DNA of 55,972 nucleotides, taken from contig JBDRCO010000130.1 in assembly GCA_043821645.1 (NCBI GenBank), positions 1 through 55,972 on the forward strand, given 5' to 3'. The notes under the pieces were generated by a model. It was not told the DNA's origin, did no database searches, and saw only the letters and a program-made list of their open reading frames with translations. A program made the position numbers and the translations under genes. Source of the DNA: Pseudomonadota bacterium (GTDB lineage Bacteria > Myxococcota > JACRCW01 > JAFGSX01). Below are positions 1-55,972 of the stretch, one piece after another (position 1 is the stretch's first letter; every line of letters starts with the position of its first letter).

Positions 1-974
1 CCCGATGGTGTGAAACCGCTGCCCGTGTCGAACAGTCCCGCGATGAGCGCCATGGACACCAGCTCGGGCCGGGTCTTGAGCCCACGGAAGAAGCTGACGT
101 AGGCCTGGGTATCTTTGAGCAGGTTGGGCTGCGAGTAGCACAGGTCGGTGGACCCGGGCTGCTGCTCGTCGATGGTGCCGTCGTTGGAGCAGTCCTCCTC
201 GTCGGTGAGGAAGATGACCACCAGCTTGGTCTCCACCTCGTCGCCCGAGGCGTTGAGCTCCTTCTCGCGCAAGAAGGCCGGCAGGTCGCCCGAGCAGTCG
301 CGCGACTGGGCACAGGTACCGGCGCTGGGCGAGCGCGGATCCACGATCCCCGCCGGGGTCAGGAAGTGCTGAGTGGACTTCAGCCCCTGCTCCCAGGCCG
401 AGCCCCAGATGCCGATGTTGCGCACGATGTTGGAGAACTTGTTGGCGAGATCAGGGGTCTCCCAGTCCAGCACCTTAATGGTCGGGTCCTGCACGCTGGT
501 CTGCAGACAGCCGCGCTGCGGCACGGACGACCGGTGCGCGCCGCCGTAGGGCGCATCGCAGTCGTGCATGTCCGTGGTGATGATGCCGATGCGGAAATGG
601 TTCTTGAACAGCTGCAGGCGCTCGATGAAGCCGCACTCGGCGAAGATGGCCTGGATGTTCTGCGGCCAGTCCTCCTGCGCTTGCTCGGGGTGGCTGTCAA
701 TGTGCCCGCGCAGGGCGTTGAAACCCGAGCCGTCGCAGGCGTTGGACGGCGCCGACGAGGAGGACGACGAGGCGTTGCGCGCCAGGTTCTCCTGCTCCTC
801 GGCCATGGAGCCCGAGTTGTCGATGACGAACAGGATGTCGGCCGCGCGGTCGATATCGATCTTCTTGGGGTTGACCACGGTGCGCGTGGTGATGGGGATC
901 ACGCGCTGAAAGATGTGCTCATTGCAGCCCATGACCAGGATCATCGCCAGCAAGAGCAGGATCTTGGACTTCAT
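1..974 (-). CDS. VWA-domain lipoprotein of myxobacterial type (3' end outside window)
   Basis: Not in ORF track because it runs off the edge. Read manually from ATG at 974 with GGAG upstream: MKSKILLLLAMILVMGC (lipobox), ADILFVIDNSGSMAEEQ (MIDAS DxSxS), FRIGIITTD, GSAWEQGL, LVVIFLTDEEDCS. Frame is open to position 1. Confidence 0.9.
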   Translation of the reverse strand, partial: MKSKILLLLAMILVMGCNEHIFQRVIPITTRTVVNPKKIDIDRAADILFVIDNSGSMAEEQENLARNASSSSSSAPSNACDGSGFNALRGHIDSHPEQAQEDWPQNIQAIFAECGFIERLQLFKNHFRIGIITTDMHDCDAPYGGAHRSSVPQRGCLQTSVQDPTIKVLDWETPDLANKFSNIVRNIGIWGSAWEQGLKSTQHFLTPAGIVDPRSPSAGTCAQSRDCSGDLPAFLREKELNASGDEVETKLVVIFLTDEEDCSNDGTIDEQQPGSTDLCYSQPNLLKDTQAYVSFFRGLKTRPELVSMALIAGLFDTGSGFTPS

Positions 975-1076
975 GTTGTGCTCCGTGGGCTCCCGGCGCA
1001 TACCTCTGCCGGCCCTCGCCAGGACCACCGCCATGTCGCCGCAGGCGCGCGCCCGCCACAGCAGGGGTCCATGATC

Positions 1077-1105
1077 AATGTACGATCCGAGTCGGATCCC
1101 GTCAA
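1077..1105 (-). promoter_or_regulatory. sigma70-type promoter of the VWA lipoprotein gene, with palindrome in the spacer
   Basis: Minus strand TTGACG-17 bp-TACATT. Spacer contains GATCCGA-n-TCGGATC (1084-1098). Confidence 0.65.
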
Positions 1106-1255
1106 ACCCCAGTGTTCTTCCCGCGGGTGGCCCAAACCTTTAGAGCTGGCGATCAGGGCACCCTGCAGCCGGCGGACGCCACCGTCATACCCCCGAAAGA
1201 GCTGACGAAAAGGGTGCAACGTGGAGACGGCAACGCCGAGGCGGGGCCCGGGAGT

Positions 1256-1885
1256 TCAGCGCCCTGGTCCCGGCACCATGATGCTATCCGGACTCGCCTT
1301 GGCGCGCGGCCTGACCGGGTGCATGGGCTGACCGTCGGCGTCGATCTCGGCCACGATGATGCTGCCGTAGATCTTTTGCAGGTCTTTTTGAAAATTGCGG
1401 AACGAGCGTTTGAGCACCTCGAAGTGCACGGTGTACAGCACCGAGCCGCTGACGATGTACAGCTCCTCGACGGCCACCGTGTACTCGGTGTTGCCCTGGT
1501 AGTCGAACTCGAAGGAGCGTACCGAGGCCGGCTTGCCCGCGACGGTGAGGGTGCCGCCGCCCCTGTCCACGAAGGTGGGCAGCTTGCGCAGCGCGATGCC
1601 GGCATTGTGCGCCACCATCTCGGTGTCGACCTTGTTGGGCACGCTCTTCATTGTGATGGTCAGCTCGGCGCGATCGCCGGCCAGCTTGTTCGCCACCAGC
1701 TGCCCCTGTGCCGTCAGCTTGTGCTCCCAGCCGCCCGGGAACTCGACAGCGTAGTAGCCCTTGGGATGGAAGAAGGGCGGCGGCCGGCGCTGTCCGAACA
1801 TCTCCATGTCGAGCTGGGCCAGGGCGAGCGAGGACAGGGTGGTGGCAGCGAGAGCCATGGTGACGACGGTGATGCGCGTGTTCAT
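1256..1885 (-). CDS. Secreted PsbP/Mog1/DcrB-like fold protein
   Basis: Signal peptide (...SSLALA-Q). YYAVEFPGGW and TVAGKPA...YTVHF patterns are typical of PsbP-like proteins. Confidence 0.65.
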   Translation of the reverse strand: MNTRITVVTMALAATTLSSLALAQLDMEMFGQRRPPPFFHPKGYYAVEFPGGWEHKLTAQGQLVANKLAGDRAELTITMKSVPNKVDTEMVAHNAGIALRKLPTFVDRGGGTLTVAGKPASVRSFEFDYQGNTEYTVAVEELYIVSGSVLYTVHFEVLKRSFRNFQKDLQKIYGSIIVAEIDADGQPMHPVRPRAKASPDSIMVPGPGR

Positions 1886-1983
1886 GGTGCCATCCTAGCA
1901 GATCTCACGGGATGTCTCCCCCCGGGCGGGCTGCGGCAGTGGACGATGCGCCAGCTCCTTGGACGCCACCCCTCGCGTCCTGT

Positions 1984-2775
1984 TCACCCGGCCAGCGGCT
2001 GCACCAGGCGCACCTGCTGCCCACCCGCTGTCTCGACGATCAGGGCGCCATCGGAATCCAGGTCCACCGCCCGGCCCTGCACCCGGCGGCCGTCGAGCGC
2101 AACCTCGACCTGCTGTCCCAGGGTGGCCGAGCGTTGCCGCAAGGCGTCGAGCAGTCCGGCCATCCCCTGACGCTGGAGCCGCTCGAGCCAGTGCTCCAGC
2201 CGGCCACACAGCGCCGCCACCACCGCCTCGCGGTCCTGCGCCTGCCCGGTCTCGGCACGGATCGAACTGGCCAGCCCCCGCAGGGCATCCGGGAAGTCCT
2301 CCACCGCCGTGTTGACGTTGAGCCCCACACCCAGCACCGCGTACGCGAGCGCCTCGCCGCGGGCCGCAGTCTCGACCAGGATCCCCGCCAGCTTGCGGGT
2401 GCCGCGCGCATCCTGCACCACCACGTCGTTGGGCCACTTGAGGCGCGAGCGCACACCGCAGTCGCGCACCACGTCGTCCACGGCGAGGGCCGCCAGGTGC
2501 ACCAGTTCTGTGGCGCGGCGCGCGGGCAGTTCGGGGCGCAGCACCAGGGACAGCGCGAGGCCGTGTTTCACGTCGTGCCACCAGCTCGAGCCCTGACGGC
2601 CGTGCCCGGCACTCTGTTGCCGCGCGAGCACCAGCGTGCCGTGGGGGCAGCCCGCGCGGGCCAGCTGCAGCGCGTGCGCGTTGCTGCTCGGAGTCGCGTC
2701 GAGCAGGTGCAGCGGCTGACCCAGGCCACGGCCCGCCAGTGCCTGCTGCAGCCGCCGCTGGTCGAGGTCTGTCAC
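1984..2775 (-). CDS. birA: Biotin--[acetyl-CoA carboxylase] ligase (no N-terminal HTH)
   Basis: QSAGHGRQGSSW, LKWPND, KLAGILVE, GVGLNVN. GTG start overlaps the nadC stop. Confidence 0.95.
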   Translation of the reverse strand: MTDLDQRRLQQALAGRGLGQPLHLLDATPSSNAHALQLARAGCPHGTLVLARQQSAGHGRQGSSWWHDVKHGLALSLVLRPELPARRATELVHLAALAVDDVVRDCGVRSRLKWPNDVVVQDARGTRKLAGILVETAARGEALAYAVLGVGLNVNTAVEDFPDALRGLASSIRAETGQAQDREAVVAALCGRLEHWLERLQRQGMAGLLDALRQRSATLGQQVEVALDGRRVQGRAVDLDSDGALIVETAGGQQVRLVQPLAG

Positions 2776-3632
2776 GCCTGCCCGGGGACCAGCTTCATGG
2801 ACAGGTCCACGGCCACCGCGCTGTGCGTCAGGCCGCCCATCGAGATGGCGTCGACACCCGTGGCGGCGACCGCGCTCAGACGCTCCGCCGTCATGTTGCC
2901 CGAGGCTTCGAGAAAAGCGTCGGGCTTGAGCGCGCGCGCCACCTGCACCGCGGAGCGCAGCAGGGCGTCGTCCATGTTGTCGAGGAGCAGCGCATCGGCG
3001 CCGGCCACCAGGGCCTGCTCGACCTGATCCAGGGTGGAGGCCTCGACCTGCACCTTGAGCAGATGATGGGCATGGCGCCGGGCCAGGTGCACGGCAGCGG
3101 CCACCGACCCCGCGGCGGTGATGTGGTTGTCCTTGATCAGCACGCCGTCGAACAGACCGTGGCGATGGTTGACCCCGCCGCCGGCGCGCACCGCGGCCTT
3201 CTCGAGGTCGCGCAGCCCGGGCGTGGTCTTGCGCGTGTCGAGCAGCGCCACCGTCGGGAACATCTTGAGGCGGGTGCGCAGCTGGGCGGTGTGGGTCGCG
3301 ATGCCCGACAGGTGCATCAGGAAGTTCAACCCCACCCGCTCACCACCGAGCAGCGACCGCGTCGGCCCCGTGACCTCGAGCACCACGTCGCCTTTGCGAA
3401 CCCGCGTGGCGTCGCAAAAGCGCGCCACCACCTGCACCCGCGGGTCCAGGCGCTCGAACACGCGCGTGAACACCTCGACCCCGGCCAGCACCAGGTCCTG
3501 CTTGGCTCGCACCTCGGCGCGAGCCACCGCGTCGTCGTCGATGGTGGCCAGGCTGGTGACATCTCCGGGGCCGAGATCCTCGGCCAGGGCCAGGGCGATC
3601 AGGGCGTCGAGATGGGGCGACAGCGTGTTCAT
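2772..3632 (-). CDS. nadC: Nicotinate-nucleotide diphosphorylase (quinolinate phosphoribosyltransferase)
   Basis: EDLGPGDVT, DTRKTTPG, HRHGLFDGVLIKDNH, LLDN, EASGN. Confidence 0.97.
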   Translation of the reverse strand: MNTLSPHLDALIALALAEDLGPGDVTSLATIDDDAVARAEVRAKQDLVLAGVEVFTRVFERLDPRVQVVARFCDATRVRKGDVVLEVTGPTRSLLGGERVGLNFLMHLSGIATHTAQLRTRLKMFPTVALLDTRKTTPGLRDLEKAAVRAGGGVNHRHGLFDGVLIKDNHITAAGSVAAAVHLARRHAHHLLKVQVEASTLDQVEQALVAGADALLLDNMDDALLRSAVQVARALKPDAFLEASGNMTAERLSAVAATGVDAISMGGLTHSAVAVDLSMKLVPGQA

Positions 3633-3678
3633 GGGCAGGCTCGTGGGGACCGTGGCGCGGGGGTGACGCCGGCGCGCG

Positions 3679-4890
3679 CTACACCCAGGCGTGGGGGTCG
3701 ACGATGGGATCGGGGAAGGTCAGGTGGCGCACCGCCTCCATGGCGAAGCCGTCGCTCATGCCGGCCACGTAGTCGCCGACCACGCGCAGGGCCAGGTGCG
3801 GGTCGCGCTCGCTGTACACACCCGTCATGCGATCCAGGTAGTGGCCAAAGCGACGGTCCACCGGCTGCTCGCTGAGCTGGTAGGCCGCAACGTCGAGGCC
3901 GTACTGCGGGAACACCCCGACCAGGTGGTCGAACAGGGTGGAGATCATCGACATGCCGTAGGCCTGATAGCGCTGCATGCGCGGATCCTTGTAGATGCGC
4001 GCGTAGTTGAAGGCCTTGAGCTCTGTCACCAGGGCGTGCACGGGTGGCGAGAAACCGAGGGCATCGTGGGTCGACGAGTACTCGATGACGTCGCGCACCA
4101 GGGTGTCGATGATCTCGCCGTTGGTGGTCCCCAGGGCCAGACGCAGATGATCGGGCACGTCCGCCAGCGAGATGAAGCGCGCGGTGACGGCGTCCTCGAT
4201 GTCGCGCCCGAGGTAGGCGATCTTGTCGGCCAGGCGCAGCGCGCAGCCCTCCCACGACGAGGGCTGGCCTGCCCGGTTGCGCACCTGGCTCAGGTCCTTG
4301 ACGGTGGCCACGGGGCGCAGCGCCTGCTCGTCGGTCTCACCACAGTGCGAGACCATGGCATCGCGCACGCCGTAGGTGAGGTTGAGGCCCCGGCCGCTGT
4401 TCATGAGCAGGTCGACCACGCGCAGGCTCTGCAGCTCGTGCATGAAGCCACCCAGGGGCTTGAGCTTCTGATCGAGGATCACCTCGCCGGCATGACCGCA
4501 GGGTGGGTGCCCGAGGTCGTGGCCCAGGCCCGCCGCCATGGCGAGGTCGCTGTCCAGCCCCAGGCCCTTGCAGATGGTCGCGGCGACGGTGGCCACGTGC
4601 AGCGAGTGCTCGATGCGGGTGCAGATGTGGTCGTTGCGCGGGTCAAAGAACACCTGGGTCTTGCGCTTGAGGCGACGGAAAGCCGGGCAGTGGATGATGG
4701 CCGTCTGGTCCCGGAAGTAATCCCCGCGCACGTCGAGCTGGCGCGGCCGCTGGCGCTGCAGGTAGGTCTCCAGCGGCAGGGGATTCGACTTGTCCTGGCG
4801 CGCCGACGCCGCCGTCGGGGTGCCGGCCCGGGTGCTGCGCGCGCGGCCCACCCTGGCGGAAGGCTGGGTGCTGGCTTTCCTTCGCGGCAT
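3679..4890 (-). CDS. dgt: HD-domain deoxyguanosinetriphosphate triphosphohydrolase-like protein
   Basis: FRRLKRKTQVF, TRIEHSLHV, HDLGHPPCGHAGE, ADKIAY, DYVAGMSD. Confidence 0.9.
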   Translation of the reverse strand: MPRRKASTQPSARVGRARSTRAGTPTAASARQDKSNPLPLETYLQRQRPRQLDVRGDYFRDQTAIIHCPAFRRLKRKTQVFFDPRNDHICTRIEHSLHVATVAATICKGLGLDSDLAMAAGLGHDLGHPPCGHAGEVILDQKLKPLGGFMHELQSLRVVDLLMNSGRGLNLTYGVRDAMVSHCGETDEQALRPVATVKDLSQVRNRAGQPSSWEGCALRLADKIAYLGRDIEDAVTARFISLADVPDHLRLALGTTNGEIIDTLVRDVIEYSSTHDALGFSPPVHALVTELKAFNYARIYKDPRMQRYQAYGMSMISTLFDHLVGVFPQYGLDVAAYQLSEQPVDRRFGHYLDRMTGVYSERDPHLALRVVGDYVAGMSDGFAMEAVRHLTFPDPIVDPHAWV

Positions 4891-4893
4891 GTC

Positions 4894-5886
4894 TCAGGCC
4901 CGGCCGGCCGAGCCCAGCACGGCCTCGTTCTTGTGCTTGATGAGCTTGATGAGCTCGTCGCGGGCGGGGCCCAGGTACTTGCGCGGATCGAACTCACCCG
5001 GCTTGTCGGCAAACACCTTGCGGATCATCGCCGTCATGGCCAGGCGGCCGTCGGAGTCGATGTTGATCTTGCACACGGCACTGGCCGCGGCGCGCCGCAG
5101 CTGCTCCTCGGGGATGCCCACGGCATCCTTGATCTGGCCGCCGTTGCTGTTGATCATCGTGACGTACTCGGGCATCACCGACGAGGCGCCGTGCAGCACG
5201 ATGGGGAAGCCCGGGATGCGGCGCTCGATCTCGTCGAGGATGTCGAAGCGCAGGTCGGGGGGCACCAGCACGCCGTCGGCGTTGCGGGTGCACTGGGACG
5301 GCTTGAACTTGTTGGCGCCGTGCGAGGTGCCGATGCTGATGGCCAGGCTGTCCACGCCGGTGCGCTTGACGAAGTCCTCGACCTGCTCGGGCTGGGTGTA
5401 GATGGACTTGGCGGCGACCACGTCGTCCTCGATACCCGCCAGCACGCCCAGCTCGCCCTCCACGGTGACGTCGTGCTGGTGCGCGTACTCGACCACCTTC
5501 TTGGTGAGCGCGATGTTCTCGTCGTAGGGATGGTGCGAGCCGTCTATCATCACCGACGAGAAGCCGGTCTCGATGCAGGACACGCACAGCTCGTAGGTGT
5601 CGCCGTGATCCAGGTGCAGGGCGATGGGGATCTTCGCGCCCAGACTCCGCGCCAGCTCCACCGCACCCATGGCGAGGTGCCGGAGCAGGATCTGGTTGGC
5701 GTACTTGCGCGCGCCCGACGACACCTGCAGGATGACCGGGCTCTTGGACTCGCTGCAGCCCAGGATGATGGCCTGCATCTGCTCGAGATTATTAAAATTA
5801 TAGGCCGGAATGGCGTACTTGCCGGCCATCGCATTCTTGAACATGTCGCGGGTATTGCTCAGCCCGAGTTCCTTGTAGCTGGTCAT
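4894..5886 (-). CDS. fba: Class II fructose-bisphosphate aldolase
   Basis: PAYNFNN, LHLDHG, SSVMIDGS, VEGELG, GTSHG, VLHGAS, KINID. Start placed at ATG 5886, 6 nt after GAGGAG; the ORF-track upstream extension is judged spurious. Confidence 0.96.
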   Translation of the reverse strand: MTSYKELGLSNTRDMFKNAMAGKYAIPAYNFNNLEQMQAIILGCSESKSPVILQVSSGARKYANQILLRHLAMGAVELARSLGAKIPIALHLDHGDTYELCVSCIETGFSSVMIDGSHHPYDENIALTKKVVEYAHQHDVTVEGELGVLAGIEDDVVAAKSIYTQPEQVEDFVKRTGVDSLAISIGTSHGANKFKPSQCTRNADGVLVPPDLRFDILDEIERRIPGFPIVLHGASSVMPEYVTMINSNGGQIKDAVGIPEEQLRRAAASAVCKINIDSDGRLAMTAMIRKVFADKPGEFDPRKYLGPARDELIKLIKHKNEAVLGSAGRA

Positions 5887-5968
5887 CGCCATCTCCTCGC
5901 CCAGGTCTGCCTGGGGAACGTCGTCCTGGTGGCCGGTCCGCGCCCGCGGATCAGTCTTCAGCGTGCGG

Positions 5969-5997
5969 AATATGTCGCTTTTGACGAGCCGTCGCAA
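5969..5997 (-). promoter_or_regulatory. Putative sigma70 promoter of fba operon
   Basis: Minus strand TTGCGA-17 bp-CATATT, about 80 nt upstream of the fba start. Confidence 0.45.
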
Positions 5998-6133
5998 CCG
6001 TGGGCCAGGCAACACACCCAGGCGTCGACGGTGGGAGCGGACGGTTGACGACGCCGCAGCTGGTGGATTTTCCCGACAGGCGGCTAGACCGATGTCGCCC
6101 GCCATTGAGTTCGTGGTGTGGGGCCCCCGCGAC

Positions 6134-6181
6134 GGGGCAAGCCTTTTTGTTCTCGCAGGCTGCGAAAAAAAGCCTTGCCCC
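6134..6181. terminator. Long imperfect inverted repeat downstream of rapZ (possible terminator or protein-binding site)
   Basis: Left arm GGGGCAAGCCTTTTTGTTCTCGCAG pairs with right arm CTGCGAAAAAAAGCCTTGCCCC. Confidence 0.45.
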
Positions 6182-6220
6182 TGCGCCCCACACGTTCGAT
6201 CGACTCCGCCCGAAATCGGC

Positions 6221-7096
6221 CTAGCGGTTGATGTCCCGGTGCAGCGGTGCCGACACGCGGAGCCCGCGATCCAGCAAGCGCCGGGCCAGGGCCTCGATGA
6301 GCGCCACCGAGCGATGGTGGCCACCGGTGCAGCCTATGGCCACGTGCAGGCGGGTGCGGCCCGCAGTGCGCCGCTGCGACTCCAGCTCCAGCACCAGGCC
6401 CTCGATGTGGTCGAGAAAGGTCTGCGCGTCAGTGTGCTGCAGCACGTGCCCGGCGACCGCCGCATCCTGGCCCGTGCGCTCGCGCAGCGCTTCGACGAAG
6501 AAGGGATTGGGCAAAAAGCGCGCATCCAGAATGAGCTGGGCGTCCCGGGGCAGGCCATGTTTGAAGCCGAAGCTCGACAGGGTGATCTGCATCTCGGTCG
6601 CGGTGGAGCTGTAGCGGGCGCCGATCTCCTGCCGCAGTGCGCGGGCCTTGAGCTCGCTGGTGTCGATGATGTGGTCGGCGGCGTGCCGCAGTGGTTCGAG
6701 CAGCTCGCCCTCGTGCTGGATGGCCTGGTCCAGGCGGCCGTCCTGATCCAGGGGATGCCGGCGGCGGCTCTCGGAGAAGCGGCGCACCAGCACCTCGGGC
6801 CGCGCATCCAGGAACAGCAGCTCGACCTGGTGACCGTCGCGCTGCAAGCCTTGCCGGGCCTGCAGCAGGGCCGCGACATCCTCGGGCTGCTGCACCACGG
6901 CGACCAGCCCCAGGCGATCGAGCCGGCCACCGGCGGCCTCGGAGAACTCGACCAGGGGGGCGACCAGGGCCACCGGCAGGTTGTCGACGCAAAAGGCGCC
7001 CGCATCCTCGAGCGCGTCCGACACCGTGGTCTTGCCCGCGCCCGCCAGGCCGGTGACCAGCACCACTCGCACGCCAGGATCCGGGTTCGTCGTCAC
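6221..7096 (-). CDS. rapZ: RNase adapter RapZ / YvcJ P-loop protein
   Basis: VTGLAGAGKT, CVDNLP, RRRHPL, SFGFKHG, DARFLPNPF, IGCTGGHHRS. Confidence 0.96.
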   Translation of the reverse strand: MTTNPDPGVRVVLVTGLAGAGKTTVSDALEDAGAFCVDNLPVALVAPLVEFSEAAGGRLDRLGLVAVVQQPEDVAALLQARQGLQRDGHQVELLFLDARPEVLVRRFSESRRRHPLDQDGRLDQAIQHEGELLEPLRHAADHIIDTSELKARALRQEIGARYSSTATEMQITLSSFGFKHGLPRDAQLILDARFLPNPFFVEALRERTGQDAAVAGHVLQHTDAQTFLDHIEGLVLELESQRRTAGRTRLHVAIGCTGGHHRSVALIEALARRLLDRGLRVSAPLHRDINR

Positions 7097-7305
7097 GCTG
7101 CGCTCCGTCGACGCTCAAGACCGCCGCAGGATAGGCGAGCCAAGCGGGCTTTGCCATCGGGATCCTTGGCCTGGCCGGCGTCCCGCGCTATGACGCCACA
7201 CGTGACCACCACATGACACAGGCCAGCGCGCGCCCCTTAGGTTATGGGCGCCCGCAGCGACGGGACCTGCGGGTCTGACCCCGCGACACCGCGACAGGAC
7301 TGCCC

Positions 7306-8280
7306 ATGGCTGGACCACAGACCCTTCGCATCGGAACCCGCGGCAGCCGCCTGGCCATGTGGCAGGCCGAGACCGTGCGCGATCTGCTGCAGCGCCAGCA
7401 TCCGGATCTCGGTGTCGAGATCGTGGTCATCAAGACCCTCGGCGACAGGGACACGGTCACTCCCCTGGTGCAGCTCGGCGGTGTCGGCGTGTTCACCAAG
7501 GAGATCGAGACCGCGCTGCGCCGCGACGAATGCGACATCGGCGTGCACAGCCTCAAGGACGTCCCGACCCAGCTGGAGGACGACTTCGCGCTGGTCGCGG
7601 TGCTCGAGCGCGAGGATCCGCGCGATGTCATCGTCAGCCGCGGCGGTGGCGGCCTCGACAGCCTGCCCGCGGGAGCGCGCGTCGGTTCTTCGAGCCTGCG
7701 CCGGCGCAGCCAGCTCTTGCACCGCCGGCCCGATCTGCAGTTCTGCGACCTGCGGGGCAACGTGCAGACCCGGCTGCGCGCCGTGGGCGTGCACCTCGAC
7801 GAGGGCAAGGCGCGCGAGGGCGCGCTGCTCGACGCCACATTCCTGGCCCTGGCCGGGCTCAAGCGCCTGGGTCTGGACCAGCACGTGTCACAGGTGCTCG
7901 AGCCCGACGCCCTGCTGCCCGCGCCGGCCCAGGGGGCGGTGGGCATCGAGGTCCGGAAATCGGACAGCCGTGCCATCGCCCGCCTGCAGGTGCTGGATCA
8001 CGCGCCCACCCGCGCCGTGACCACGGCCGAGCGCACCTTCCTGCGCACTCTCGAGGGCGGCTGCAAGGTGCCCATCGGCGCCCTCGCCACCCCCGTGGCC
8101 GGCGGTCTGCGACTCGAAGGTGTGGTGGGGGATCTCGACGGTCGGCGCCTGTATCGCGACGCGGTCGAGGGTCCAGATCCCGACGCGCTGGGTCGCCTGC
8201 TCGCCGACAGGCTGCGCGCCGCCGGCGCCGAGGCGATCCTGGCCGACCTGCGCGCCCTGATCCAGGGAGCACCGACGTGA
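7306..8280 (+). CDS. hemC: Hydroxymethylbilane synthase (porphobilinogen deaminase)
   Basis: IGTRGSRLAMWQ, GVFTKEIE, HSLKDVP, SSLRRRSQ, LRGNVQTRL, LEGGCKVPIG. Confidence 0.97.
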   Translation: MAGPQTLRIGTRGSRLAMWQAETVRDLLQRQHPDLGVEIVVIKTLGDRDTVTPLVQLGGVGVFTKEIETALRRDECDIGVHSLKDVPTQLEDDFALVAVLEREDPRDVIVSRGGGGLDSLPAGARVGSSSLRRRSQLLHRRPDLQFCDLRGNVQTRLRAVGVHLDEGKAREGALLDATFLALAGLKRLGLDQHVSQVLEPDALLPAPAQGAVGIEVRKSDSRAIARLQVLDHAPTRAVTTAERTFLRTLEGGCKVPIGALATPVAGGLRLEGVVGDLDGRRLYRDAVEGPDPDALGRLLADRLRAAGAEAILADLRALIQGAPT

Positions 8281-9071
8281 GCGAGCGCCCCTTGCAGGGC
8301 CGGGTGGTCGTGATCACCCGCCGGCGCGAGGATGCACCCGCGCTGGTGCAGAGCCTCGAGGCGCAGGGTGCCCGGGTGCACTGCATACCCATGATTCGCT
8401 TCGCGCCTCCCGACGACACCACGGTCCTGGCCCAGGCCCGAGAACGGGTCGCGGACCACGATCTGCTGGTGCTCACCAGCAAGCAGGCGGTGCGCGCCTT
8501 CTTGCACGCGCTGCCCCCCCCCAGCTCCGCGCTGCGCGTGGTGGCGGTGGGTCACAGCACGGCCGAGGCCATTCGCGACCTTGGCTGGCCGGTGCACGTC
8601 GAGGGCACGGGCGAGGGCGGTGAAGCCCTGGCGCAGCAGCTGGTACAGCAGGGCGGTCTCGACGGCACGCGGGTGCTCTACCCCGTGTCCAGCCTGGCGC
8701 GCTCTGGCCTCCCGGCGACGCTGCGCGAGGCAGGGGCGCGGGTCGACGAGGTGGTGGCCTACCAGACCCTGCCGCCGACCCTCGACACCTGCGCGGCGCT
8801 GTGGCCCCTGCTCGACGACACTCGGGCGCTGTTTGTGTATGCCAGCCCGTCTGCCGCGGCACACCTCGAGCAGCTCGCGCGCGACCACCACAGCCCTGTG
8901 CCATGGACCGCACACACCTGCATCTCGATCGGCCCCACGACGACCAGGGCGCTGCGGCAGCTCGGCGCGCTCCAGGTCTTCGAGGCCAGCCGCCCCGACG
9001 ACGAGGGGCTGCTCGACGCCCTGGCCCGCGCCGCGAGCGCCGGGCCACCCAACACGGAGGTTCGCACATGA
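8277..9071 (+). CDS. hemD: Uroporphyrinogen-III synthase
   Basis: GTG overlaps the hemC stop. PLQGRVVVITR, LTSKQAV, VAVGHSTA, VAYQT, ASPSAA, SIGPTT. Confidence 0.92.
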   Translation: MSERPLQGRVVVITRRREDAPALVQSLEAQGARVHCIPMIRFAPPDDTTVLAQARERVADHDLLVLTSKQAVRAFLHALPPPSSALRVVAVGHSTAEAIRDLGWPVHVEGTGEGGEALAQQLVQQGGLDGTRVLYPVSSLARSGLPATLREAGARVDEVVAYQTLPPTLDTCAALWPLLDDTRALFVYASPSAAAHLEQLARDHHSPVPWTAHTCISIGPTTTRALRQLGALQVFEASRPDDEGLLDALARAASAGPPNTEVRT

Positions 9072-10375
9072 CCACCTGGCAACCTGGCCCCATCAGCCGC
9101 GCCCTGCTCGAGCGTGCGCGCAAGGTCATCCCCGGCGGCGTCAACTCACCCGTGCGCGCGTTCCGGGCGGTGGGGGGCGAGCCTTACTTCGTGGCTCGCG
9201 CCCAGGGCCCCTACGTGTGGGACGTCGACGGCAACCAGTACATCGACTACATCGGGTCCTGGGGCCCCATGATCCTCGGCCATGCCGACCCCGGGGTGCT
9301 TGAGGCCCTGCAGCGCGCCATGGCCGGCAGTACCTCCTTCGGCGCACCCAGCGCGGGCGAGGTCGAGCTGGCCGAGCTGGTGTGTCAGATGGTGCCGTCG
9401 GTGGAGGTGCTGCGCCTGGTCAACTCGGGCACCGAGGCGACCATGAGCGCGGTGCGCCTGGCGCGCGCGGCCACCGGCCGGCCCAAGATGATCAAGTTCG
9501 AGGGCTGCTACCACGGCCATGGCGACATGTTCCTGATCAAGGCGGGCTCGGGTGCAGCCACCTTTGGCCAGCCCGACAGCCCGGGTATCACCGAGGGCGT
9601 GGCGCGCGACACTCTCAACGCGCGCTACAACGACCTGGACTCGGTGCGCTCGCTGCTCGACGCCAACAAGGACCAGGTGGCGGCCATCATCGTCGAGCCC
9701 GTGGTCGGCAACATGGGCTGCGTGCCGCCCGTCGACGGCTTCCTGCGCGGCCTGCGCAGCCTGTGCGATCAGCACGGGTGCCTGCTCATCTTCGACGAGG
9801 TGATGACGGGTTTTCGGGTGCACCCGGGCTGCGCCCAGAGTCTGTACGGCGTGAAGCCCGACCTGACCACCCTGGGCAAGGTCATCGGCGGCGGTCTGCC
9901 CGTGGGCGCCTACGGCGGCCGCGCGGACCTGATGATGCAGGTGTCCCCTGCCGGGCCGATGTACCAGGCCGGAACCCTGAGCGGCAATCCGCTGGCCGTG
10001 GCTGCGGGCCTGGCCACCCTGCGCCGCCTGCATCAGCACCCCGAGCTGTTCGAGGGCCTCGAGGCGCGCGGTGCCCAGCTGGCGACGGGCCTGGCCCAGG
10101 CCGCCAGCGCCGCGGGGCTGCCGCACGTGGTGAACCGGGTTGGCTCCATGTTCAGCCTGTTCCTGGTGGCCGGGCCGGTGCACAGCTGGGACGACCTCCA
10201 GGACGCCGACCGTGATCTGTTCAGCCGCCTGTTCCAGGGGCTGCTGAGGCGTGGCGTGTCCATCGCGCCCAGCGCGTTCGAGGCCGGCTTCCTGTCGACC
10301 ACACACACGCCCGAGCTCATCGTCCGCACCCTCGATGCCTACGGCGAGGCCCTGCGCGAGGCCGCCGCCGGCTGA
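9068..10375 (+). CDS. hemL: Glutamate-1-semialdehyde 2,1-aminomutase
   Basis: IPGGVNSPVRAF, NSGTEATM, FEGCYHGH, FDEVMTGFR, LGKVIGGG, YQAGTLSGNP. ATGA overlap with hemD. Confidence 0.98.
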   Translation: MTTWQPGPISRALLERARKVIPGGVNSPVRAFRAVGGEPYFVARAQGPYVWDVDGNQYIDYIGSWGPMILGHADPGVLEALQRAMAGSTSFGAPSAGEVELAELVCQMVPSVEVLRLVNSGTEATMSAVRLARAATGRPKMIKFEGCYHGHGDMFLIKAGSGAATFGQPDSPGITEGVARDTLNARYNDLDSVRSLLDANKDQVAAIIVEPVVGNMGCVPPVDGFLRGLRSLCDQHGCLLIFDEVMTGFRVHPGCAQSLYGVKPDLTTLGKVIGGGLPVGAYGGRADLMMQVSPAGPMYQAGTLSGNPLAVAAGLATLRRLHQHPELFEGLEARGAQLATGLAQAASAAGLPHVVNRVGSMFSLFLVAGPVHSWDDLQDADRDLFSRLFQGLLRRGVSIAPSAFEAGFLSTTHTPELIVRTLDAYGEALREAAAG

Positions 10376-10480
10376 ACGCCCCCGGAGTGGCCCCCGGCAC
10401 CTGCGCACCGCGACGCGCTCGCTACATGGCGTGCGGGAGGGCGACGACCGCAACGCTCGCGGTGGTCGACCAAGGCGGGC

Positions 10481-10684
10481 ATGGCCAAGATCTTCAACGA
10501 CAACCTCAAGCGCGTGCGCCAGCTGACCAACGAGATGCTGGCTCTTGCCGACGAGGGCGACAATGAGCGCAACGACTCGTCCTGCGGCATCCTGTACGGC
10601 ATCCTGCGCGACATGGCCTACCGCCTGCGCGACCTGGCCGACGCCGAGTGCGCGCACCATCGCCGCGAGGGCAAGTGGGACTGA
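10481..10684 (+). CDS. Small hypothetical protein (67 aa, helical, CGILYGILRD motif)
   Basis: Strong GC3 codon bias, protein-like composition, and it fills the gap between hemL and the ferritin-like genes. Confidence 0.8.
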   Translation: MAKIFNDNLKRVRQLTNEMLALADEGDNERNDSSCGILYGILRDMAYRLRDLADAECAHHRREGKWD

Positions 10685-10873
10685 GCCACCCCTTCCGTGG
10701 CCCGCGCCTCTCCAATTCCTACTGTCGTGCTGACCACCGACGCCGGTTGAACGGCCTGCAGCGCTCTGGCATGGTGGCGCCGCCAGCGAGAGTGTTGGCG
10801 ATCGGGCGCCTTCGCAGACCAGCGTGCAGCGCGCGCGTCAGAGGGTCCCGGAACCCACGAGGAGAGGTGAGCT

Positions 10874-11329
10874 ATGAGCCAGTGGAAGGCCGTCGACGAG
10901 GTGCTGGATTTTGCCATCGACCGGGAGCAAGAGGCCCACGACTTTTACGTGGATCTCGCCCGCAAGGTGGACATGCCGTGGATGAAGGCAACCTTCGAGG
11001 AATTTGCCAAGGAAGAGGCCGGCCACAAGGCCAAGATCCAGGGCCTCAAGCAGGGCAAGAAGTTGCAGACGTCGGAGAAGAAGGTGCTGGATCTCAAGAT
11101 CGGCGACTATCTCGTCGACGTCACGCCCAGCGAGAACATGGACTACCAGGACGCCTTGGTGCTGGCCATGCAGCGCGAGAAGGCCGCATTCAGGCTCTAC
11201 TCCGACCTGGCGCGCCAGAGCATCGATGACAGCGTGCGCACTCTGTTCCTGGGCCTGGCCCAGGAAGAAGCCAGGCACAAGCTGCGCTTCGAGGTCGAGT
11301 ACGACGACAGGGTGCTCAAGGAAAACTAG
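10874..11329 (+). CDS. Rubrerythrin/ferritin-like diiron protein (no rubredoxin domain)
   Basis: Two E...EExxH halves: REQEAHDFY...EEAGH and REKAAFRLY...EEARH. GAGGTG RBS. Confidence 0.92.
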   Translation: MSQWKAVDEVLDFAIDREQEAHDFYVDLARKVDMPWMKATFEEFAKEEAGHKAKIQGLKQGKKLQTSEKKVLDLKIGDYLVDVTPSENMDYQDALVLAMQREKAAFRLYSDLARQSIDDSVRTLFLGLAQEEARHKLRFEVEYDDRVLKEN

Positions 11330-11450
11330 GCTCGAGGCCCCGCGACCCCGCTCAGGGCTTCCGGTTCTCAGGGTGGGAGGCGACGGGTTTGTCTCCAGCC
11401 TGGACACGGCATGGGCCCGGATGGCCACGCGGTGTTCCCGGTGCTAGGTG

Positions 11451-11474
11451 AAAAAAAAGACGGATCACACCGTC
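11451..11474 (-). terminator. Intrinsic-terminator-like hairpin plus T8 on the antisense strand of the ferritin leader
   Basis: Minus strand GACGG-TGTGAT-CCGTC-TTTTTTTT. Confidence 0.5.
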
Positions 11475-11491
11475 CATAAAAGGAGCCCCCG

Positions 11492-12010
11492 ATGCTGAGT
11501 CCAAAGCTGCAGGACGCGCTGAACGAGCAGATCAACTTCGAGCTGTACTCGGCCTACGTCTATTTTTCGATGACCGCCTATTTCAAGGAGAAGAACCTCA
11601 ACGGCTTTGCCAACTGGATGCACGTGCAGACCATGGAAGAGATGGTCCACGTCGACAAGTTCTTCAACTTCGTCGCCGAGCGCCAGGGCCGGGTCAAGCT
11701 CTCGCCCATCAAGGGCCCCGACATCGAGTGGGCCTCGCCGCTGGCTGCCATGCAGGACGCATACAAGCACGAGACCGAGGTCACCCGGCGCATCCACAAG
11801 CTGGTCGACCTGGCCCTCGCAGAGAGCGATCACGCCTCCAACACCTTCCTGCAGTGGTTCGTCAACGAGCAGGTCGAGGAAGAGGCCAATGCCGACGCCG
11901 TGGTGCAGCAGCTCAAGATGGTCGGCAACGAGGGCTATGGCCTGTTCATGATAGACCGCGAGCTGGCCACCCGCGTGTTCGTGCCCCCCGCCGCCGGCGC
12001 CGCCGCCTGA
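11492..12010 (+). CDS. ftnA: Non-haem ferritin
   Basis: LNEQINFELYSAYVY, EEMVH, HETEVT, FLQWFVNEQVEEE. AGGAG RBS. Confidence 0.95.
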   Translation: MLSPKLQDALNEQINFELYSAYVYFSMTAYFKEKNLNGFANWMHVQTMEEMVHVDKFFNFVAERQGRVKLSPIKGPDIEWASPLAAMQDAYKHETEVTRRIHKLVDLALAESDHASNTFLQWFVNEQVEEEANADAVVQQLKMVGNEGYGLFMIDRELATRVFVPPAAGAAA

Positions 12011-12146
12011 ACCCGCCAGGTCTGGTCCTGGCCACCGCGTTCGGGACGTGACAGCGCCAGCCGGGCTGCGCTAGACATCTGGTCACCCACGCCGGGTACC
12101 CCGCGTCTTCACCGCGGATCCCGCGCGCCGACACAGGAGAGCAGCG

Positions 12147-12656
12147 ATGACCCTTGAAGAGGCAATCAAGACCGCGATCAACTACGAGACCAAGGTACGC
12201 GGCGTCTACCAGGAGGCCGTGGACAAGGCCACCGACGACAAGGGCCGCAAGGTGTTCACCGTGCTGCGCGACGAGGAGCAGGGCCACCTGGACTATTTGG
12301 CAGAGCGCCACGCCGAGTGGAAGAAGTCCGGTCACGTGACCGCGGCCAAGCTGGGCACCGTGATCCCGTCGAAGCAGAAGATCGCCGAGGGCATCAAGAA
12401 CGCGAAGAAGAACGTCGCGGCTCCGGACTACGCCGTCGAGCTGGACATGCTCAAGAAGGCCCTGGCCCTGGAGCTGGAGACCGGCAACTTCTACAAGAAG
12501 ATGGTGGCCCAGCTCGATGCCGAGGGCCAGGCGATGTTCCGGCGCTTCGTCGAGATCGAGGACGGCCACTACGCCATCGTCCAGGCCCAGATGGACGCCA
12601 TCTCCGGCAACGGGTTCTGGTTCGACTCGATGGAGTTCAACCTCGAGATGGGCTGA
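12147..12656 (+). CDS. Rubrerythrin/ferritin-like diiron protein
   Basis: AINYETKVRGVY...EEQGH and ALELETGNFY...IEDGH. C-terminal GFWFDSMEF. AGGAG RBS. Confidence 0.9.
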   Translation: MTLEEAIKTAINYETKVRGVYQEAVDKATDDKGRKVFTVLRDEEQGHLDYLAERHAEWKKSGHVTAAKLGTVIPSKQKIAEGIKNAKKNVAAPDYAVELDMLKKALALELETGNFYKKMVAQLDAEGQAMFRRFVEIEDGHYAIVQAQMDAISGNGFWFDSMEFNLEMG

Positions 12657-12811
12657 TCCTTTCGCGCTGCGGGCCGCGACCTCCCGGGTCCCTCACATCT
12701 CGACGGCGATCCGCGCTGTCCTTGCGCCGGTCGAGGCATTCATTACATACCTTGGGTCCAACCCAAGACCCTCGGTCGCCCATGTCCGCGCCGACAGTGT
12801 GAAGGCCTGCC

Positions 12812-13909
12812 ATGCCACACCGCGAGCTCGCACATTTCAACGTCCAGCACCTGCAGATCCTCGACGAGCACGGGGAGCTGGATGCCGCGCTGGACCCCCA
12901 CCTTGACGACGCCACGGCCCTGCGCCTGTACCGCGTTATGCTGCTGGCCCGCGAGGCCGACCAGCGCATGCTCAAGCTGCAGCGTCAGGGGCGGCTGGGC
13001 ACCTTCCCGCTGTGCACCGGGCAAGAGGCGGCCAGTGTGGCTCCCGCCCTGGCCATGGCGCCCGACGACTGGTTCGTGGGCGCCTTCCGGGAGCTCGGTG
13101 GACGCCTGGCGCGGGGCGAGCCGCTGAGCAACTACATGGCCTATTACAACGGCTGGGAAGAGGGCAACGTGCAGCCCGAAGCTGCGCGCCGGGTGCTGCC
13201 CATCGCCGTGGTGGTGGGCTCACAGCTTCTGCACGCGGTGGGCCTCGCCCAGGCCATGCGCCTGAAGAACGAGAAATCCGCGGTGGTGAGCTTTGTCGGC
13301 GACGGAGGCACCAGCGAGGGCGATTTTCACGAGGCGCTCAACTTCGCCAGCGTGTGGAGCGCCCCAGTGGTGTTCGTCGTGCAGAACAACGGCTGGGCCA
13401 TCTCGATGCCCCGGGCCAAGCAGATGCACTCGCAGACCATTGCCCAGAAGGCCATCGCCTATGACATGCCGGGCCTGCAGGTCGACGGCAACGATGCCCT
13501 GGCCATGTACGCGGCCACCCGGGAGGCCCTGGAGCGGGCCCGCGAGGGCAAGGGTCCGACGCTGATCGAGGCCGTGACCTATCGCCTGCTTCAGCACACC
13601 ACCGCCGACGACCCCAGCAAGTACCGCGCGGACGACGAGGTGCAGGCCTGGTGGCCGCGCGACCCCATCCCGCGCTTCTTCACTTATCTGAAGAGGCGCG
13701 GACTGTGGGACGAGGCTCGACAGGCCGCCCTCGAAGAGGAACTGCGCCTCGAGATCGAACAGGCGGTGCAGGTCTACGAGGCGATGCAGGGGCTCAAGCC
13801 TGACGCGCCCTTCGATCACGTGTGGGCCAAACCCAGCGCCGAGCTCGAGCGGCAGCGCCGGAGTTTCCTCGACAACCTGCAGCGCGACCACGAGGTGAGC
13901 CATGGCTAA
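12812..13909 (+). CDS. pdhA: 2-oxoacid (pyruvate) dehydrogenase E1 alpha subunit
   Basis: LQRQGR, GQEA, ThDP motif GDGGTSEGDFHE...QNN, HTTADDP. Branched-chain specificity is not excluded. Confidence 0.92.
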   Translation: MPHRELAHFNVQHLQILDEHGELDAALDPHLDDATALRLYRVMLLAREADQRMLKLQRQGRLGTFPLCTGQEAASVAPALAMAPDDWFVGAFRELGGRLARGEPLSNYMAYYNGWEEGNVQPEAARRVLPIAVVVGSQLLHAVGLAQAMRLKNEKSAVVSFVGDGGTSEGDFHEALNFASVWSAPVVFVVQNNGWAISMPRAKQMHSQTIAQKAIAYDMPGLQVDGNDALAMYAATREALERAREGKGPTLIEAVTYRLLQHTTADDPSKYRADDEVQAWWPRDPIPRFFTYLKRRGLWDEARQAALEEELRLEIEQAVQVYEAMQGLKPDAPFDHVWAKPSAELERQRRSFLDNLQRDHEVSHG

Positions 13910-14882
13910 GTTGACCATGGTGCAGGCACTCAACCTCGCACTGCGCCAGGAGATGGAACGCGATCCCGACGTGCTGCTGCTGGGCGAGGACATAGGCCCC
14001 GATGGTGGCGTGTTCCGGGTCACCGACGGTCTGCACGCGCAGTTTGGCGAGCAGCGCGTGGTGGACACACCACTGGCCGAGAGCGGCATCCTCGGCGTGG
14101 CCATCGGCATGGCCCTGGCCGGCCTCAAGCCGGTGGTCGAGATGCAGTTCTCGGGCTTCGCCTACCTGATGTACCCCCAGCTCGAGGGCAATGCCTCGCG
14201 CCTGCGCAGCCGGACCCAGGGTCAGCTCAGCGTGCCCCTGGTGGTGCGCATGCCCTACGGTGGCGGCGTGCGCGCCCTCGAGCATCACAGCGAGAGCCGC
14301 GAGGCCCTGTACGCGCACACCCCTGGCGTCAAGGTGGTGATCCCCTCGGGGCCGCGCAATGCGCGCGCGCTCCTGCTGTCGGCGATCCGCGACCCCGACC
14401 CGGTGGTCTTCATGGAGCCCAAGCACTCGTACCGCGCCTTTCGCGAGGAGGTCCCCGACGACGAGGAGACCCTGCCCCTGGGCCAGGCGCAGGTGCTGCA
14501 AGAGGGCTCGGACATCACGGTGGTGGCCTGGGGCGCCATGCTGCACACCGCGCGCGAGGCGGTGAAGCGCCTGACCGCCGCCAGGACCGCGTCCATCGAG
14601 CTCATCGATCTGCTGACCATCAGTCCTCTCGACGTCGACACCATCGTGGCCTCGGTGCACAAGACCGGACGCTGCGTGGTGGTGCAGGAGGCGCCGCGCA
14701 CCCTGGGCCTGGCGTCGGAGATCGTGGCCGTCCTGGGCGACCGCGCCCTGCTGTCGCTGGAGGCGCCGGTGCACCGGGTGACCGGCTACGACGTGGTGAC
14801 ACCCTACTTCGGCCGCGAGAACGGCTACCTGCCGACGACGGGACGGGTCGAGCGAGCCATTGAAGAAACCCTGGCGTTCTGA
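13902..14882 (+). CDS. pdhB: 2-oxoacid dehydrogenase E1 beta subunit
   Basis: GEDIGPDGGVFRVT, DTPLAESG, EMQFSGF, EHHS, DPVVFMEPK. Confidence 0.93.
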   Translation: MAKLTMVQALNLALRQEMERDPDVLLLGEDIGPDGGVFRVTDGLHAQFGEQRVVDTPLAESGILGVAIGMALAGLKPVVEMQFSGFAYLMYPQLEGNASRLRSRTQGQLSVPLVVRMPYGGGVRALEHHSESREALYAHTPGVKVVIPSGPRNARALLLSAIRDPDPVVFMEPKHSYRAFREEVPDDEETLPLGQAQVLQEGSDITVVAWGAMLHTAREAVKRLTAARTASIELIDLLTISPLDVDTIVASVHKTGRCVVVQEAPRTLGLASEIVAVLGDRALLSLEAPVHRVTGYDVVTPYFGRENGYLPTTGRVERAIEETLAF

Positions 14883-14895
14883 CGACGGAGGTTCC

Positions 14896-16224
14896 GTGTA
14901 CGAGTTCAAGCTTCCGGACCTGGGCGAGGGCGTGCACGAGGGCGAGTTGCTCAAGTGGTACGTGCAGGTGGGGGAGACCATCGCGGCGGATGCGCCGCTG
15001 GTCGACGTGGAGACGGACAAGGCGGCGGTGACCATCCCCTCGCCGAAAGGTGGCACCGTCGTGTCGCTGGGTGGCAAGGTGGGCGACACCGTGCACGTGG
15101 GCGCGATCCTCACGGTGATCGACGACGGCAGTGGCGGGGCGCGCGCGACGCCAGCGGCGACACCTCCTGCCGCGACAAAGCCCGCAACCGCCAGCCCTGC
15201 AACCCCTGACGCCGTCCCCTCCGCACCACCTGCAGCGGCGAGCCGACCGGTGCCTGCAGCTCCTGCGACCCGCCGCCTGGCGCGCGAGCTGGGCGTGGAC
15301 CTGCGCCAGGTTCCGGCCACGGGGCCGGCGGGCCGGGTCACCGCCGACGACGTGCAGCGCTTCGCGCAGCAGGGCATCTCGACGCCATCCCCTGCAGTGC
15401 CCGCGACCGGGCCCGGCGACACCGTCACCCCGGCCCGGGCCGTGGCCGAGTTCGCGGCGCACGCGGCCAGTGCCATCCCCTTCCTCGACATCGAGCCCCT
15501 GCCCGAGTTCGAGCAGTGGGGTCCGGTTCAGCGCGAGGCACTGCGCTCGATCCGGCGCAAGGTGGCGCACAAGATGGTGACCTCGATGATCCTGGTGCCA
15601 CATGTGGCACACATGGACGAGGCCGACGTCACCGAACTCGAAGCTTTTCGCCAGCGCGAGAAAGGCAAGCGTACGGGCCAGCGCGGCGGCCACCTGACCC
15701 TGCTTCCCTTCGTCGTCAAGGCGGTGACCGCGGGTCTGCGTGCGGCGCCATCGTTCAACGCCAGCCTGGACCCCTTCAAGGAAGAGCTGATCTACAAGAA
15801 GTTCTTCAACATCGGCATCGCCGCCGACACCGGGCGCGGCCTGGTGGTGCCCGTCGTCAAGAACACCGACCGCAAGAGCATCGTTGAGATCGCCGCCGAC
15901 ATCGAGGACCTCGCCACCCGCGCCCGGGACGGCAAGCTTGACGCCCAGGAACTCAAGGGCGGCACCTTCACCATCACCAACGTGGGCCCCATAGGCGGCA
16001 CGGCCTTGATCCCGGCGATCAACTATCCCGAGGTGGCGATCCTGGGTATGGGCCGGGTGCAGGAGAAGCCCGTGGTGCGCGACGGTCAGATCGTGATCCG
16101 CAAGCTGTTGCCGCTGACCCTGTGCTTCGACCACCGTGTGGCCGACGGCGCCGACGCTGCGCGCTTCGTCAGCGAGCTGGTGCGGCAGCTGTCAGATCCC
16201 AACCTGCTGCTGCTTGAAACCTGA
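14896..16224 (+). CDS. pdhC: Dihydrolipoamide acyltransferase E2
   Basis: GTG after GGAGG. Lipoyl domain FKLPDLGEG...ETDKA, binding domain AAPATRRLARE, catalytic FDHRVADG. Confidence 0.95.
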   Translation: MYEFKLPDLGEGVHEGELLKWYVQVGETIAADAPLVDVETDKAAVTIPSPKGGTVVSLGGKVGDTVHVGAILTVIDDGSGGARATPAATPPAATKPATASPATPDAVPSAPPAAASRPVPAAPATRRLARELGVDLRQVPATGPAGRVTADDVQRFAQQGISTPSPAVPATGPGDTVTPARAVAEFAAHAASAIPFLDIEPLPEFEQWGPVQREALRSIRRKVAHKMVTSMILVPHVAHMDEADVTELEAFRQREKGKRTGQRGGHLTLLPFVVKAVTAGLRAAPSFNASLDPFKEELIYKKFFNIGIAADTGRGLVVPVVKNTDRKSIVEIAADIEDLATRARDGKLDAQELKGGTFTITNVGPIGGTALIPAINYPEVAILGMGRVQEKPVVRDGQIVIRKLLPLTLCFDHRVADGADAARFVSELVRQLSDPNLLLLET

Positions 16225-16285
16225 TGCGTGTTCGAGTTCGAGAGGTATGTGAAGCGTACAGAGGCGACCACAGAGAGGTCACAGC

Positions 16286-17701
16286 ATGGTGATGGGAAGT
16301 TTGAGACAGGCCACCGGTGTCGTCGTCATCGGCGCCGGGCCCGGCGGCTACGTGGCTGCCATCCGGGCCGCCGACCTCGGTCTCGAGGTGACCCTGGTCG
16401 AGGAGAAACCGCGCCTGGGCGGCACCTGCCTGCTCGAGGGATGTATTCCCAGCAAGGCTCTGATCAGCGCGGTCGAGCTCAAGGAAGCCGCGACCCATGC
16501 CCAGAACATCGGTCTGAGCTTCGAGGGCATGAAGGTGGACCTGGACAAGCTGCGCAGCTTCACCGCCGGCGTGGTCGACGGCCTGAGCACGGGGGTGAGT
16601 GGCCTGCTGGAGCGCCGCGGTGTGCAGGTGCTGCATGCCAGGGCGCGCTTCGATGGTCCCAACAGCCTCGCTCTCGAGGGTGGTGAGCTCAGCGGCATCG
16701 ACTTCGAGCACGCCATCATCGCCACCGGCTCGTCCATCCACGAGTTGCCTGCCGCCTACGGGAGCCCGGTGTGGTCGTCGGCCGAGGCCCTCACCCTGCC
16801 CCGGGTACCGTCGAGCCTGCTGGTGGTGGGCGGTGGCTACATCGGCCTGGAGATGGGCCTGGTCTACGCGGGCCTGGGCTCGCAGGTGAGCGTGGTCGAG
16901 TTCTTCCCGCGCCTGCTCATGGGCGCCGACAGCGATCTGGTCGACGTGATGCTGCGCCAGGTGCAGAAGCGCCTGCACCGCATCCTCGTCGACAGCAAGG
17001 TCATCGGGGTCGAGTACAGGCAGGACCACTTCGAGGTCCAGATCGAACACGAGGGCGAGCGCAGCGTCGAGAACTTCGACCAGGTGCTGGTGGCCATAGG
17101 CCGCAAGCCCAACACCGCGGGCCTGGGTCTGCAGGCGCTGGGCATCGTCGTCGACGACAAGGGCTTCGTCGAGACCGACGAGCTGTGCCGCACCGCGCTG
17201 CCGCACATCTTCGCCATCGGCGACATCACCCACGGCCCCATGCTGGCGCACAAGGCCAGCCGCGAGGGCAAGGTGGCTGCCGAAGTCATCGCCGGGCACC
17301 CGGCAGCCTTCGACAACCGCGCGGTGCCCGCGGTGGTGTTCACCGACCCCGAGATCGCCTGGACAGGCCTCACCGAGCGCGAGGCACAGGAGCAGGGTCA
17401 GCCGGTCACCATCGGCCGCTTCCCGCTGTCCGCCCTGGGCCGCGCGCGCACCCTGGGCCGCGTCGACGGGATGTGCAAGATCCTGGTCGATCCCGAGCTC
17501 AAGCTCATCCTGGGCATGGGCATCGTGGGACCCCACGCCAGCGAACTCATCGCCGAGGGCACCCTGGCCATCGAGATGGGCGCCACCCTCGAGGACCTCA
17601 CCATGACCATCCACCCGCACCCGACCTTGAGCGAGGCCATCCTCGAGGCGGCCGAGGTGGCGGCCGGTGCCTCGGTGCATGTGCTGCCCAAGAAGGGCTG
17701 A
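16286..17701 (+). CDS. lpdA: Dihydrolipoyl dehydrogenase E3
   Basis: IGAGPGGY, GGTCLLEGCIPSK, GGGYIGLE, HPHPTLSE. Confidence 0.97.
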   Translation: MVMGSLRQATGVVVIGAGPGGYVAAIRAADLGLEVTLVEEKPRLGGTCLLEGCIPSKALISAVELKEAATHAQNIGLSFEGMKVDLDKLRSFTAGVVDGLSTGVSGLLERRGVQVLHARARFDGPNSLALEGGELSGIDFEHAIIATGSSIHELPAAYGSPVWSSAEALTLPRVPSSLLVVGGGYIGLEMGLVYAGLGSQVSVVEFFPRLLMGADSDLVDVMLRQVQKRLHRILVDSKVIGVEYRQDHFEVQIEHEGERSVENFDQVLVAIGRKPNTAGLGLQALGIVVDDKGFVETDELCRTALPHIFAIGDITHGPMLAHKASREGKVAAEVIAGHPAAFDNRAVPAVVFTDPEIAWTGLTEREAQEQGQPVTIGRFPLSALGRARTLGRVDGMCKILVDPELKLILGMGIVGPHASELIAEGTLAIEMGATLEDLTMTIHPHPTLSEAILEAAEVAAGASVHVLPKKG

Positions 17702-17798
17702 TCGCGCCTCGCCTGCGCTCGGTCTCCCGGGGCAAGGGCCATACGACGTCGCAGCTTTTCATGAAGACTATGGAGCCAGGTCGCCTGGCGCGGTGAGA

Positions 17799-19487
17799 CT
17801 ACTGCGCCGGTGCGGACTCCGGGTTCGCGGTCGGGGCAGGCCTGGGCGAGGCCTTCATGCCTTCCAGGGCCGGGTACTCGCCGACGACGAAGAGCAGGCC
17901 CAGGCGCGCCACCTGCAACTCCAGCTCGACCCGGGCCAGGTCTATCTCCGCCGCCAGCTCGGCAGCCTGGGCATCGATGACCTCGAGGTTGGTGGCCGCG
18001 CCCACGTCGAACAGCGCCTTGGCATTGGCGTGGTTGTCCCGCGCTAGCTCGAGGGCGGCCTGGGACGAGGCCAGGCTCTCGAGGCGTAGCTGGATGTCCT
18101 GCAGGTTGCCGCGGATCAGCGCCGCAGTCTCCTGCTCGCTCTTCTCGATCTGCAGCTTGGCCTGGCGAATCTTGCTGGCCGCTTCATCGCGCACCGCGTA
18201 ACGCTCTCCGCCGTCGTACAGGGGGATCGAGGCCTGCAGCACCACATTGTAGGTGATCGGATCGCTCTGGAAGCCACTGGTATTGCTGGTCCAGTTGGCC
18301 TGGCCGACGAGGTTGAGCGAGGGCGCGTAGCGCAGCCAGTAATCCATCATGCCGCGCTCCGAGATCTCGAGCGCCACGCGCAGGGCCTTGAGGTCGCGGC
18401 GCGAGGCCAGGGCGCGCTCGTAGAACAGGTCGGCCGAACCTTGCTGCTCGTGCGGCGCCACGCTCTCCGGCGCCACCACGTCGAAGGCGGTATCGCGCCC
18501 GATGAGCTGCCCCAGGCTGCCCAGGAGCAGCAGGTAAGTCGAATGCGTCGAACGCACGGTTTGCTCGGCCTGGATCACGTCGTACTGCGCGCGCTTGAGG
18601 GCGATGGCTGGCAGCGCGCCCGCGCTCACCCGCGCCTCGGAGGCCGCGAGGTGGCTCTTGGCCGATTCGAGGTTGTTCTGCACGATGCCCATCAGGCGCT
18701 TCACGGTCGTTGCCGAGAAGTACAGCGAGGCCACGCCGAACAGGGCCTGCTGCCGCGCGCGGTCCAGGCTCAGCTTGGCCTGGTCGACCATGTCGTAAGA
18801 ATTGAACAGCAGCGGCAGGGTGCGGCCGTTGAACAGTGGCACCACCACCTGGGCATTGGCGGTGAACAGATGCGCTGGCTGGATGGCAATGGGGTCCATG
18901 GGCTGGAGCTTGTTGGCTGCGTCCTCCATGGCTGCGGCCGCCGCATAAAGCTTTTCGGAACCCGCCGGATCGGACTGCGCGGTGAGCTGACCCATGGTGC
19001 GCAGCAGCAGGGCCTGGCCCTCGAGCTGCTGCTTCTGCCCATCCACGGCCTCCTGGTCGAGGAAGGAGATCTCGGTGACCGGCGTGGTGTACACGTACTG
19101 TCCACCGACGTTGAGCCGCGGCAGCACGGTGGCCCAGGCGCGCCGGATCACGGTATTGGCCTGCACGATCTGCTCGGCGGCAATGCGCAGGTCATAGTTG
19201 CGCTCCAGGGCGAGGCGCATGACCTCGTCGAGGGTGATGACCGGGACCTCGCCATTGGCAGGCTTGAGCCCGTACAGCACCGATGGGCCCGATCCACCGC
19301 TGCTCTTGGGCGTGGCCGCGCCACCGCCGCCGCCTGTCATGCCACCGCTCTGGGCACTCGAGTCGGCCGCTCCCCCTGCGCTCGCTGCGCCCTGTCCCAT
19401 CTGGGCGTGGATCAGCTCCGGCGCGATCAGCAGCAGGCCGGCCAGGAACACCGGAGTGAAACTCTTGCACATGTGTAAGTGCTTCAT
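17799..19487 (-). CDS. TolC-family outer-membrane efflux protein
   Basis: Signal peptide, ITLDEVMRLALERNYDL, two OEP repeats (VPLFNG; IPLYDGG), GAATNLEVIDAQ. AGGAG RBS. Confidence 0.9.
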   Translation of the reverse strand: MKHLHMCKSFTPVFLAGLLLIAPELIHAQMGQGAASAGGAADSSAQSGGMTGGGGGAATPKSSGGSGPSVLYGLKPANGEVPVITLDEVMRLALERNYDLRIAAEQIVQANTVIRRAWATVLPRLNVGGQYVYTTPVTEISFLDQEAVDGQKQQLEGQALLLRTMGQLTAQSDPAGSEKLYAAAAAMEDAANKLQPMDPIAIQPAHLFTANAQVVVPLFNGRTLPLLFNSYDMVDQAKLSLDRARQQALFGVASLYFSATTVKRLMGIVQNNLESAKSHLAASEARVSAGALPAIALKRAQYDVIQAEQTVRSTHSTYLLLLGSLGQLIGRDTAFDVVAPESVAPHEQQGSADLFYERALASRRDLKALRVALEISERGMMDYWLRYAPSLNLVGQANWTSNTSGFQSDPITYNVVLQASIPLYDGGERYAVRDEAASKIRQAKLQIEKSEQETAALIRGNLQDIQLRLESLASSQAALELARDNHANAKALFDVGAATNLEVIDAQAAELAAEIDLARVELELQVARLGLLFVVGEYPALEGMKASPRPAPTANPESAPAQ

Positions 19488-19561
19488 TTTATTGACTCCT
19501 AAACCATCGCCCCGAAGTTCAAAGGGGTGCCGGGCAGAATCTTGGTGCCCGGTTCATTTTC

Positions 19562-19590
19562 TGAATAGGGATTCACAACCCAAAAATCAA
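19562..19590 (-). promoter_or_regulatory. Putative promoter of TolC gene with overlapping palindromic operator
   Basis: Minus strand TTGATT-17 bp-TATTCA. TGAAT-AGGG-ATTCA palindrome at 19562-19575, inside an AT-rich divergent intergenic region. Confidence 0.5.
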
Positions 19591-19721
19591 GTCGTGCCCC
19601 AAAAAAAGTGTCACCGGCGCAGGTCCACGCGACGCAACAAACTCACCGGCGTCCATATACTAATTGGTCGAGCCGTGCACCAGCTGGGCCTGAGGCTGGA
19701 TCTGCTGTGGAAGGGACCCCC

Positions 19722-22358
19722 ATGTTCATTCGACTTGGCATTGCGAGTACTATCCTGGCCTTGGCTCTCGCCTGCGTACCGCCACAGCGCGTCGAGGACC
19801 CGGCGCCCACCCGCGAGCGCTGCACCGCGGGGCTGGCCTACTGCGAGGCCAACGTGGCCAAGCAGTGCGACGAGCGCGGCTACGTCGGCAGTCGCCAGCG
19901 CTGTGGCGACTTCGCAGTCTGCGTCGACGGCGCCTGCGAGGGCAACGTGGTGTGCCGTCCCGACGAGCGCATCTGCGTCCAGAACGTGCTCAAGATCTGC
20001 CAGGCCGATGGACTGGGTTTTGGCAGCGAGGAGGACTGCGGGGATCGCATCTGCGCCGATGGCACCTGCCAGGACCCCAGTGGCACCTGCCCTCCGAACG
20101 CCCGCTACTGCGTGGGCAACACCGCGTACCAGTGCAACGTCGACGGAACGGGACTGCTGCTGGACCCGGTGGCCTGCGGCACCGGTCTGTGTGTCAACGG
20201 CGTGTGCGAGGCCCTGATCTGTGACCCGGGCAAGGCCGACTGCGATGGCGAGTCCGCGCGCACCTGCAACGCCCTGGGCACGGGCTACAGCGTGCAGCAG
20301 CTGTGCGTGACCCCGCAGCACTGCGTCAGCGGCCGCTGCCTGGACCAGGTGTGCGTGCCGGGGCGCAGCTGCGAGGGCAACACCGCCATCGAATGCAACG
20401 ACCAGGGGACCCAGATCATCAACCAGCGCGATTGCGGCACCCAGGTGTGTCGAAGTGGCCTGTGCGAGAACCGCGATGCCGGTGGGCCGGACAGCTCGGT
20501 CCCGGATTCCGCGGTACGCGACACGGCCCTGCCTGACACCACCCGCGTGGACAGCAGCGTGGCCGACGCGGCGACGCGGGACACGGCCGTGCCAGACACC
20601 AGAACCGCCGATGCGGCGGTGGCAGATGCGGCGCAGCCGGACACGGTGCTCCCGGACACGGCGCAGCCAGACTCGGCCCGGCCAGATGCCAGCTCCACCG
20701 ACGCCAGCGCCCCCTGTGTCGACAACGACCACGATGGCTACGGCCTCGGTTCGGGCTGCCTGGGGCGCGACTGCAACGACGACCGCGGTGACGTCTTCCC
20801 GGGCGCGCCCGAGTATGGCGACGGCCTGGACAACGACTGCGACGGTTCCGTCGACGAGGGCATGTCCTGCGCCGCCGGCGCACCCGCCAAACCCTGCCCC
20901 ACCGCCGGAGCGTGCAGCGGTAACAACGGCGCCCAGCAGACCTGCGTGGGCAACGTGTGGACCGCCTGCCCGGTGGCCGCCAGCGCCGAGGACTGCGACG
21001 GCGTGGACAACGACTGCAACGGCACTGTCGACGACCTGCAGGAACTCGGCGAAACCTGCTGGGCGGGCACCGGGACCTGCGAGCGCCAGGGTCAGCTCGC
21101 GTGCGATGCCGAGCAGCAGCTGGTGTACTGCGACGCGGGCCTGATCTCCGCCACCAGCATCGAAGCCTGCGGTAATGGCCTCGACGACGATTGCGACGGC
21201 GCCACCGACGAGAGCAGCTGCTGTCCTGTGCGCACCTCGCGCGATCCCTCGACCCAGACCTGCCGTCGTGACCAGCGCGGCTCGACCTGCACCGCCTGCA
21301 CCACCAACACGCAGTGCGGGAACAACTTCGACTTCTGCGTGACCGCGTCCGAGTCCAACCAGACCTGCTCCGGCACCGGCCAGGGCACCTGTCCCTCGGC
21401 GGACTACACGTGCAGCTACTGGTCCTGCTACTACGACGAGGACTGCCCTGGTGGCGGCATCTGCGAGGGGGCCTGGGCGGGTTTCATCCCGGGCACCTGC
21501 ACGGCGGGCATGTGCGATTACACGGTGTGCGGGCTCGACTGCCGCGACGGCATGCCCTGTCCGGCCGGCTTTGCCTGCTACGGCATCTACCTCACCGGCA
21601 CCGACTGCTCGACCACGGCCTGCCCCACCAACGATTGCTACAACACCGCAGCGTCGGGCGAGACCGCCGTCTATCAATGCCGCAAGACCGGCGAGTCGTG
21701 CAGCGCCAGCAACCCCTGTGCACCCCTGACCTGTGTCGAGGGCCGCTGCCAGGTCGGGCGCAACTGTCTGCCCGAGGGCAACCTGACCTGCTCGTCCATC
21801 CCGCAGAACCCACCCTGCGGGGCCGCCGGCTGTGGCGAGGGTGCGACCTGCAGTGGCAACCAGTGTGTACCCAGCACCACGTGCTCGGCGTCGGTGCGCT
21901 GCCCCATGGGCAAGATCTGCAGCAATGGCAGCTGCGTGACGGCTTCGCGTTGCCAGACCAGCGCCAGCTGCGGCGCCAGCTACTTCTGCAACAGCGGCTT
22001 TTGCGACAACGCCGACCCCTGCAGCAGCGACGGCGAGTGCCCGGCCACCACCTACTGCAACCTGGATGCGAATCCGGCGGTGTGCACGCCAGGCTGCCGG
22101 TTCAGCCAGCCTTCGGGCTGTAGCTCCGACCACTACTGCAACACGGCTCATCGCTGCATGCTGTCGCAGATCATTCCGGGGGGCCGTTGCGCGGCGTGCA
22201 GCGATCAGAACCCCTGCACCGAGGCCGGCACCTTCTGCAACCCCTTGACCAGTGAGTGCAACCTGCTCTGCATCAACGACAGCGCCCTGTGCCGCCAGAG
22301 CGTCGTGCCCGCGAGCGAGTGTCTGTTCCTGGGCTGCACCAATCCCGATTGCCCCTGA
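19722..22358 (+). CDS. Large Cys-rich lipoprotein with MopE-like putative metal-binding repeats
   Basis: Start MFIRLG...LALAC (lipobox). N-terminal Cys repeats, Asp-rich linker, GDGLDNDCDG / CDGVDNDCNG / CGNGLDDDCDG motifs, Cys-rich C-terminal half. Confidence 0.88.
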   Translation: MFIRLGIASTILALALACVPPQRVEDPAPTRERCTAGLAYCEANVAKQCDERGYVGSRQRCGDFAVCVDGACEGNVVCRPDERICVQNVLKICQADGLGFGSEEDCGDRICADGTCQDPSGTCPPNARYCVGNTAYQCNVDGTGLLLDPVACGTGLCVNGVCEALICDPGKADCDGESARTCNALGTGYSVQQLCVTPQHCVSGRCLDQVCVPGRSCEGNTAIECNDQGTQIINQRDCGTQVCRSGLCENRDAGGPDSSVPDSAVRDTALPDTTRVDSSVADAATRDTAVPDTRTADAAVADAAQPDTVLPDTAQPDSARPDASSTDASAPCVDNDHDGYGLGSGCLGRDCNDDRGDVFPGAPEYGDGLDNDCDGSVDEGMSCAAGAPAKPCPTAGACSGNNGAQQTCVGNVWTACPVAASAEDCDGVDNDCNGTVDDLQELGETCWAGTGTCERQGQLACDAEQQLVYCDAGLISATSIEACGNGLDDDCDGATDESSCCPVRTSRDPSTQTCRRDQRGSTCTACTTNTQCGNNFDFCVTASESNQTCSGTGQGTCPSADYTCSYWSCYYDEDCPGGGICEGAWAGFIPGTCTAGMCDYTVCGLDCRDGMPCPAGFACYGIYLTGTDCSTTACPTNDCYNTAASGETAVYQCRKTGESCSASNPCAPLTCVEGRCQVGRNCLPEGNLTCSSIPQNPPCGAAGCGEGATCSGNQCVPSTTCSASVRCPMGKICSNGSCVTASRCQTSASCGASYFCNSGFCDNADPCSSDGECPATTYCNLDANPAVCTPGCRFSQPSGCSSDHYCNTAHRCMLSQIIPGGRCAACSDQNPCTEAGTFCNPLTSECNLLCINDSALCRQSVVPASECLFLGCTNPDCP
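20475..20711 (+). repeat. Degenerate 15-nt (pentapeptide xDxxx) coding repeat linker
   Basis: PDSSV PDSAV RDTAL PDTTR VDSSV ADAAT RDTAV PDTRT ADAAV ADAAQ PDTVL PDTAQ PDSAR PDASS. Confidence 0.8.
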
Positions 22359-22372
22359 GTCCAAGCCGGAGG

Positions 22373-22417
22373 CCTGACATCGAGGTCAGGATCGGAGCCC
22401 AACGGATTCGGGCTCCG
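22373..22417. terminator. Two adjacent hairpins after the Cys-rich lipoprotein gene
   Basis: CCTGAC-atcgag-GTCAGG and CGGAGCCC-aacggattc-GGGCTCCG. No U-tract follows. Confidence 0.3.
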
Positions 22418-22505
22418 CTCCCCTCCCTGCGGTGAACACGCCGGGGATCACAAACCTTTCGCGGTCCAGGGTTTTGCATCGCCAGCTGGCCACGATTTTT
22501 GCATC

Positions 22506-24929
22506 ATGGTGTCCAGCATGTGTCGAAGGCTGCCCATCCTGCGTCTCTTCCTGGCCGTGACAGTGGCCTCGCTGGTCGCCTGCGCCGACGCCGAGCTCAT
22601 GGGGCGTTATGCGCCGTACAACTCGCAGGTCTTCGAGCCGGTGAGCACGCTGCTGCGCAGGACAGCTCCCACGGTGCTGGACAGCAGCGACGGACAGGTG
22701 CGCGTGGAGATCCCCCCGCTGGCGGTGCATGCACCCGTGACCATCACCCTGTCGCGCGTGGTCAGCACGGATCCTGCGACGGGTGAGTCCTGGACCGCCT
22801 ACCAGCTCGAACCCTTCGAGCTGGAGCTCGAACGACCGGCGCGGCTGAGCATGAGCCAGGCCACCCTGCCTTCACGGAGCGGGCGCGAGGACCTGCGTTT
22901 GGCGCGGCTCCTGGATGACAGGCCCGAGGCGATCTGGCAGGCGCTGGAGCGGCCACAGGCCAGCAGCAGTCAGGTGCTGGGCCGCACCACCCGCTTCGGG
23001 CTGTTCGCGGTGCAGGACGTGACCCGGGTGCAGGTGGTGGGCAGCCAGCCCTTCACCAGCACCAGCGAGGCCGACGTGCTGCTGTCGCGGGGGCAGGTCC
23101 AGGCCGCGCGCGCCGCCTATGCAGCGGTGGCTGCGCGCAACCCGGAGGACGCGCGTGCGCTCATGGGCCAGGCCCTGACCTCGTTGCTGTTGCTGGCGGA
23201 ACACAGCAGCGTGCGCAACCTGCTCGCGCGCTGCGAGCTGCCGCCGCTGGGCGAGGCCAGCCTGTTTGGCGACGGAGGCTACCTGCAGCGTCTGGCCACC
23301 GATCGCGACGGCGAGGCCGAGCTAGGTCTGGAGTTCGGCCTGTCGACCACACCCCTCGAGGTGGAGTCCGTGGTGGCCCACGCCGGTGCGCGCTGGCTGC
23401 GGGTGCAGGTCGAGGACCGCGATCACATCGACGGTCCGTGGACTCTGTCTGTGAACATCGACCTTGCGGCCGCCGGTGATCGTTTCGCCTTTGGCCAGGA
23501 CATCCCGGCTCATGCCTTTCCCGGCGACATCGAGCTGCAAAGCCCGATACGGACCCTGCGCGTCGGCCTTGGGTCCATGGGCCAGATCCACGTCGAAGAG
23601 GCAGGGCGCGGCGCTGACCAGGAACTGGCGCTACGCTTTGACGGTGTGACCCTGGTCGACGAGAACAACCAGCTGGTCCGGATGACCGGCTCGCTGCACG
23701 ATATCCTGCGCCGGGCGCCGGTGCCGCCACACCCCCTGTTCGAGACCGACGAGGACGAGGGACCACCCCATCGAGCGCGTTTCGCCAGGTTGCTGGATGG
23801 CTGCAGCCAGGCCTTCACGGCCCCCTTCGTGTTCGCCCAGGTGCAGGGGCTGCGCGGTGAACTCGACCTCATCACGGCCGGGATTCGCGCCGCCCTGAGC
23901 CACAGCAGCGGCAATACGCTGGAGCCTGCACTGTCGGCGTTCCTGCTGCACACGGATGCCGATCTGCTGCTGGATCGCCGCGATGGCGAGCTGCTGGTTC
24001 AGCTGCTCGAAGGTGTGCAGCTGTCCCTGGACCTGGCCGCACCCTACCGCTGGCTGGGGTACGACGCGTCGGGGGAGAGTGTGGCCCTGGGCAGCTTCCT
24101 GGACACGCTCTCCTGGGCCTTCGACGACCCGTCGGGCAGCGTCGGCCAGCGCGACGAGCGCGTGCTGTCTTTTCAGCTGCTGGCGCAAGATCTCAACCGC
24201 AACCTGTTTGGTCATGACGCCGGGCCGGCAGCACTGGTGCAGGCGCTGGCCCCGCTGCGCGAACCGCTGAGGCTGTGGCTGCAGGAGCTGGACGGGGTGC
24301 TCGGTCACAGCGCGTCGTCCCCAGGCTTGTTCGACCTGGATCACGTCGACGCCCAGGACCTGATCGCCAGCCTGCGACAGCTTCTGCTCGCGCTGCGCGA
24401 CACCCTGCCCGACGGCGCCACGCCGGTGAACGCCCCTGCGAGCCCGGGCTACCAGGTGCTCGCGCGTCGCTGGTTCGAGGCGCCGCTCGAGCACGCGAGC
24501 CTGAGCGCTGCGTCGACGGATGGCGAGCTCTTCGTGGTGCAGCCCGGCGATCCCGAGGCCACCACCGCGGCCGCGCGCAATCCAACGCTGGTCGCCAGCC
24601 CTGCCCTGCTCGACAGCCTCGAGGCGAGCGTGCTGCTTCGACCCGTGGTGCCCCCTGACACGGTGTGCAGTGACGACGTCGAGTGCCCGGGCACAGGCCT
24701 TCGCTGCGGTTTCGCCCAGGGACAGTGCGCGGTGAGCGCTGAGGCCTGCGCCGGCAGCGGGTCCTGCACCGATGGCTCATCGTGCCTAGGGCTGTGCGAG
24801 CGCCAACCCTTCGAGCTGGTATCGCAGCAGGCCTGGCGCCGCGCCCTCGACGGCGATCACCCAGCCATGCTGACCGCACCGCTGTGGCGGTTGCTGCAGC
24901 CCTTGTGGGAAGAGTTGCCACGCCCCTGA
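22506..24929 (+). CDS. Large hypothetical lipoprotein (ZU5-like N-domain, TPR-like segment, Cys-rich tail)
   Basis: Lipobox SLVAC. SSDGQVRVEIPPLAV...YQLEPFELELERPARL...RFGLFAV resembles ZU5-type domains. ARNPEDARALMGQA is TPR-like. Start could be ATG 22518. Confidence 0.8.
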   Translation: MVSSMCRRLPILRLFLAVTVASLVACADAELMGRYAPYNSQVFEPVSTLLRRTAPTVLDSSDGQVRVEIPPLAVHAPVTITLSRVVSTDPATGESWTAYQLEPFELELERPARLSMSQATLPSRSGREDLRLARLLDDRPEAIWQALERPQASSSQVLGRTTRFGLFAVQDVTRVQVVGSQPFTSTSEADVLLSRGQVQAARAAYAAVAARNPEDARALMGQALTSLLLLAEHSSVRNLLARCELPPLGEASLFGDGGYLQRLATDRDGEAELGLEFGLSTTPLEVESVVAHAGARWLRVQVEDRDHIDGPWTLSVNIDLAAAGDRFAFGQDIPAHAFPGDIELQSPIRTLRVGLGSMGQIHVEEAGRGADQELALRFDGVTLVDENNQLVRMTGSLHDILRRAPVPPHPLFETDEDEGPPHRARFARLLDGCSQAFTAPFVFAQVQGLRGELDLITAGIRAALSHSSGNTLEPALSAFLLHTDADLLLDRRDGELLVQLLEGVQLSLDLAAPYRWLGYDASGESVALGSFLDTLSWAFDDPSGSVGQRDERVLSFQLLAQDLNRNLFGHDAGPAALVQALAPLREPLRLWLQELDGVLGHSASSPGLFDLDHVDAQDLIASLRQLLLALRDTLPDGATPVNAPASPGYQVLARRWFEAPLEHASLSAASTDGELFVVQPGDPEATTAAARNPTLVASPALLDSLEASVLLRPVVPPDTVCSDDVECPGTGLRCGFAQGQCAVSAEACAGSGSCTDGSSCLGLCERQPFELVSQQAWRRALDGDHPAMLTAPLWRLLQPLWEELPRP

Positions 24930-24942
24930 CCGGCAGCGGCCC

Positions 24943-25164
24943 TCAGGTCGGTGTGCGCGCGCCGATCTGGTAGGCGCTGACGTTGCCGCAGACCACGCAG
25001 ATGTAGTGCTGGATGTCGACGGTTCCCAGGGCCAGGAAGGGATCGATATCCCCCCAGTAGCGACCGCCGGTGCGTTCGCTGATGGCGGTCTTGCGCTGCA
25101 TGAAACCCTCGCAGCGTGGACACACACTGCTCGGGCGCAGCCGTCGATGCATGCGTTTGGCCAT
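24943..25164 (-). CDS. Small zinc-ribbon-like protein (73 aa)
   Basis: CPRC...CVVC pairs, GC3-biased codons, own promoter upstream. Confidence 0.7.
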   Translation of the reverse strand: MAKRMHRRLRPSSVCPRCEGFMQRKTAISERTGGRYWGDIDPFLALGTVDIQHYICVVCGNVSAYQIGARTPT

Positions 25165-25175
25165 GCTGGTCGAGC

Positions 25176-25204
25176 ACGATACTTCGAACCGGCGCAGCGC
25201 TCAA
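25176..25204 (-). promoter_or_regulatory. Putative sigma70 promoter of zinc-ribbon gene
   Basis: Minus strand TTGAGC-17 bp-TATCGT, 11 nt before ATG. Confidence 0.5.
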
Positions 25205-25265
25205 ACAGGATCCGGGCGGGCTCGACAGGGAGCCGCGGAGCGGGTCCACCCCCGACGTCCTTTTT

Positions 25266-26270
25266 CTAGATGGATACGGCCATGCGCCACACACGCCCAC
25301 CACCCTCGACCAGCACGTGCCCCTGGTCGAAACGCAGCGCTCCCTGCAGGGTGCCCAGGTGCGTGACCTGCTGCACCGTGCCTCCGGACAGCGGGAGCAG
25401 AGCCAGATCCACGGGCCCCTGGGTCGAGGCGGGAAAAGCCTCGAGAGACACCAGCATGGCGAGACAAGCGTCGCTCACTGCCACCGGTGCGCAGCACGGC
25501 TGGGACACGGGCAAGGACATCAGCTCGCGCCGCGCGCCGCCAGGAACCACCTGCCACAGCTGGCCACGCGGATCCTCACCCAGCACGCAGCTCCAGGCCA
25601 CCACGCTGTCGTCGGGCATCATGCTCGCCGCGATCCACGACGGTGCGGGAAGCGGCCCCAGCAGACGGCGCGAGGCCCCCGAGGCCAGGTCGCGCCAGTG
25701 CAACGAAGCGTCGCCGCGCTCCTGCCGCACATCCATGAACACGAGCGTGTTTCCGTCGTCGCTCAGGGCAGGTTCCACCGCGCGCAGCGGATCCAGAGCG
25801 CCCTCCAGCTCTGCCACGTGCTGCACCGTCATGCCCTGCAGATCGATGCGCTGCAGCTGCCGAGCCCCGAGGTCCATCACCAGCACCCAGCGGCCGCGCG
25901 AACCGACGCCGAGGACCTGCCCGGGAAGGCGCAGGCACTCGCCCCCTGCGTCGAGCACGGCAATGGCCTCGACACCCGAGGACAGAGCCTGGCGGCGCTG
26001 CAGCTGAACCACGATGTGCTCGCCCACGGCTCGCGGGTTGAGCACGCGCCAGGTATCGTCGGCACGCAGCAACTGCGCCGCAGCGTCGCCAGACACGCTC
26101 TCGCGATACAGCCCGGGCTTGAGCCCGCCGCCCTCGGCGCTGAACAGCAGACTGTCGCCGTCGAGGGACACGCCGTGGACCCGCACCCCGGGTGCCCGAG
26201 CGCAGCGCGGGATCAGCTCCTCGACCCGGCCCACCCGGGGCAGGCCGGCCACGCTAATCCTGTGCGGCAC
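25266..26270 (-). CDS. Hypothetical protein, TolB/WD40-like beta-propeller
   Basis: Blade-like motifs SLDGDSLLFS, PALSDDGNTLVF, MPDDSVVAW. Overlaps the upstream gene by 17 nt. Confidence 0.65.
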   Translation of the reverse strand: MPHRISVAGLPRVGRVEELIPRCARAPGVRVHGVSLDGDSLLFSAEGGGLKPGLYRESVSGDAAAQLLRADDTWRVLNPRAVGEHIVVQLQRRQALSSGVEAIAVLDAGGECLRLPGQVLGVGSRGRWVLVMDLGARQLQRIDLQGMTVQHVAELEGALDPLRAVEPALSDDGNTLVFMDVRQERGDASLHWRDLASGASRRLLGPLPAPSWIAASMMPDDSVVAWSCVLGEDPRGQLWQVVPGGARRELMSLPVSQPCCAPVAVSDACLAMLVSLEAFPASTQGPVDLALLPLSGGTVQQVTHLGTLQGALRFDQGHVLVEGGGRVWRMAVSI

Positions 26271-27174
26271 AGATCACTCCGCCCACGACGGTGTCGCCGG
26301 GCGGAACCACCTCGACGATCTTGGCGTTGAGGCTGCGCTCGATGCGGGCGCGGCCGCCTCCAGCGTCGGGCAGGTCCAGGTGATCGGGCTCGCGCAAACC
26401 GGGTTCGCGAGGAATCACGCCGTCACCGGGTGTTCCGTAGTAGTCCGTGGTGTGCAGGGCGTTGAAGGAGCGCTCGAAGTCGGCGGCACGCCACACGTGG
26501 TCCTTTTGCACGGCCCAGCCGTGCTTGGCCACCAGGTAGCGCTCGCCATCCTGGTCGAAGTAGCCCTCGATCACCGCGTAATGCGCGCGCTGGCCGCCGA
26601 AGTCTCCTGGATTGCCGTTGCGGTCCACGTCAAAGGCCACGATGGCAGGGTGGCCCGCATCGAGGACGCGATACAGGTCGTCGAGGGAGGCATTGTCGTG
26701 CAGGCTGGCCTGGTAGCCGAAGTGGGCCGCGGTCTGGCCGAGCTGGCGCGCCGTGAACATCTCGCCCTGCGAGGTGAAACCCGCACCCTCGGCGTAGTCG
26801 AGGATGCGCTCGTCGGTGGTGGGGTCAAAATTATAGTGCCGACCCTTGCCTCCGAGATCGGCGTTGCTGACCAGCGGCGCCGCACAGGACGCCTCCTTGC
26901 CGTGCCAGAAATCCATGACCATGCCCAGGGCATACAGGCCACAGGTGGGGCCCTGCTGCTCGCGCTGCGGCACGTCGGCCTTCTTGGCATGGGCGATGAT
27001 CTCGGCGCGCGACAGGGGCTGGGCCGGGCGCGTCGAGGGTGCGTTGATCTCCATGCCGTCGGGAGCGCGCAGCACGCTATCGCGGCGGCTTGTCCTGGTG
27101 GCGATGACCACGGGAGCGTCGCCCCCAGCGACGGGCTGACGCGTAGAAAAAAGATTACGGAGGCGGACACCCAT
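26254..27174 (-). CDS. Papain-like (C39-related) cysteine protease resembling actin maturation protease ACTMAP
   Basis: QQGPTCGLYAL (catalytic Cys), GFTSQGEMFT, GHPAIVAFDVD, GGQRAHYAVI (His), YLVAKHG. TAGAAT -10 lies upstream. Confidence 0.82.
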   Translation of the reverse strand: MGVRLRNLFSTRQPVAGGDAPVVIATRTSRRDSVLRAPDGMEINAPSTRPAQPLSRAEIIAHAKKADVPQREQQGPTCGLYALGMVMDFWHGKEASCAAPLVSNADLGGKGRHYNFDPTTDERILDYAEGAGFTSQGEMFTARQLGQTAAHFGYQASLHDNASLDDLYRVLDAGHPAIVAFDVDRNGNPGDFGGQRAHYAVIEGYFDQDGERYLVAKHGWAVQKDHVWRAADFERSFNALHTTDYYGTPGDGVIPREPGLREPDHLDLPDAGGGRARIERSLNAKIVEVVPPGDTVVGGVICAAQD

Positions 27175-27330
27175 GATGAATACCCCGGCCCATTCTACCC
27201 TGGGCGGTGGGGATTTGGCGCCTCTCGAGACGCCCGGAGCCTGGCCCGAGCCTGAGCTCGCTGCCGGGCTGGGTGTGGAGGTCGGGGACAGGCCGCGAGC
27301 CGACGCGGGACCCGCGAAGGGGAGGCATGG

Positions 27331-30159
27331 TCAGGGCACGATGGGTTGCACGAAGACCTCGCGCTGCTTGTTGCCCGGATACTGTGGGCCGATGAGGCCG
27401 TCCTTCTCCATGCGCTCGACGATGCGGGCTGAACGGTTGTAGCCAATCTTGAGCCGGCGCTGGATCATAGAGATCGACACCTGGCGCGACTCGGCCACGA
27501 TGGCCACTGCCGCGTCGTAGTGCTCGTCATACTCCTCGTCGACACTGTGGCCTTCGCCCTCGCTCGACTCGACGCCGGCCTGCAGGATCGTCTCGTCGTA
27601 GGACGGCGTGCCCTGGGTCTTGAGGAACTCGACCAGCCTGTTGATCTCGACCTCGGAGATGAAAGCGCCGTGACAGCGCATGAGCCCGCTGGCGCCGGGA
27701 GGGATCAGCAGCATGTCGCCCTTGCCCAGGAGCTTCTCGGCGCCCACACCGTTGATGATGGTCTTGGAGTCGTGATTGCTGGCCACCTGGAAGGACATGC
27801 GCACCGGAAAGTTGGCCTTGATCACGCCGGTGATCACATCGGTGGACGGGCGCTGGGTGGCGAGCAGCACGTGGATGCCGCAGGCCCTGGCCTTCTGAGC
27901 GAGGCGCGCGATGTAGGTCTCGACGTCACGCGGGGCCACCATCATCAGGTCTGCGAACTCATCGACGACCACCACAATGTAGGGCAGGCGCTCCGTCGGC
28001 AGGGGGGCCTCGGCGGCGGGTGCGGCCGTATCGGGCACCGGTTCGGCGGTCTCTCCGCTCTCACGCTCGTCGTGAATGATGACTTTCTTCCGCGTCCCGG
28101 CCGCAGTGGGTTCGGGTGACGCGGGCGTGGCGTCCTGCGGCGCCGCCAGGGACAGCCTGTCGACCTTCTTGTTGTAGGACATGATGTCGCGTACGCCAGC
28201 GTCGGCGAGCAGCTGGTAGCGGCGCTCCATCTCGTTGACGGCCCAGCACAGTGCGGCCGCCGCCTTCTTGGGGTCGGTCACCGGAGGCAACAGGAGATGA
28301 GGGATGCCCTCGTAGATCGAAAGCTCGAGCATCTTGGGATCGATCATCAGGAAGCGCACGTCGTCGGGCGTGGCCTTGTACAGGATGCTGGTGATGATCG
28401 TGTTGATGGCCACGCTCTTTCCGGAACCCGTGGTTCCCGCGATGAGCATGTGCGGCATCTTGGCCAGGTCGAGGTGCACCGGCCGCCCCTCGATGTCCTT
28501 GCCCACGGCCATGGCCAGCTTGGAAGTCGAGCGCTGGAACTCCTTGCTGGCGATGATCTCTTTGAGAAACACCGACTGCCGATTCTCGTTGGGGATCTCG
28601 ATCCCCACTGCTCCCTTGCCCGGGATGGGAGCCACCACACGCACCCGGATGGCCTCCATGGCCATGGCCAGGTCATCGGCCAGGCTGGAGATCTTGGCGA
28701 TGCGGGTACCGGCGGCGGGGACGAATTCGTAGGTGGTGACCACGGGGCCGGGACGGATCTCGCGCACGGCACCCTCGATGCCGTAGTCCCGGAACTTCTT
28801 CACCAGCTTGCGCGCTTGCTCGTTGAGCGCCTCGATGTCGACGGGCACCTCGTCGGGTGCGTCATAGTCGAGCAGGTTGAGCGGCGGCAACTCGAAGCGG
28901 TCGCCGATGGGTTGGGGCCTTTCGTCCTTTGTCGCCTCGACCAGCTTCTTCTGATCCCGCTTCGAGCGAGGCTTGAACTCCACGATGCGCGGCGCCGTGG
29001 CAGAGGTCTCATGCTCGACAGGATGCAGCTCGTCGTCGTCGGAGGCGATCTCTCCATCCTCGTTGGCCGCGTCGGGTTCGACAGCCAGGAGCTCGGTCAC
29101 CCACGGCGGATCCTCGAGGGGGGACTGCGCGAGTGGCGAGGGTGCGTCGACCGGCTGCCGGCGTGAAAACAACCGCCCTTCGCTCTCGGACCCTGCGGGT
29201 TCATAAGTGGCATCCGGACCGGACGGGATCTCGTCGAGTGCCGGGCTGCCCGGGTCGGTCACAGCGGCTTCCTCGTAGCTTGGAGCCAGAGCCAGCAGCG
29301 TGGCGGCTTCCTGGGCCTCGCGGACCCGCCGGGCCTCGCGCTCGACGTCACTCTCGGCGAGGTTCTCGGCGCGGACACGCACCGCCTCTCGCCTCTTGAG
29401 CTTGCGCTCCTCGCGCTGGGCCTGCTCCTCGAGTTCGGCCTGCTGCGCGGCTTCGGCCATGCTGGCAGCGAGGGCCAAGCGCTCGGCCCGCTTCTCCCCG
29501 CGCAAGCGCCAGCGCTCCCGCTGCACCGCAACCAGGTCCACACACCACTCCGCGAGATGTCGTGCTGCGTCGACCACGGCCTCGACCAGGGTGCTGAGCG
29601 ACAGGTTGGTGGCCAGCAGTGCGCCCACCGCGAGCACGGCCCCGGCCAGGATTCCTGTGCCGACGGGGGCGAGCAACCCCACGCCCGCGTCGCCGACCAC
29701 CGCGCCGAGCAAACCGCCTGGGGGATAGGCGATATCCGCCACCTGGGTCAGCGCAATATGAGCGATGGTGGTGGCACCCACCAGGGCGATGACGATACCC
29801 AGGGCCTGGCTCCAGGCCAGGCTCAGGCGGCGCGGCCGAAAACATTGCGCCCCTGCCAGCAGGAGGCCTCCCGCGAGCAGGTAGGCACCCACACCCACGC
29901 TCGCGAACAGCAGGTCCGCGAGCACCGCTCCGGCCGGCCCCACCAGGTTGGCGGGCCCGTGCGGGTCGGGCCACCCTGGCCCCGCAGGCTGGTAGGAGAA
30001 CAGCGCCAGACCCATGAGCACGGAGGCTGCCAGCAAACCCACACCCGCCAGTTCACGCACCCGGTTGTGGGTCATGCTGTCGTCGGACACCACCCGCAGC
30101 GCGGGACGGGCCGGGCGCTCGGTCTTGCGTTCTTTCTTCGCTGCTGAACTTTTTGCCAT
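27331..30159 (-). CDS. ftsK: DNA translocase FtsK
   Basis: 4TM N-domain (NLVGPAGA), GPVVTTYE, AGTTGSGKS, IDPKMLEL, DEFADLM, ATQRPS, gamma domain IQRRLKIGYNRSARI. Confidence 0.98.
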   Translation of the reverse strand: MAKSSAAKKERKTERPARPALRVVSDDSMTHNRVRELAGVGLLAASVLMGLALFSYQPAGPGWPDPHGPANLVGPAGAVLADLLFASVGVGAYLLAGGLLLAGAQCFRPRRLSLAWSQALGIVIALVGATTIAHIALTQVADIAYPPGGLLGAVVGDAGVGLLAPVGTGILAGAVLAVGALLATNLSLSTLVEAVVDAARHLAEWCVDLVAVQRERWRLRGEKRAERLALAASMAEAAQQAELEEQAQREERKLKRREAVRVRAENLAESDVEREARRVREAQEAATLLALAPSYEEAAVTDPGSPALDEIPSGPDATYEPAGSESEGRLFSRRQPVDAPSPLAQSPLEDPPWVTELLAVEPDAANEDGEIASDDDELHPVEHETSATAPRIVEFKPRSKRDQKKLVEATKDERPQPIGDRFELPPLNLLDYDAPDEVPVDIEALNEQARKLVKKFRDYGIEGAVREIRPGPVVTTYEFVPAAGTRIAKISSLADDLAMAMEAIRVRVVAPIPGKGAVGIEIPNENRQSVFLKEIIASKEFQRSTSKLAMAVGKDIEGRPVHLDLAKMPHMLIAGTTGSGKSVAINTIITSILYKATPDDVRFLMIDPKMLELSIYEGIPHLLLPPVTDPKKAAAALCWAVNEMERRYQLLADAGVRDIMSYNKKVDRLSLAAPQDATPASPEPTAAGTRKKVIIHDERESGETAEPVPDTAAPAAEAPLPTERLPYIVVVVDEFADLMMVAPRDVETYIARLAQKARACGIHVLLATQRPSTDVITGVIKANFPVRMSFQVASNHDSKTIINGVGAEKLLGKGDMLLIPPGASGLMRCHGAFISEVEINRLVEFLKTQGTPSYDETILQAGVESSEGEGHSVDEEYDEHYDAAVAIVAESRQVSISMIQRRLKIGYNRSARIVERMEKDGLIGPQYPGNKQREVFVQPIVP

Positions 30160-30207
30160 GTGCGCACCCTTCGGCAAGTTGGCGCCAGCTGGCACCCTCT
30201 GTCGCCT

Positions 30208-30236
30208 ATGGTGATGGCAGGTAGGTCTCGAGTCAA
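30208..30236 (-). promoter_or_regulatory. Putative ftsK promoter
   Basis: Minus strand TTGACT-17 bp-CACCAT, preceded by a T-run. Inverted repeat AGGTCTCGA/TCGAGACCT (30223-30269) flanks the -35. Confidence 0.5.
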
Positions 30237-30321
30237 AAAATCAGCCGAGCACGATCCAGGTCGAGACCTCACGCCAGGAGCTCCCGGCGTCGGACGCGGC
30301 CTGGCAGGGGCTCGCGCGGGG

Positions 30322-31683
30322 CTAGGAGGTCGGGGTTTTCTTCTCCGCTGCCTCTGTATCACCACGCTGCGCTTCGGACCGGCGCAGGGTCTCGAGACGA
30401 CGCTGCATCTCCTGCTCGCGGGGCGAGGGTCCGGGCTGAAAGATGCGCTCTCCGGCGATGGCCTCGGGCAGGTAGCGCTCGGCGACATAGTGGCCGTCGA
30501 AGTCGTGGGGGTACTTGTAGCCGCCGCCGTAGCCAAGCTTCTTCATGAGGTCGGTGGGGGCGTTGCGTATGTGCAGGGGGACGGGTAGCGGACCGCGCTC
30601 CCGCACCGCATGGCGAGCCGCGGCGTAGGTGGTGAGGGCGCTGTTCGACTTGGGTGCGAGAGCCAGGTAGGTCGCACACTGTGTCAAGGGCAGCACAGCC
30701 TCGGGCAGGCCCACGAACTCGTAGGCCTGAAGCGTGGCGACGGCGAGAGCCAGGGCACCGGGATCGGCGTTGCCCACATCCTCGCTGGCGAAGATGACCA
30801 TGCGCCGGATCACGAAGCGGGGATCCTCCCCTGCCTCGAGCATGCGCGCCAGGTAGTATGCCGCGGCATCCGGATCCGAGCCGCGCAGCGACTTGATGAA
30901 GGCGCTGACGATGTTGTAGTGCTCCTCGCCCGCCTTGTCGTAGAGCAGCACCTTCTCGGCCAGCACGCGCTCCACGCCCTCGACACTGAGCGCCTTTTCA
31001 CCACGGTCCGCGGCGTCCTCGCAGGCCAGCTCGAGCGCCAGCAGGGCTCGCCGGGCATCTCCCCACGAGGCCGCGGCCAGGGTGCGCAGGGCCTGATCGT
31101 CGGGCGCGATACCCAGGGCGCCCAGCCCCTGACCCGCATCCAGCAGGGCACGGCGCAGGATCGCAATCAAGCCGTCCTCGTCGAGGGACTGCAGCACGTA
31201 CACCCGGCAGCGCGAGAGCAGGGCCGCGTTGACCTCGAACGAGGGATTCTCCGTGGTCGCTCCCACCAGGGTGACCGTGCCGCGCTCGACGTGGGGCAGC
31301 AGAGCGTCCTGCTGGGCCTTGTTGAAGCGATGGATCTCGTCGAGAAACAGCAGGGTGCGCTGTCGCCGCTCGACCTGCAGGCGGCGCGCCTGTTCCACGA
31401 TTTCCCGGATCTCCTTGACCCCGCACTGTACCGCGGACTGCCCCACGAACTGGCCCTGCATGTGCCTGGCGAGCAGGCGCGCGAGGGTGGTCTTGCCCAC
31501 TCCCGGCGGCCCCCACAAGATCATCGAGGGCAGCCGACCCTGATCGATGGCGCGGCGCAGGGGTTTGCCCGGTGCCAGCAGGGCGTCCTGCCCCACCACC
31601 TCGTCGAGGGTGCGCGGACGCATGCGCTCGGCCAGGGGCGCGTGCACCTGGTCGCGCTCCGCCGCAGCCTCGAACAGGTCCAC
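30322..31683 (-). CDS. rarA: Replication-associated recombination protein A (MgsA/RarA)
   Basis: [61 protein letters not shown]. Confidence 0.97.
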
Positions 31684-31684
31684 C

Positions 31685-32104
31685 CTAGGTCTCCAGTCCC
31701 GTCAGACGTAGCAGCTCGGCGCGCTCGCCATCTGACAGGATGATGCGGCCCTTGGCCAGGATCTCGGCCAGCACTGAGCCCAGGGCACGCTCGTCGCCCC
31801 AGTGCTCGTCGAGCAGAGGGTCCAACTCGGGCTCAGCCTGCAGACGGTGTAGCACCTGGGCGCACAGATAGAGATCGTCGATGTAGCCGTAGGCACCCAG
31901 CCCGGATTCGGGGATCAGGTCGTGGGGCAGTACGAAGTAGGCGAGAGCCGCGTTCGCCAGCAGGCGGGCGTGGCGCGGCAAGCGCGTGTCCTCGTACAGC
32001 GAGCCCAGCAGGTCGAACAGCACGGGCACCCAGCGCAGCAGATCCAGGTGTGGACCATCATAGGCCGCGATATCCTCGCGCAGCAGATCGGAGAAATCGC
32101 GCAT
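31685..32104 (-). CDS. YkvA/DUF1232-family protein
   Basis: ALAYFVLPHDLIPE...GYIDDL motif. Start at ATG 32104 with GAGG upstream. Confidence 0.85.
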   Translation of the reverse strand: MRDFSDLLREDIAAYDGPHLDLLRWVPVLFDLLGSLYEDTRLPRHARLLANAALAYFVLPHDLIPESGLGAYGYIDDLYLCAQVLHRLQAEPELDPLLDEHWGDERALGSVLAEILAKGRIILSDGERAELLRLTGLET

Positions 32105-32235
32105 CCCGAACCTCGTGCCGATGTCGTAACCCGGCGCTGTTCGCTTGTCGAGGCGGCCGTTGTGGGGCGCGAAGGTGCGCGCTACAACTCCGCTGCGCCT
32201 GCGACTTTTTGGATGGCGGCGCGCAGGGGCCACGC

Positions 32236-33978
32236 ATGCTGCACCATCTGTCGATCCGCAACCTGGCCATCGTCGACGCCGTGGACCTGGACCTCGCTCC
32301 TGGCATGACGGCCATCACCGGCGAAACCGGGGCCGGCAAGTCGCTCCTGGTCGACGCTCTGGACCTGCTCCTCGGCGGCCGTGCGGACAGCGCGGTGGTG
32401 CGCGCCGGCGCCGAAGAAGCAACGGTGAGCGGGGTGTTCAGCATCGGTCAGGGACCGCAATCGACCCGGGTGTGGGAGCTGCTGGGCCGGCTCGGCATCG
32501 CCCGGGCGGATGGCGAGCAGGGCGAAGAGCGCGAAATCCTGGTGCGACGCACCGTGGCCGCAGGTGGCCGCAGCCGAGCCTTCGTCGACGACGTGCCGGT
32601 CACCCTGGCTAGCCTGCGCGAGATCATGCATGGCGTGGTCGACATCATGAGCCAGCACGAGCACCAGAGCCTGTCGACCCACGAGGCGCAGCGCGAACTG
32701 CTCGATGCCTTTGGCGAGCATGGCGAACTCAGACAGCGCGTGGCCGAGGCCCATGCGACCCTGCACCAGCTTCTCGACGAGCAGCGCGCCTTGACCATGG
32801 ACGAGCAGCAGAAAAGTGCCCGCATCGACTATCTGCAGTACGTGGTCGACGAACTGCAGCAGGCCTCGCCCGAGGCGGGTGAGCAGGCACGCCTGACCGA
32901 GGTCCACAAGCGCCTCGGTGCCGTGGACAGGCTGCGTCGTCACAGCGCCACCGCGGAGACGCTGCTCGGCAGTGACCCGCGCGCGGCGGCCACCCTGATC
33001 GACGAGGCGCGGCGCGAGCTGCGACAGGTGGCGGGGTTGTCCCAGGAACTGGAGGACACGCAGCGCGTCCTCGACGAGGCGAGCACCCTGGTGCAAGACG
33101 CGGTGCGCAGCCTGGGGCGCTACGTCGAGCGGCTCGACGAGGATCCCGAGCAACTGGCCCAGGTCGAGGACAGGCTGGACCTGCTGCGCCGGCTGGCCAA
33201 GAAGCACGGCGTGGTACCCGACGCCCTGCCCGGGCACCTCGAGATCCTGGTGCAGGAACTCGACGGCCTGACCCACGCGCAGACCCGCCTCGAGAGTCTG
33301 GCTCACCGGGTCCGCCAGGCGCACCAGGCCCTGCATGTCGAGGCCGACGCCCTGAGCCACGCTCGCCGCCAGGCCGCGACCCGGCTGAGCACGCGCTGCG
33401 CCGAGGAGCTTGCGGCCCTGGCCATGACCCAGGTCCGGGTCGAGGTTCAGGTCGAGGATCTGCCGCGGCGCGACGACGAGGCGACCCCACAGGAGGCCGG
33501 TGGCGGACCACGCCAGGTGGCCCAGCACGGAGGCGATCGCATCGAGCTGAGGCTCGGCGCCAACCCTGGCGAGCCCGCCCGCCCCTTGCACAAGGTGGCG
33601 TCGGGCGGCGAACTGTCGCGGGTCGCCCTGGCCATCCGTCGCGTGCTCGCGGACCGCGACCCAGTGCCGACCTACGTGTTTGACGAGGTGGATGCGGCCA
33701 TCGGGGGCGCCACTGCCGAGGCCGTCGGCCTGGCCCTCAAGCAGGTGTCGGCGACGCACCAGGTGCTATGCGTCACCCATCTGCCCCAGGTGGCCGCGCT
33801 GGCGGATCAGCAGCTCCAGGTCGACAAGGAACGCGACGGCGACCGCACCGTGACCGTGGTCCGGGCCCTGGCGGCAAGCGAGCGCGTCGACGAACTGGCG
33901 CGCATGCTCGGCGGCAGCGAGGTCGGCGAGACCGCACGCAAGCACGCCCGCAGCCTGCTCAGGAGAGCCCGAGCATGA
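32236..33978 (+). CDS. recN: DNA repair protein RecN
   Basis: MLHHLSIRNLAIV, TGETGAGKS, ASGGELSR, VFDEVDAAIGG, VTHLPQVA. Confidence 0.97.
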   Translation: MLHHLSIRNLAIVDAVDLDLAPGMTAITGETGAGKSLLVDALDLLLGGRADSAVVRAGAEEATVSGVFSIGQGPQSTRVWELLGRLGIARADGEQGEEREILVRRTVAAGGRSRAFVDDVPVTLASLREIMHGVVDIMSQHEHQSLSTHEAQRELLDAFGEHGELRQRVAEAHATLHQLLDEQRALTMDEQQKSARIDYLQYVVDELQQASPEAGEQARLTEVHKRLGAVDRLRRHSATAETLLGSDPRAAATLIDEARRELRQVAGLSQELEDTQRVLDEASTLVQDAVRSLGRYVERLDEDPEQLAQVEDRLDLLRRLAKKHGVVPDALPGHLEILVQELDGLTHAQTRLESLAHRVRQAHQALHVEADALSHARRQAATRLSTRCAEELAALAMTQVRVEVQVEDLPRRDDEATPQEAGGGPRQVAQHGGDRIELRLGANPGEPARPLHKVASGGELSRVALAIRRVLADRDPVPTYVFDEVDAAIGGATAEAVGLALKQVSATHQVLCVTHLPQVAALADQQLQVDKERDGDRTVTVVRALAASERVDELARMLGGSEVGETARKHARSLLRRARA

Positions 33979-34676
33979 CCCCTCCACGCGTGCTCTGCGT
34001 CGACACCGCGACACCCATCGCCGTGGTAGGCCTGTGCCTCGGCCGCGAGACCGTGGCCGAGGAGCGCATGACCAGCAAGCGCGACCACGCCGAGCGCCTG
34101 CTCTCCACTGTCGAGACCTTGCTGGCGCAGGCGAACTGGCGGCTGGCGGACCTCGATGCCCTGGTGGTCGGAGTCGGCCCCGGCTCGTTCATCGGCGTGC
34201 GCATCGGCGTCGCCACGGTCAAGGGCCTGGCCCTGGGCTGCGGTCGGCCCGTGTTCGGCGTGTCCACCCCGGCCATGCTGGCCCTGTCGACGGCGGAGGT
34301 CGGTCGCGTGGCCGTGGCCATGGACGCCAAGAAGGGCCAGGTCTATGCCTCGGTACACCAGCTCACCGCAGCCGGTGAGGTCGAGAGCAACCCGCTGCCT
34401 TCGACGGCCCTCGACCCCGAGCCCTGCGCCCGGATTCTGCTCTCTCTTGGACCCCTGGCTGCTCGCGTGGGTGATGGCTTCGAACGCTACGCAGACGCCT
34501 TTACCTCCATGCAACAGGTGCCGCTTCGACACCATGCTCCCGGGGCTTCATCCCTGGCCGTGCAGGCCTTGCCGCGCGTGCTCGCCGGTGCCGACGACGA
34601 GCTCGGCAGTCTCGAGCCCTTCTATGCCCGGCGCTCCGAGGCCGAGGAGATCGCGGAACGGCGACGGACAACCTGA
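33975..34676 (+). CDS. tsaB: tRNA threonylcarbamoyladenosine biosynthesis protein TsaB
   Basis: LCVDTAT, HAERLL, GPGSFIGVRIG, MDAKKGQVY, LEPFYAR. ATGA overlap with recN. Confidence 0.95.
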   Translation: MTPPRVLCVDTATPIAVVGLCLGRETVAEERMTSKRDHAERLLSTVETLLAQANWRLADLDALVVGVGPGSFIGVRIGVATVKGLALGCGRPVFGVSTPAMLALSTAEVGRVAVAMDAKKGQVYASVHQLTAAGEVESNPLPSTALDPEPCARILLSLGPLAARVGDGFERYADAFTSMQQVPLRHHAPGASSLAVQALPRVLAGADDELGSLEPFYARRSEAEEIAERRRTT

Positions 34677-34775
34677 GCATTTCTCGGATCCGGGATCCGC
34701 GGCCCAGCTCCTCGACGCACCCTGCCTTGAGATCCGATCGCCGACGACGTACAAAGAGCGACCCTCGGGGCAGGT

Positions 34776-36611
34776 ATGACAGAGCTGCAGCGCGGACAAA
34801 TCCTGTTCGATCGATACCGGATCGTCGACAAGGTCGGTCAGGGCGGCATGGCCGAGATTTACAGTGCCGTGTCCACCGGCGCCCAGGGCTTCACCAAGCT
34901 GTTCGCCATCAAGCGCATTCTCGACTCCTTCGCCCTGCAGCCCAAGTTCCGCGACATGTTCGTGGCCGAGGCCAGGCTGGCGGCGCTGCTCGCTCACCCC
35001 AACATCGTGCAAACCCTCGAGTTCGTGGAGAGCGACCGTAGCCTGTATCTGATCATGGAGTACGTGGCCGGCGTCAACCTGTCGCACGCCATCCGGCGCT
35101 GCGTCGAGCAGGCGTCCCCCCTGCCCCTGGCCGTGGTGATCTACATCGCCGTCGAGCTGCTGCGCGGCCTGGACTACGCACACCGCAAGACCGATTCTGG
35201 AGGCCACCCCCTGCGCCTGGTGCACCGGGATGTGTCGCCGTCCAATGTGCTGCTGTCCTTCGAGGGCTTCGTCAAGCTCAGCGACTTCGGCATCGCCAAG
35301 GCGCGCTTCATCCCTTCGCTCACCCAGCAAGGGGCCATCAAGGGCAAGGTGGCCTACATGGCTCCTGAGGTCGTCGCAGGCCAGACCGCGGACGCCCGCG
35401 CGGACGTGTGGGGCGCGGGTGTGGTGTTGTGGGAGATGCTCGCCAACCGCCGCATGCTGACCGGTGGTGATCACGAGGTCGTGCAGGCCCTGCTGCAACG
35501 ACGGATTCCCTCACTGCGCACGTTCCGGCCGGACCTCCCCGAAGGCCTCCACGGCATCCTCGACGCGTCCCTGGCCTGTGATCCCGAACAGCGCTTCAGA
35601 AGCGCCGGAGCGATGCAACACGCCCTGACCCAGACCAGCCACACCCTGGGCTTTTTCCTCGGCGCCGAGGGCTTGCAGCAGCGGCTGCAGACTCTGTTCC
35701 CGGATGCACTACGGTACCAGCAAGAGGTTTCCAACGAGTTCGCGCTGGTGCCCAACACCCTGCCCACCTCGCCGCCTCTGGCCGTGCCCGCACCGGTGTT
35801 CCTGGACGACGAACCTGCGACCGTGGAGTCCAGACCCGCGACCGCAGTCGCCGCCGCGCCCGCCGCGGGACCACCCACCGTGGAGACCGTGATTGGCACA
35901 CTGGAGCCCCCCTCCCGCGCATCGGAGGACGACGAGCTGCCGGCTGCTCCGACCAGCGCGGACGCATCGACCGAGGACCTGTTCACGGACGAGGCGCTGG
36001 AAGGAGAGACCCGGCGTCTGGATCCCTCGCAGCTCGGTGGCCGGAGTCGGCGACGGCAGAGTGGCGGCTGGCGGGTCCTGGTCTTCCTGGTGATAGCCCT
36101 GCTGGTCCTCGCAGGAGGGACGATCCTGGTCGAGCACTTCTTCGTCGACCACACACCCGACGCCAGCCTGTCGACCGCAGGAATCCCCACCCCCGGTTCC
36201 GCGCACACCGGGGACGAACCTGGAGCGGCCCTGCCTTCCTCCGTCGACGGTTCGGCCCCCGCGCTCGATGCCACGAGGACCGTGCTAACCGGTGCTGCGG
36301 ACGCGGCGAGCCGCGACATCGACAGCTCGGCGGGCGTCGATGCTGCGGCCTCTGCGCAGGCGCCAGGCGCATCGACCAGGCCCAGCGCGGGTCGACTGCA
36401 CATCACGCTGCAGCCGGCCGGCATCATTTTCGTGGACGGCGAGATTGTGGCCCGGGACAGCGCCGAGGCGCAGGTCGAGGTGCCTGCCGGCGCCCACGAG
36501 GTCAAGGTCCGATCACCAGGAATCCGCCGTCCCGCGAGGCGCCGTACCCAGGTGCGACCCGGGCAGGTCCAGCGCATGGATTTTGACCTGCGGCGCGGCC
36601 AGAATCGCTGA
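34776..36611 (+). CDS. Membrane Hanks-type Ser/Thr protein kinase with C-terminal PEGA-like domain
   Basis: GQGGMAEIY, AIKRI, HRDVSPSN, DFG, YMAPE, DVWGAG. TM helix (VLVFLVIALLVLAGG), then GRLHITLQP...IFVDG...GAHEV. Confidence 0.95.
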   Translation: MTELQRGQILFDRYRIVDKVGQGGMAEIYSAVSTGAQGFTKLFAIKRILDSFALQPKFRDMFVAEARLAALLAHPNIVQTLEFVESDRSLYLIMEYVAGVNLSHAIRRCVEQASPLPLAVVIYIAVELLRGLDYAHRKTDSGGHPLRLVHRDVSPSNVLLSFEGFVKLSDFGIAKARFIPSLTQQGAIKGKVAYMAPEVVAGQTADARADVWGAGVVLWEMLANRRMLTGGDHEVVQALLQRRIPSLRTFRPDLPEGLHGILDASLACDPEQRFRSAGAMQHALTQTSHTLGFFLGAEGLQQRLQTLFPDALRYQQEVSNEFALVPNTLPTSPPLAVPAPVFLDDEPATVESRPATAVAAAPAAGPPTVETVIGTLEPPSRASEDDELPAAPTSADASTEDLFTDEALEGETRRLDPSQLGGRSRRRQSGGWRVLVFLVIALLVLAGGTILVEHFFVDHTPDASLSTAGIPTPGSAHTGDEPGAALPSSVDGSAPALDATRTVLTGAADAASRDIDSSAGVDAAASAQAPGASTRPSAGRLHITLQPAGIIFVDGEIVARDSAEAQVEVPAGAHEVKVRSPGIRRPARRRTQVRPGQVQRMDFDLRRGQNR

Positions 36612-36711
36612 GCAGGCCCATCTCAGTGCCGCGGGTGCTGCGCGGCCACTTGTGAGATCACCTCCGAAAAGGCCATGATGGAGGGCTGTGCAGATTGCAT
36701 GGGAGGATACC

Positions 36712-39700
36712 GTGCGTACCATCTCCAGAACCGCATCCTGGGCCAACCCGGCCATGGCTCTGATCGCCTTCGTCGTCACGGCCTGCCCGGACACCGCGGT
36801 GACCCCGGGCAGCGACGCGGGCCCCCGCTTCGACGCCGCGCCCATCGACACCCAGGTTGGCGACGTGACGGTGGTGGATGCGAGCGGACGCGACAGCGGC
36901 CCGGGTCTGGACACCCAGCCCGGCGTGGATCACCGGGTCGACAACCCCGATCCCAACCGCAATGACAACGACACCCGCGACTCGGACTGCGACGGCCTCA
37001 GCGACGCCGAGGAGTACGGCAACATCTACGGCGGCGGCGGCCAGACCCAGCCCGGGACCTCGGACAGCGACGGCGACGGCATCCTCGATGGCGTCGAGGT
37101 GGGGCGAACGTCCTCGGTGGACGCCCGCTGCACCATGTTCGTCGGCGACCAGGACACCACCACCACGACCGATCCCACCCGCGCAGACAGCGATGGCGAC
37201 GGCCTGAGCGACGGCCAGGAGGACAGCAACCGCAACGGGCGCCGCGACCCCGGCGAGCTGGACCCGCGCGATCCAGACACCGACGACGACGGCCTGTGCG
37301 ACGGGCCCACCAGCGTGCTGCCGATCTGCACCGGTGGCGACCCGGACCCCTTCAGCGACGTGCAGGACACGGACCAGGACGGCGTGCCGGACACGGTCGA
37401 CACGGCCCCCACCAATCCGGATCGCGATGGCGATGGTCTGTGCGACGGCCCGCGCAGCGTGGCCGGGGTGTGCCAGGCGGGCGAGGACCTCAACGGTGAC
37501 GGCGTGCTCGGCGCCGGTGAGACCGATCCCGATCGCGTCGACACGGACTGCGACGGCCTGAGCGACGACCGCGAGCGCGCCCTGGGGCTCAACCCGCGCA
37601 AGAAGGACACCGACGGCGACCTCATCCCCGATGGTATCGAGGCGGGCATGGCGCAGAACCCCGACGCCACCAACTGCACGAGTTTTGTGGCGGACGCGGA
37701 CCCCGCCACCACGACCGACGGCAGCAGCGTCGACAGCGATGGCGACGGCATCAACGATGGCATCGAGGACGCCAACCGCAATGGGCGCGTGGACACCGGC
37801 GAGACCGACCCCAACAATCCGGACACCGATGGCGACGGCATCTGCGACGGCCCGCCCCGCACCATCGCCGGCGTGTGCACGGGCGGCGAGGACCTCAACG
37901 CCAACGGCCACGTGGACCCAGGTGAGACCGACCCGCTGGTCGTGGGCACCGCCGTGGTGGACAGCGACGGCGACGGGCTCAACGACGACATCGAGAACGC
38001 CATCGCCTGCCTCGACGCCAACAACGCGGACAGCGACGGCGACGGCCTACCCGATGGTGTCGAGGACAGCAGCCACGACGGTCGCGTGCAGCCCGGCGAA
38101 ACAGACCCCTGCGACGTGGACAGCGACTGCGATGGCCTGGTCGACGGCGCTTCCTACGGCGCCTACACCGGCGAAGTCACGGTGGGCACCCAGCCCACCA
38201 ATCCCGATACTGACGGTGATGGCCTGGGTGATGGGCTCGAGGTGGGAATCACCGGCGGTGCCATTCCGCCAGGCACCGATCCGACCTGCGGCTTCGTCGC
38301 CGACAGCGATCCCTTGACCAACACCAACCCCAACTCCGCGGACAGCGACAACGACGGCGTGCCCGACGGTGCCGAGGATGCCAACCAGAACGGCCGCGTC
38401 GATTGTGCCGACGGCAGCGCCCCCCCGGGTGGCAACCTGACCAACTGCCCGGGCGGGCTCACCGAGCTGAACCCCAACGACAACAGCGACACCGGCGGGC
38501 CGGTGATCGCGGCCTGTGGCACGGCCAGCCTGGTGCCCGTGGACCAGCGCCGGGAGTGGACGCCCGACCTGCAGCTCGCCACTGCCGTACGTGGTGCCGA
38601 CGCCTTTGCCGAGATGGTGCGCATCGACGACACCTCGGGTTCGAGTCCCCGTGCCGTGGGCCTGGCGGGCTACAACCCCGACGCGGCCATTGGCTACGTG
38701 GTGCTGGTCAAGACTCCTGCCGGGGGGACCGCCGCGGCCGAGGAGACGGATGCGCGCAACCGGCTCGCGCAGTCCGGCGCCCTCAGCGCGCCCATCACCT
38801 TCCCCTTCACCAGCTGGGACGGCTACTCCGGGATCCGTGGCTCCTACGCCCAGTCTGCGACCCGCGGCGTCAAGGCCCAGGTCAATGACATCGTGCACCG
38901 CTTCTTCCCCACCACCTCAACTCTGCTGAGCACAGCTGGGGACGTCTCGCCCAGCGGCGGCTACCAGGTGCGCGCCGAGTACCTGCGGCGATCGAACAAC
39001 GTGGCGGTGGTGCTCATCGCCATCATCCCTGACAATCGCAACACCGGGCGCGCCTTCTTCACTCTCGACGACACCGCCAATGGCAGCGCCCTGGCGCAGT
39101 ATGGCGACACCGTGGGCGTGCAGTGCGACCGCTTCGTGTCCCAAGGCTTTGCCAACGTCGACTTCCTGTGGGCGGTGGACAACTCGGGCTCCATGGACGA
39201 CGACCAGGCCGCGGTGGCCTCGTTCGGCACCGAGATGGGCAGCATCCTCAACGGCTCCACCATGGACTGGCGCGTGGCCCTGGTGACCTCGGAGTTCCAC
39301 GAGAACCAGAGCGCCGCTTGCCAGAACACGCAGACCAGCCCCTGCCGTAACTTCACGACAAACCCGGCGGAATTCACACGCTGGTTCACCGACGGCGATA
39401 GCGCGTGGATCACCGTCGACGGTTCGGGCACCGAGGCCGCCATGTACGGCGCCCAGCTGTACATTCGCGATCGGCTGTCTCCGACGACCACGGCGACACC
39501 GCCCCCCAACGACAAGATCCGCCGCGGCGCCTATCTCGTGATCATTGTGCTCACCGATGCCGAGGATCAGCGCACGGGCTACACCAGCTCTTCGGGCAGA
39601 CTGACCAACATCAACGACTACACCGCCTTCTTCACCGACTACGACCCCGCAGTGGTCGGCAACCAGACCGCAACCCTGGGCGGCATCCTGTGCGCGCCGG

Positions 39701-40746
39701 GCCAGACCTCGGGCTGCGACCCCACCGAGCCCTACTCGTCCAACCCCGTCATCCACACCACCATCCAGAACCTCGGTGGCGTCATCGGCGACCTCAAGGA
39801 CACTGCGACCATCCGCCCGACCATCCTGCAGATCCTGGCCAACGTGGCCGGTGCCACCAGCCCTTACGTGCTGACCAAGCCCGCGATCTCGTCGACGGTG
39901 AAGGTGGCCCTGGCGCACAACTCGACCACCGGTACGTGCAACTGGGACGACGTGCCCCGAGATCGCAGCAACGGCTTCGACTACGATCCCCTGAGCGGCA
40001 CCATCGTGTTCTATGGCAACTGCCGACCCGATCCGGCCCAGCCCGGAAGCCCGGTGGTGGTGTCCTATCGCTACTGGACGGACCGCACGCCCGATCCCGA
40101 CGGCCCATCCACGGGCTGCGACTGCACACCTCCCGAGCAGTGCGATCCGGTGACTCTCGAGTGCTACTGCCCGCCGGACTGCGGCGTGGGCACGGTGCCC
40201 CCTGAGCAAGTCTGCGACACCACCACGTGCCAGCTCGGTTGCCGGCCTGACTGCGGCGCCAGCTGCCCGGGCAACTCGGTGTGCAACGCCTCGCCATCGG
40301 TATGCGCCTGCGAGTGTCCTCAGGACTGCGGTGGGGCACCGCCGAGCGGGAACTTCGTGTGCGACCGCTCGACGACGAGCCAGACCTATTGCGAGTACGT
40401 GTGCACCCAGTGCCCCGGCACACCTACCAATCCCACGATGACCTGCAACCCCAGCACCTGCACCTGGACCTGCCCCGCCTGCGGCAACTGCCCGGGTCTA
40501 TCGACCTGCAGCCAGCAGACCTGTGCCTGCGAGTGCAGCCAGAGCCTGAGCTGCGGACCCGGCTATCGCTGGGACGCGACGGCCTGCGACTGCGTCTGCG
40601 ACACCACCAGCCTGGGCTGCGGTGCGAACTTCTTGCCCGAACCTGGCCTGTGCGCCTGTGTCTGCGGCAGCAACTGCAACGATCAGTGCGTGGGCAGCCT
40701 GCGCTGCAACCAGAGCCTGTGCGCCTGCGTGCCTATAGGCGGCTGA
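36712..40746 (+). CDS. cglD: Adventurous gliding motility lipoprotein CglD-like (TSP3-type Ca-binding repeats, VWA, Cys-rich tail)
   Basis: GTG after GGAGG, lipobox VVTAC. DSDCDGLSDAEE start and about 20 Dx(D/N)x(D/N)G repeats. MIDAS VDNSGSM...GTE...TDAED. EGF-like Cys-rich C-terminus. Confidence 0.82.
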   Translation: MRTISRTASWANPAMALIAFVVTACPDTAVTPGSDAGPRFDAAPIDTQVGDVTVVDASGRDSGPGLDTQPGVDHRVDNPDPNRNDNDTRDSDCDGLSDAEEYGNIYGGGGQTQPGTSDSDGDGILDGVEVGRTSSVDARCTMFVGDQDTTTTTDPTRADSDGDGLSDGQEDSNRNGRRDPGELDPRDPDTDDDGLCDGPTSVLPICTGGDPDPFSDVQDTDQDGVPDTVDTAPTNPDRDGDGLCDGPRSVAGVCQAGEDLNGDGVLGAGETDPDRVDTDCDGLSDDRERALGLNPRKKDTDGDLIPDGIEAGMAQNPDATNCTSFVADADPATTTDGSSVDSDGDGINDGIEDANRNGRVDTGETDPNNPDTDGDGICDGPPRTIAGVCTGGEDLNANGHVDPGETDPLVVGTAVVDSDGDGLNDDIENAIACLDANNADSDGDGLPDGVEDSSHDGRVQPGETDPCDVDSDCDGLVDGASYGAYTGEVTVGTQPTNPDTDGDGLGDGLEVGITGGAIPPGTDPTCGFVADSDPLTNTNPNSADSDNDGVPDGAEDANQNGRVDCADGSAPPGGNLTNCPGGLTELNPNDNSDTGGPVIAACGTASLVPVDQRREWTPDLQLATAVRGADAFAEMVRIDDTSGSSPRAVGLAGYNPDAAIGYVVLVKTPAGGTAAAEETDARNRLAQSGALSAPITFPFTSWDGYSGIRGSYAQSATRGVKAQVNDIVHRFFPTTSTLLSTAGDVSPSGGYQVRAEYLRRSNNVAVVLIAIIPDNRNTGRAFFTLDDTANGSALAQYGDTVGVQCDRFVSQGFANVDFLWAVDNSGSMDDDQAAVASFGTEMGSILNGSTMDWRVALVTSEFHENQSAACQNTQTSPCRNFTTNPAEFTRWFTDGDSAWITVDGSGTEAAMYGAQLYIRDRLSPTTTATPPPNDKIRRGAYLVIIVLTDAEDQRTGYTSSSGRLTNINDYTAFFTDYDPAVVGNQTATLGGILCAPGQTSGCDPTEPYSSNPVIHTTIQNLGGVIGDLKDTATIRPTILQILANVAGATSPYVLTKPAISSTVKVALAHNSTTGTCNWDDVPRDRSNGFDYDPLSGTIVFYGNCRPDPAQPGSPVVVSYRYWTDRTPDPDGPSTGCDCTPPEQCDPVTLECYCPPDCGVGTVPPEQVCDTTTCQLGCRPDCGASCPGNSVCNASPSVCACECPQDCGGAPPSGNFVCDRSTTSQTYCEYVCTQCPGTPTNPTMTCNPSTCTWTCPACGNCPGLSTCSQQTCACECSQSLSCGPGYRWDATACDCVCDTTSLGCGANFLPEPGLCACVCGSNCNDQCVGSLRCNQSLCACVPIGG

Positions 40747-40771
40747 CGAAGGTGGTGAGGGGCGCTAGATT
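40743..40771 (+). promoter_or_regulatory. Putative promoter for the CDF transporter operon
   Basis: CTGACG-17 bp-TAGATT, with an ATG 6 nt downstream (40778). Confidence 0.45.
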
Positions 40772-40797
40772 CCTGGCATGGATGTGAGCCCCACCCC

Positions 40798-41622
40798 GTG
40801 ATCGCTGGAACCCAGACCTCCGAGACTCTCGCCACCTGGCACCACCGCGCCTGGCTGCTGGCCTGGGCCACCATCCTGTACAACGTGCTCGAGGGGCTGG
40901 TCGCCATGGGCTTCGGCGTGGCCGAGGAATCGGTGGCGCTGTTCGGCTTTGGCGTCGACAGCTTCATCGAGGTGGCCTCTGCCTTGCTCGTGCTGTGGCG
41001 CCTGCGCGCCGAGGACGGCGAGGGCGAGGCCTTGTCTCTGGCGCGCGAGCGCCGGGCGACCCAGGCTATTGGCACTTTGCTGGTGGTGCTGGCCGCAGGC
41101 ACCGTCGTCGCGGCGGCCCTGCAGCTGGGTGCGCGCAGCCACCCGACGACCACCTTGCCGGGAATGGTCATCGCCCTGGTCAGCCTGAGCTTCATGTTCG
41201 CCCTGTGGTGGGCCAAGCGTCAGGCCGCGCGGATTCTCGACAGCTCCACCCTGGCCCAGGATGCCGCCTGCTCCCTGGCCTGCATACAGCTCTCGTCCGT
41301 GCTGCTGCTGGGCAGTCTCCTGTTCGCGCTGTCGCCCGCGCTGTGGTGGGCCGACGCCGTGGCTGCCCTGGCCCTGGCCCTGCTCATTGCCCGTGAGGGC
41401 GTGGGAGCCGTGCGCGCAGCGAGGCGTGAGGATTTCAGTGGGGGTTGTGGTTGCGCCCCGGCACAGCTCGGTGCGACTCGCCAGGCTGTGACAGCAGGCT
41501 GCGGTTGTGGACCTGGCGATTCCTGCCAGGGTGCGACCCAGGACGACGCGACGGCAGGGAAGAGCGAAGGCAACGAGGCCTGCTGCGGCGGCGCGACCTG
41601 CGACTGCCACCACGAGCGCTGA
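40798..41622 (+). CDS. Cation diffusion facilitator-type transporter lacking CTD, with Cys/His-rich tail
   Basis: TILYNVLEG, SVALFGFGVDSFIE, LAQDA, WWADAVAAL. Six TM segments; tail with 9 Cys plus HH. Confidence 0.85.
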   Translation: MIAGTQTSETLATWHHRAWLLAWATILYNVLEGLVAMGFGVAEESVALFGFGVDSFIEVASALLVLWRLRAEDGEGEALSLARERRATQAIGTLLVVLAAGTVVAAALQLGARSHPTTTLPGMVIALVSLSFMFALWWAKRQAARILDSSTLAQDAACSLACIQLSSVLLLGSLLFALSPALWWADAVAALALALLIAREGVGAVRAARREDFSGGCGCAPAQLGATRQAVTAGCGCGPGDSCQGATQDDATAGKSEGNEACCGGATCDCHHER

Positions 41623-41644
41623 GCGCGCCCGCGACGGAGCTGCG

Positions 41645-42100
41645 GTGACCACCAGCCTGGTGCGAAGGCTCTGGATCCTCTCGGTCACGGGGCTGCCTTA
41701 TGCCCTGTACAAGTTCGGCGGCGGCCTGGCCGCGAGCACGGACCTGCACCCTGTGCTCGGCTCCATGATCATGGGCTGGGGTGTGCTGGACCTCGGACTC
41801 AACCTGGGCTGGGCCCTGGCACCCGCCAGGATCTCTCCCTGCGCCGCGTCAGCGGTGGGCCGCATGCTGGACAGAAGCGGCCAGCGGGACCTCGAGACCC
41901 TGGGCCTAGCCGTGGATACCCTGCTCGCGTTCGCCATCGTGTCGACCATGATCTGGTTCGGCCGCTCGGCCAGCCTGCCCCCTCCCCTGCCCATGGTGTG
42001 GAAGGTCGCGGTCATCGCCAGCATCCTGGGCGCGGGCATAGAACGTGTCTGGGGCTGGCTGCGACAGCGCCAAGGAGCGCCTGCGGGGCCCCTGGCGTGA
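41645..42100 (+). CDS. Hypothetical integral membrane protein
   Basis: GTG after GGAG. About 4 hydrophobic segments (VTTSLVRRLWILSVTGLPYALYKFGGG...). Confidence 0.7.
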   Translation: MTTSLVRRLWILSVTGLPYALYKFGGGLAASTDLHPVLGSMIMGWGVLDLGLNLGWALAPARISPCAASAVGRMLDRSGQRDLETLGLAVDTLLAFAIVSTMIWFGRSASLPPPLPMVWKVAVIASILGAGIERVWGWLRQRQGAPAGPLA

Positions 42101-42557
42101 CAACGGAGAGCCCTCCCCCGACGCTGCGCGCCTGGACGCTGGGTACCTGCACCATCCTCGTCGCTGTGCTGGGAACGCTGACTCTTTATTGGCTCGTCCG
42201 CGACCTGCCCTGGCCTGGACGCAGCCGCCTGGTCCTCGGGCTCGCGCTCCTCGTGCCCGTGTTGCTGGTGGCAGTGCAGTTCCTGGTCAAGCTGCGCATC
42301 GGCATCCGCAAGCCCTGGATGGCGCTGACCTACTGGGCACTGTGGCAATCCACGCTGACCTTTACCGTGCTCGCCCTGGTGCTGCGCCATGCCGGGGCTG
42401 CGCGTCTTCCCCTGGCCCTGCTGGTGCTGGCGGCGCAGCTCACGCCCCTGCTGCTCGCCGTGCCGCAGTGCCTGCAGCGCTGGCGCACCTGGGCCCTGGC
42501 GGGGCTGGTGACCGTCCTGACCTGGGCGACCCAGCTCGCGGTGCTGCTGGCGATGGG

Positions 42558-42561
<4 letters not shown>
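42097..42561 (+). CDS. Hypothetical integral membrane protein
   Basis: GTGA overlap with the previous gene. About 5 TM segments. Confidence 0.7.
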
Positions 42562-43958
<1,397 letters not shown>

Positions 43959-44039
43959 GTCGCTGTTATAGCCCCACGCTCGACAGCCGACCAGCGCGCC
44001 GCAGTTTGTGGGACCGTGCCATCGTGCTACACAGCGAGG
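43959..44039. promoter_or_regulatory. Back-to-back putative leaderless promoters
   Basis: Minus TATAAC (43965-43970) is 6 nt before ATG 43958. Plus TGc-TACACA (44025-44033) is 6 nt before ATG 44040. Confidence 0.5.
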
Positions 44040-44456
44040 ATGTCGACCCTGTACCTCGACGGAACGGAACATCGGATCGAGCTGGCCCTTGGTCACTCGC
44101 TGCTCGACGCCATCATGAGCGCGCCGCACCCCATCGCCACGGCCTGTGGCGGGCTCGCTGCGTGCGGCCTGTGCCGACTCGAGGTGCTCGAGGGGATGCA
44201 CAACCTTCGGGAGGTCGGTCCGCGCGAGGTCGAGCACCTGGGCAATCTGCTGGTGGAACGTGGCTGGCGTCTGGCATGCCAGTCGCGCCTGATCCACGAT
44301 GGCGACGTGCGTGTGCGCGTACCGCCCGTGGTGGACATCGCCGCACGCAAGCAAGCCAAGCTCACCGAGCAGCTCCGCCAGCGCCACCGTGAAAAGGCCG
44401 CGGCCGCTGCCAGCCGGAACAGCCGGGGTTCTGGCCAGGGCGGACGAAGGCGCTGA
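44040..44456 (+). CDS. 2Fe-2S ferredoxin-domain protein with basic C-terminal extension
   Basis: CGGLAACGLC...RLACQ. This is the real part of the long ORF 42045..44456. Confidence 0.9.
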   Translation: MSTLYLDGTEHRIELALGHSLLDAIMSAPHPIATACGGLAACGLCRLEVLEGMHNLREVGPREVEHLGNLLVERGWRLACQSRLIHDGDVRVRVPPVVDIAARKQAKLTEQLRQRHREKAAAAASRNSRGSGQGGRRR

Positions 44457-44457
44457 C

Positions 44458-45420
44458 ATGACGTCCATGCAGACAGTGCTGCAGACCTTGTCCCCGGCGC
44501 TCCGCGAGCGAGCGCAGCCCGGTGTACCGCTCGCCGAGCACACCACCTACCGGGTGGGAGGACCCGCCGCGCTCTGGATCGAGCCCGCCTCCGACGACGA
44601 GGTGCTGGCGATCTGCCAGGCCTGTGCAACCTGCGACGCGCCCCTGGCGCTCATCGGCAATGGCAGCAACATCATCGCCCCGGACCAGGGTCTCGACGCT
44701 GTACTGCTCAAGCTCGGCGGCGCGTTTGCCCGCATCGTCGACCTCGACGATGACCACCTCTACGTCGAAGCGGGTGCCGTTCTGGGCCGCGTATCGGAAC
44801 ATGCCCAGGCACTCGGGCGCAGTGGCCTCGAGTGGATGATCGACATCCCGGGCTCGCTGGGCGGTGCCGTGCTCATGAACGCCGGCAACAACGAGGGCGA
44901 GATGCGAGCCGTGGTCGAGCGGGTGCGCTTGCTCGACGATCAGGGCGTGCTGCGCGAGCTGCCGGTGGCGGACTGCGACCTGTCCTACCGCCACAGCCGC
45001 TTCAAGGAGCGCGGCGAGATCGTGCTGGGCGCGGTGCTCAAGCTAGGGCCTGCCGACGACAGCGCGGCCATAGCGGCGCGCATGCAGCACCAGAAGTCCA
45101 TGCGCTGGGGCAAGTTCCCCATGGAGTTCCCCAACGCGGGCAGCGTGTTCAAGCGGCCTCCTGGCCACTACGCCGGCAAACTGATCCAGGACGCTGGGCT
45201 CATGGGACTGCGCGTGGGTGACGCCGAGGTCTCGACCAAACATGCAGGCTTCATCATCAACCGCGGCCAGGCCACCGCTTCCGACATCCTGAGCCTCATC
45301 GCCGAGGTGCAGGCCCGGGTTCGCGACATGTCTGGGGTGCAACTCGAGCCCGAGCAGATCGCCCTGCGTGCCAGGGTCCCGGCGGCCTTCAGATCCCGAA
45401 CAGCTCCCGAGCGTCCATAG
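44458..45420 (+). CDS. murB: UDP-N-acetylenolpyruvoylglucosamine reductase
   Basis: HTTYRVGGPA, GNGSN, IPGSLGGAVLMNAG, YRHSRF, NAGSVFKRP, VSTKHAGFIIN. Confidence 0.96.
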   Translation: MTSMQTVLQTLSPALRERAQPGVPLAEHTTYRVGGPAALWIEPASDDEVLAICQACATCDAPLALIGNGSNIIAPDQGLDAVLLKLGGAFARIVDLDDDHLYVEAGAVLGRVSEHAQALGRSGLEWMIDIPGSLGGAVLMNAGNNEGEMRAVVERVRLLDDQGVLRELPVADCDLSYRHSRFKERGEIVLGAVLKLGPADDSAAIAARMQHQKSMRWGKFPMEFPNAGSVFKRPPGHYAGKLIQDAGLMGLRVGDAEVSTKHAGFIINRGQATASDILSLIAEVQARVRDMSGVQLEPEQIALRARVPAAFRSRTAPERP

Positions 45421-45444
45421 ACGAAGTGCAGGGGAGGTCCGCTG

Positions 45445-46257
45445 GTGGCGCTGTTCAAGGTCCTTGTCGTCAAGCTCCCGGCCGCCGTACTCGATGGGAT
45501 GGTGGCTCTGCGCCTGCTGACCGAACCCCTGGCCCTGGTGGTGCTGATCCTTCTCGGTGTACACGGCGCCGCCGACCTCTTCGACGACCTGCTATTCACA
45601 GCGGTGGACACCGCCGATCGCGCCGTCGACGCCACGGTTCGCGGAGCCCTCGACGGGCTGGCCGGCATGGACTGGTTGCAGCCCGACACCGCCGCGCGCT
45701 GGGCTGACGACGAGGCCTTGCTCATCGACATCGATCGCAAGGAGGTGCTCGCGGTCAGCCTGACCCTGGTCGCCGAGCTGCTGCTGGACCTGCTGCTGCT
45801 GCTGTGGTGCATGGGCGGTGGTGCCGACGCTTCGACGGTGGTGAGCGGCGCGTCCGTTGACGACTCCCGTCTGATCCGGGGCCTGCGCCGAGCCCGCACC
45901 CGGGCTCCTGGCCTGCTGCGTGCCGCGGCCCTGGTGCTGGCCTTCGTGCTGGGCTCGCTCGCGCTGGGGCGCTGGAGTTCGGGCCGTGTCGCCAGCCTGC
46001 TGGTGGGCCCGGACCTGGGCGAGGCCATAGGCGACGTCGCGCGCTTCGCGGGTGTGCTGGTCATGGGGCTTGCCCTGCTGACCCTGGTGCCCGTGGTACA
46101 GCGACGTGCCCTGGCCCGCGCCGAGGCCACCACCGGAGCGCGCTGGCTGCGCGCCCTGGTGCTGCCGACCCTGGTCATCGCCTTGTTGGTCGCCGAGCTC
46201 ACCTCGGGCAGCTCGGCCCGTGGCCTGTGGTCCCTGGTTGGCGGAGGCGCGGCATGA
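45445..46257 (+). CDS. Hypothetical membrane protein
   Basis: Multiple hydrophobic segments. ATGA overlap with the downstream M23 gene. Confidence 0.7.
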   Translation: MALFKVLVVKLPAAVLDGMVALRLLTEPLALVVLILLGVHGAADLFDDLLFTAVDTADRAVDATVRGALDGLAGMDWLQPDTAARWADDEALLIDIDRKEVLAVSLTLVAELLLDLLLLLWCMGGGADASTVVSGASVDDSRLIRGLRRARTRAPGLLRAAALVLAFVLGSLALGRWSSGRVASLLVGPDLGEAIGDVARFAGVLVMGLALLTLVPVVQRRALARAEATTGARWLRALVLPTLVIALLVAELTSGSSARGLWSLVGGGAA

Positions 46258-47384
46258 GCGCCGTGCAACGCCTGGGAGCGCGCCTGCGCGCACTCGTGGT
46301 CACGGGCCTGGCCGTGCTCGGCGGGCTGGCCCTGGTGCAGGCCACGCCCCTGGGACCCCTGGCACGCATGGCCGTCGGCAAGGCCAGGGGCCAGAGCTAC
46401 CGCGGACCCTCTCCCCTCGCCAGCTACCGCGGGGAGGGCGGCCGCCAGTATGGCTTCTTGCTCCCTGCCGACGAGAAGGCCGTGGCCTTCATCGCCGCCG
46501 CCACCAGCTGCGTTCCCGTGGATACCTTGCTGCAGGTGGCGCGCGCGGCCGACGTGGACGCCGCCAACCTGCGCGCCCTGGTCGACGCCCATGCGGTGGC
46601 CGGCTCCGACCCCTGCCGCGTGCAGCTCCCCGCCCCCCTCGAGGGCCAGGCCATCGAGCTGCTGCCCCAGGGCACCCACCGCGAGCAGCTGCGCTCGGAT
46701 CCCGAGCTGGCCGCGCGCGGTCTGGCACGCGTACTGGCGTCGCGACGCAGCACCTTTGCCAGCGAGAACGATCCCGATGGCCTCGCCCTCGAGGCCACCT
46801 TGCTCGGCAGCGAGGCCGTGCAGGCCGCGCTCACCGTGGCCAGGGCGGCGGGGCTGGCCAATGCCGCGGACTTCGAGGCCCACCGACAGTACCTGCCTGC
46901 CGAGGCGTCAGCGCTGGCGGACGCGGCCGTGGCCGTGCTGGCGCGCGCGCGCCTGGGTCGCATGCTGTGGCCGGTGGACAGCCACTTTCGCATCACCAGT
47001 CCCTTCGGTGATCGCATGCACCCCGTGCTCAAGGTCAGCAAGTTCCACAACGGCGTGGACGTGGCGGTGCCCGTGGGCACACCCGTGCACGCCACCCTCG
47101 ACGGCGAGGTGACCCGCGCGGCCTCGGACAACGTGTCCGGTCGCTACCTACGAGTGTCCCACGGCCTGGGCATCGAGGCCGTTTACTGCCACCTGGACAG
47201 GGCCCTGGTCGACGCGCCGCTGGCCGTGCACCTCGGCGACGACCTGGCGCGCTCGGGCAACACCGGGCGCTCCACCGGTCCGCACCTGCACTTCACCCTG
47301 CGCCTGTACGGCCAGCCCATCGATCCTCTGGCCCTGGGTGCGCGTGGCTCGCCCGTGCCACCGGCGGTGGCGGCGACGCCGTGA
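46254..47384 (+). CDS. M23-family metallopeptidase with N-terminal anchor and degenerate SLT-like domain
   Basis: ITSPFGDRMHP, HNGVD, YCHL, SGNTGRSTGPHLHF, PIDP. Confidence 0.9.
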   Translation: MSAVQRLGARLRALVVTGLAVLGGLALVQATPLGPLARMAVGKARGQSYRGPSPLASYRGEGGRQYGFLLPADEKAVAFIAAATSCVPVDTLLQVARAADVDAANLRALVDAHAVAGSDPCRVQLPAPLEGQAIELLPQGTHREQLRSDPELAARGLARVLASRRSTFASENDPDGLALEATLLGSEAVQAALTVARAAGLANAADFEAHRQYLPAEASALADAAVAVLARARLGRMLWPVDSHFRITSPFGDRMHPVLKVSKFHNGVDVAVPVGTPVHATLDGEVTRAASDNVSGRYLRVSHGLGIEAVYCHLDRALVDAPLAVHLGDDLARSGNTGRSTGPHLHFTLRLYGQPIDPLALGARGSPVPPAVAATP

Positions 47385-48169
47385 CCCGGCCCCAGCGACC
47401 ACGCAGACCGAGCCCGTCGGGACGACCCTCTTCGTCGTCACCCAAGGGGTCGCCGCGACCGGGCAGCAGCGCCCGACCAGGCCATCGCATCGTGTTTCAG
47501 GATCGCGAGCTGATCGTCGTCGACAAGGACGCTGGTCTGCTCAGCGTTCCCCTCGAGGGCCTGCGCTCGCCCAGCGTCAAGGAGGCCCTGGATCGCGCTC
47601 TGCAACGACAGCGAAAACGCAGCTTCACCGTGCACCGCATCGATCGCTACACCTCGGGCCTGATCCTGTTCGCGCTCTCGCCCCGCGCCCGCGACGCCCT
47701 GGTCGAGCAGTTCCGATCACACACGCCCGAACGGCATTACCTTGCGCTGGTGCGCGGCACGCTCGACGGAGATTCCGGATCGCTGCGGCACAGGCTGCAA
47801 CAGAACCGCGACGACTTTCGCCAGAACGTGGTGAGCAGTGGTGGCAGCGTGGCCGTGCTGCACTACCGGGTGCGTGAGCGTCTGCTCGACGCGACTCTGC
47901 TCGAAGTGCAGCTCGAGACCGGGCTCAAGAATCAGATCCGTGTCCAGTTCGCCGCCGCAGGCCACCCCCTGGTCGGAGACAGGCAGATGGATCCTCGCGA
48001 GGAGCACGATCCCCTGGGCCGGCAGGCCCTGCACGCCTGGCGCCTGGCCTTCGAGCACCCGGCGACCAGGCAGCGGATGCGCTTCGAGGCGCCGCTGCCC
48101 GTGGACCTCGAGGCCGCGTTGAAGCGAGCGCGGCGTCCCAGCCCAGCCTCGTGCCCGCCCGCCCGCTGA
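47381..48169 (+). CDS. RluA/RluD-family RNA pseudouridine synthase
   Basis: VVDKDAGL, VHRIDRYTSG, LETGLKNQIRVQ, GHPLVGD, QALHAWRL. Confidence 0.93.
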   Translation: MTRPQRPRRPSPSGRPSSSSPKGSPRPGSSARPGHRIVFQDRELIVVDKDAGLLSVPLEGLRSPSVKEALDRALQRQRKRSFTVHRIDRYTSGLILFALSPRARDALVEQFRSHTPERHYLALVRGTLDGDSGSLRHRLQQNRDDFRQNVVSSGGSVAVLHYRVRERLLDATLLEVQLETGLKNQIRVQFAAAGHPLVGDRQMDPREEHDPLGRQALHAWRLAFEHPATRQRMRFEAPLPVDLEAALKRARRPSPASCPPAR

Positions 48170-48280
48170 GCGCGCTCGCGCCCGAATCACAGGGATGCAT
48201 CTTTTTCACGACGCGCTAGTCTGGCCGCCGTTCGGATGGGGCTCGCTCGTCGTCTGCTCAGGCCCACGGGGAGGGACGTC

Positions 48281-49366
48281 ATGTGGACAAACCTGATGCC
48301 CGAGATCCAGGGACTCGCCGTGTTGGTCGCGGCTGTACTCCTCGGCCTGCTGATCCACGTCGTGTTCTGGACTGTCACCGCGCGCCTGGCGCGACGGACC
48401 GCCAGCATCCTCGACGACGCGCTGCTCAAGCACACCCGTCGGCCCACCCGGGTCCTGTTCCCCGCCCTGTGCAGCTACCTGATGGCGCCGCTGCTTGCAC
48501 CGCTGCTGGACGCGCGTCTCTTTAAGCTGTTCGAGCACAGCCTCTCACTTCTGCTGATCCTGGGCGTGGCCTGGTTGCTGCTGGCCCTGGCCGCGGTGCT
48601 CGAGGAGGTGCTGTTGCAGCGCTTCCGCACCGACGTCGCTGACAACCTGCAGGCGCGCTCGGTGCAGACCCAGGTGCGCATCATCCGCCGCCTGCTCGGC
48701 GTTGCGGTGATGGTGGTGGCGCTGGCCAGCATCCTCATGAGCTTCGAGCGAGTGCGTCAGCTGGGAGCGGGCCTCTTAGCCTCGGCCGGTCTCGCCGGTC
48801 TGGTCATCGGTCTGGCTGCCCAGCGCGCGCTGGCCAATATCCTGGCAGGAATCCAGATCGCCTTCACCCAGCCCATCCGCCTGGACGACGTGGTGATCGT
48901 CGAAGGTGAGTGGGGATGGATCGAGGAGATCACCCTGACCTACGTGGTAGTGCGAATCTGGGACCTGCGGCGCCTGGTACTGCCGATCTCGCACTTCCTC
49001 GAGAAGCCATTTCAGAACTGGACGCGCGTCACCGCCGACATCCTGGGCACGGTCTACCTGTACACCGACTACAGCGTGCCCCTGGACGCCTTGCGTCGGG
49101 AGCTCAAGCGCATCGTCGAGAAATCGGACAACTGGGATGGCAAGGTGCAGTCGGTGGTGGTGACGGCGGCACAGGAGCGGTGCATGGAGGTGCGGGCCCT
49201 GGTCAGCTCGTCGGACTCGGGCAAGAACTGGGACCTGCGCTGTGAGGTGCGCGAGGGTCTGCTCGCATTCTTGCAGCAGGACTACCCTGGTTCGCTTCCG
49301 CGCGTGCGAGCGGAGATGCACGACCTGCGCGCGTCGGCGCCCGGGCCCAGCCCCGCTGGCGCCTGA
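48281..49366 (+). CDS. MscS-family mechanosensitive channel
   Basis: LLASAGLAGLVIGLAAQ, QPIRLDDVV, GWIEEITLTY, WDLRRLVLP, PFQNWT. Confidence 0.93.
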   Translation: MWTNLMPEIQGLAVLVAAVLLGLLIHVVFWTVTARLARRTASILDDALLKHTRRPTRVLFPALCSYLMAPLLAPLLDARLFKLFEHSLSLLLILGVAWLLLALAAVLEEVLLQRFRTDVADNLQARSVQTQVRIIRRLLGVAVMVVALASILMSFERVRQLGAGLLASAGLAGLVIGLAAQRALANILAGIQIAFTQPIRLDDVVIVEGEWGWIEEITLTYVVVRIWDLRRLVLPISHFLEKPFQNWTRVTADILGTVYLYTDYSVPLDALRRELKRIVEKSDNWDGKVQSVVVTAAQERCMEVRALVSSSDSGKNWDLRCEVREGLLAFLQQDYPGSLPRVRAEMHDLRASAPGPSPAGA

Positions 49367-49409
49367 ACGCCAGACGTCCCCCCCGATCAGAAGAATCACC
49401 TTCTCTGCT

Positions 49410-51026
49410 TCACTCCCCCTCGTTGCCAATGGGTGCCAGCTCGCCGATCTGCTCGACGTAGACCCGGGTGCGGCCGGTGAAGGTCCACAGGGTGTTGCTG
49501 TTGTAGCGCCAGCCCAGCAGGTTGGACTCGCCGCCGGCCACCGTCGTCACCAGCAGGGTGTTGTCGATGCCGCCGAAGCCCATGGCCTGGCCGCGCGGCG
49601 TGGGCTTGTCGCCGCGATCGGCGTCGACAGGGATCCAGCCGTATCCCGGCAGGTAGATCTCGACCCAGCGGTGGAACACGTTGTCGACGAAGGCGTCGTC
49701 GCCGCGGGTGACGATGCCCGCGACGTAGCGCGCCGGGATACCAGCGGCGCGACACAGGGCGATGAGCACGAAGGAATACTCGGAGCACGACCCCGTCGAG
49801 CGCGACAGCAGCAGGGGCACCGGATCCCAGCCGCCCTCGCGGCTGTAGTCGAGCTTGCCCAGCACGTACTGGTAGATGTTGCGCGCCATCCAGTACGGGT
49901 GCGTCTCGCCCGCCACCGCCTCCCGCGCGGCCTCGACCACGATGGGGCTATCGAGGTGGTACTTGCTGCTGTTGGACAGGTACTGATCGCGCATGCGGCG
50001 GTCGATGGTGCCGTAGGACTTGACCTTGTCGGGGTCGATCCAGAACCGGGTCCGCGTCAGTGTGCTGTCCACGGCCATGGCGTACTCGCTGTAGGAGCCT
50101 GCAGCCAGGTTGCGGCGGTGAAAATGCGCCAGCTTCTGCCCCCAGTTGTCCTCGACGATGGCATCGGGCTCGGGGGTGAAGCGCGGGCCGTTCTGGATGC
50201 TCTGGTGGTAGCGATTCTCGGGCAGGGCGATGTAGATGTCCGCGGTCTGCACCGGGTCCGGGCCCTGGCTGAAGAAGTGCACCGTGTACTCGACACGCAG
50301 CTTCTTCTGCTCGCTTGCGAGCAGGGCCGGCCCCTGGGTGACGTTGAGCCGGGCCAGCTTGCGCTGCTGGTAGTCCCCCACCCACAGCCGCTTGCCGTCC
50401 CAGGCCAGGCCATAGGGGTGCGGCCCCGGGCTCGGCAAGATGCCCACCACGTGTCCGCGCTTGGGGTCAATCTTGTACAGCTCGTCGGCGCCGCGGTCTG
50501 CCACCCACAGGTACTTGCCGTCAAAGGTCATGCCCGTGGTCGCGCCTGAGGGCGCCGGCAGCGTGCGCGACACCGTGCCGTCGTCGGGATCCAGGCAGTA
50601 CAGGGTGTCGGTGCGCGCCTCGGCCACCCACAGGCACTCGCCGTCCCAGGCCAGGCCGCGCGGCGCCTTGAGCGGCGTCTTGTACACCCTGTCGACAACG
50701 CCGCTGCTCGGGTTCAGGCGAAACAGCTCGTCGCGATCGCGGTCCGCCACCCACAGGTAGCTGCCATCCCAGGTCAGCCCGGTCGGCCGCAGCCCCGGCG
50801 TGGGCAGCTCGGCCAGCACGCGGCCGGTGTTCGGGTCCAGCTTGAACAGCTTGTTGACCTTGCGATCCGCCACCCACAGCGCGCTGCCGTCCCAGGTGAT
50901 GCCCATGGCGCAGCAGGCCGGCGCAGGCAGCTCCTTGAGCACCTGGCCGATGCGCTTGGGGGTGGGCTCCGCAGCCGGCGTTGACTGTGCTGGCAATGCG
51001 ATGGCGAGCAGCAGGGGCATCAGCAC
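49410..51026 (-). CDS. Secreted transglutaminase-like protein with N-terminal beta-propeller
   Basis: Signal peptide. Five G(L/I/M)x(W/F)DGxxLWV blades. Triad motifs GSCSEYS, HRWVEIY, WIPVD. Confidence 0.9.
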   Translation of the reverse strand: MLMPLLLAIALPAQSTPAAEPTPKRIGQVLKELPAPACCAMGITWDGSALWVADRKVNKLFKLDPNTGRVLAELPTPGLRPTGLTWDGSYLWVADRDRDELFRLNPSSGVVDRVYKTPLKAPRGLAWDGECLWVAEARTDTLYCLDPDDGTVSRTLPAPSGATTGMTFDGKYLWVADRGADELYKIDPKRGHVVGILPSPGPHPYGLAWDGKRLWVGDYQQRKLARLNVTQGPALLASEQKKLRVEYTVHFFSQGPDPVQTADIYIALPENRYHQSIQNGPRFTPEPDAIVEDNWGQKLAHFHRRNLAAGSYSEYAMAVDSTLTRTRFWIDPDKVKSYGTIDRRMRDQYLSNSSKYHLDSPIVVEAAREAVAGETHPYWMARNIYQYVLGKLDYSREGGWDPVPLLLSRSTGSCSEYSFVLIALCRAAGIPARYVAGIVTRGDDAFVDNVFHRWVEIYLPGYGWIPVDADRGDKPTPRGQAMGFGGIDNTLLVTTVAGGESNLLGWRYNSNTLWTFTGRTRVYVEQIGELAPIGNEGE

Positions 51027-51132
51027 GGGGCACCTCGTCGACGGAGCGTACAGGCACCGCGCGCTTGCGGGGTGCGCTGGCGCGCATCCTGCCAGAGGCG
51101 CGATCGCAGAGGCAAGGGAGGTCGAACGAGGA

Positions 51133-52254
51133 TCAGTCTTCCAGGATCAATATGCATTTCTTGGTTGCCGTGTTGTAAGCGGAGACCGACCAGTGCAGCC
51201 ACAGCCCCAGCTCGTCATCGGGCATCCCCACGCCTGTAAATCTGTAGTCCAGCAGGCAGCAGGCGGAGTAGGGGCAGGATAGATTGGTCTTGAGGGTGTC
51301 GCCGTCCACGCCTTCGACATAGGAGGAGCTTTCGTTGTACTCGAAGCGGTAGTGGTACGCCTGCGGATCCCCTGTGGGAGCGTAGGTCAGGTTGGCCGTG
51401 ACCACGGCCTGCACGGCCGTGTTGGCGTTCCATCCACTCATACCGATCTTGACCCGGCAGCCATCCTCGTCGCCGCAGTACTCCTCGAGGATATCCCTCG
51501 GCACCGGGTAGGACATGTTGGCGTAGCTCTGGTCGATGGTCAGGCGGTAGCGGCCGCTGTGGATGGGCCAGTAGGTGGTGGTGATCGTGGGCGCTGACGC
51601 ATTGGTCACGCTGTCGTTCCGCCCCAGCGAGATCACGTCGCCCGCCACGTCGAGCTGGCCGCCGACGCTGGCCGTGGACCCCAGGGTGACCGGCCCGTCC
51701 ACGTGCAGGCCGCCGGCGTTGACCGACACGTCGCCCGTGACCACCTGTCCGCCCGTGACATCCTGATGGCCGCTGACGATCTGGCCCGTGACGTCGAGGT
51801 CGCCCGCGATCGATGCCCCGTTGTCGACGGCCAAGGTGCCGGTCACGTGGTAGTCGCCGGCGGCCTGGCTGCGCTGGGCGTAGGGCACCGAGAGCAGGTG
51901 CTGGCGGCCGGCCAGGGCCGTGAAGGCGCCGCTGTCCTTGGGTCTGACCTGTATCGTCAGGTAGAGGTCCTTGTACAACCACAGCCCGGGTGGAAAAGGC
52001 ACGCCCGCGCCCAGTGTCACCGCGAAGTTGCCACTCCGCACCGGCACGGCAGGGAGCACGTCGGACCACAGGATGACGCCGTCGACGTCCTCGATCACGA
52101 ACTGGAAGTCGAAATCGCCAGTCTGGGCCTCCCCGTTGTGCTCGAGTCGGCCCTGGTAGGGAATCTGCTCGAACCCTGTGGGCTGGGCCCAGGCTTGGGC
52201 TCCGCTGCACAGGATGCAGGCTGCGACCGCAAGGTGCTGGGCTTCCGTGCGCAT
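51133..52254 (-). CDS. Secreted fibre-like protein (IPYQGRL N-domain, beta-solenoid repeats, Cys-containing C-domain)
   Basis: Signal peptide AWA-Q. QIPYQGRL...LLSVPYA, then GDLDVTG/GQLDVAG-type repeats, then YCGDEDGC. Confidence 0.78.
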   Translation of the reverse strand: MRTEAQHLAVAACILCSGAQAWAQPTGFEQIPYQGRLEHNGEAQTGDFDFQFVIEDVDGVILWSDVLPAVPVRSGNFAVTLGAGVPFPPGLWLYKDLYLTIQVRPKDSGAFTALAGRQHLLSVPYAQRSQAAGDYHVTGTLAVDNGASIAGDLDVTGQIVSGHQDVTGGQVVTGDVSVNAGGLHVDGPVTLGSTASVGGQLDVAGDVISLGRNDSVTNASAPTITTTYWPIHSGRYRLTIDQSYANMSYPVPRDILEEYCGDEDGCRVKIGMSGWNANTAVQAVVTANLTYAPTGDPQAYHYRFEYNESSSYVEGVDGDTLKTNLSCPYSACCLLDYRFTGVGMPDDELGLWLHWSVSAYNTATKKCILILED

Positions 52255-52377
52255 GTCGTCCCCCGGACTTTCAGTTCGTACCGACCCAACACTTCAAGTA
52301 GCACACCGCGGACGTGTGATGCATCCTGCAGCAACCATGACGCGCGGTTCCTATCCGTCCGCCCCCGCTCCGAGTCC

Positions 52378-52389
52378 CATTGCGCAATG
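52378..52389. promoter_or_regulatory. Perfect 12-bp palindrome, candidate operator
   Basis: CATTGCGCAATG in the divergent intergenic region, overlapping a TTGCGC-17 bp-AACCAT candidate promoter of the acyl-CoA dehydrogenase. Confidence 0.45.
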
Positions 52390-52477
52390 CGTCACCCCGT
52401 GGAACCATTCCTCCGGGCGCGCGAACCGTACGCCCACAGACAGGCGTCCCCGGGGCGCACAGCAACGAGGTGATCCC

Positions 52478-54385
52478 ATGACCAGCAATGTCTACCTCGA
52501 CAACGACGACCTGCGCTTTCACATCGAGAAGGGGTACGACTTCGCCGAGGTGGCGGCGCTGATGGAGCGCGGCTTCACCGACCCCGACGGCCACAAGAAC
52601 CTCGACGAGGCGCGCGAGTTCTACCGCGACGTGCTCGAGAACGTGGGCGCCTTCGTCGCCGCCGAGATCGTGCCCCACATCCGCAAGCTCGACAGCGAGC
52701 ACCCGCGCATGGAGGGCGGCGAGGTGGTGCATCCGCCGGTGCTCACCAAGATCCTCGACGGCTTCAAGGAGATGGGCCTGTACGGACTCAACCTGCCGCG
52801 CGAGCTCGGCGGCATGAACGCGCCCATGGTGACCTACCTCGCGGTGGCCGAGATGCTGGCCCGGGCCGACCCGTCGCTGGTCGGACACTTCGGCTTTTAC
52901 GGCGGCATCGCCCTGAGCCTGCTCGCCTACTCGCTCAAGGAAGGCTCGGTCGAGCACAAGGGCCGCACAATCCTGAAGACCCGCTTCGACGACGCCATCG
53001 CCGAGATCGCGGCGGGCGAAGCCTGGGGTTGCATGGTGCTCACCGAACCCGACGCGGGCAGCGACCTGGGCGCCCTGCGCGCGAAGGCGCGGCTGGGTGA
53101 CGACCAGAAGTGGCGCATCACCGGCCAGAAGATCTTCATCACCTCGGGCGACGGCCAGCACCAGCTTGTCCTGGCCAAGACCGAGGACAGTGGCGAGGGC
53201 CTCAAGGACCTGTCGCTGTTTTTGGTGCCGCGCAAGATCACGCGGGATGGCAAGACCGTCGACAACGTGGTCATCGATCGCCTCGAAGACAAGCTGGGCA
53301 TCCACGCCTCGGTCACTGCCGCCCTCAGCTACGACGAGAGCGTGGGAGAGCTGCTGGGCCAGCGCGGTCAGGGCTTCGAGCTGATGCTCCTGCTCATGAA
53401 CAACGCGCGCCTGGGCGTGGGCTTCGAGTGCATCGGGCTTATCGAGGCCGTGTACCGCCTGGCAAAGGACTACGCCGACCAGCGCGTGTCCATGGGCCAG
53501 CCCATCGCCCAGCACGAGATGATCGCGGACTACCTCGACAAGATGGAAGTCGAGCTGCGCGGCCTGCGCGCCCTGGCCTTCCGGGCTGCCTACTACGTGG
53601 ACCTGTATAACCAGCTCGAGTGGCAGCTGCAGCTCGACCCGCCCACCGACGCCGACGAACTGAAGACCCTCACGCGACGCATCAAGAAGCTCAAGTGGAA
53701 GGCCCGCGAGCTGACCCCGCTCATCAAGTTCCAGGCCTCGGAGAAGGCCGTCGAGCTCAGCGCCCTGTCGCTGCAGATCCACGGCGGCGTGGGCTACACC
53801 ACCGACTACCTCGTCGAGAAGTACCTGCGCGACGCCTACGTCATGACCATCTACGAGGGCACCTCCGAGATCCAGGCGCTGATGGCGCTCAAGGATCAGC
53901 TGCAAAAGGCGCTCAAGGATCTGCCCGAGTTCGTGCGCGAGGCGGCCCAGATCAAGATCCTGAGCATGGGTGCCCGCGATCCCCTGCAGCGCAAGCTGGC
54001 CCTGCTCAAGAGCAAGGTCTACGGCGCCATGCAGCACATCCTGGCGCGCATCGCCAAGGACAAGTGGAGCTACGTCGCCGACAAGAAGCTCACCGAGTGG
54101 CCCTCGGCCTTCCTCAAGGACTGGGACGCCAAGCGCGACTTCGGCTTCGGGCTGCTGCATGCCAAGCGCCTGACCCGCATGCTCAGCGAGGTCGCCACCG
54201 CCAAGGTGCTGGTCAAGCAGGCCGAGCTGTATCCCGAGAGGCGCGAGCTGGCCGAACGCTACCTCGAGCGCTGCACCCCCGTCGTCTTCTTCATGCACGA
54301 CGAGATCATCCACTTCGGCGACCATGTGCTGGAGAAGCTCTCGCACTACAAGGCACCGGAGGCCGAGGACAAGGCCGCGGGGTAG
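52478..54385 (+). CDS. Acyl-CoA dehydrogenase family protein
   Basis: MVLTEPDAGSD, GQKIFITSG, KLGIHAS, MNNARLGVG, QIHGGVGY, IYEGTSEIQ. GAGGTG RBS. Confidence 0.95.
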   Translation: MTSNVYLDNDDLRFHIEKGYDFAEVAALMERGFTDPDGHKNLDEAREFYRDVLENVGAFVAAEIVPHIRKLDSEHPRMEGGEVVHPPVLTKILDGFKEMGLYGLNLPRELGGMNAPMVTYLAVAEMLARADPSLVGHFGFYGGIALSLLAYSLKEGSVEHKGRTILKTRFDDAIAEIAAGEAWGCMVLTEPDAGSDLGALRAKARLGDDQKWRITGQKIFITSGDGQHQLVLAKTEDSGEGLKDLSLFLVPRKITRDGKTVDNVVIDRLEDKLGIHASVTAALSYDESVGELLGQRGQGFELMLLLMNNARLGVGFECIGLIEAVYRLAKDYADQRVSMGQPIAQHEMIADYLDKMEVELRGLRALAFRAAYYVDLYNQLEWQLQLDPPTDADELKTLTRRIKKLKWKARELTPLIKFQASEKAVELSALSLQIHGGVGYTTDYLVEKYLRDAYVMTIYEGTSEIQALMALKDQLQKALKDLPEFVREAAQIKILSMGARDPLQRKLALLKSKVYGAMQHILARIAKDKWSYVADKKLTEWPSAFLKDWDAKRDFGFGLLHAKRLTRMLSEVATAKVLVKQAELYPERRELAERYLERCTPVVFFMHDEIIHFGDHVLEKLSHYKAPEAEDKAAG

Positions 54386-54449
54386 GGACCTTTGGCGCGA
54401 ACCCAGCGGACTCGCAGGGTCCCTGGTACCCTGGGGCTCTATCCCCGAC

Positions 54450-55401
54450 CTCCCTTGTTCGATTTTCGGCCTGTTCTCGGCCGCCTAGCGGGCCGAGACC
54501 GCGCTGGCCTCCTTCAACTCCGGATACGCCCGCGTTCTGTGCGCCAAGGCCTTGCAGATCATCGGCTGGGAGGACACGGCCAGCGACACCATGATCTGGG
54601 CGCGGGTCCACGACACCGTCAACGACCTGTGAATGCGCCTGGCCATCGAGGTCGAGGCCGCCGATCCCTATGCCCTCGACGAGTTCACGGCGCCCTACGC
54701 GCCCGACCTCGATCCCGCGTTCGGGCCCCAGAGCGCGCCGCCGCTGGACGTCTACACCTACGCTCCGAGCACCGGAGGCTACCTCGCCGACATCCTGGTG
54801 GAGGCCCTCGATCGCAGCACCGGCCAGCCCCTGAGCCCGGCCGTGACCACGCGCTCGGACGATCGGTACTTCATGGCGCGGCTGACCTTGCCCGGTGGCA
54901 CCAGCGAGGTAGGGCTTCGCTTCACCCACAGTGACAATACGTCTGCAGCGCCAACTGCATGCCCGGTGAGGAAGTGCTGGCGCCAGTGTACCCCACCACC
55001 GCCTTTTCCTATTACGTCGGGCGAGTCAGCCTGACCCTGACGGCGGGCTAGGCACAGCTCTGGGGCATCGCCCATTACGTCAACACCGCGGCTCGCGAGT
55101 TCACCTTCGATGTCGTCGGCGAAGCGGTGGGCTGTGCGACTGCCACTTTGTCGCCCACCAGCACGGTGTACGACACCTCGCCGCCCAACTATCAGCCGAA
55201 CACGACCGCCACCCGGACTGAGCCACCTGGTACGCCTTCAACCTCGATCCGGCCGCCCTCACCATCACCACCCAGGCCACCGGCGACCCGCTTCAGGTCA
55301 CCGTGCCGTCCCTGGTTGCCGACGCCCCGACCACGGTGTCTTCGATCTTCAAGGCGCCCACCTGCAGCGCGAACCCGACGCTGGCGAACTGCACGCAGTG
55401 A
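54450..55401 (+). pseudogene. Disrupted gene for a probable secreted/surface beta-rich protein
   Basis: Continuous GC3-biased coding signal broken by TAG 54486, TGA 54630, a frameshift near 54938, TAG 55049 and a frameshift near 55225. Ends ...APTCSANPTLANCTQ* at 55401. Confidence 0.7.
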
Positions 55402-55723
55402 GTTCGGACTTCGCGGGTCGCTTGCCTCGCACTCCTCGGTTGGTTCGAGCCCGAGGAAGAGAGTCAGGCCCAGGGCAAGTTGTCGGTGCGAAACACAGCG
55501 CGCGTGGGCAGCGCCGGGAGCAGGCTCGCGGTGATGCTATCCGCAAGCTCGAGGCGAACCGACACCGGATCGACGTCAACTGCGACGTTGGTACTGCCGA
55601 GCTGTATCCACTCGTCTGCCGAAGGGGTCCAGATCCTGATGCCGATGTCCGCGCCGACCAGCACACCAAGCGAGGTGCCAGCACACCAGGCAGGTCTTCT
55701 CGCTCAGTCCTGCTCGTGCCCGC

Positions 55724-55972
55724 TCACGCCACGTTCACATCCGCGCTGATCAGGCGGGCGCCGAGCAGCAGCGTCAGCGCGGCCGCGACCAGGCAACCGC
55801 CGGCGAATACCGCTTGCAGCGTCGCCCCCCTGGGGATGCCGTCCACCAGCACGAAGCCAAAGCCGAGGCTGAGCAGGCCGATGAAGAACGAGGTGTACTG
55901 CATCGAGGTGCGCATGTCGCGGGAGAGCGCCGAGATGACGGTGCCGAGCGCGCCCACGAAGACCGCCGACGC
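55724..55972 (-). CDS. C-terminus of a membrane protein, possibly ABC-2-type permease (5' part outside window)
   Basis: Frame open from the window end: ASAVFVGALGTVISALSRDMRTSMQY...GARLISADVNVA*, three TM segments. Confidence 0.7.
   Translation of the reverse strand, partial: ASAVFVGALGTVISALSRDMRTSMQYTSFFIGLLSLGFGFVLVDGIPRGATLQAVFAGGCLVAAALTLLLGARLISADVNVA

Follow-up and report, generated by a model that had tools for sequence, protein, structure and literature searches.

An ACTMAP-like cysteine peptidase of the Myxococcota and its predicted β-propeller partner

A gene on contig JBDRCO010000130.1 of a bacterium of the Myxococcota (assembly GCA_043821645.1) encodes a protein (P0001) resembling the actin maturation protease ACTMAP, which raises the question of what function such a peptidase may have in a bacterial cell. 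Known only since 2022 and described as animal-specific, ACTMAP cleaves the N-acetylated initiator Met or Cys off actin, in cooperation with profilin-actin and NAA80 (PMC11735805, PMC13557074; available excerpts). Analysis covered the 55,972 nt of the whole DNA stretch (the window), its related loci and the homologues of the encoded protein.

The protease gene and its product

The gene and its product comprise the following features:

26254–27174, (−) strand: gene for an ACTMAP-like/C39-like clan CA cysteine peptidase (P0001, 306 aa), assigned by Pfam, alignment, AlphaFold2 and codon bias
27082–27174, (−) strand: residues 1–31, variable and modelled as disordered, without a Sec-type hydrophobic segment (pLDDT, hydropathy)
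27109–27111, (−) strand: alternative GTG start at residue 22, where the database copy begins
27052–27069, (−) strand: pre-domain motif RAPDGM (residues 36–41), conserved in homologues
26455–26979, (−) strand: peptidase core (residues 66–240), delimited by PF21646 and PF13529, conservation and colinearity with beetle ACTMAP
26941–26943, (−) strand: codon of the putative catalytic Cys78 (codon counting from 27174; invariant; aligned with the Cys of GPQCGL, beetle ACTMAP)
26587–26628, (−) strand: loop 183–196 (VDRNGNPGDFGGQR) directly before His198, predicted to engage the propeller at its top face and in its central channel
26617–26619, (−) strand: codon of Asn186, with the best-defined contacts in the predicted complex
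26581–26583, (−) strand: codon of the putative catalytic His198 (codon counting, invariance, beetle alignment), within the predicted partner interface
26257–26454, (−) strand: conserved C-terminal extension, residues 241–306 (TDYYGTPGDG ... KIVEVVP)
26254–26256, (−) strand: stop codon

The reading frame has gene-like codon bias (GC3 of 0.83 in a window of 68.4 % GC). All sequence features originally predicted for it were found, i.e., five motifs in the order QQGPTCGLYAL (residues 73–83), ILDYAEGAGFTSQGEMFT (124–141), GHPAIVAFDVDRNGNPGDFGGQRAHYAV (174–201), YLVAKHG (213–219) and VWRAADFERSFNAL (227–240), as well as intact codons for the Cys and the His. The AlphaFold2 model of P0001 (mean pLDDT 89.6, pTM 0.82) matches papain-fold peptidases in fold searches. 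Landmarks of the core are a candidate oxyanion-hole residue (Gln73), the putative nucleophile Cys78, a GEMF motif (137–140), His198 and His218. Across an alignment of 32 homologues, Q73, C78, G137, E138 and H198 are invariant, and H218 is conserved in at least 90 %. The catalytic set is likely to consist of Cys78 and His198 with Gln73 shaping the oxyanion hole, and His218 is probably the third catalytic residue. Cys78 is matched by motif only to C132, the nucleophile of human ACTMAP (PMC13367750; available excerpt). The C-terminal extension is modelled with pLDDT values of 92–98 for the blocks from residue 241 on, is conserved in the homologue alignment and is common to P0132 and P0137, two propeller-protease fusions; alignments with animal ACTMAP and a VgrG-fused relative stop near residue 240, i.e., the extension is absent there.

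The N-terminus is less uniform than expected. The originally predicted lack of a Sec signal was borne out, since the maximal 12-residue hydropathy (1.32) stays below the threshold of 1.9 for a signal-like segment. The accompanying description as a low-complexity leader of ~65 aa holds for the disordered residues 1–31 (pLDDT < 50) and not for the whole leader, because RAPDGM is conserved; residue blocks 31–50 reach a mean pLDDT of 76. A sister clade carries ARPDPLAVT in place of RAPDGM, the core common to both being P-D-[GP]-[ML]. In most homologues an initial MP... precedes a stretch rich in Pro, Thr and Ser. The position of the start codon is not certain: in public collections the protease begins at residue 22, and a homologue 84 % identical to P0001 has the same N-terminus (MGVRLR). 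Possibly, RAPDGM marks a propeptide or an auto-processing site, for which the auto-processed linker upstream of the C39 toxin domain of StbD-CT is a precedent (bioRxiv 10.64898/2026.05.07.723447; available excerpt).

Family relationships

Pfam assigns P0001 to ACTMAP-like_C (PF21646) with 68.3 bits (E 1.1e-18; cut-off 27). Peptidase_C39_2 (PF13529) scores 28.8 bits, above its cut-off of 24, with a match (residues 68–209) that overlaps the stronger PF21646 match, and Peptidase_C39 (PF03412) remains with 11.7 bits below its cut-off of 22. ACTMAP-like_C is thus 40 bits ahead of the C39 models, neither C39 nor C70 being ranked above ACTMAP in this search, in agreement with the proposal that the likeness goes beyond an unspecific C39 match. 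These three peptidase families are the only ones reported at E <= 10, a trafficking domain not being among them, and an NCBIfam search with the protease returned no family.

The originally proposed colinearity with ACTMAP was traced in animal orthologues standing in for the human protein. BLASTP aligned all five motif regions of P0001 colinearly with P0234, a protein of the beetle Acanthoscelides obtectus that bears the UniRef name 'Actin maturation protease' (E 1e-17; 26 % identity; residues 72–240), and also matched P0261, which carries QEGPQCGL (E 5e-16). Moreover, a profile built from the 32 Myxococcota-type homologues only retrieved P0234 at E 1.4e-14. At the level of sequence, a likeness to ACTMAP far beyond chance is therefore confirmed. 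Among the matches listed, 120 of 120 homologues have PF21646 in their precomputed annotation, some of them bearing the NCBI name 'C39 family peptidase', and a profile search yielded 858 family members at E <= 0.001. Since the Pfam and NCBI annotations already cover the family, a bacterial ACTMAP homologue is not new; the protease belongs to the known PF21646 family, and the new part of the locus is the partner protein described below.

The best fold matches of P0001 in the PDB, i.e., the C39-like peptidase 3erv, staphopain, PCAT1 and phytochelatin synthase, have low TM values (0.3–0.45) and are C39-like and other peptidases because the PDB searched contains no ACTMAP (a single-sequence search was empty, and a profile search gave only ervatamin B at E 0.82). 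The match to 3erv as best fold, the additional one to PCAT1 and the above-cut-off score for Peptidase_C39_2 would agree with an ordinary C39-type leader peptidase that cuts double-glycine leaders of secreted peptides or bacteriocins. Such a function is hardly to be expected, however, in view of the sub-threshold score for PF03412, the 40-bit lead of ACTMAP-like_C and the genomic context: an ABC transporter is neither fused to the protease nor adjacent to it (window and 9 loci), and no small precursor gene lies beside it among the ORFs of the window or the flanking ORFs of the loci scanned.

The position of P0001 within the family was analyzed with FastTree (midpoint root; 136 family rows after 34 of 170 were dropped as fragments). 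It falls into a bacterial clade of 48 rows (support 82), separate from a clade of 36 rows (support 98) that contains the animal proteins, whereby most rows are unnamed and the clade labels rest on nine named animal proteins, one named chytrid protein and domain fusions. Accordingly, the homology to ACTMAP stands by Pfam, BLASTP and profile search, whereas the tree does not support P0001 as an ACTMAP orthologue or close relative. Within the 48-row clade, 22 members have hydrophobic signal or anchor-like N-termini, so exported proteases appear to be common around P0001, and two are VgrG fusions (P0146 and P0153, VgrG domains confirmed by Pfam). The nearest outside relative of P0001, with 40 % identity over 186 aa (E 2e-36), is the C-terminal domain of P0146, a VgrG spike protein. 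P0146 and P0153 share the motifs VP.R.Q.GPTCG, GMVMD.WHGKD and HYAVI.G with P0001; unlike the latter, they are covalently joined to the T6SS spike, lack the C-terminal extension and have GGMS in place of GEMF. GNAT acetyltransferase fusions were found elsewhere in the PF21646 family. The ACTMAP catalytic domain thus appears to be common in bacteria, in exported, VgrG-borne and leaderless forms.

Animal ACTMAP (C19orf54/UPF0692) shares with P0001 the Pfam family, the colinear motifs Q-x-GP-x-CG-L, GEMF, AH[YW]AV and [KR][HQ]G, and the overall build, i.e., a cytosolic-type cysteine peptidase of one domain that is preceded by a disordered N-terminal stretch. The real homology, the conserved Cys, His and GEMF as well as the leaderless, disordered N-terminus would agree with a functional equivalent of ACTMAP, acting on the cell's own actin-like proteins or, as an effector, on eukaryotic actin. 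This function, put forward in the original prediction together with an action on N-acetylated termini, is very unlikely for P0001, with nothing pointing to actin or N-acetylated termini as its targets. The protein lies outside the animal clade, its identity to ACTMAP is only 26–31 % over the ~170 residues of the core, and it is most closely related to bacterial proteins that are carried by VgrG or exported via Sec. It further differs from ACTMAP by the 65-aa C-terminal extension, an extra loop (~94–120), the pre-domain motif and a dedicated propeller partner, to which nothing in the ACTMAP pathway corresponds. Actin processing by ACTMAP is reported to be tied to NAA80 and profilin (PMC11735805, PMC13557074; available excerpts); among the 43 window ORFs scanned, neither profilin or NAA80-like genes nor actin-like, T3SS or T6SS genes were present.

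The downstream partner gene and the predicted complex

25266–26270, (−) strand: partner gene downstream of the protease gene, encoding an all-β, PD40-type β-propeller of an unnamed family (P0379, 334 aa)

This gene, overlooked in the original prediction, tells more about the locus than any other feature. It begins with GTG and overlaps the protease gene by 17 nt, its GC3 is 0.85, and a scan of 24800–27500 for promoters and terminators revealed 0 sites of either kind. P0379 is modelled as a β-propeller (pLDDT 91.1) and matches PD40 with 20.7 bits, just under the cut-off. The partner lies directly downstream of the protease in the window and in 15 of the 41 related loci, the distance between protease stop and partner start ranging from a 19-nt overlap to a 1-nt gap; a word-indexed search yielded at least seven partner homologue proteins. 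It diverges much faster than the protease, with identities of 17–38 % vs 52–75 % in the same loci. Six of the 15 aligned partners are short forms (~230 aa, compared to the full 334 aa) that lack ~100 N-terminal residues including the interface residues 30–100. Twenty-three aligned related proteases have no partner; downstream ORFs picked at partner-lacking loci were common only within the pairs L030/L032 and L037/L039.

The other neighbours of the pair in the window are housekeeping genes (FtsK, RarA/MgsA, RecN, PDH complex). In the loci scanned, no neighbour other than the partner is conserved (FtsK in 0 of 41). Genes for T6SS, T3SS or ABC exporters beside the pair were found neither in the window nor among 36 flanking ORFs of 9 loci, and VgrG-like sequence was absent from the window and the 41 loci (454,085 bases). 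Neither protease nor partner has a signal peptide.

The nearest PDB folds of P0379 are the propellers of S9 peptidases, namely the prolyl endopeptidase of Myxococcus xanthus (2bkl; E 1.9e-9, TMq 0.58), 5yzm, 3azo and 4ax4, further matches being tricorn and TolB. Atlas structural neighbours belong to Peptidase_S9_N, DPPIV_N and acyl-peptide hydrolase clusters (TM 0.64–0.72). The N-terminal regions of the fusions P0132 and P0137 were considered as Rosetta-stone homologues of the partner and discarded (hhalign probability 0.5 and 0.1 %, respectively).

Binding of the two proteins is predicted with an ipSAE of 0.83, the model's own confidence (median of three runs with 0.84, 0.54 and 0.83; best of 3 controls 0.00). 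Of 80 solved complexes, 58 attain this mark, compared to 2 of 110 mismatched pairs, counts that hold only roughly because own alignments were used. At least 61 % of contacts are common to the three runs, with a partner pLDDT of at least 84. The protease residues in the interface (72, 74–76, 183–196 and 198) form the catalytic face, which is predicted to be covered by the propeller's top face, with loop 183–196 modelled inside the propeller channel. Residues 185/186 pair with partner residues 212, 228, 230, 256, 258, 259 and 284 at an expected error of 1.1–1.6 Å. Asn186 is present in 16 of 16 pair-bearing vs 2 of 23 pair-lacking sequences and His226 in 16 of 16 vs 1 of 22, a signal that cannot be separated from phylogeny, since all pair-bearing sequences belong to a single clade. 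Conservation of the interface is not distinct on either side, entropies being 1.77 bits at interface vs 1.99 bits at non-interface positions of the partner (p 0.11) and 0.98 vs 0.81 in the protease (p 0.24); clade-specific consensus changes affect 17 of 36 interface vs 64 of 152 other positions (p 0.58). In one Myxococcota clade, the catalytic domain has gained a propeller of its own, for which a position over the active site is predicted.

Possible functions of the pair

The best explanation of the locus, tentative though quite plausible, is a toxin-type protease held by a dedicated propeller inhibitor, resembling an effector–immunity pair. The two-gene module would consist of an upstream papain-fold (clan CA) PF21646 peptidase and a translationally coupled downstream β-propeller. 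The top face of the latter would bind the Gln73 loop and His198, and loop 183–196 would plug the channel, whereby access of substrates would be blocked. As cognate inhibitor, immunity- or antitoxin-like, the propeller would protect the producer for as long as the protease resides in its cytoplasm, before export or release; toxicity, export and a protein target of P0001 would be corollaries of this assignment. A gene directly downstream whose product is predicted to bind the protease, as would be characteristic of effector–immunity pairs, was found in silico (window and 15 of 41 loci, ipSAE 0.83). The kinship with VgrG-borne and exported proteases and the fast divergence of the partner also favour this assignment, whereas the housekeeping neighbourhood, the indistinct conservation of the interface and the absence of PADLOC matches speak against it. 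A trafficking domain or a linkage to secretion was encountered only in the VgrG-fused relatives P0146 and P0153, and neither on the protease itself nor in the window or the loci. For a strong toxin, the lack of a partner beside 23 related proteases would be odd. With the partner as inhibitor, the pair would represent a new effector–immunity or toxin–antitoxin family.

By analogy, this arrangement parallels that of Tse1–Tsi1 and of the C39 toxins StbD-CT and Cpe1. Tse1–Tsi1 of the Pseudomonas aeruginosa T6SS is likewise bicistronic, with a papain-fold Cys-His enzyme encoded upstream and a DPP-IV-like propeller downstream; Tsi1, a partial β-propeller resembling those of DPP-IV, occludes the active site of papain-like Tse1 and hydrogen-bonds its catalytic His (PMC3391265; available excerpt). 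The partner of P0001 is similarly predicted to cover the active site and to touch the catalytic His. However, Tse1 is a periplasmic NlpC/P60 peptidoglycan amidase and Tsi1 a small, periplasmic partial propeller (same excerpt), whereas both proteins of the present pair lack signal peptides, the propeller is full-size, there is no sequence relationship, and no T6SS genes are nearby.

Tox-PL-C39 is among the polymorphic toxin domains listed in PMC3482391 (available excerpt), and C39 peptidase toxins with self-processing linkers and downstream immunity genes are delivered by CDI and T6SS. Of these, StbD-CT (CDI) and Cpe1 (T6SS) cleave GyrB/ParE, act in the cytoplasm and are antibacterial (bioRxiv 10.64898/2026.05.07.723447; available excerpt). 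They have in common with P0001 a C39-like peptidase domain and a downstream gene, and the self-processing of their linker could occur here as well. The fold match is distant (8ssk_D at rank 43, E 4.9e-3), and the delivery and entry domains described for both toxins are lacking in P0001. Furthermore, the immunity protein StbI is a small β-sheet protein docking to an exosite, with the active site remaining free, in contrast to the predicted covering of the active site by the propeller (same excerpt).

The main rival to an inhibited toxin, possible although unlikely, is an obligate two-chain gated peptidase, in which the propeller would serve as substrate filter over the active site. As a non-covalent analogue of prolyl oligopeptidase, DPP-IV or acyl-peptide hydrolase, the complex would trim or mature N-termini or peptides in the cytoplasm, with Cys78 being reachable only by flexible peptide ends or small peptides. 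Since the nearest folds of the partner are S9 gating propellers, together with tricorn and TolB, and S9-type clusters are also its Atlas neighbours, they suit this gated peptidase equally well. In S9 peptidases the catalytic face is set against the top face of the propeller, which is also the geometry of the predicted complex; the S9 oligopeptidases, however, are single chains with a PD40/POP-type propeller over an α/β-hydrolase serine domain, whereas here two chains and a papain-fold cysteine peptidase are involved. Acyl-peptide hydrolase also removes N-acylated residues. A role in the cytoplasm would be consistent with the lack of signal peptides and of nearby secretion genes, and trimming of N-termini with the GNAT fusions elsewhere in the family and with the kinship to ACTMAP, which cleaves an acetylated amino acid from the N-terminus of its substrate (PMC11735805, PMC13557074; available excerpts). 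Against gating, the channel is not open in the model but plugged by loop 183–196, the divergence of the partner is very fast for an obligate catalytic subunit, the 23 partner-less proteases would lack their gate, and no homology between the partner and the propeller region of P0132 could be detected. Short partners without the ~100 N-terminal residues could not form the same closed ring, and an inhibitor fits them better than a closed gating ring.

More doubtful still is the specific form of a two-chain, propeller-gated cysteine exopeptidase on an ACTMAP catalytic domain, convergent to acyl-peptide hydrolase and prolyl oligopeptidase and admitting only flexible N-termini; it would point to regulated N-terminal maturation in bacteria and hint at how ACTMAP arose from exported bacterial proteases. 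A gating partner would constitute a new peptidase architecture. Be the propeller an inhibitor or a gate, the pair would be a bacterial system well suited to studying the specificity of ACTMAP-fold enzymes, of which the searches revealed no solved structure.

In type II toxin–antitoxin pairs, toxin-first gene order is the less common one. The protease-first order of the present pair is therefore at odds with a defence module of the abortive-infection or toxin–antitoxin style, in which the propeller, as fast-evolving sensor, would hold the protease off until displaced by a phage or stress signal, whereupon an essential host protein would be cleaved. Such a module is improbable also in that PADLOC-DB 2.0.0 matched neither protein (0 families at E <= 0.1), the scanned flanking ORFs contained no recognisable defence gene, and no phage or mobile-element genes were seen beside the pair. 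On the other hand, a conserved effector with a fast-evolving partner, a catalytic face predicted to be capped and two proteins devoid of signal peptides would all fit a defence function, as would the patchy distribution of the pair in varying genomic contexts with no other conserved neighbour and the presence of two copies (L013 and L017) in one MAG.

The ACTMAP-like protease and its family

The feature under study is the following gene:

26254–27174, minus strand: protease P0001, a 306-aa ORF carrying five motifs quoted in the original prediction

The original prediction took this ORF for a bacterial homologue of the animal actin maturation protease (ACTMAP; C19orf54/UPF0692) and judged the likeness to be of higher specificity than one to C39 peptidases in general. 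The translated protein contains all five motifs in the quoted order, and codon counting from 27174 confirms the positions of the catalytic residues Cys78 (26941–26943) and His198 (26581–26583). Codon bias is gene-like in this frame (GC3 0.83 in a window of 68.4 % GC). The top Pfam match is ACTMAP-like_C (PF21646; E 1.1e-18, 68.3 bits, cut-off 27), ranking above Peptidase_C39_2 (28.8 bits) and Peptidase_C39 (11.7 bits), and a search of NCBIfam yielded no model. Likeness to ACTMAP was tested with animal proteins, without the human sequence: a profile built solely from an alignment of 32 close homologues (A1) was run against 1.84 billion representative proteins and matched 858 of them at E ≤ 0.001, including 219 at E ≤ 1e-10. 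Among the matches is the beetle protein P0234 (E 1.4e-14; UniRef name 'Actin maturation protease'), whose neighbours from insects, fish, a ray and an acorn worm bear the names actin maturation protease or UPF0692. By BLASTP, P0001 aligns with P0234 over residues 72–240 (E 1e-17, 26 % identity) with the five motif regions colinear, and with P0261, an unnamed protein carrying QEGPQCGL (E 5e-16). Since these matches are accompanied by invariance of Cys78, His198 and Gln73 across A1, and in line with the Pfam ranking, both the homology to ACTMAP and its specificity beyond C39 stand.

The bacterial family is already covered by Pfam and NCBI annotation: among the matches listed, PF21646 is publicly annotated in 120 of 120 homologues, some of them named 'C39 family peptidase'. 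In the literature, a search for ACTMAP-like, UPF0692, PF21646 and C19orf54 returned, among the matches listed, only C19orf54; one paper notes resemblance of ACTMAP to bacterial cysteine proteases in AlphaFold predictions (PMC13367750). Genome loci with close relatives of P0001 bear myxobacterial or 'Deltaproteobacteria' names in 39 of 41 cases, the others being one 'bacterium' and one 'Pseudomonadota bacterium'.

The PF21646 cut-off was passed by 39 of 40 scanned family representatives, among which are fusions: two with VgrG (P0146, P0153), five with a GNAT acetyltransferase (P0232, P0250, P0254, P0262, P0138) and two with FYVE. In a FastTree phylogeny built on 136 domain sequences (an initial 170 less 34 fragments; midpoint root only), a 36-row clade (support 98) comprises the animal proteins, one chytrid protein and four of the GNAT fusions. 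P0001 falls into another, 48-row clade (support 82 under the same midpoint root) together with the VgrG fusions and the fifth GNAT fusion, P0138, which has two protease domains. By a simple hydropathy test, 22 of the 48 proteins in this clade have a signal or anchor-like hydrophobic N-terminus. The VgrG-borne domain of P0146 (40 % identity to P0001 over 186 aa, E 2e-36) is much nearer to P0001 than any animal ACTMAP. Because of this closeness and the separate clade, P0001 belongs to the ACTMAP-like family without being an ACTMAP orthologue. An actin-directed function, as originally proposed, draws on PF21646 membership and nothing beyond, and is considered highly improbable. In the GNAT fusions, an acetyltransferase and a protease removing acetyl-amino acids in one chain would echo the ACTMAP–NAA80 pathway. 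The FYVE zinc finger of P0202 and P0233 is C-terminal to the ACTMAP-like domain; both belong to a further clade of 32 rows, in which MP is the prevailing N-terminus.

The AlphaFold2 model of P0001 (A1 as input) is confident (pLDDT 89.6), with residues 1–31 disordered and residues 31–50 at pLDDT ~76. Sequence and profile searches found no ACTMAP in the PDB, and the fold search retrieved distant papain-fold peptidases only (TM 0.3–0.45), the C39-like 3erv first, followed by staphopain, PCAT1 and phytochelatin synthase. From a weak ervatamin match (E 0.82), His218 (KHGW) may occupy the Asn175 position of papain. The typical homologue starts with MP, followed by a Pro/Thr/Ser-rich stretch and a conserved, clade-specific motif, i.e., RAPDGM in P0001 and ARPDPLAVT.ANGT in the Myxococcaceae/Archangiaceae clade (shared core P-D-[GP]-[ML]).

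A propeller gene downstream of the protease

The original prediction overlooked the next gene downstream, which starts 17 nt ahead of the protease stop:

25266–26270, minus strand: partner P0379, 334 aa

An iterative HMM search covering window and loci (1999 ORFs) yielded 17 partner matches: the window copy, 15 directly downstream of the protease (in 15 of 41 loci) and a weak one elsewhere in L041. Across the downstream copies, the partner start lies between a 19-nt overlap with and a 1-nt gap from the protease stop. Identity between loci is 17–38 % for the partner, as compared to 52–75 % for the protease of the same loci. The pair also occurs at L016:5872–7528 (7-nt overlap) in a locus of just 47 % GC; thus, the module spans Myxococcota of very different base composition. 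Apart from the partner, the protease has no conserved neighbour: FtsK adjoins it in none of the 41 loci, and 36 flanking ORFs of nine loci show no kinship among them. The MAG JAVJQW01 possesses two protease copies, one with partner (L017) and one without (L013), yet the protease residues Asn186 and His226 are kept in the latter. The conserved protease–propeller pair appears to be undescribed in the literature searched.

P0379 matches no Pfam family above threshold (PD40 at 20.7 bits). Its model is an all-beta propeller (pLDDT 91.1), and the structures closest to it are S9 peptidase and TolB propellers. Neither P0001 nor P0379 has a signal peptide. Two long relatives, P0132 (798 aa) and P0137 (681 aa), share the conserved C-terminal extension of P0001 (...SFYGDP..., LIEV[VI]P); P0132 has a signal-like N-terminus and, ahead of its protease domain, weakly matches the PQQ_2 propeller. 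As candidate partner homologues, the N-terminal regions of both displayed no detectable kinship to P0379.

Predicted complex and possible role of the pair

Complex prediction for P0001 and P0379 gave an ipSAE of 0.83 (median of 0.84, 0.54 and 0.83; best of three controls 0.00). This value is attained by 58 of 80 solved complexes, but also by 2 of 110 mismatched pairs; the score expresses model confidence rather than measured binding, and the calibration applies only roughly to the present pair, since our own alignments served as input. Contact agreement between runs was at least 61 %, and partner pLDDT at least 84. On the protease side, the predicted interface comprises residues 72, 74–76 (flanking the oxyanion Gln73 and ending two residues before Cys78), the loop 183–196, His198 and 220–229; on the partner side, periodic loops of successive blades form one propeller face. 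The propeller is predicted to cover the catalytic face of the protease, and a protease loop to plug the propeller channel. The best-defined predicted contacts are those of Asn186, which extend to several blades; Asn occupies this position in 16 of 16 pair-bearing vs 2 of 23 pair-lacking proteases, and His226 is kept in 16 of 16 vs 1 of 22, both signals being confounded by phylogeny. Global tests of interface conservation were negative (partner interface vs rest, p 0.11; protease interface, p 0.24), as was that for clade-specific changes (17 of 36 interface positions vs 64 of 152 elsewhere, p 0.58).

The partner may be an inhibitor of the protease, a reading favoured tentatively and held at slightly less than even confidence, because (i) the nearest relatives of P0001 are VgrG-borne or exported, (ii) the partner evolves fast, (iii) short partner forms lack ~100 N-terminal residues, and (iv) the propeller channel is plugged in the predicted complex. 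Against it stand the absence of a trafficking domain on the protease and of VgrG-like DNA from 454,085 bases (window and loci), the housekeeping genes neighbouring the pair in the window, and the lack, in loci without the partner, of any conserved gene downstream of the related proteases, except in two pairs of loci (L030/L032, L037/L039). In S9 oligopeptidases, the active site is gated by a propeller, a precedent likewise fitting the predicted cover; a corresponding gated peptidase is conceivable here, but rather unlikely. For the favoured role as inhibitor, the fitting precedent is Tsi1, a partial propeller similar to those of DPP-IV; it blocks the active site of Tse1, an effector with papain fold, and forms a bond to the catalytic His of Tse1 (PMC3391265). 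The C39-type peptidase toxins StbD-CT and Cpe1 are accompanied by immunity genes and have linkers that undergo self-processing (bioRxiv 10.64898/2026.05.07.723447); by analogy to StbD-CT, the RAPDGM motif preceding the domain could be a candidate propeptide or auto-processing site. Tox-PL-C39 is counted among the polymorphic toxin domains (PMC3482391). A defence or toxin–antitoxin module is a further, quite improbable, interpretation of the pair.

Gene context in the window

Between the ftsK stop and the protease ATG lies a gap of 156 nt (27175–27330, minus strand). Simple scans of this gap detected neither promoter nor terminator; TAGAAT is located ~25 nt ahead of the start codon. Transcription of the protease may be shared with ftsK or begin at a separate, non-consensus promoter. 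Other genes of the window include:

19608–22358, plus strand: Cys-rich protein of 916 aa, containing copper-binding motifs of MopE type and a stretch resembling Dickkopf_N
22506–24929, plus strand: 807-aa protein with an N-terminus resembling that of lipoproteins and a single, weak match to TPR
36688–40746, plus strand: ORF of 1352 aa whose codon usage is gene-like (GC3 0.88), without Pfam match at E ≤ 1e-5
49410–51026, minus strand: 538-aa protein with propeller-like N-terminal half (Vgb_lyase, DUF6923 and Lactonase matches) and Transglut_core

The first two, both large, are convergent with the protease–partner pair. Transglut_core domains have a papain-like fold; from its domain matches, the 538-aa protein represents a covalent combination of propeller and papain fold encoded in the same window.
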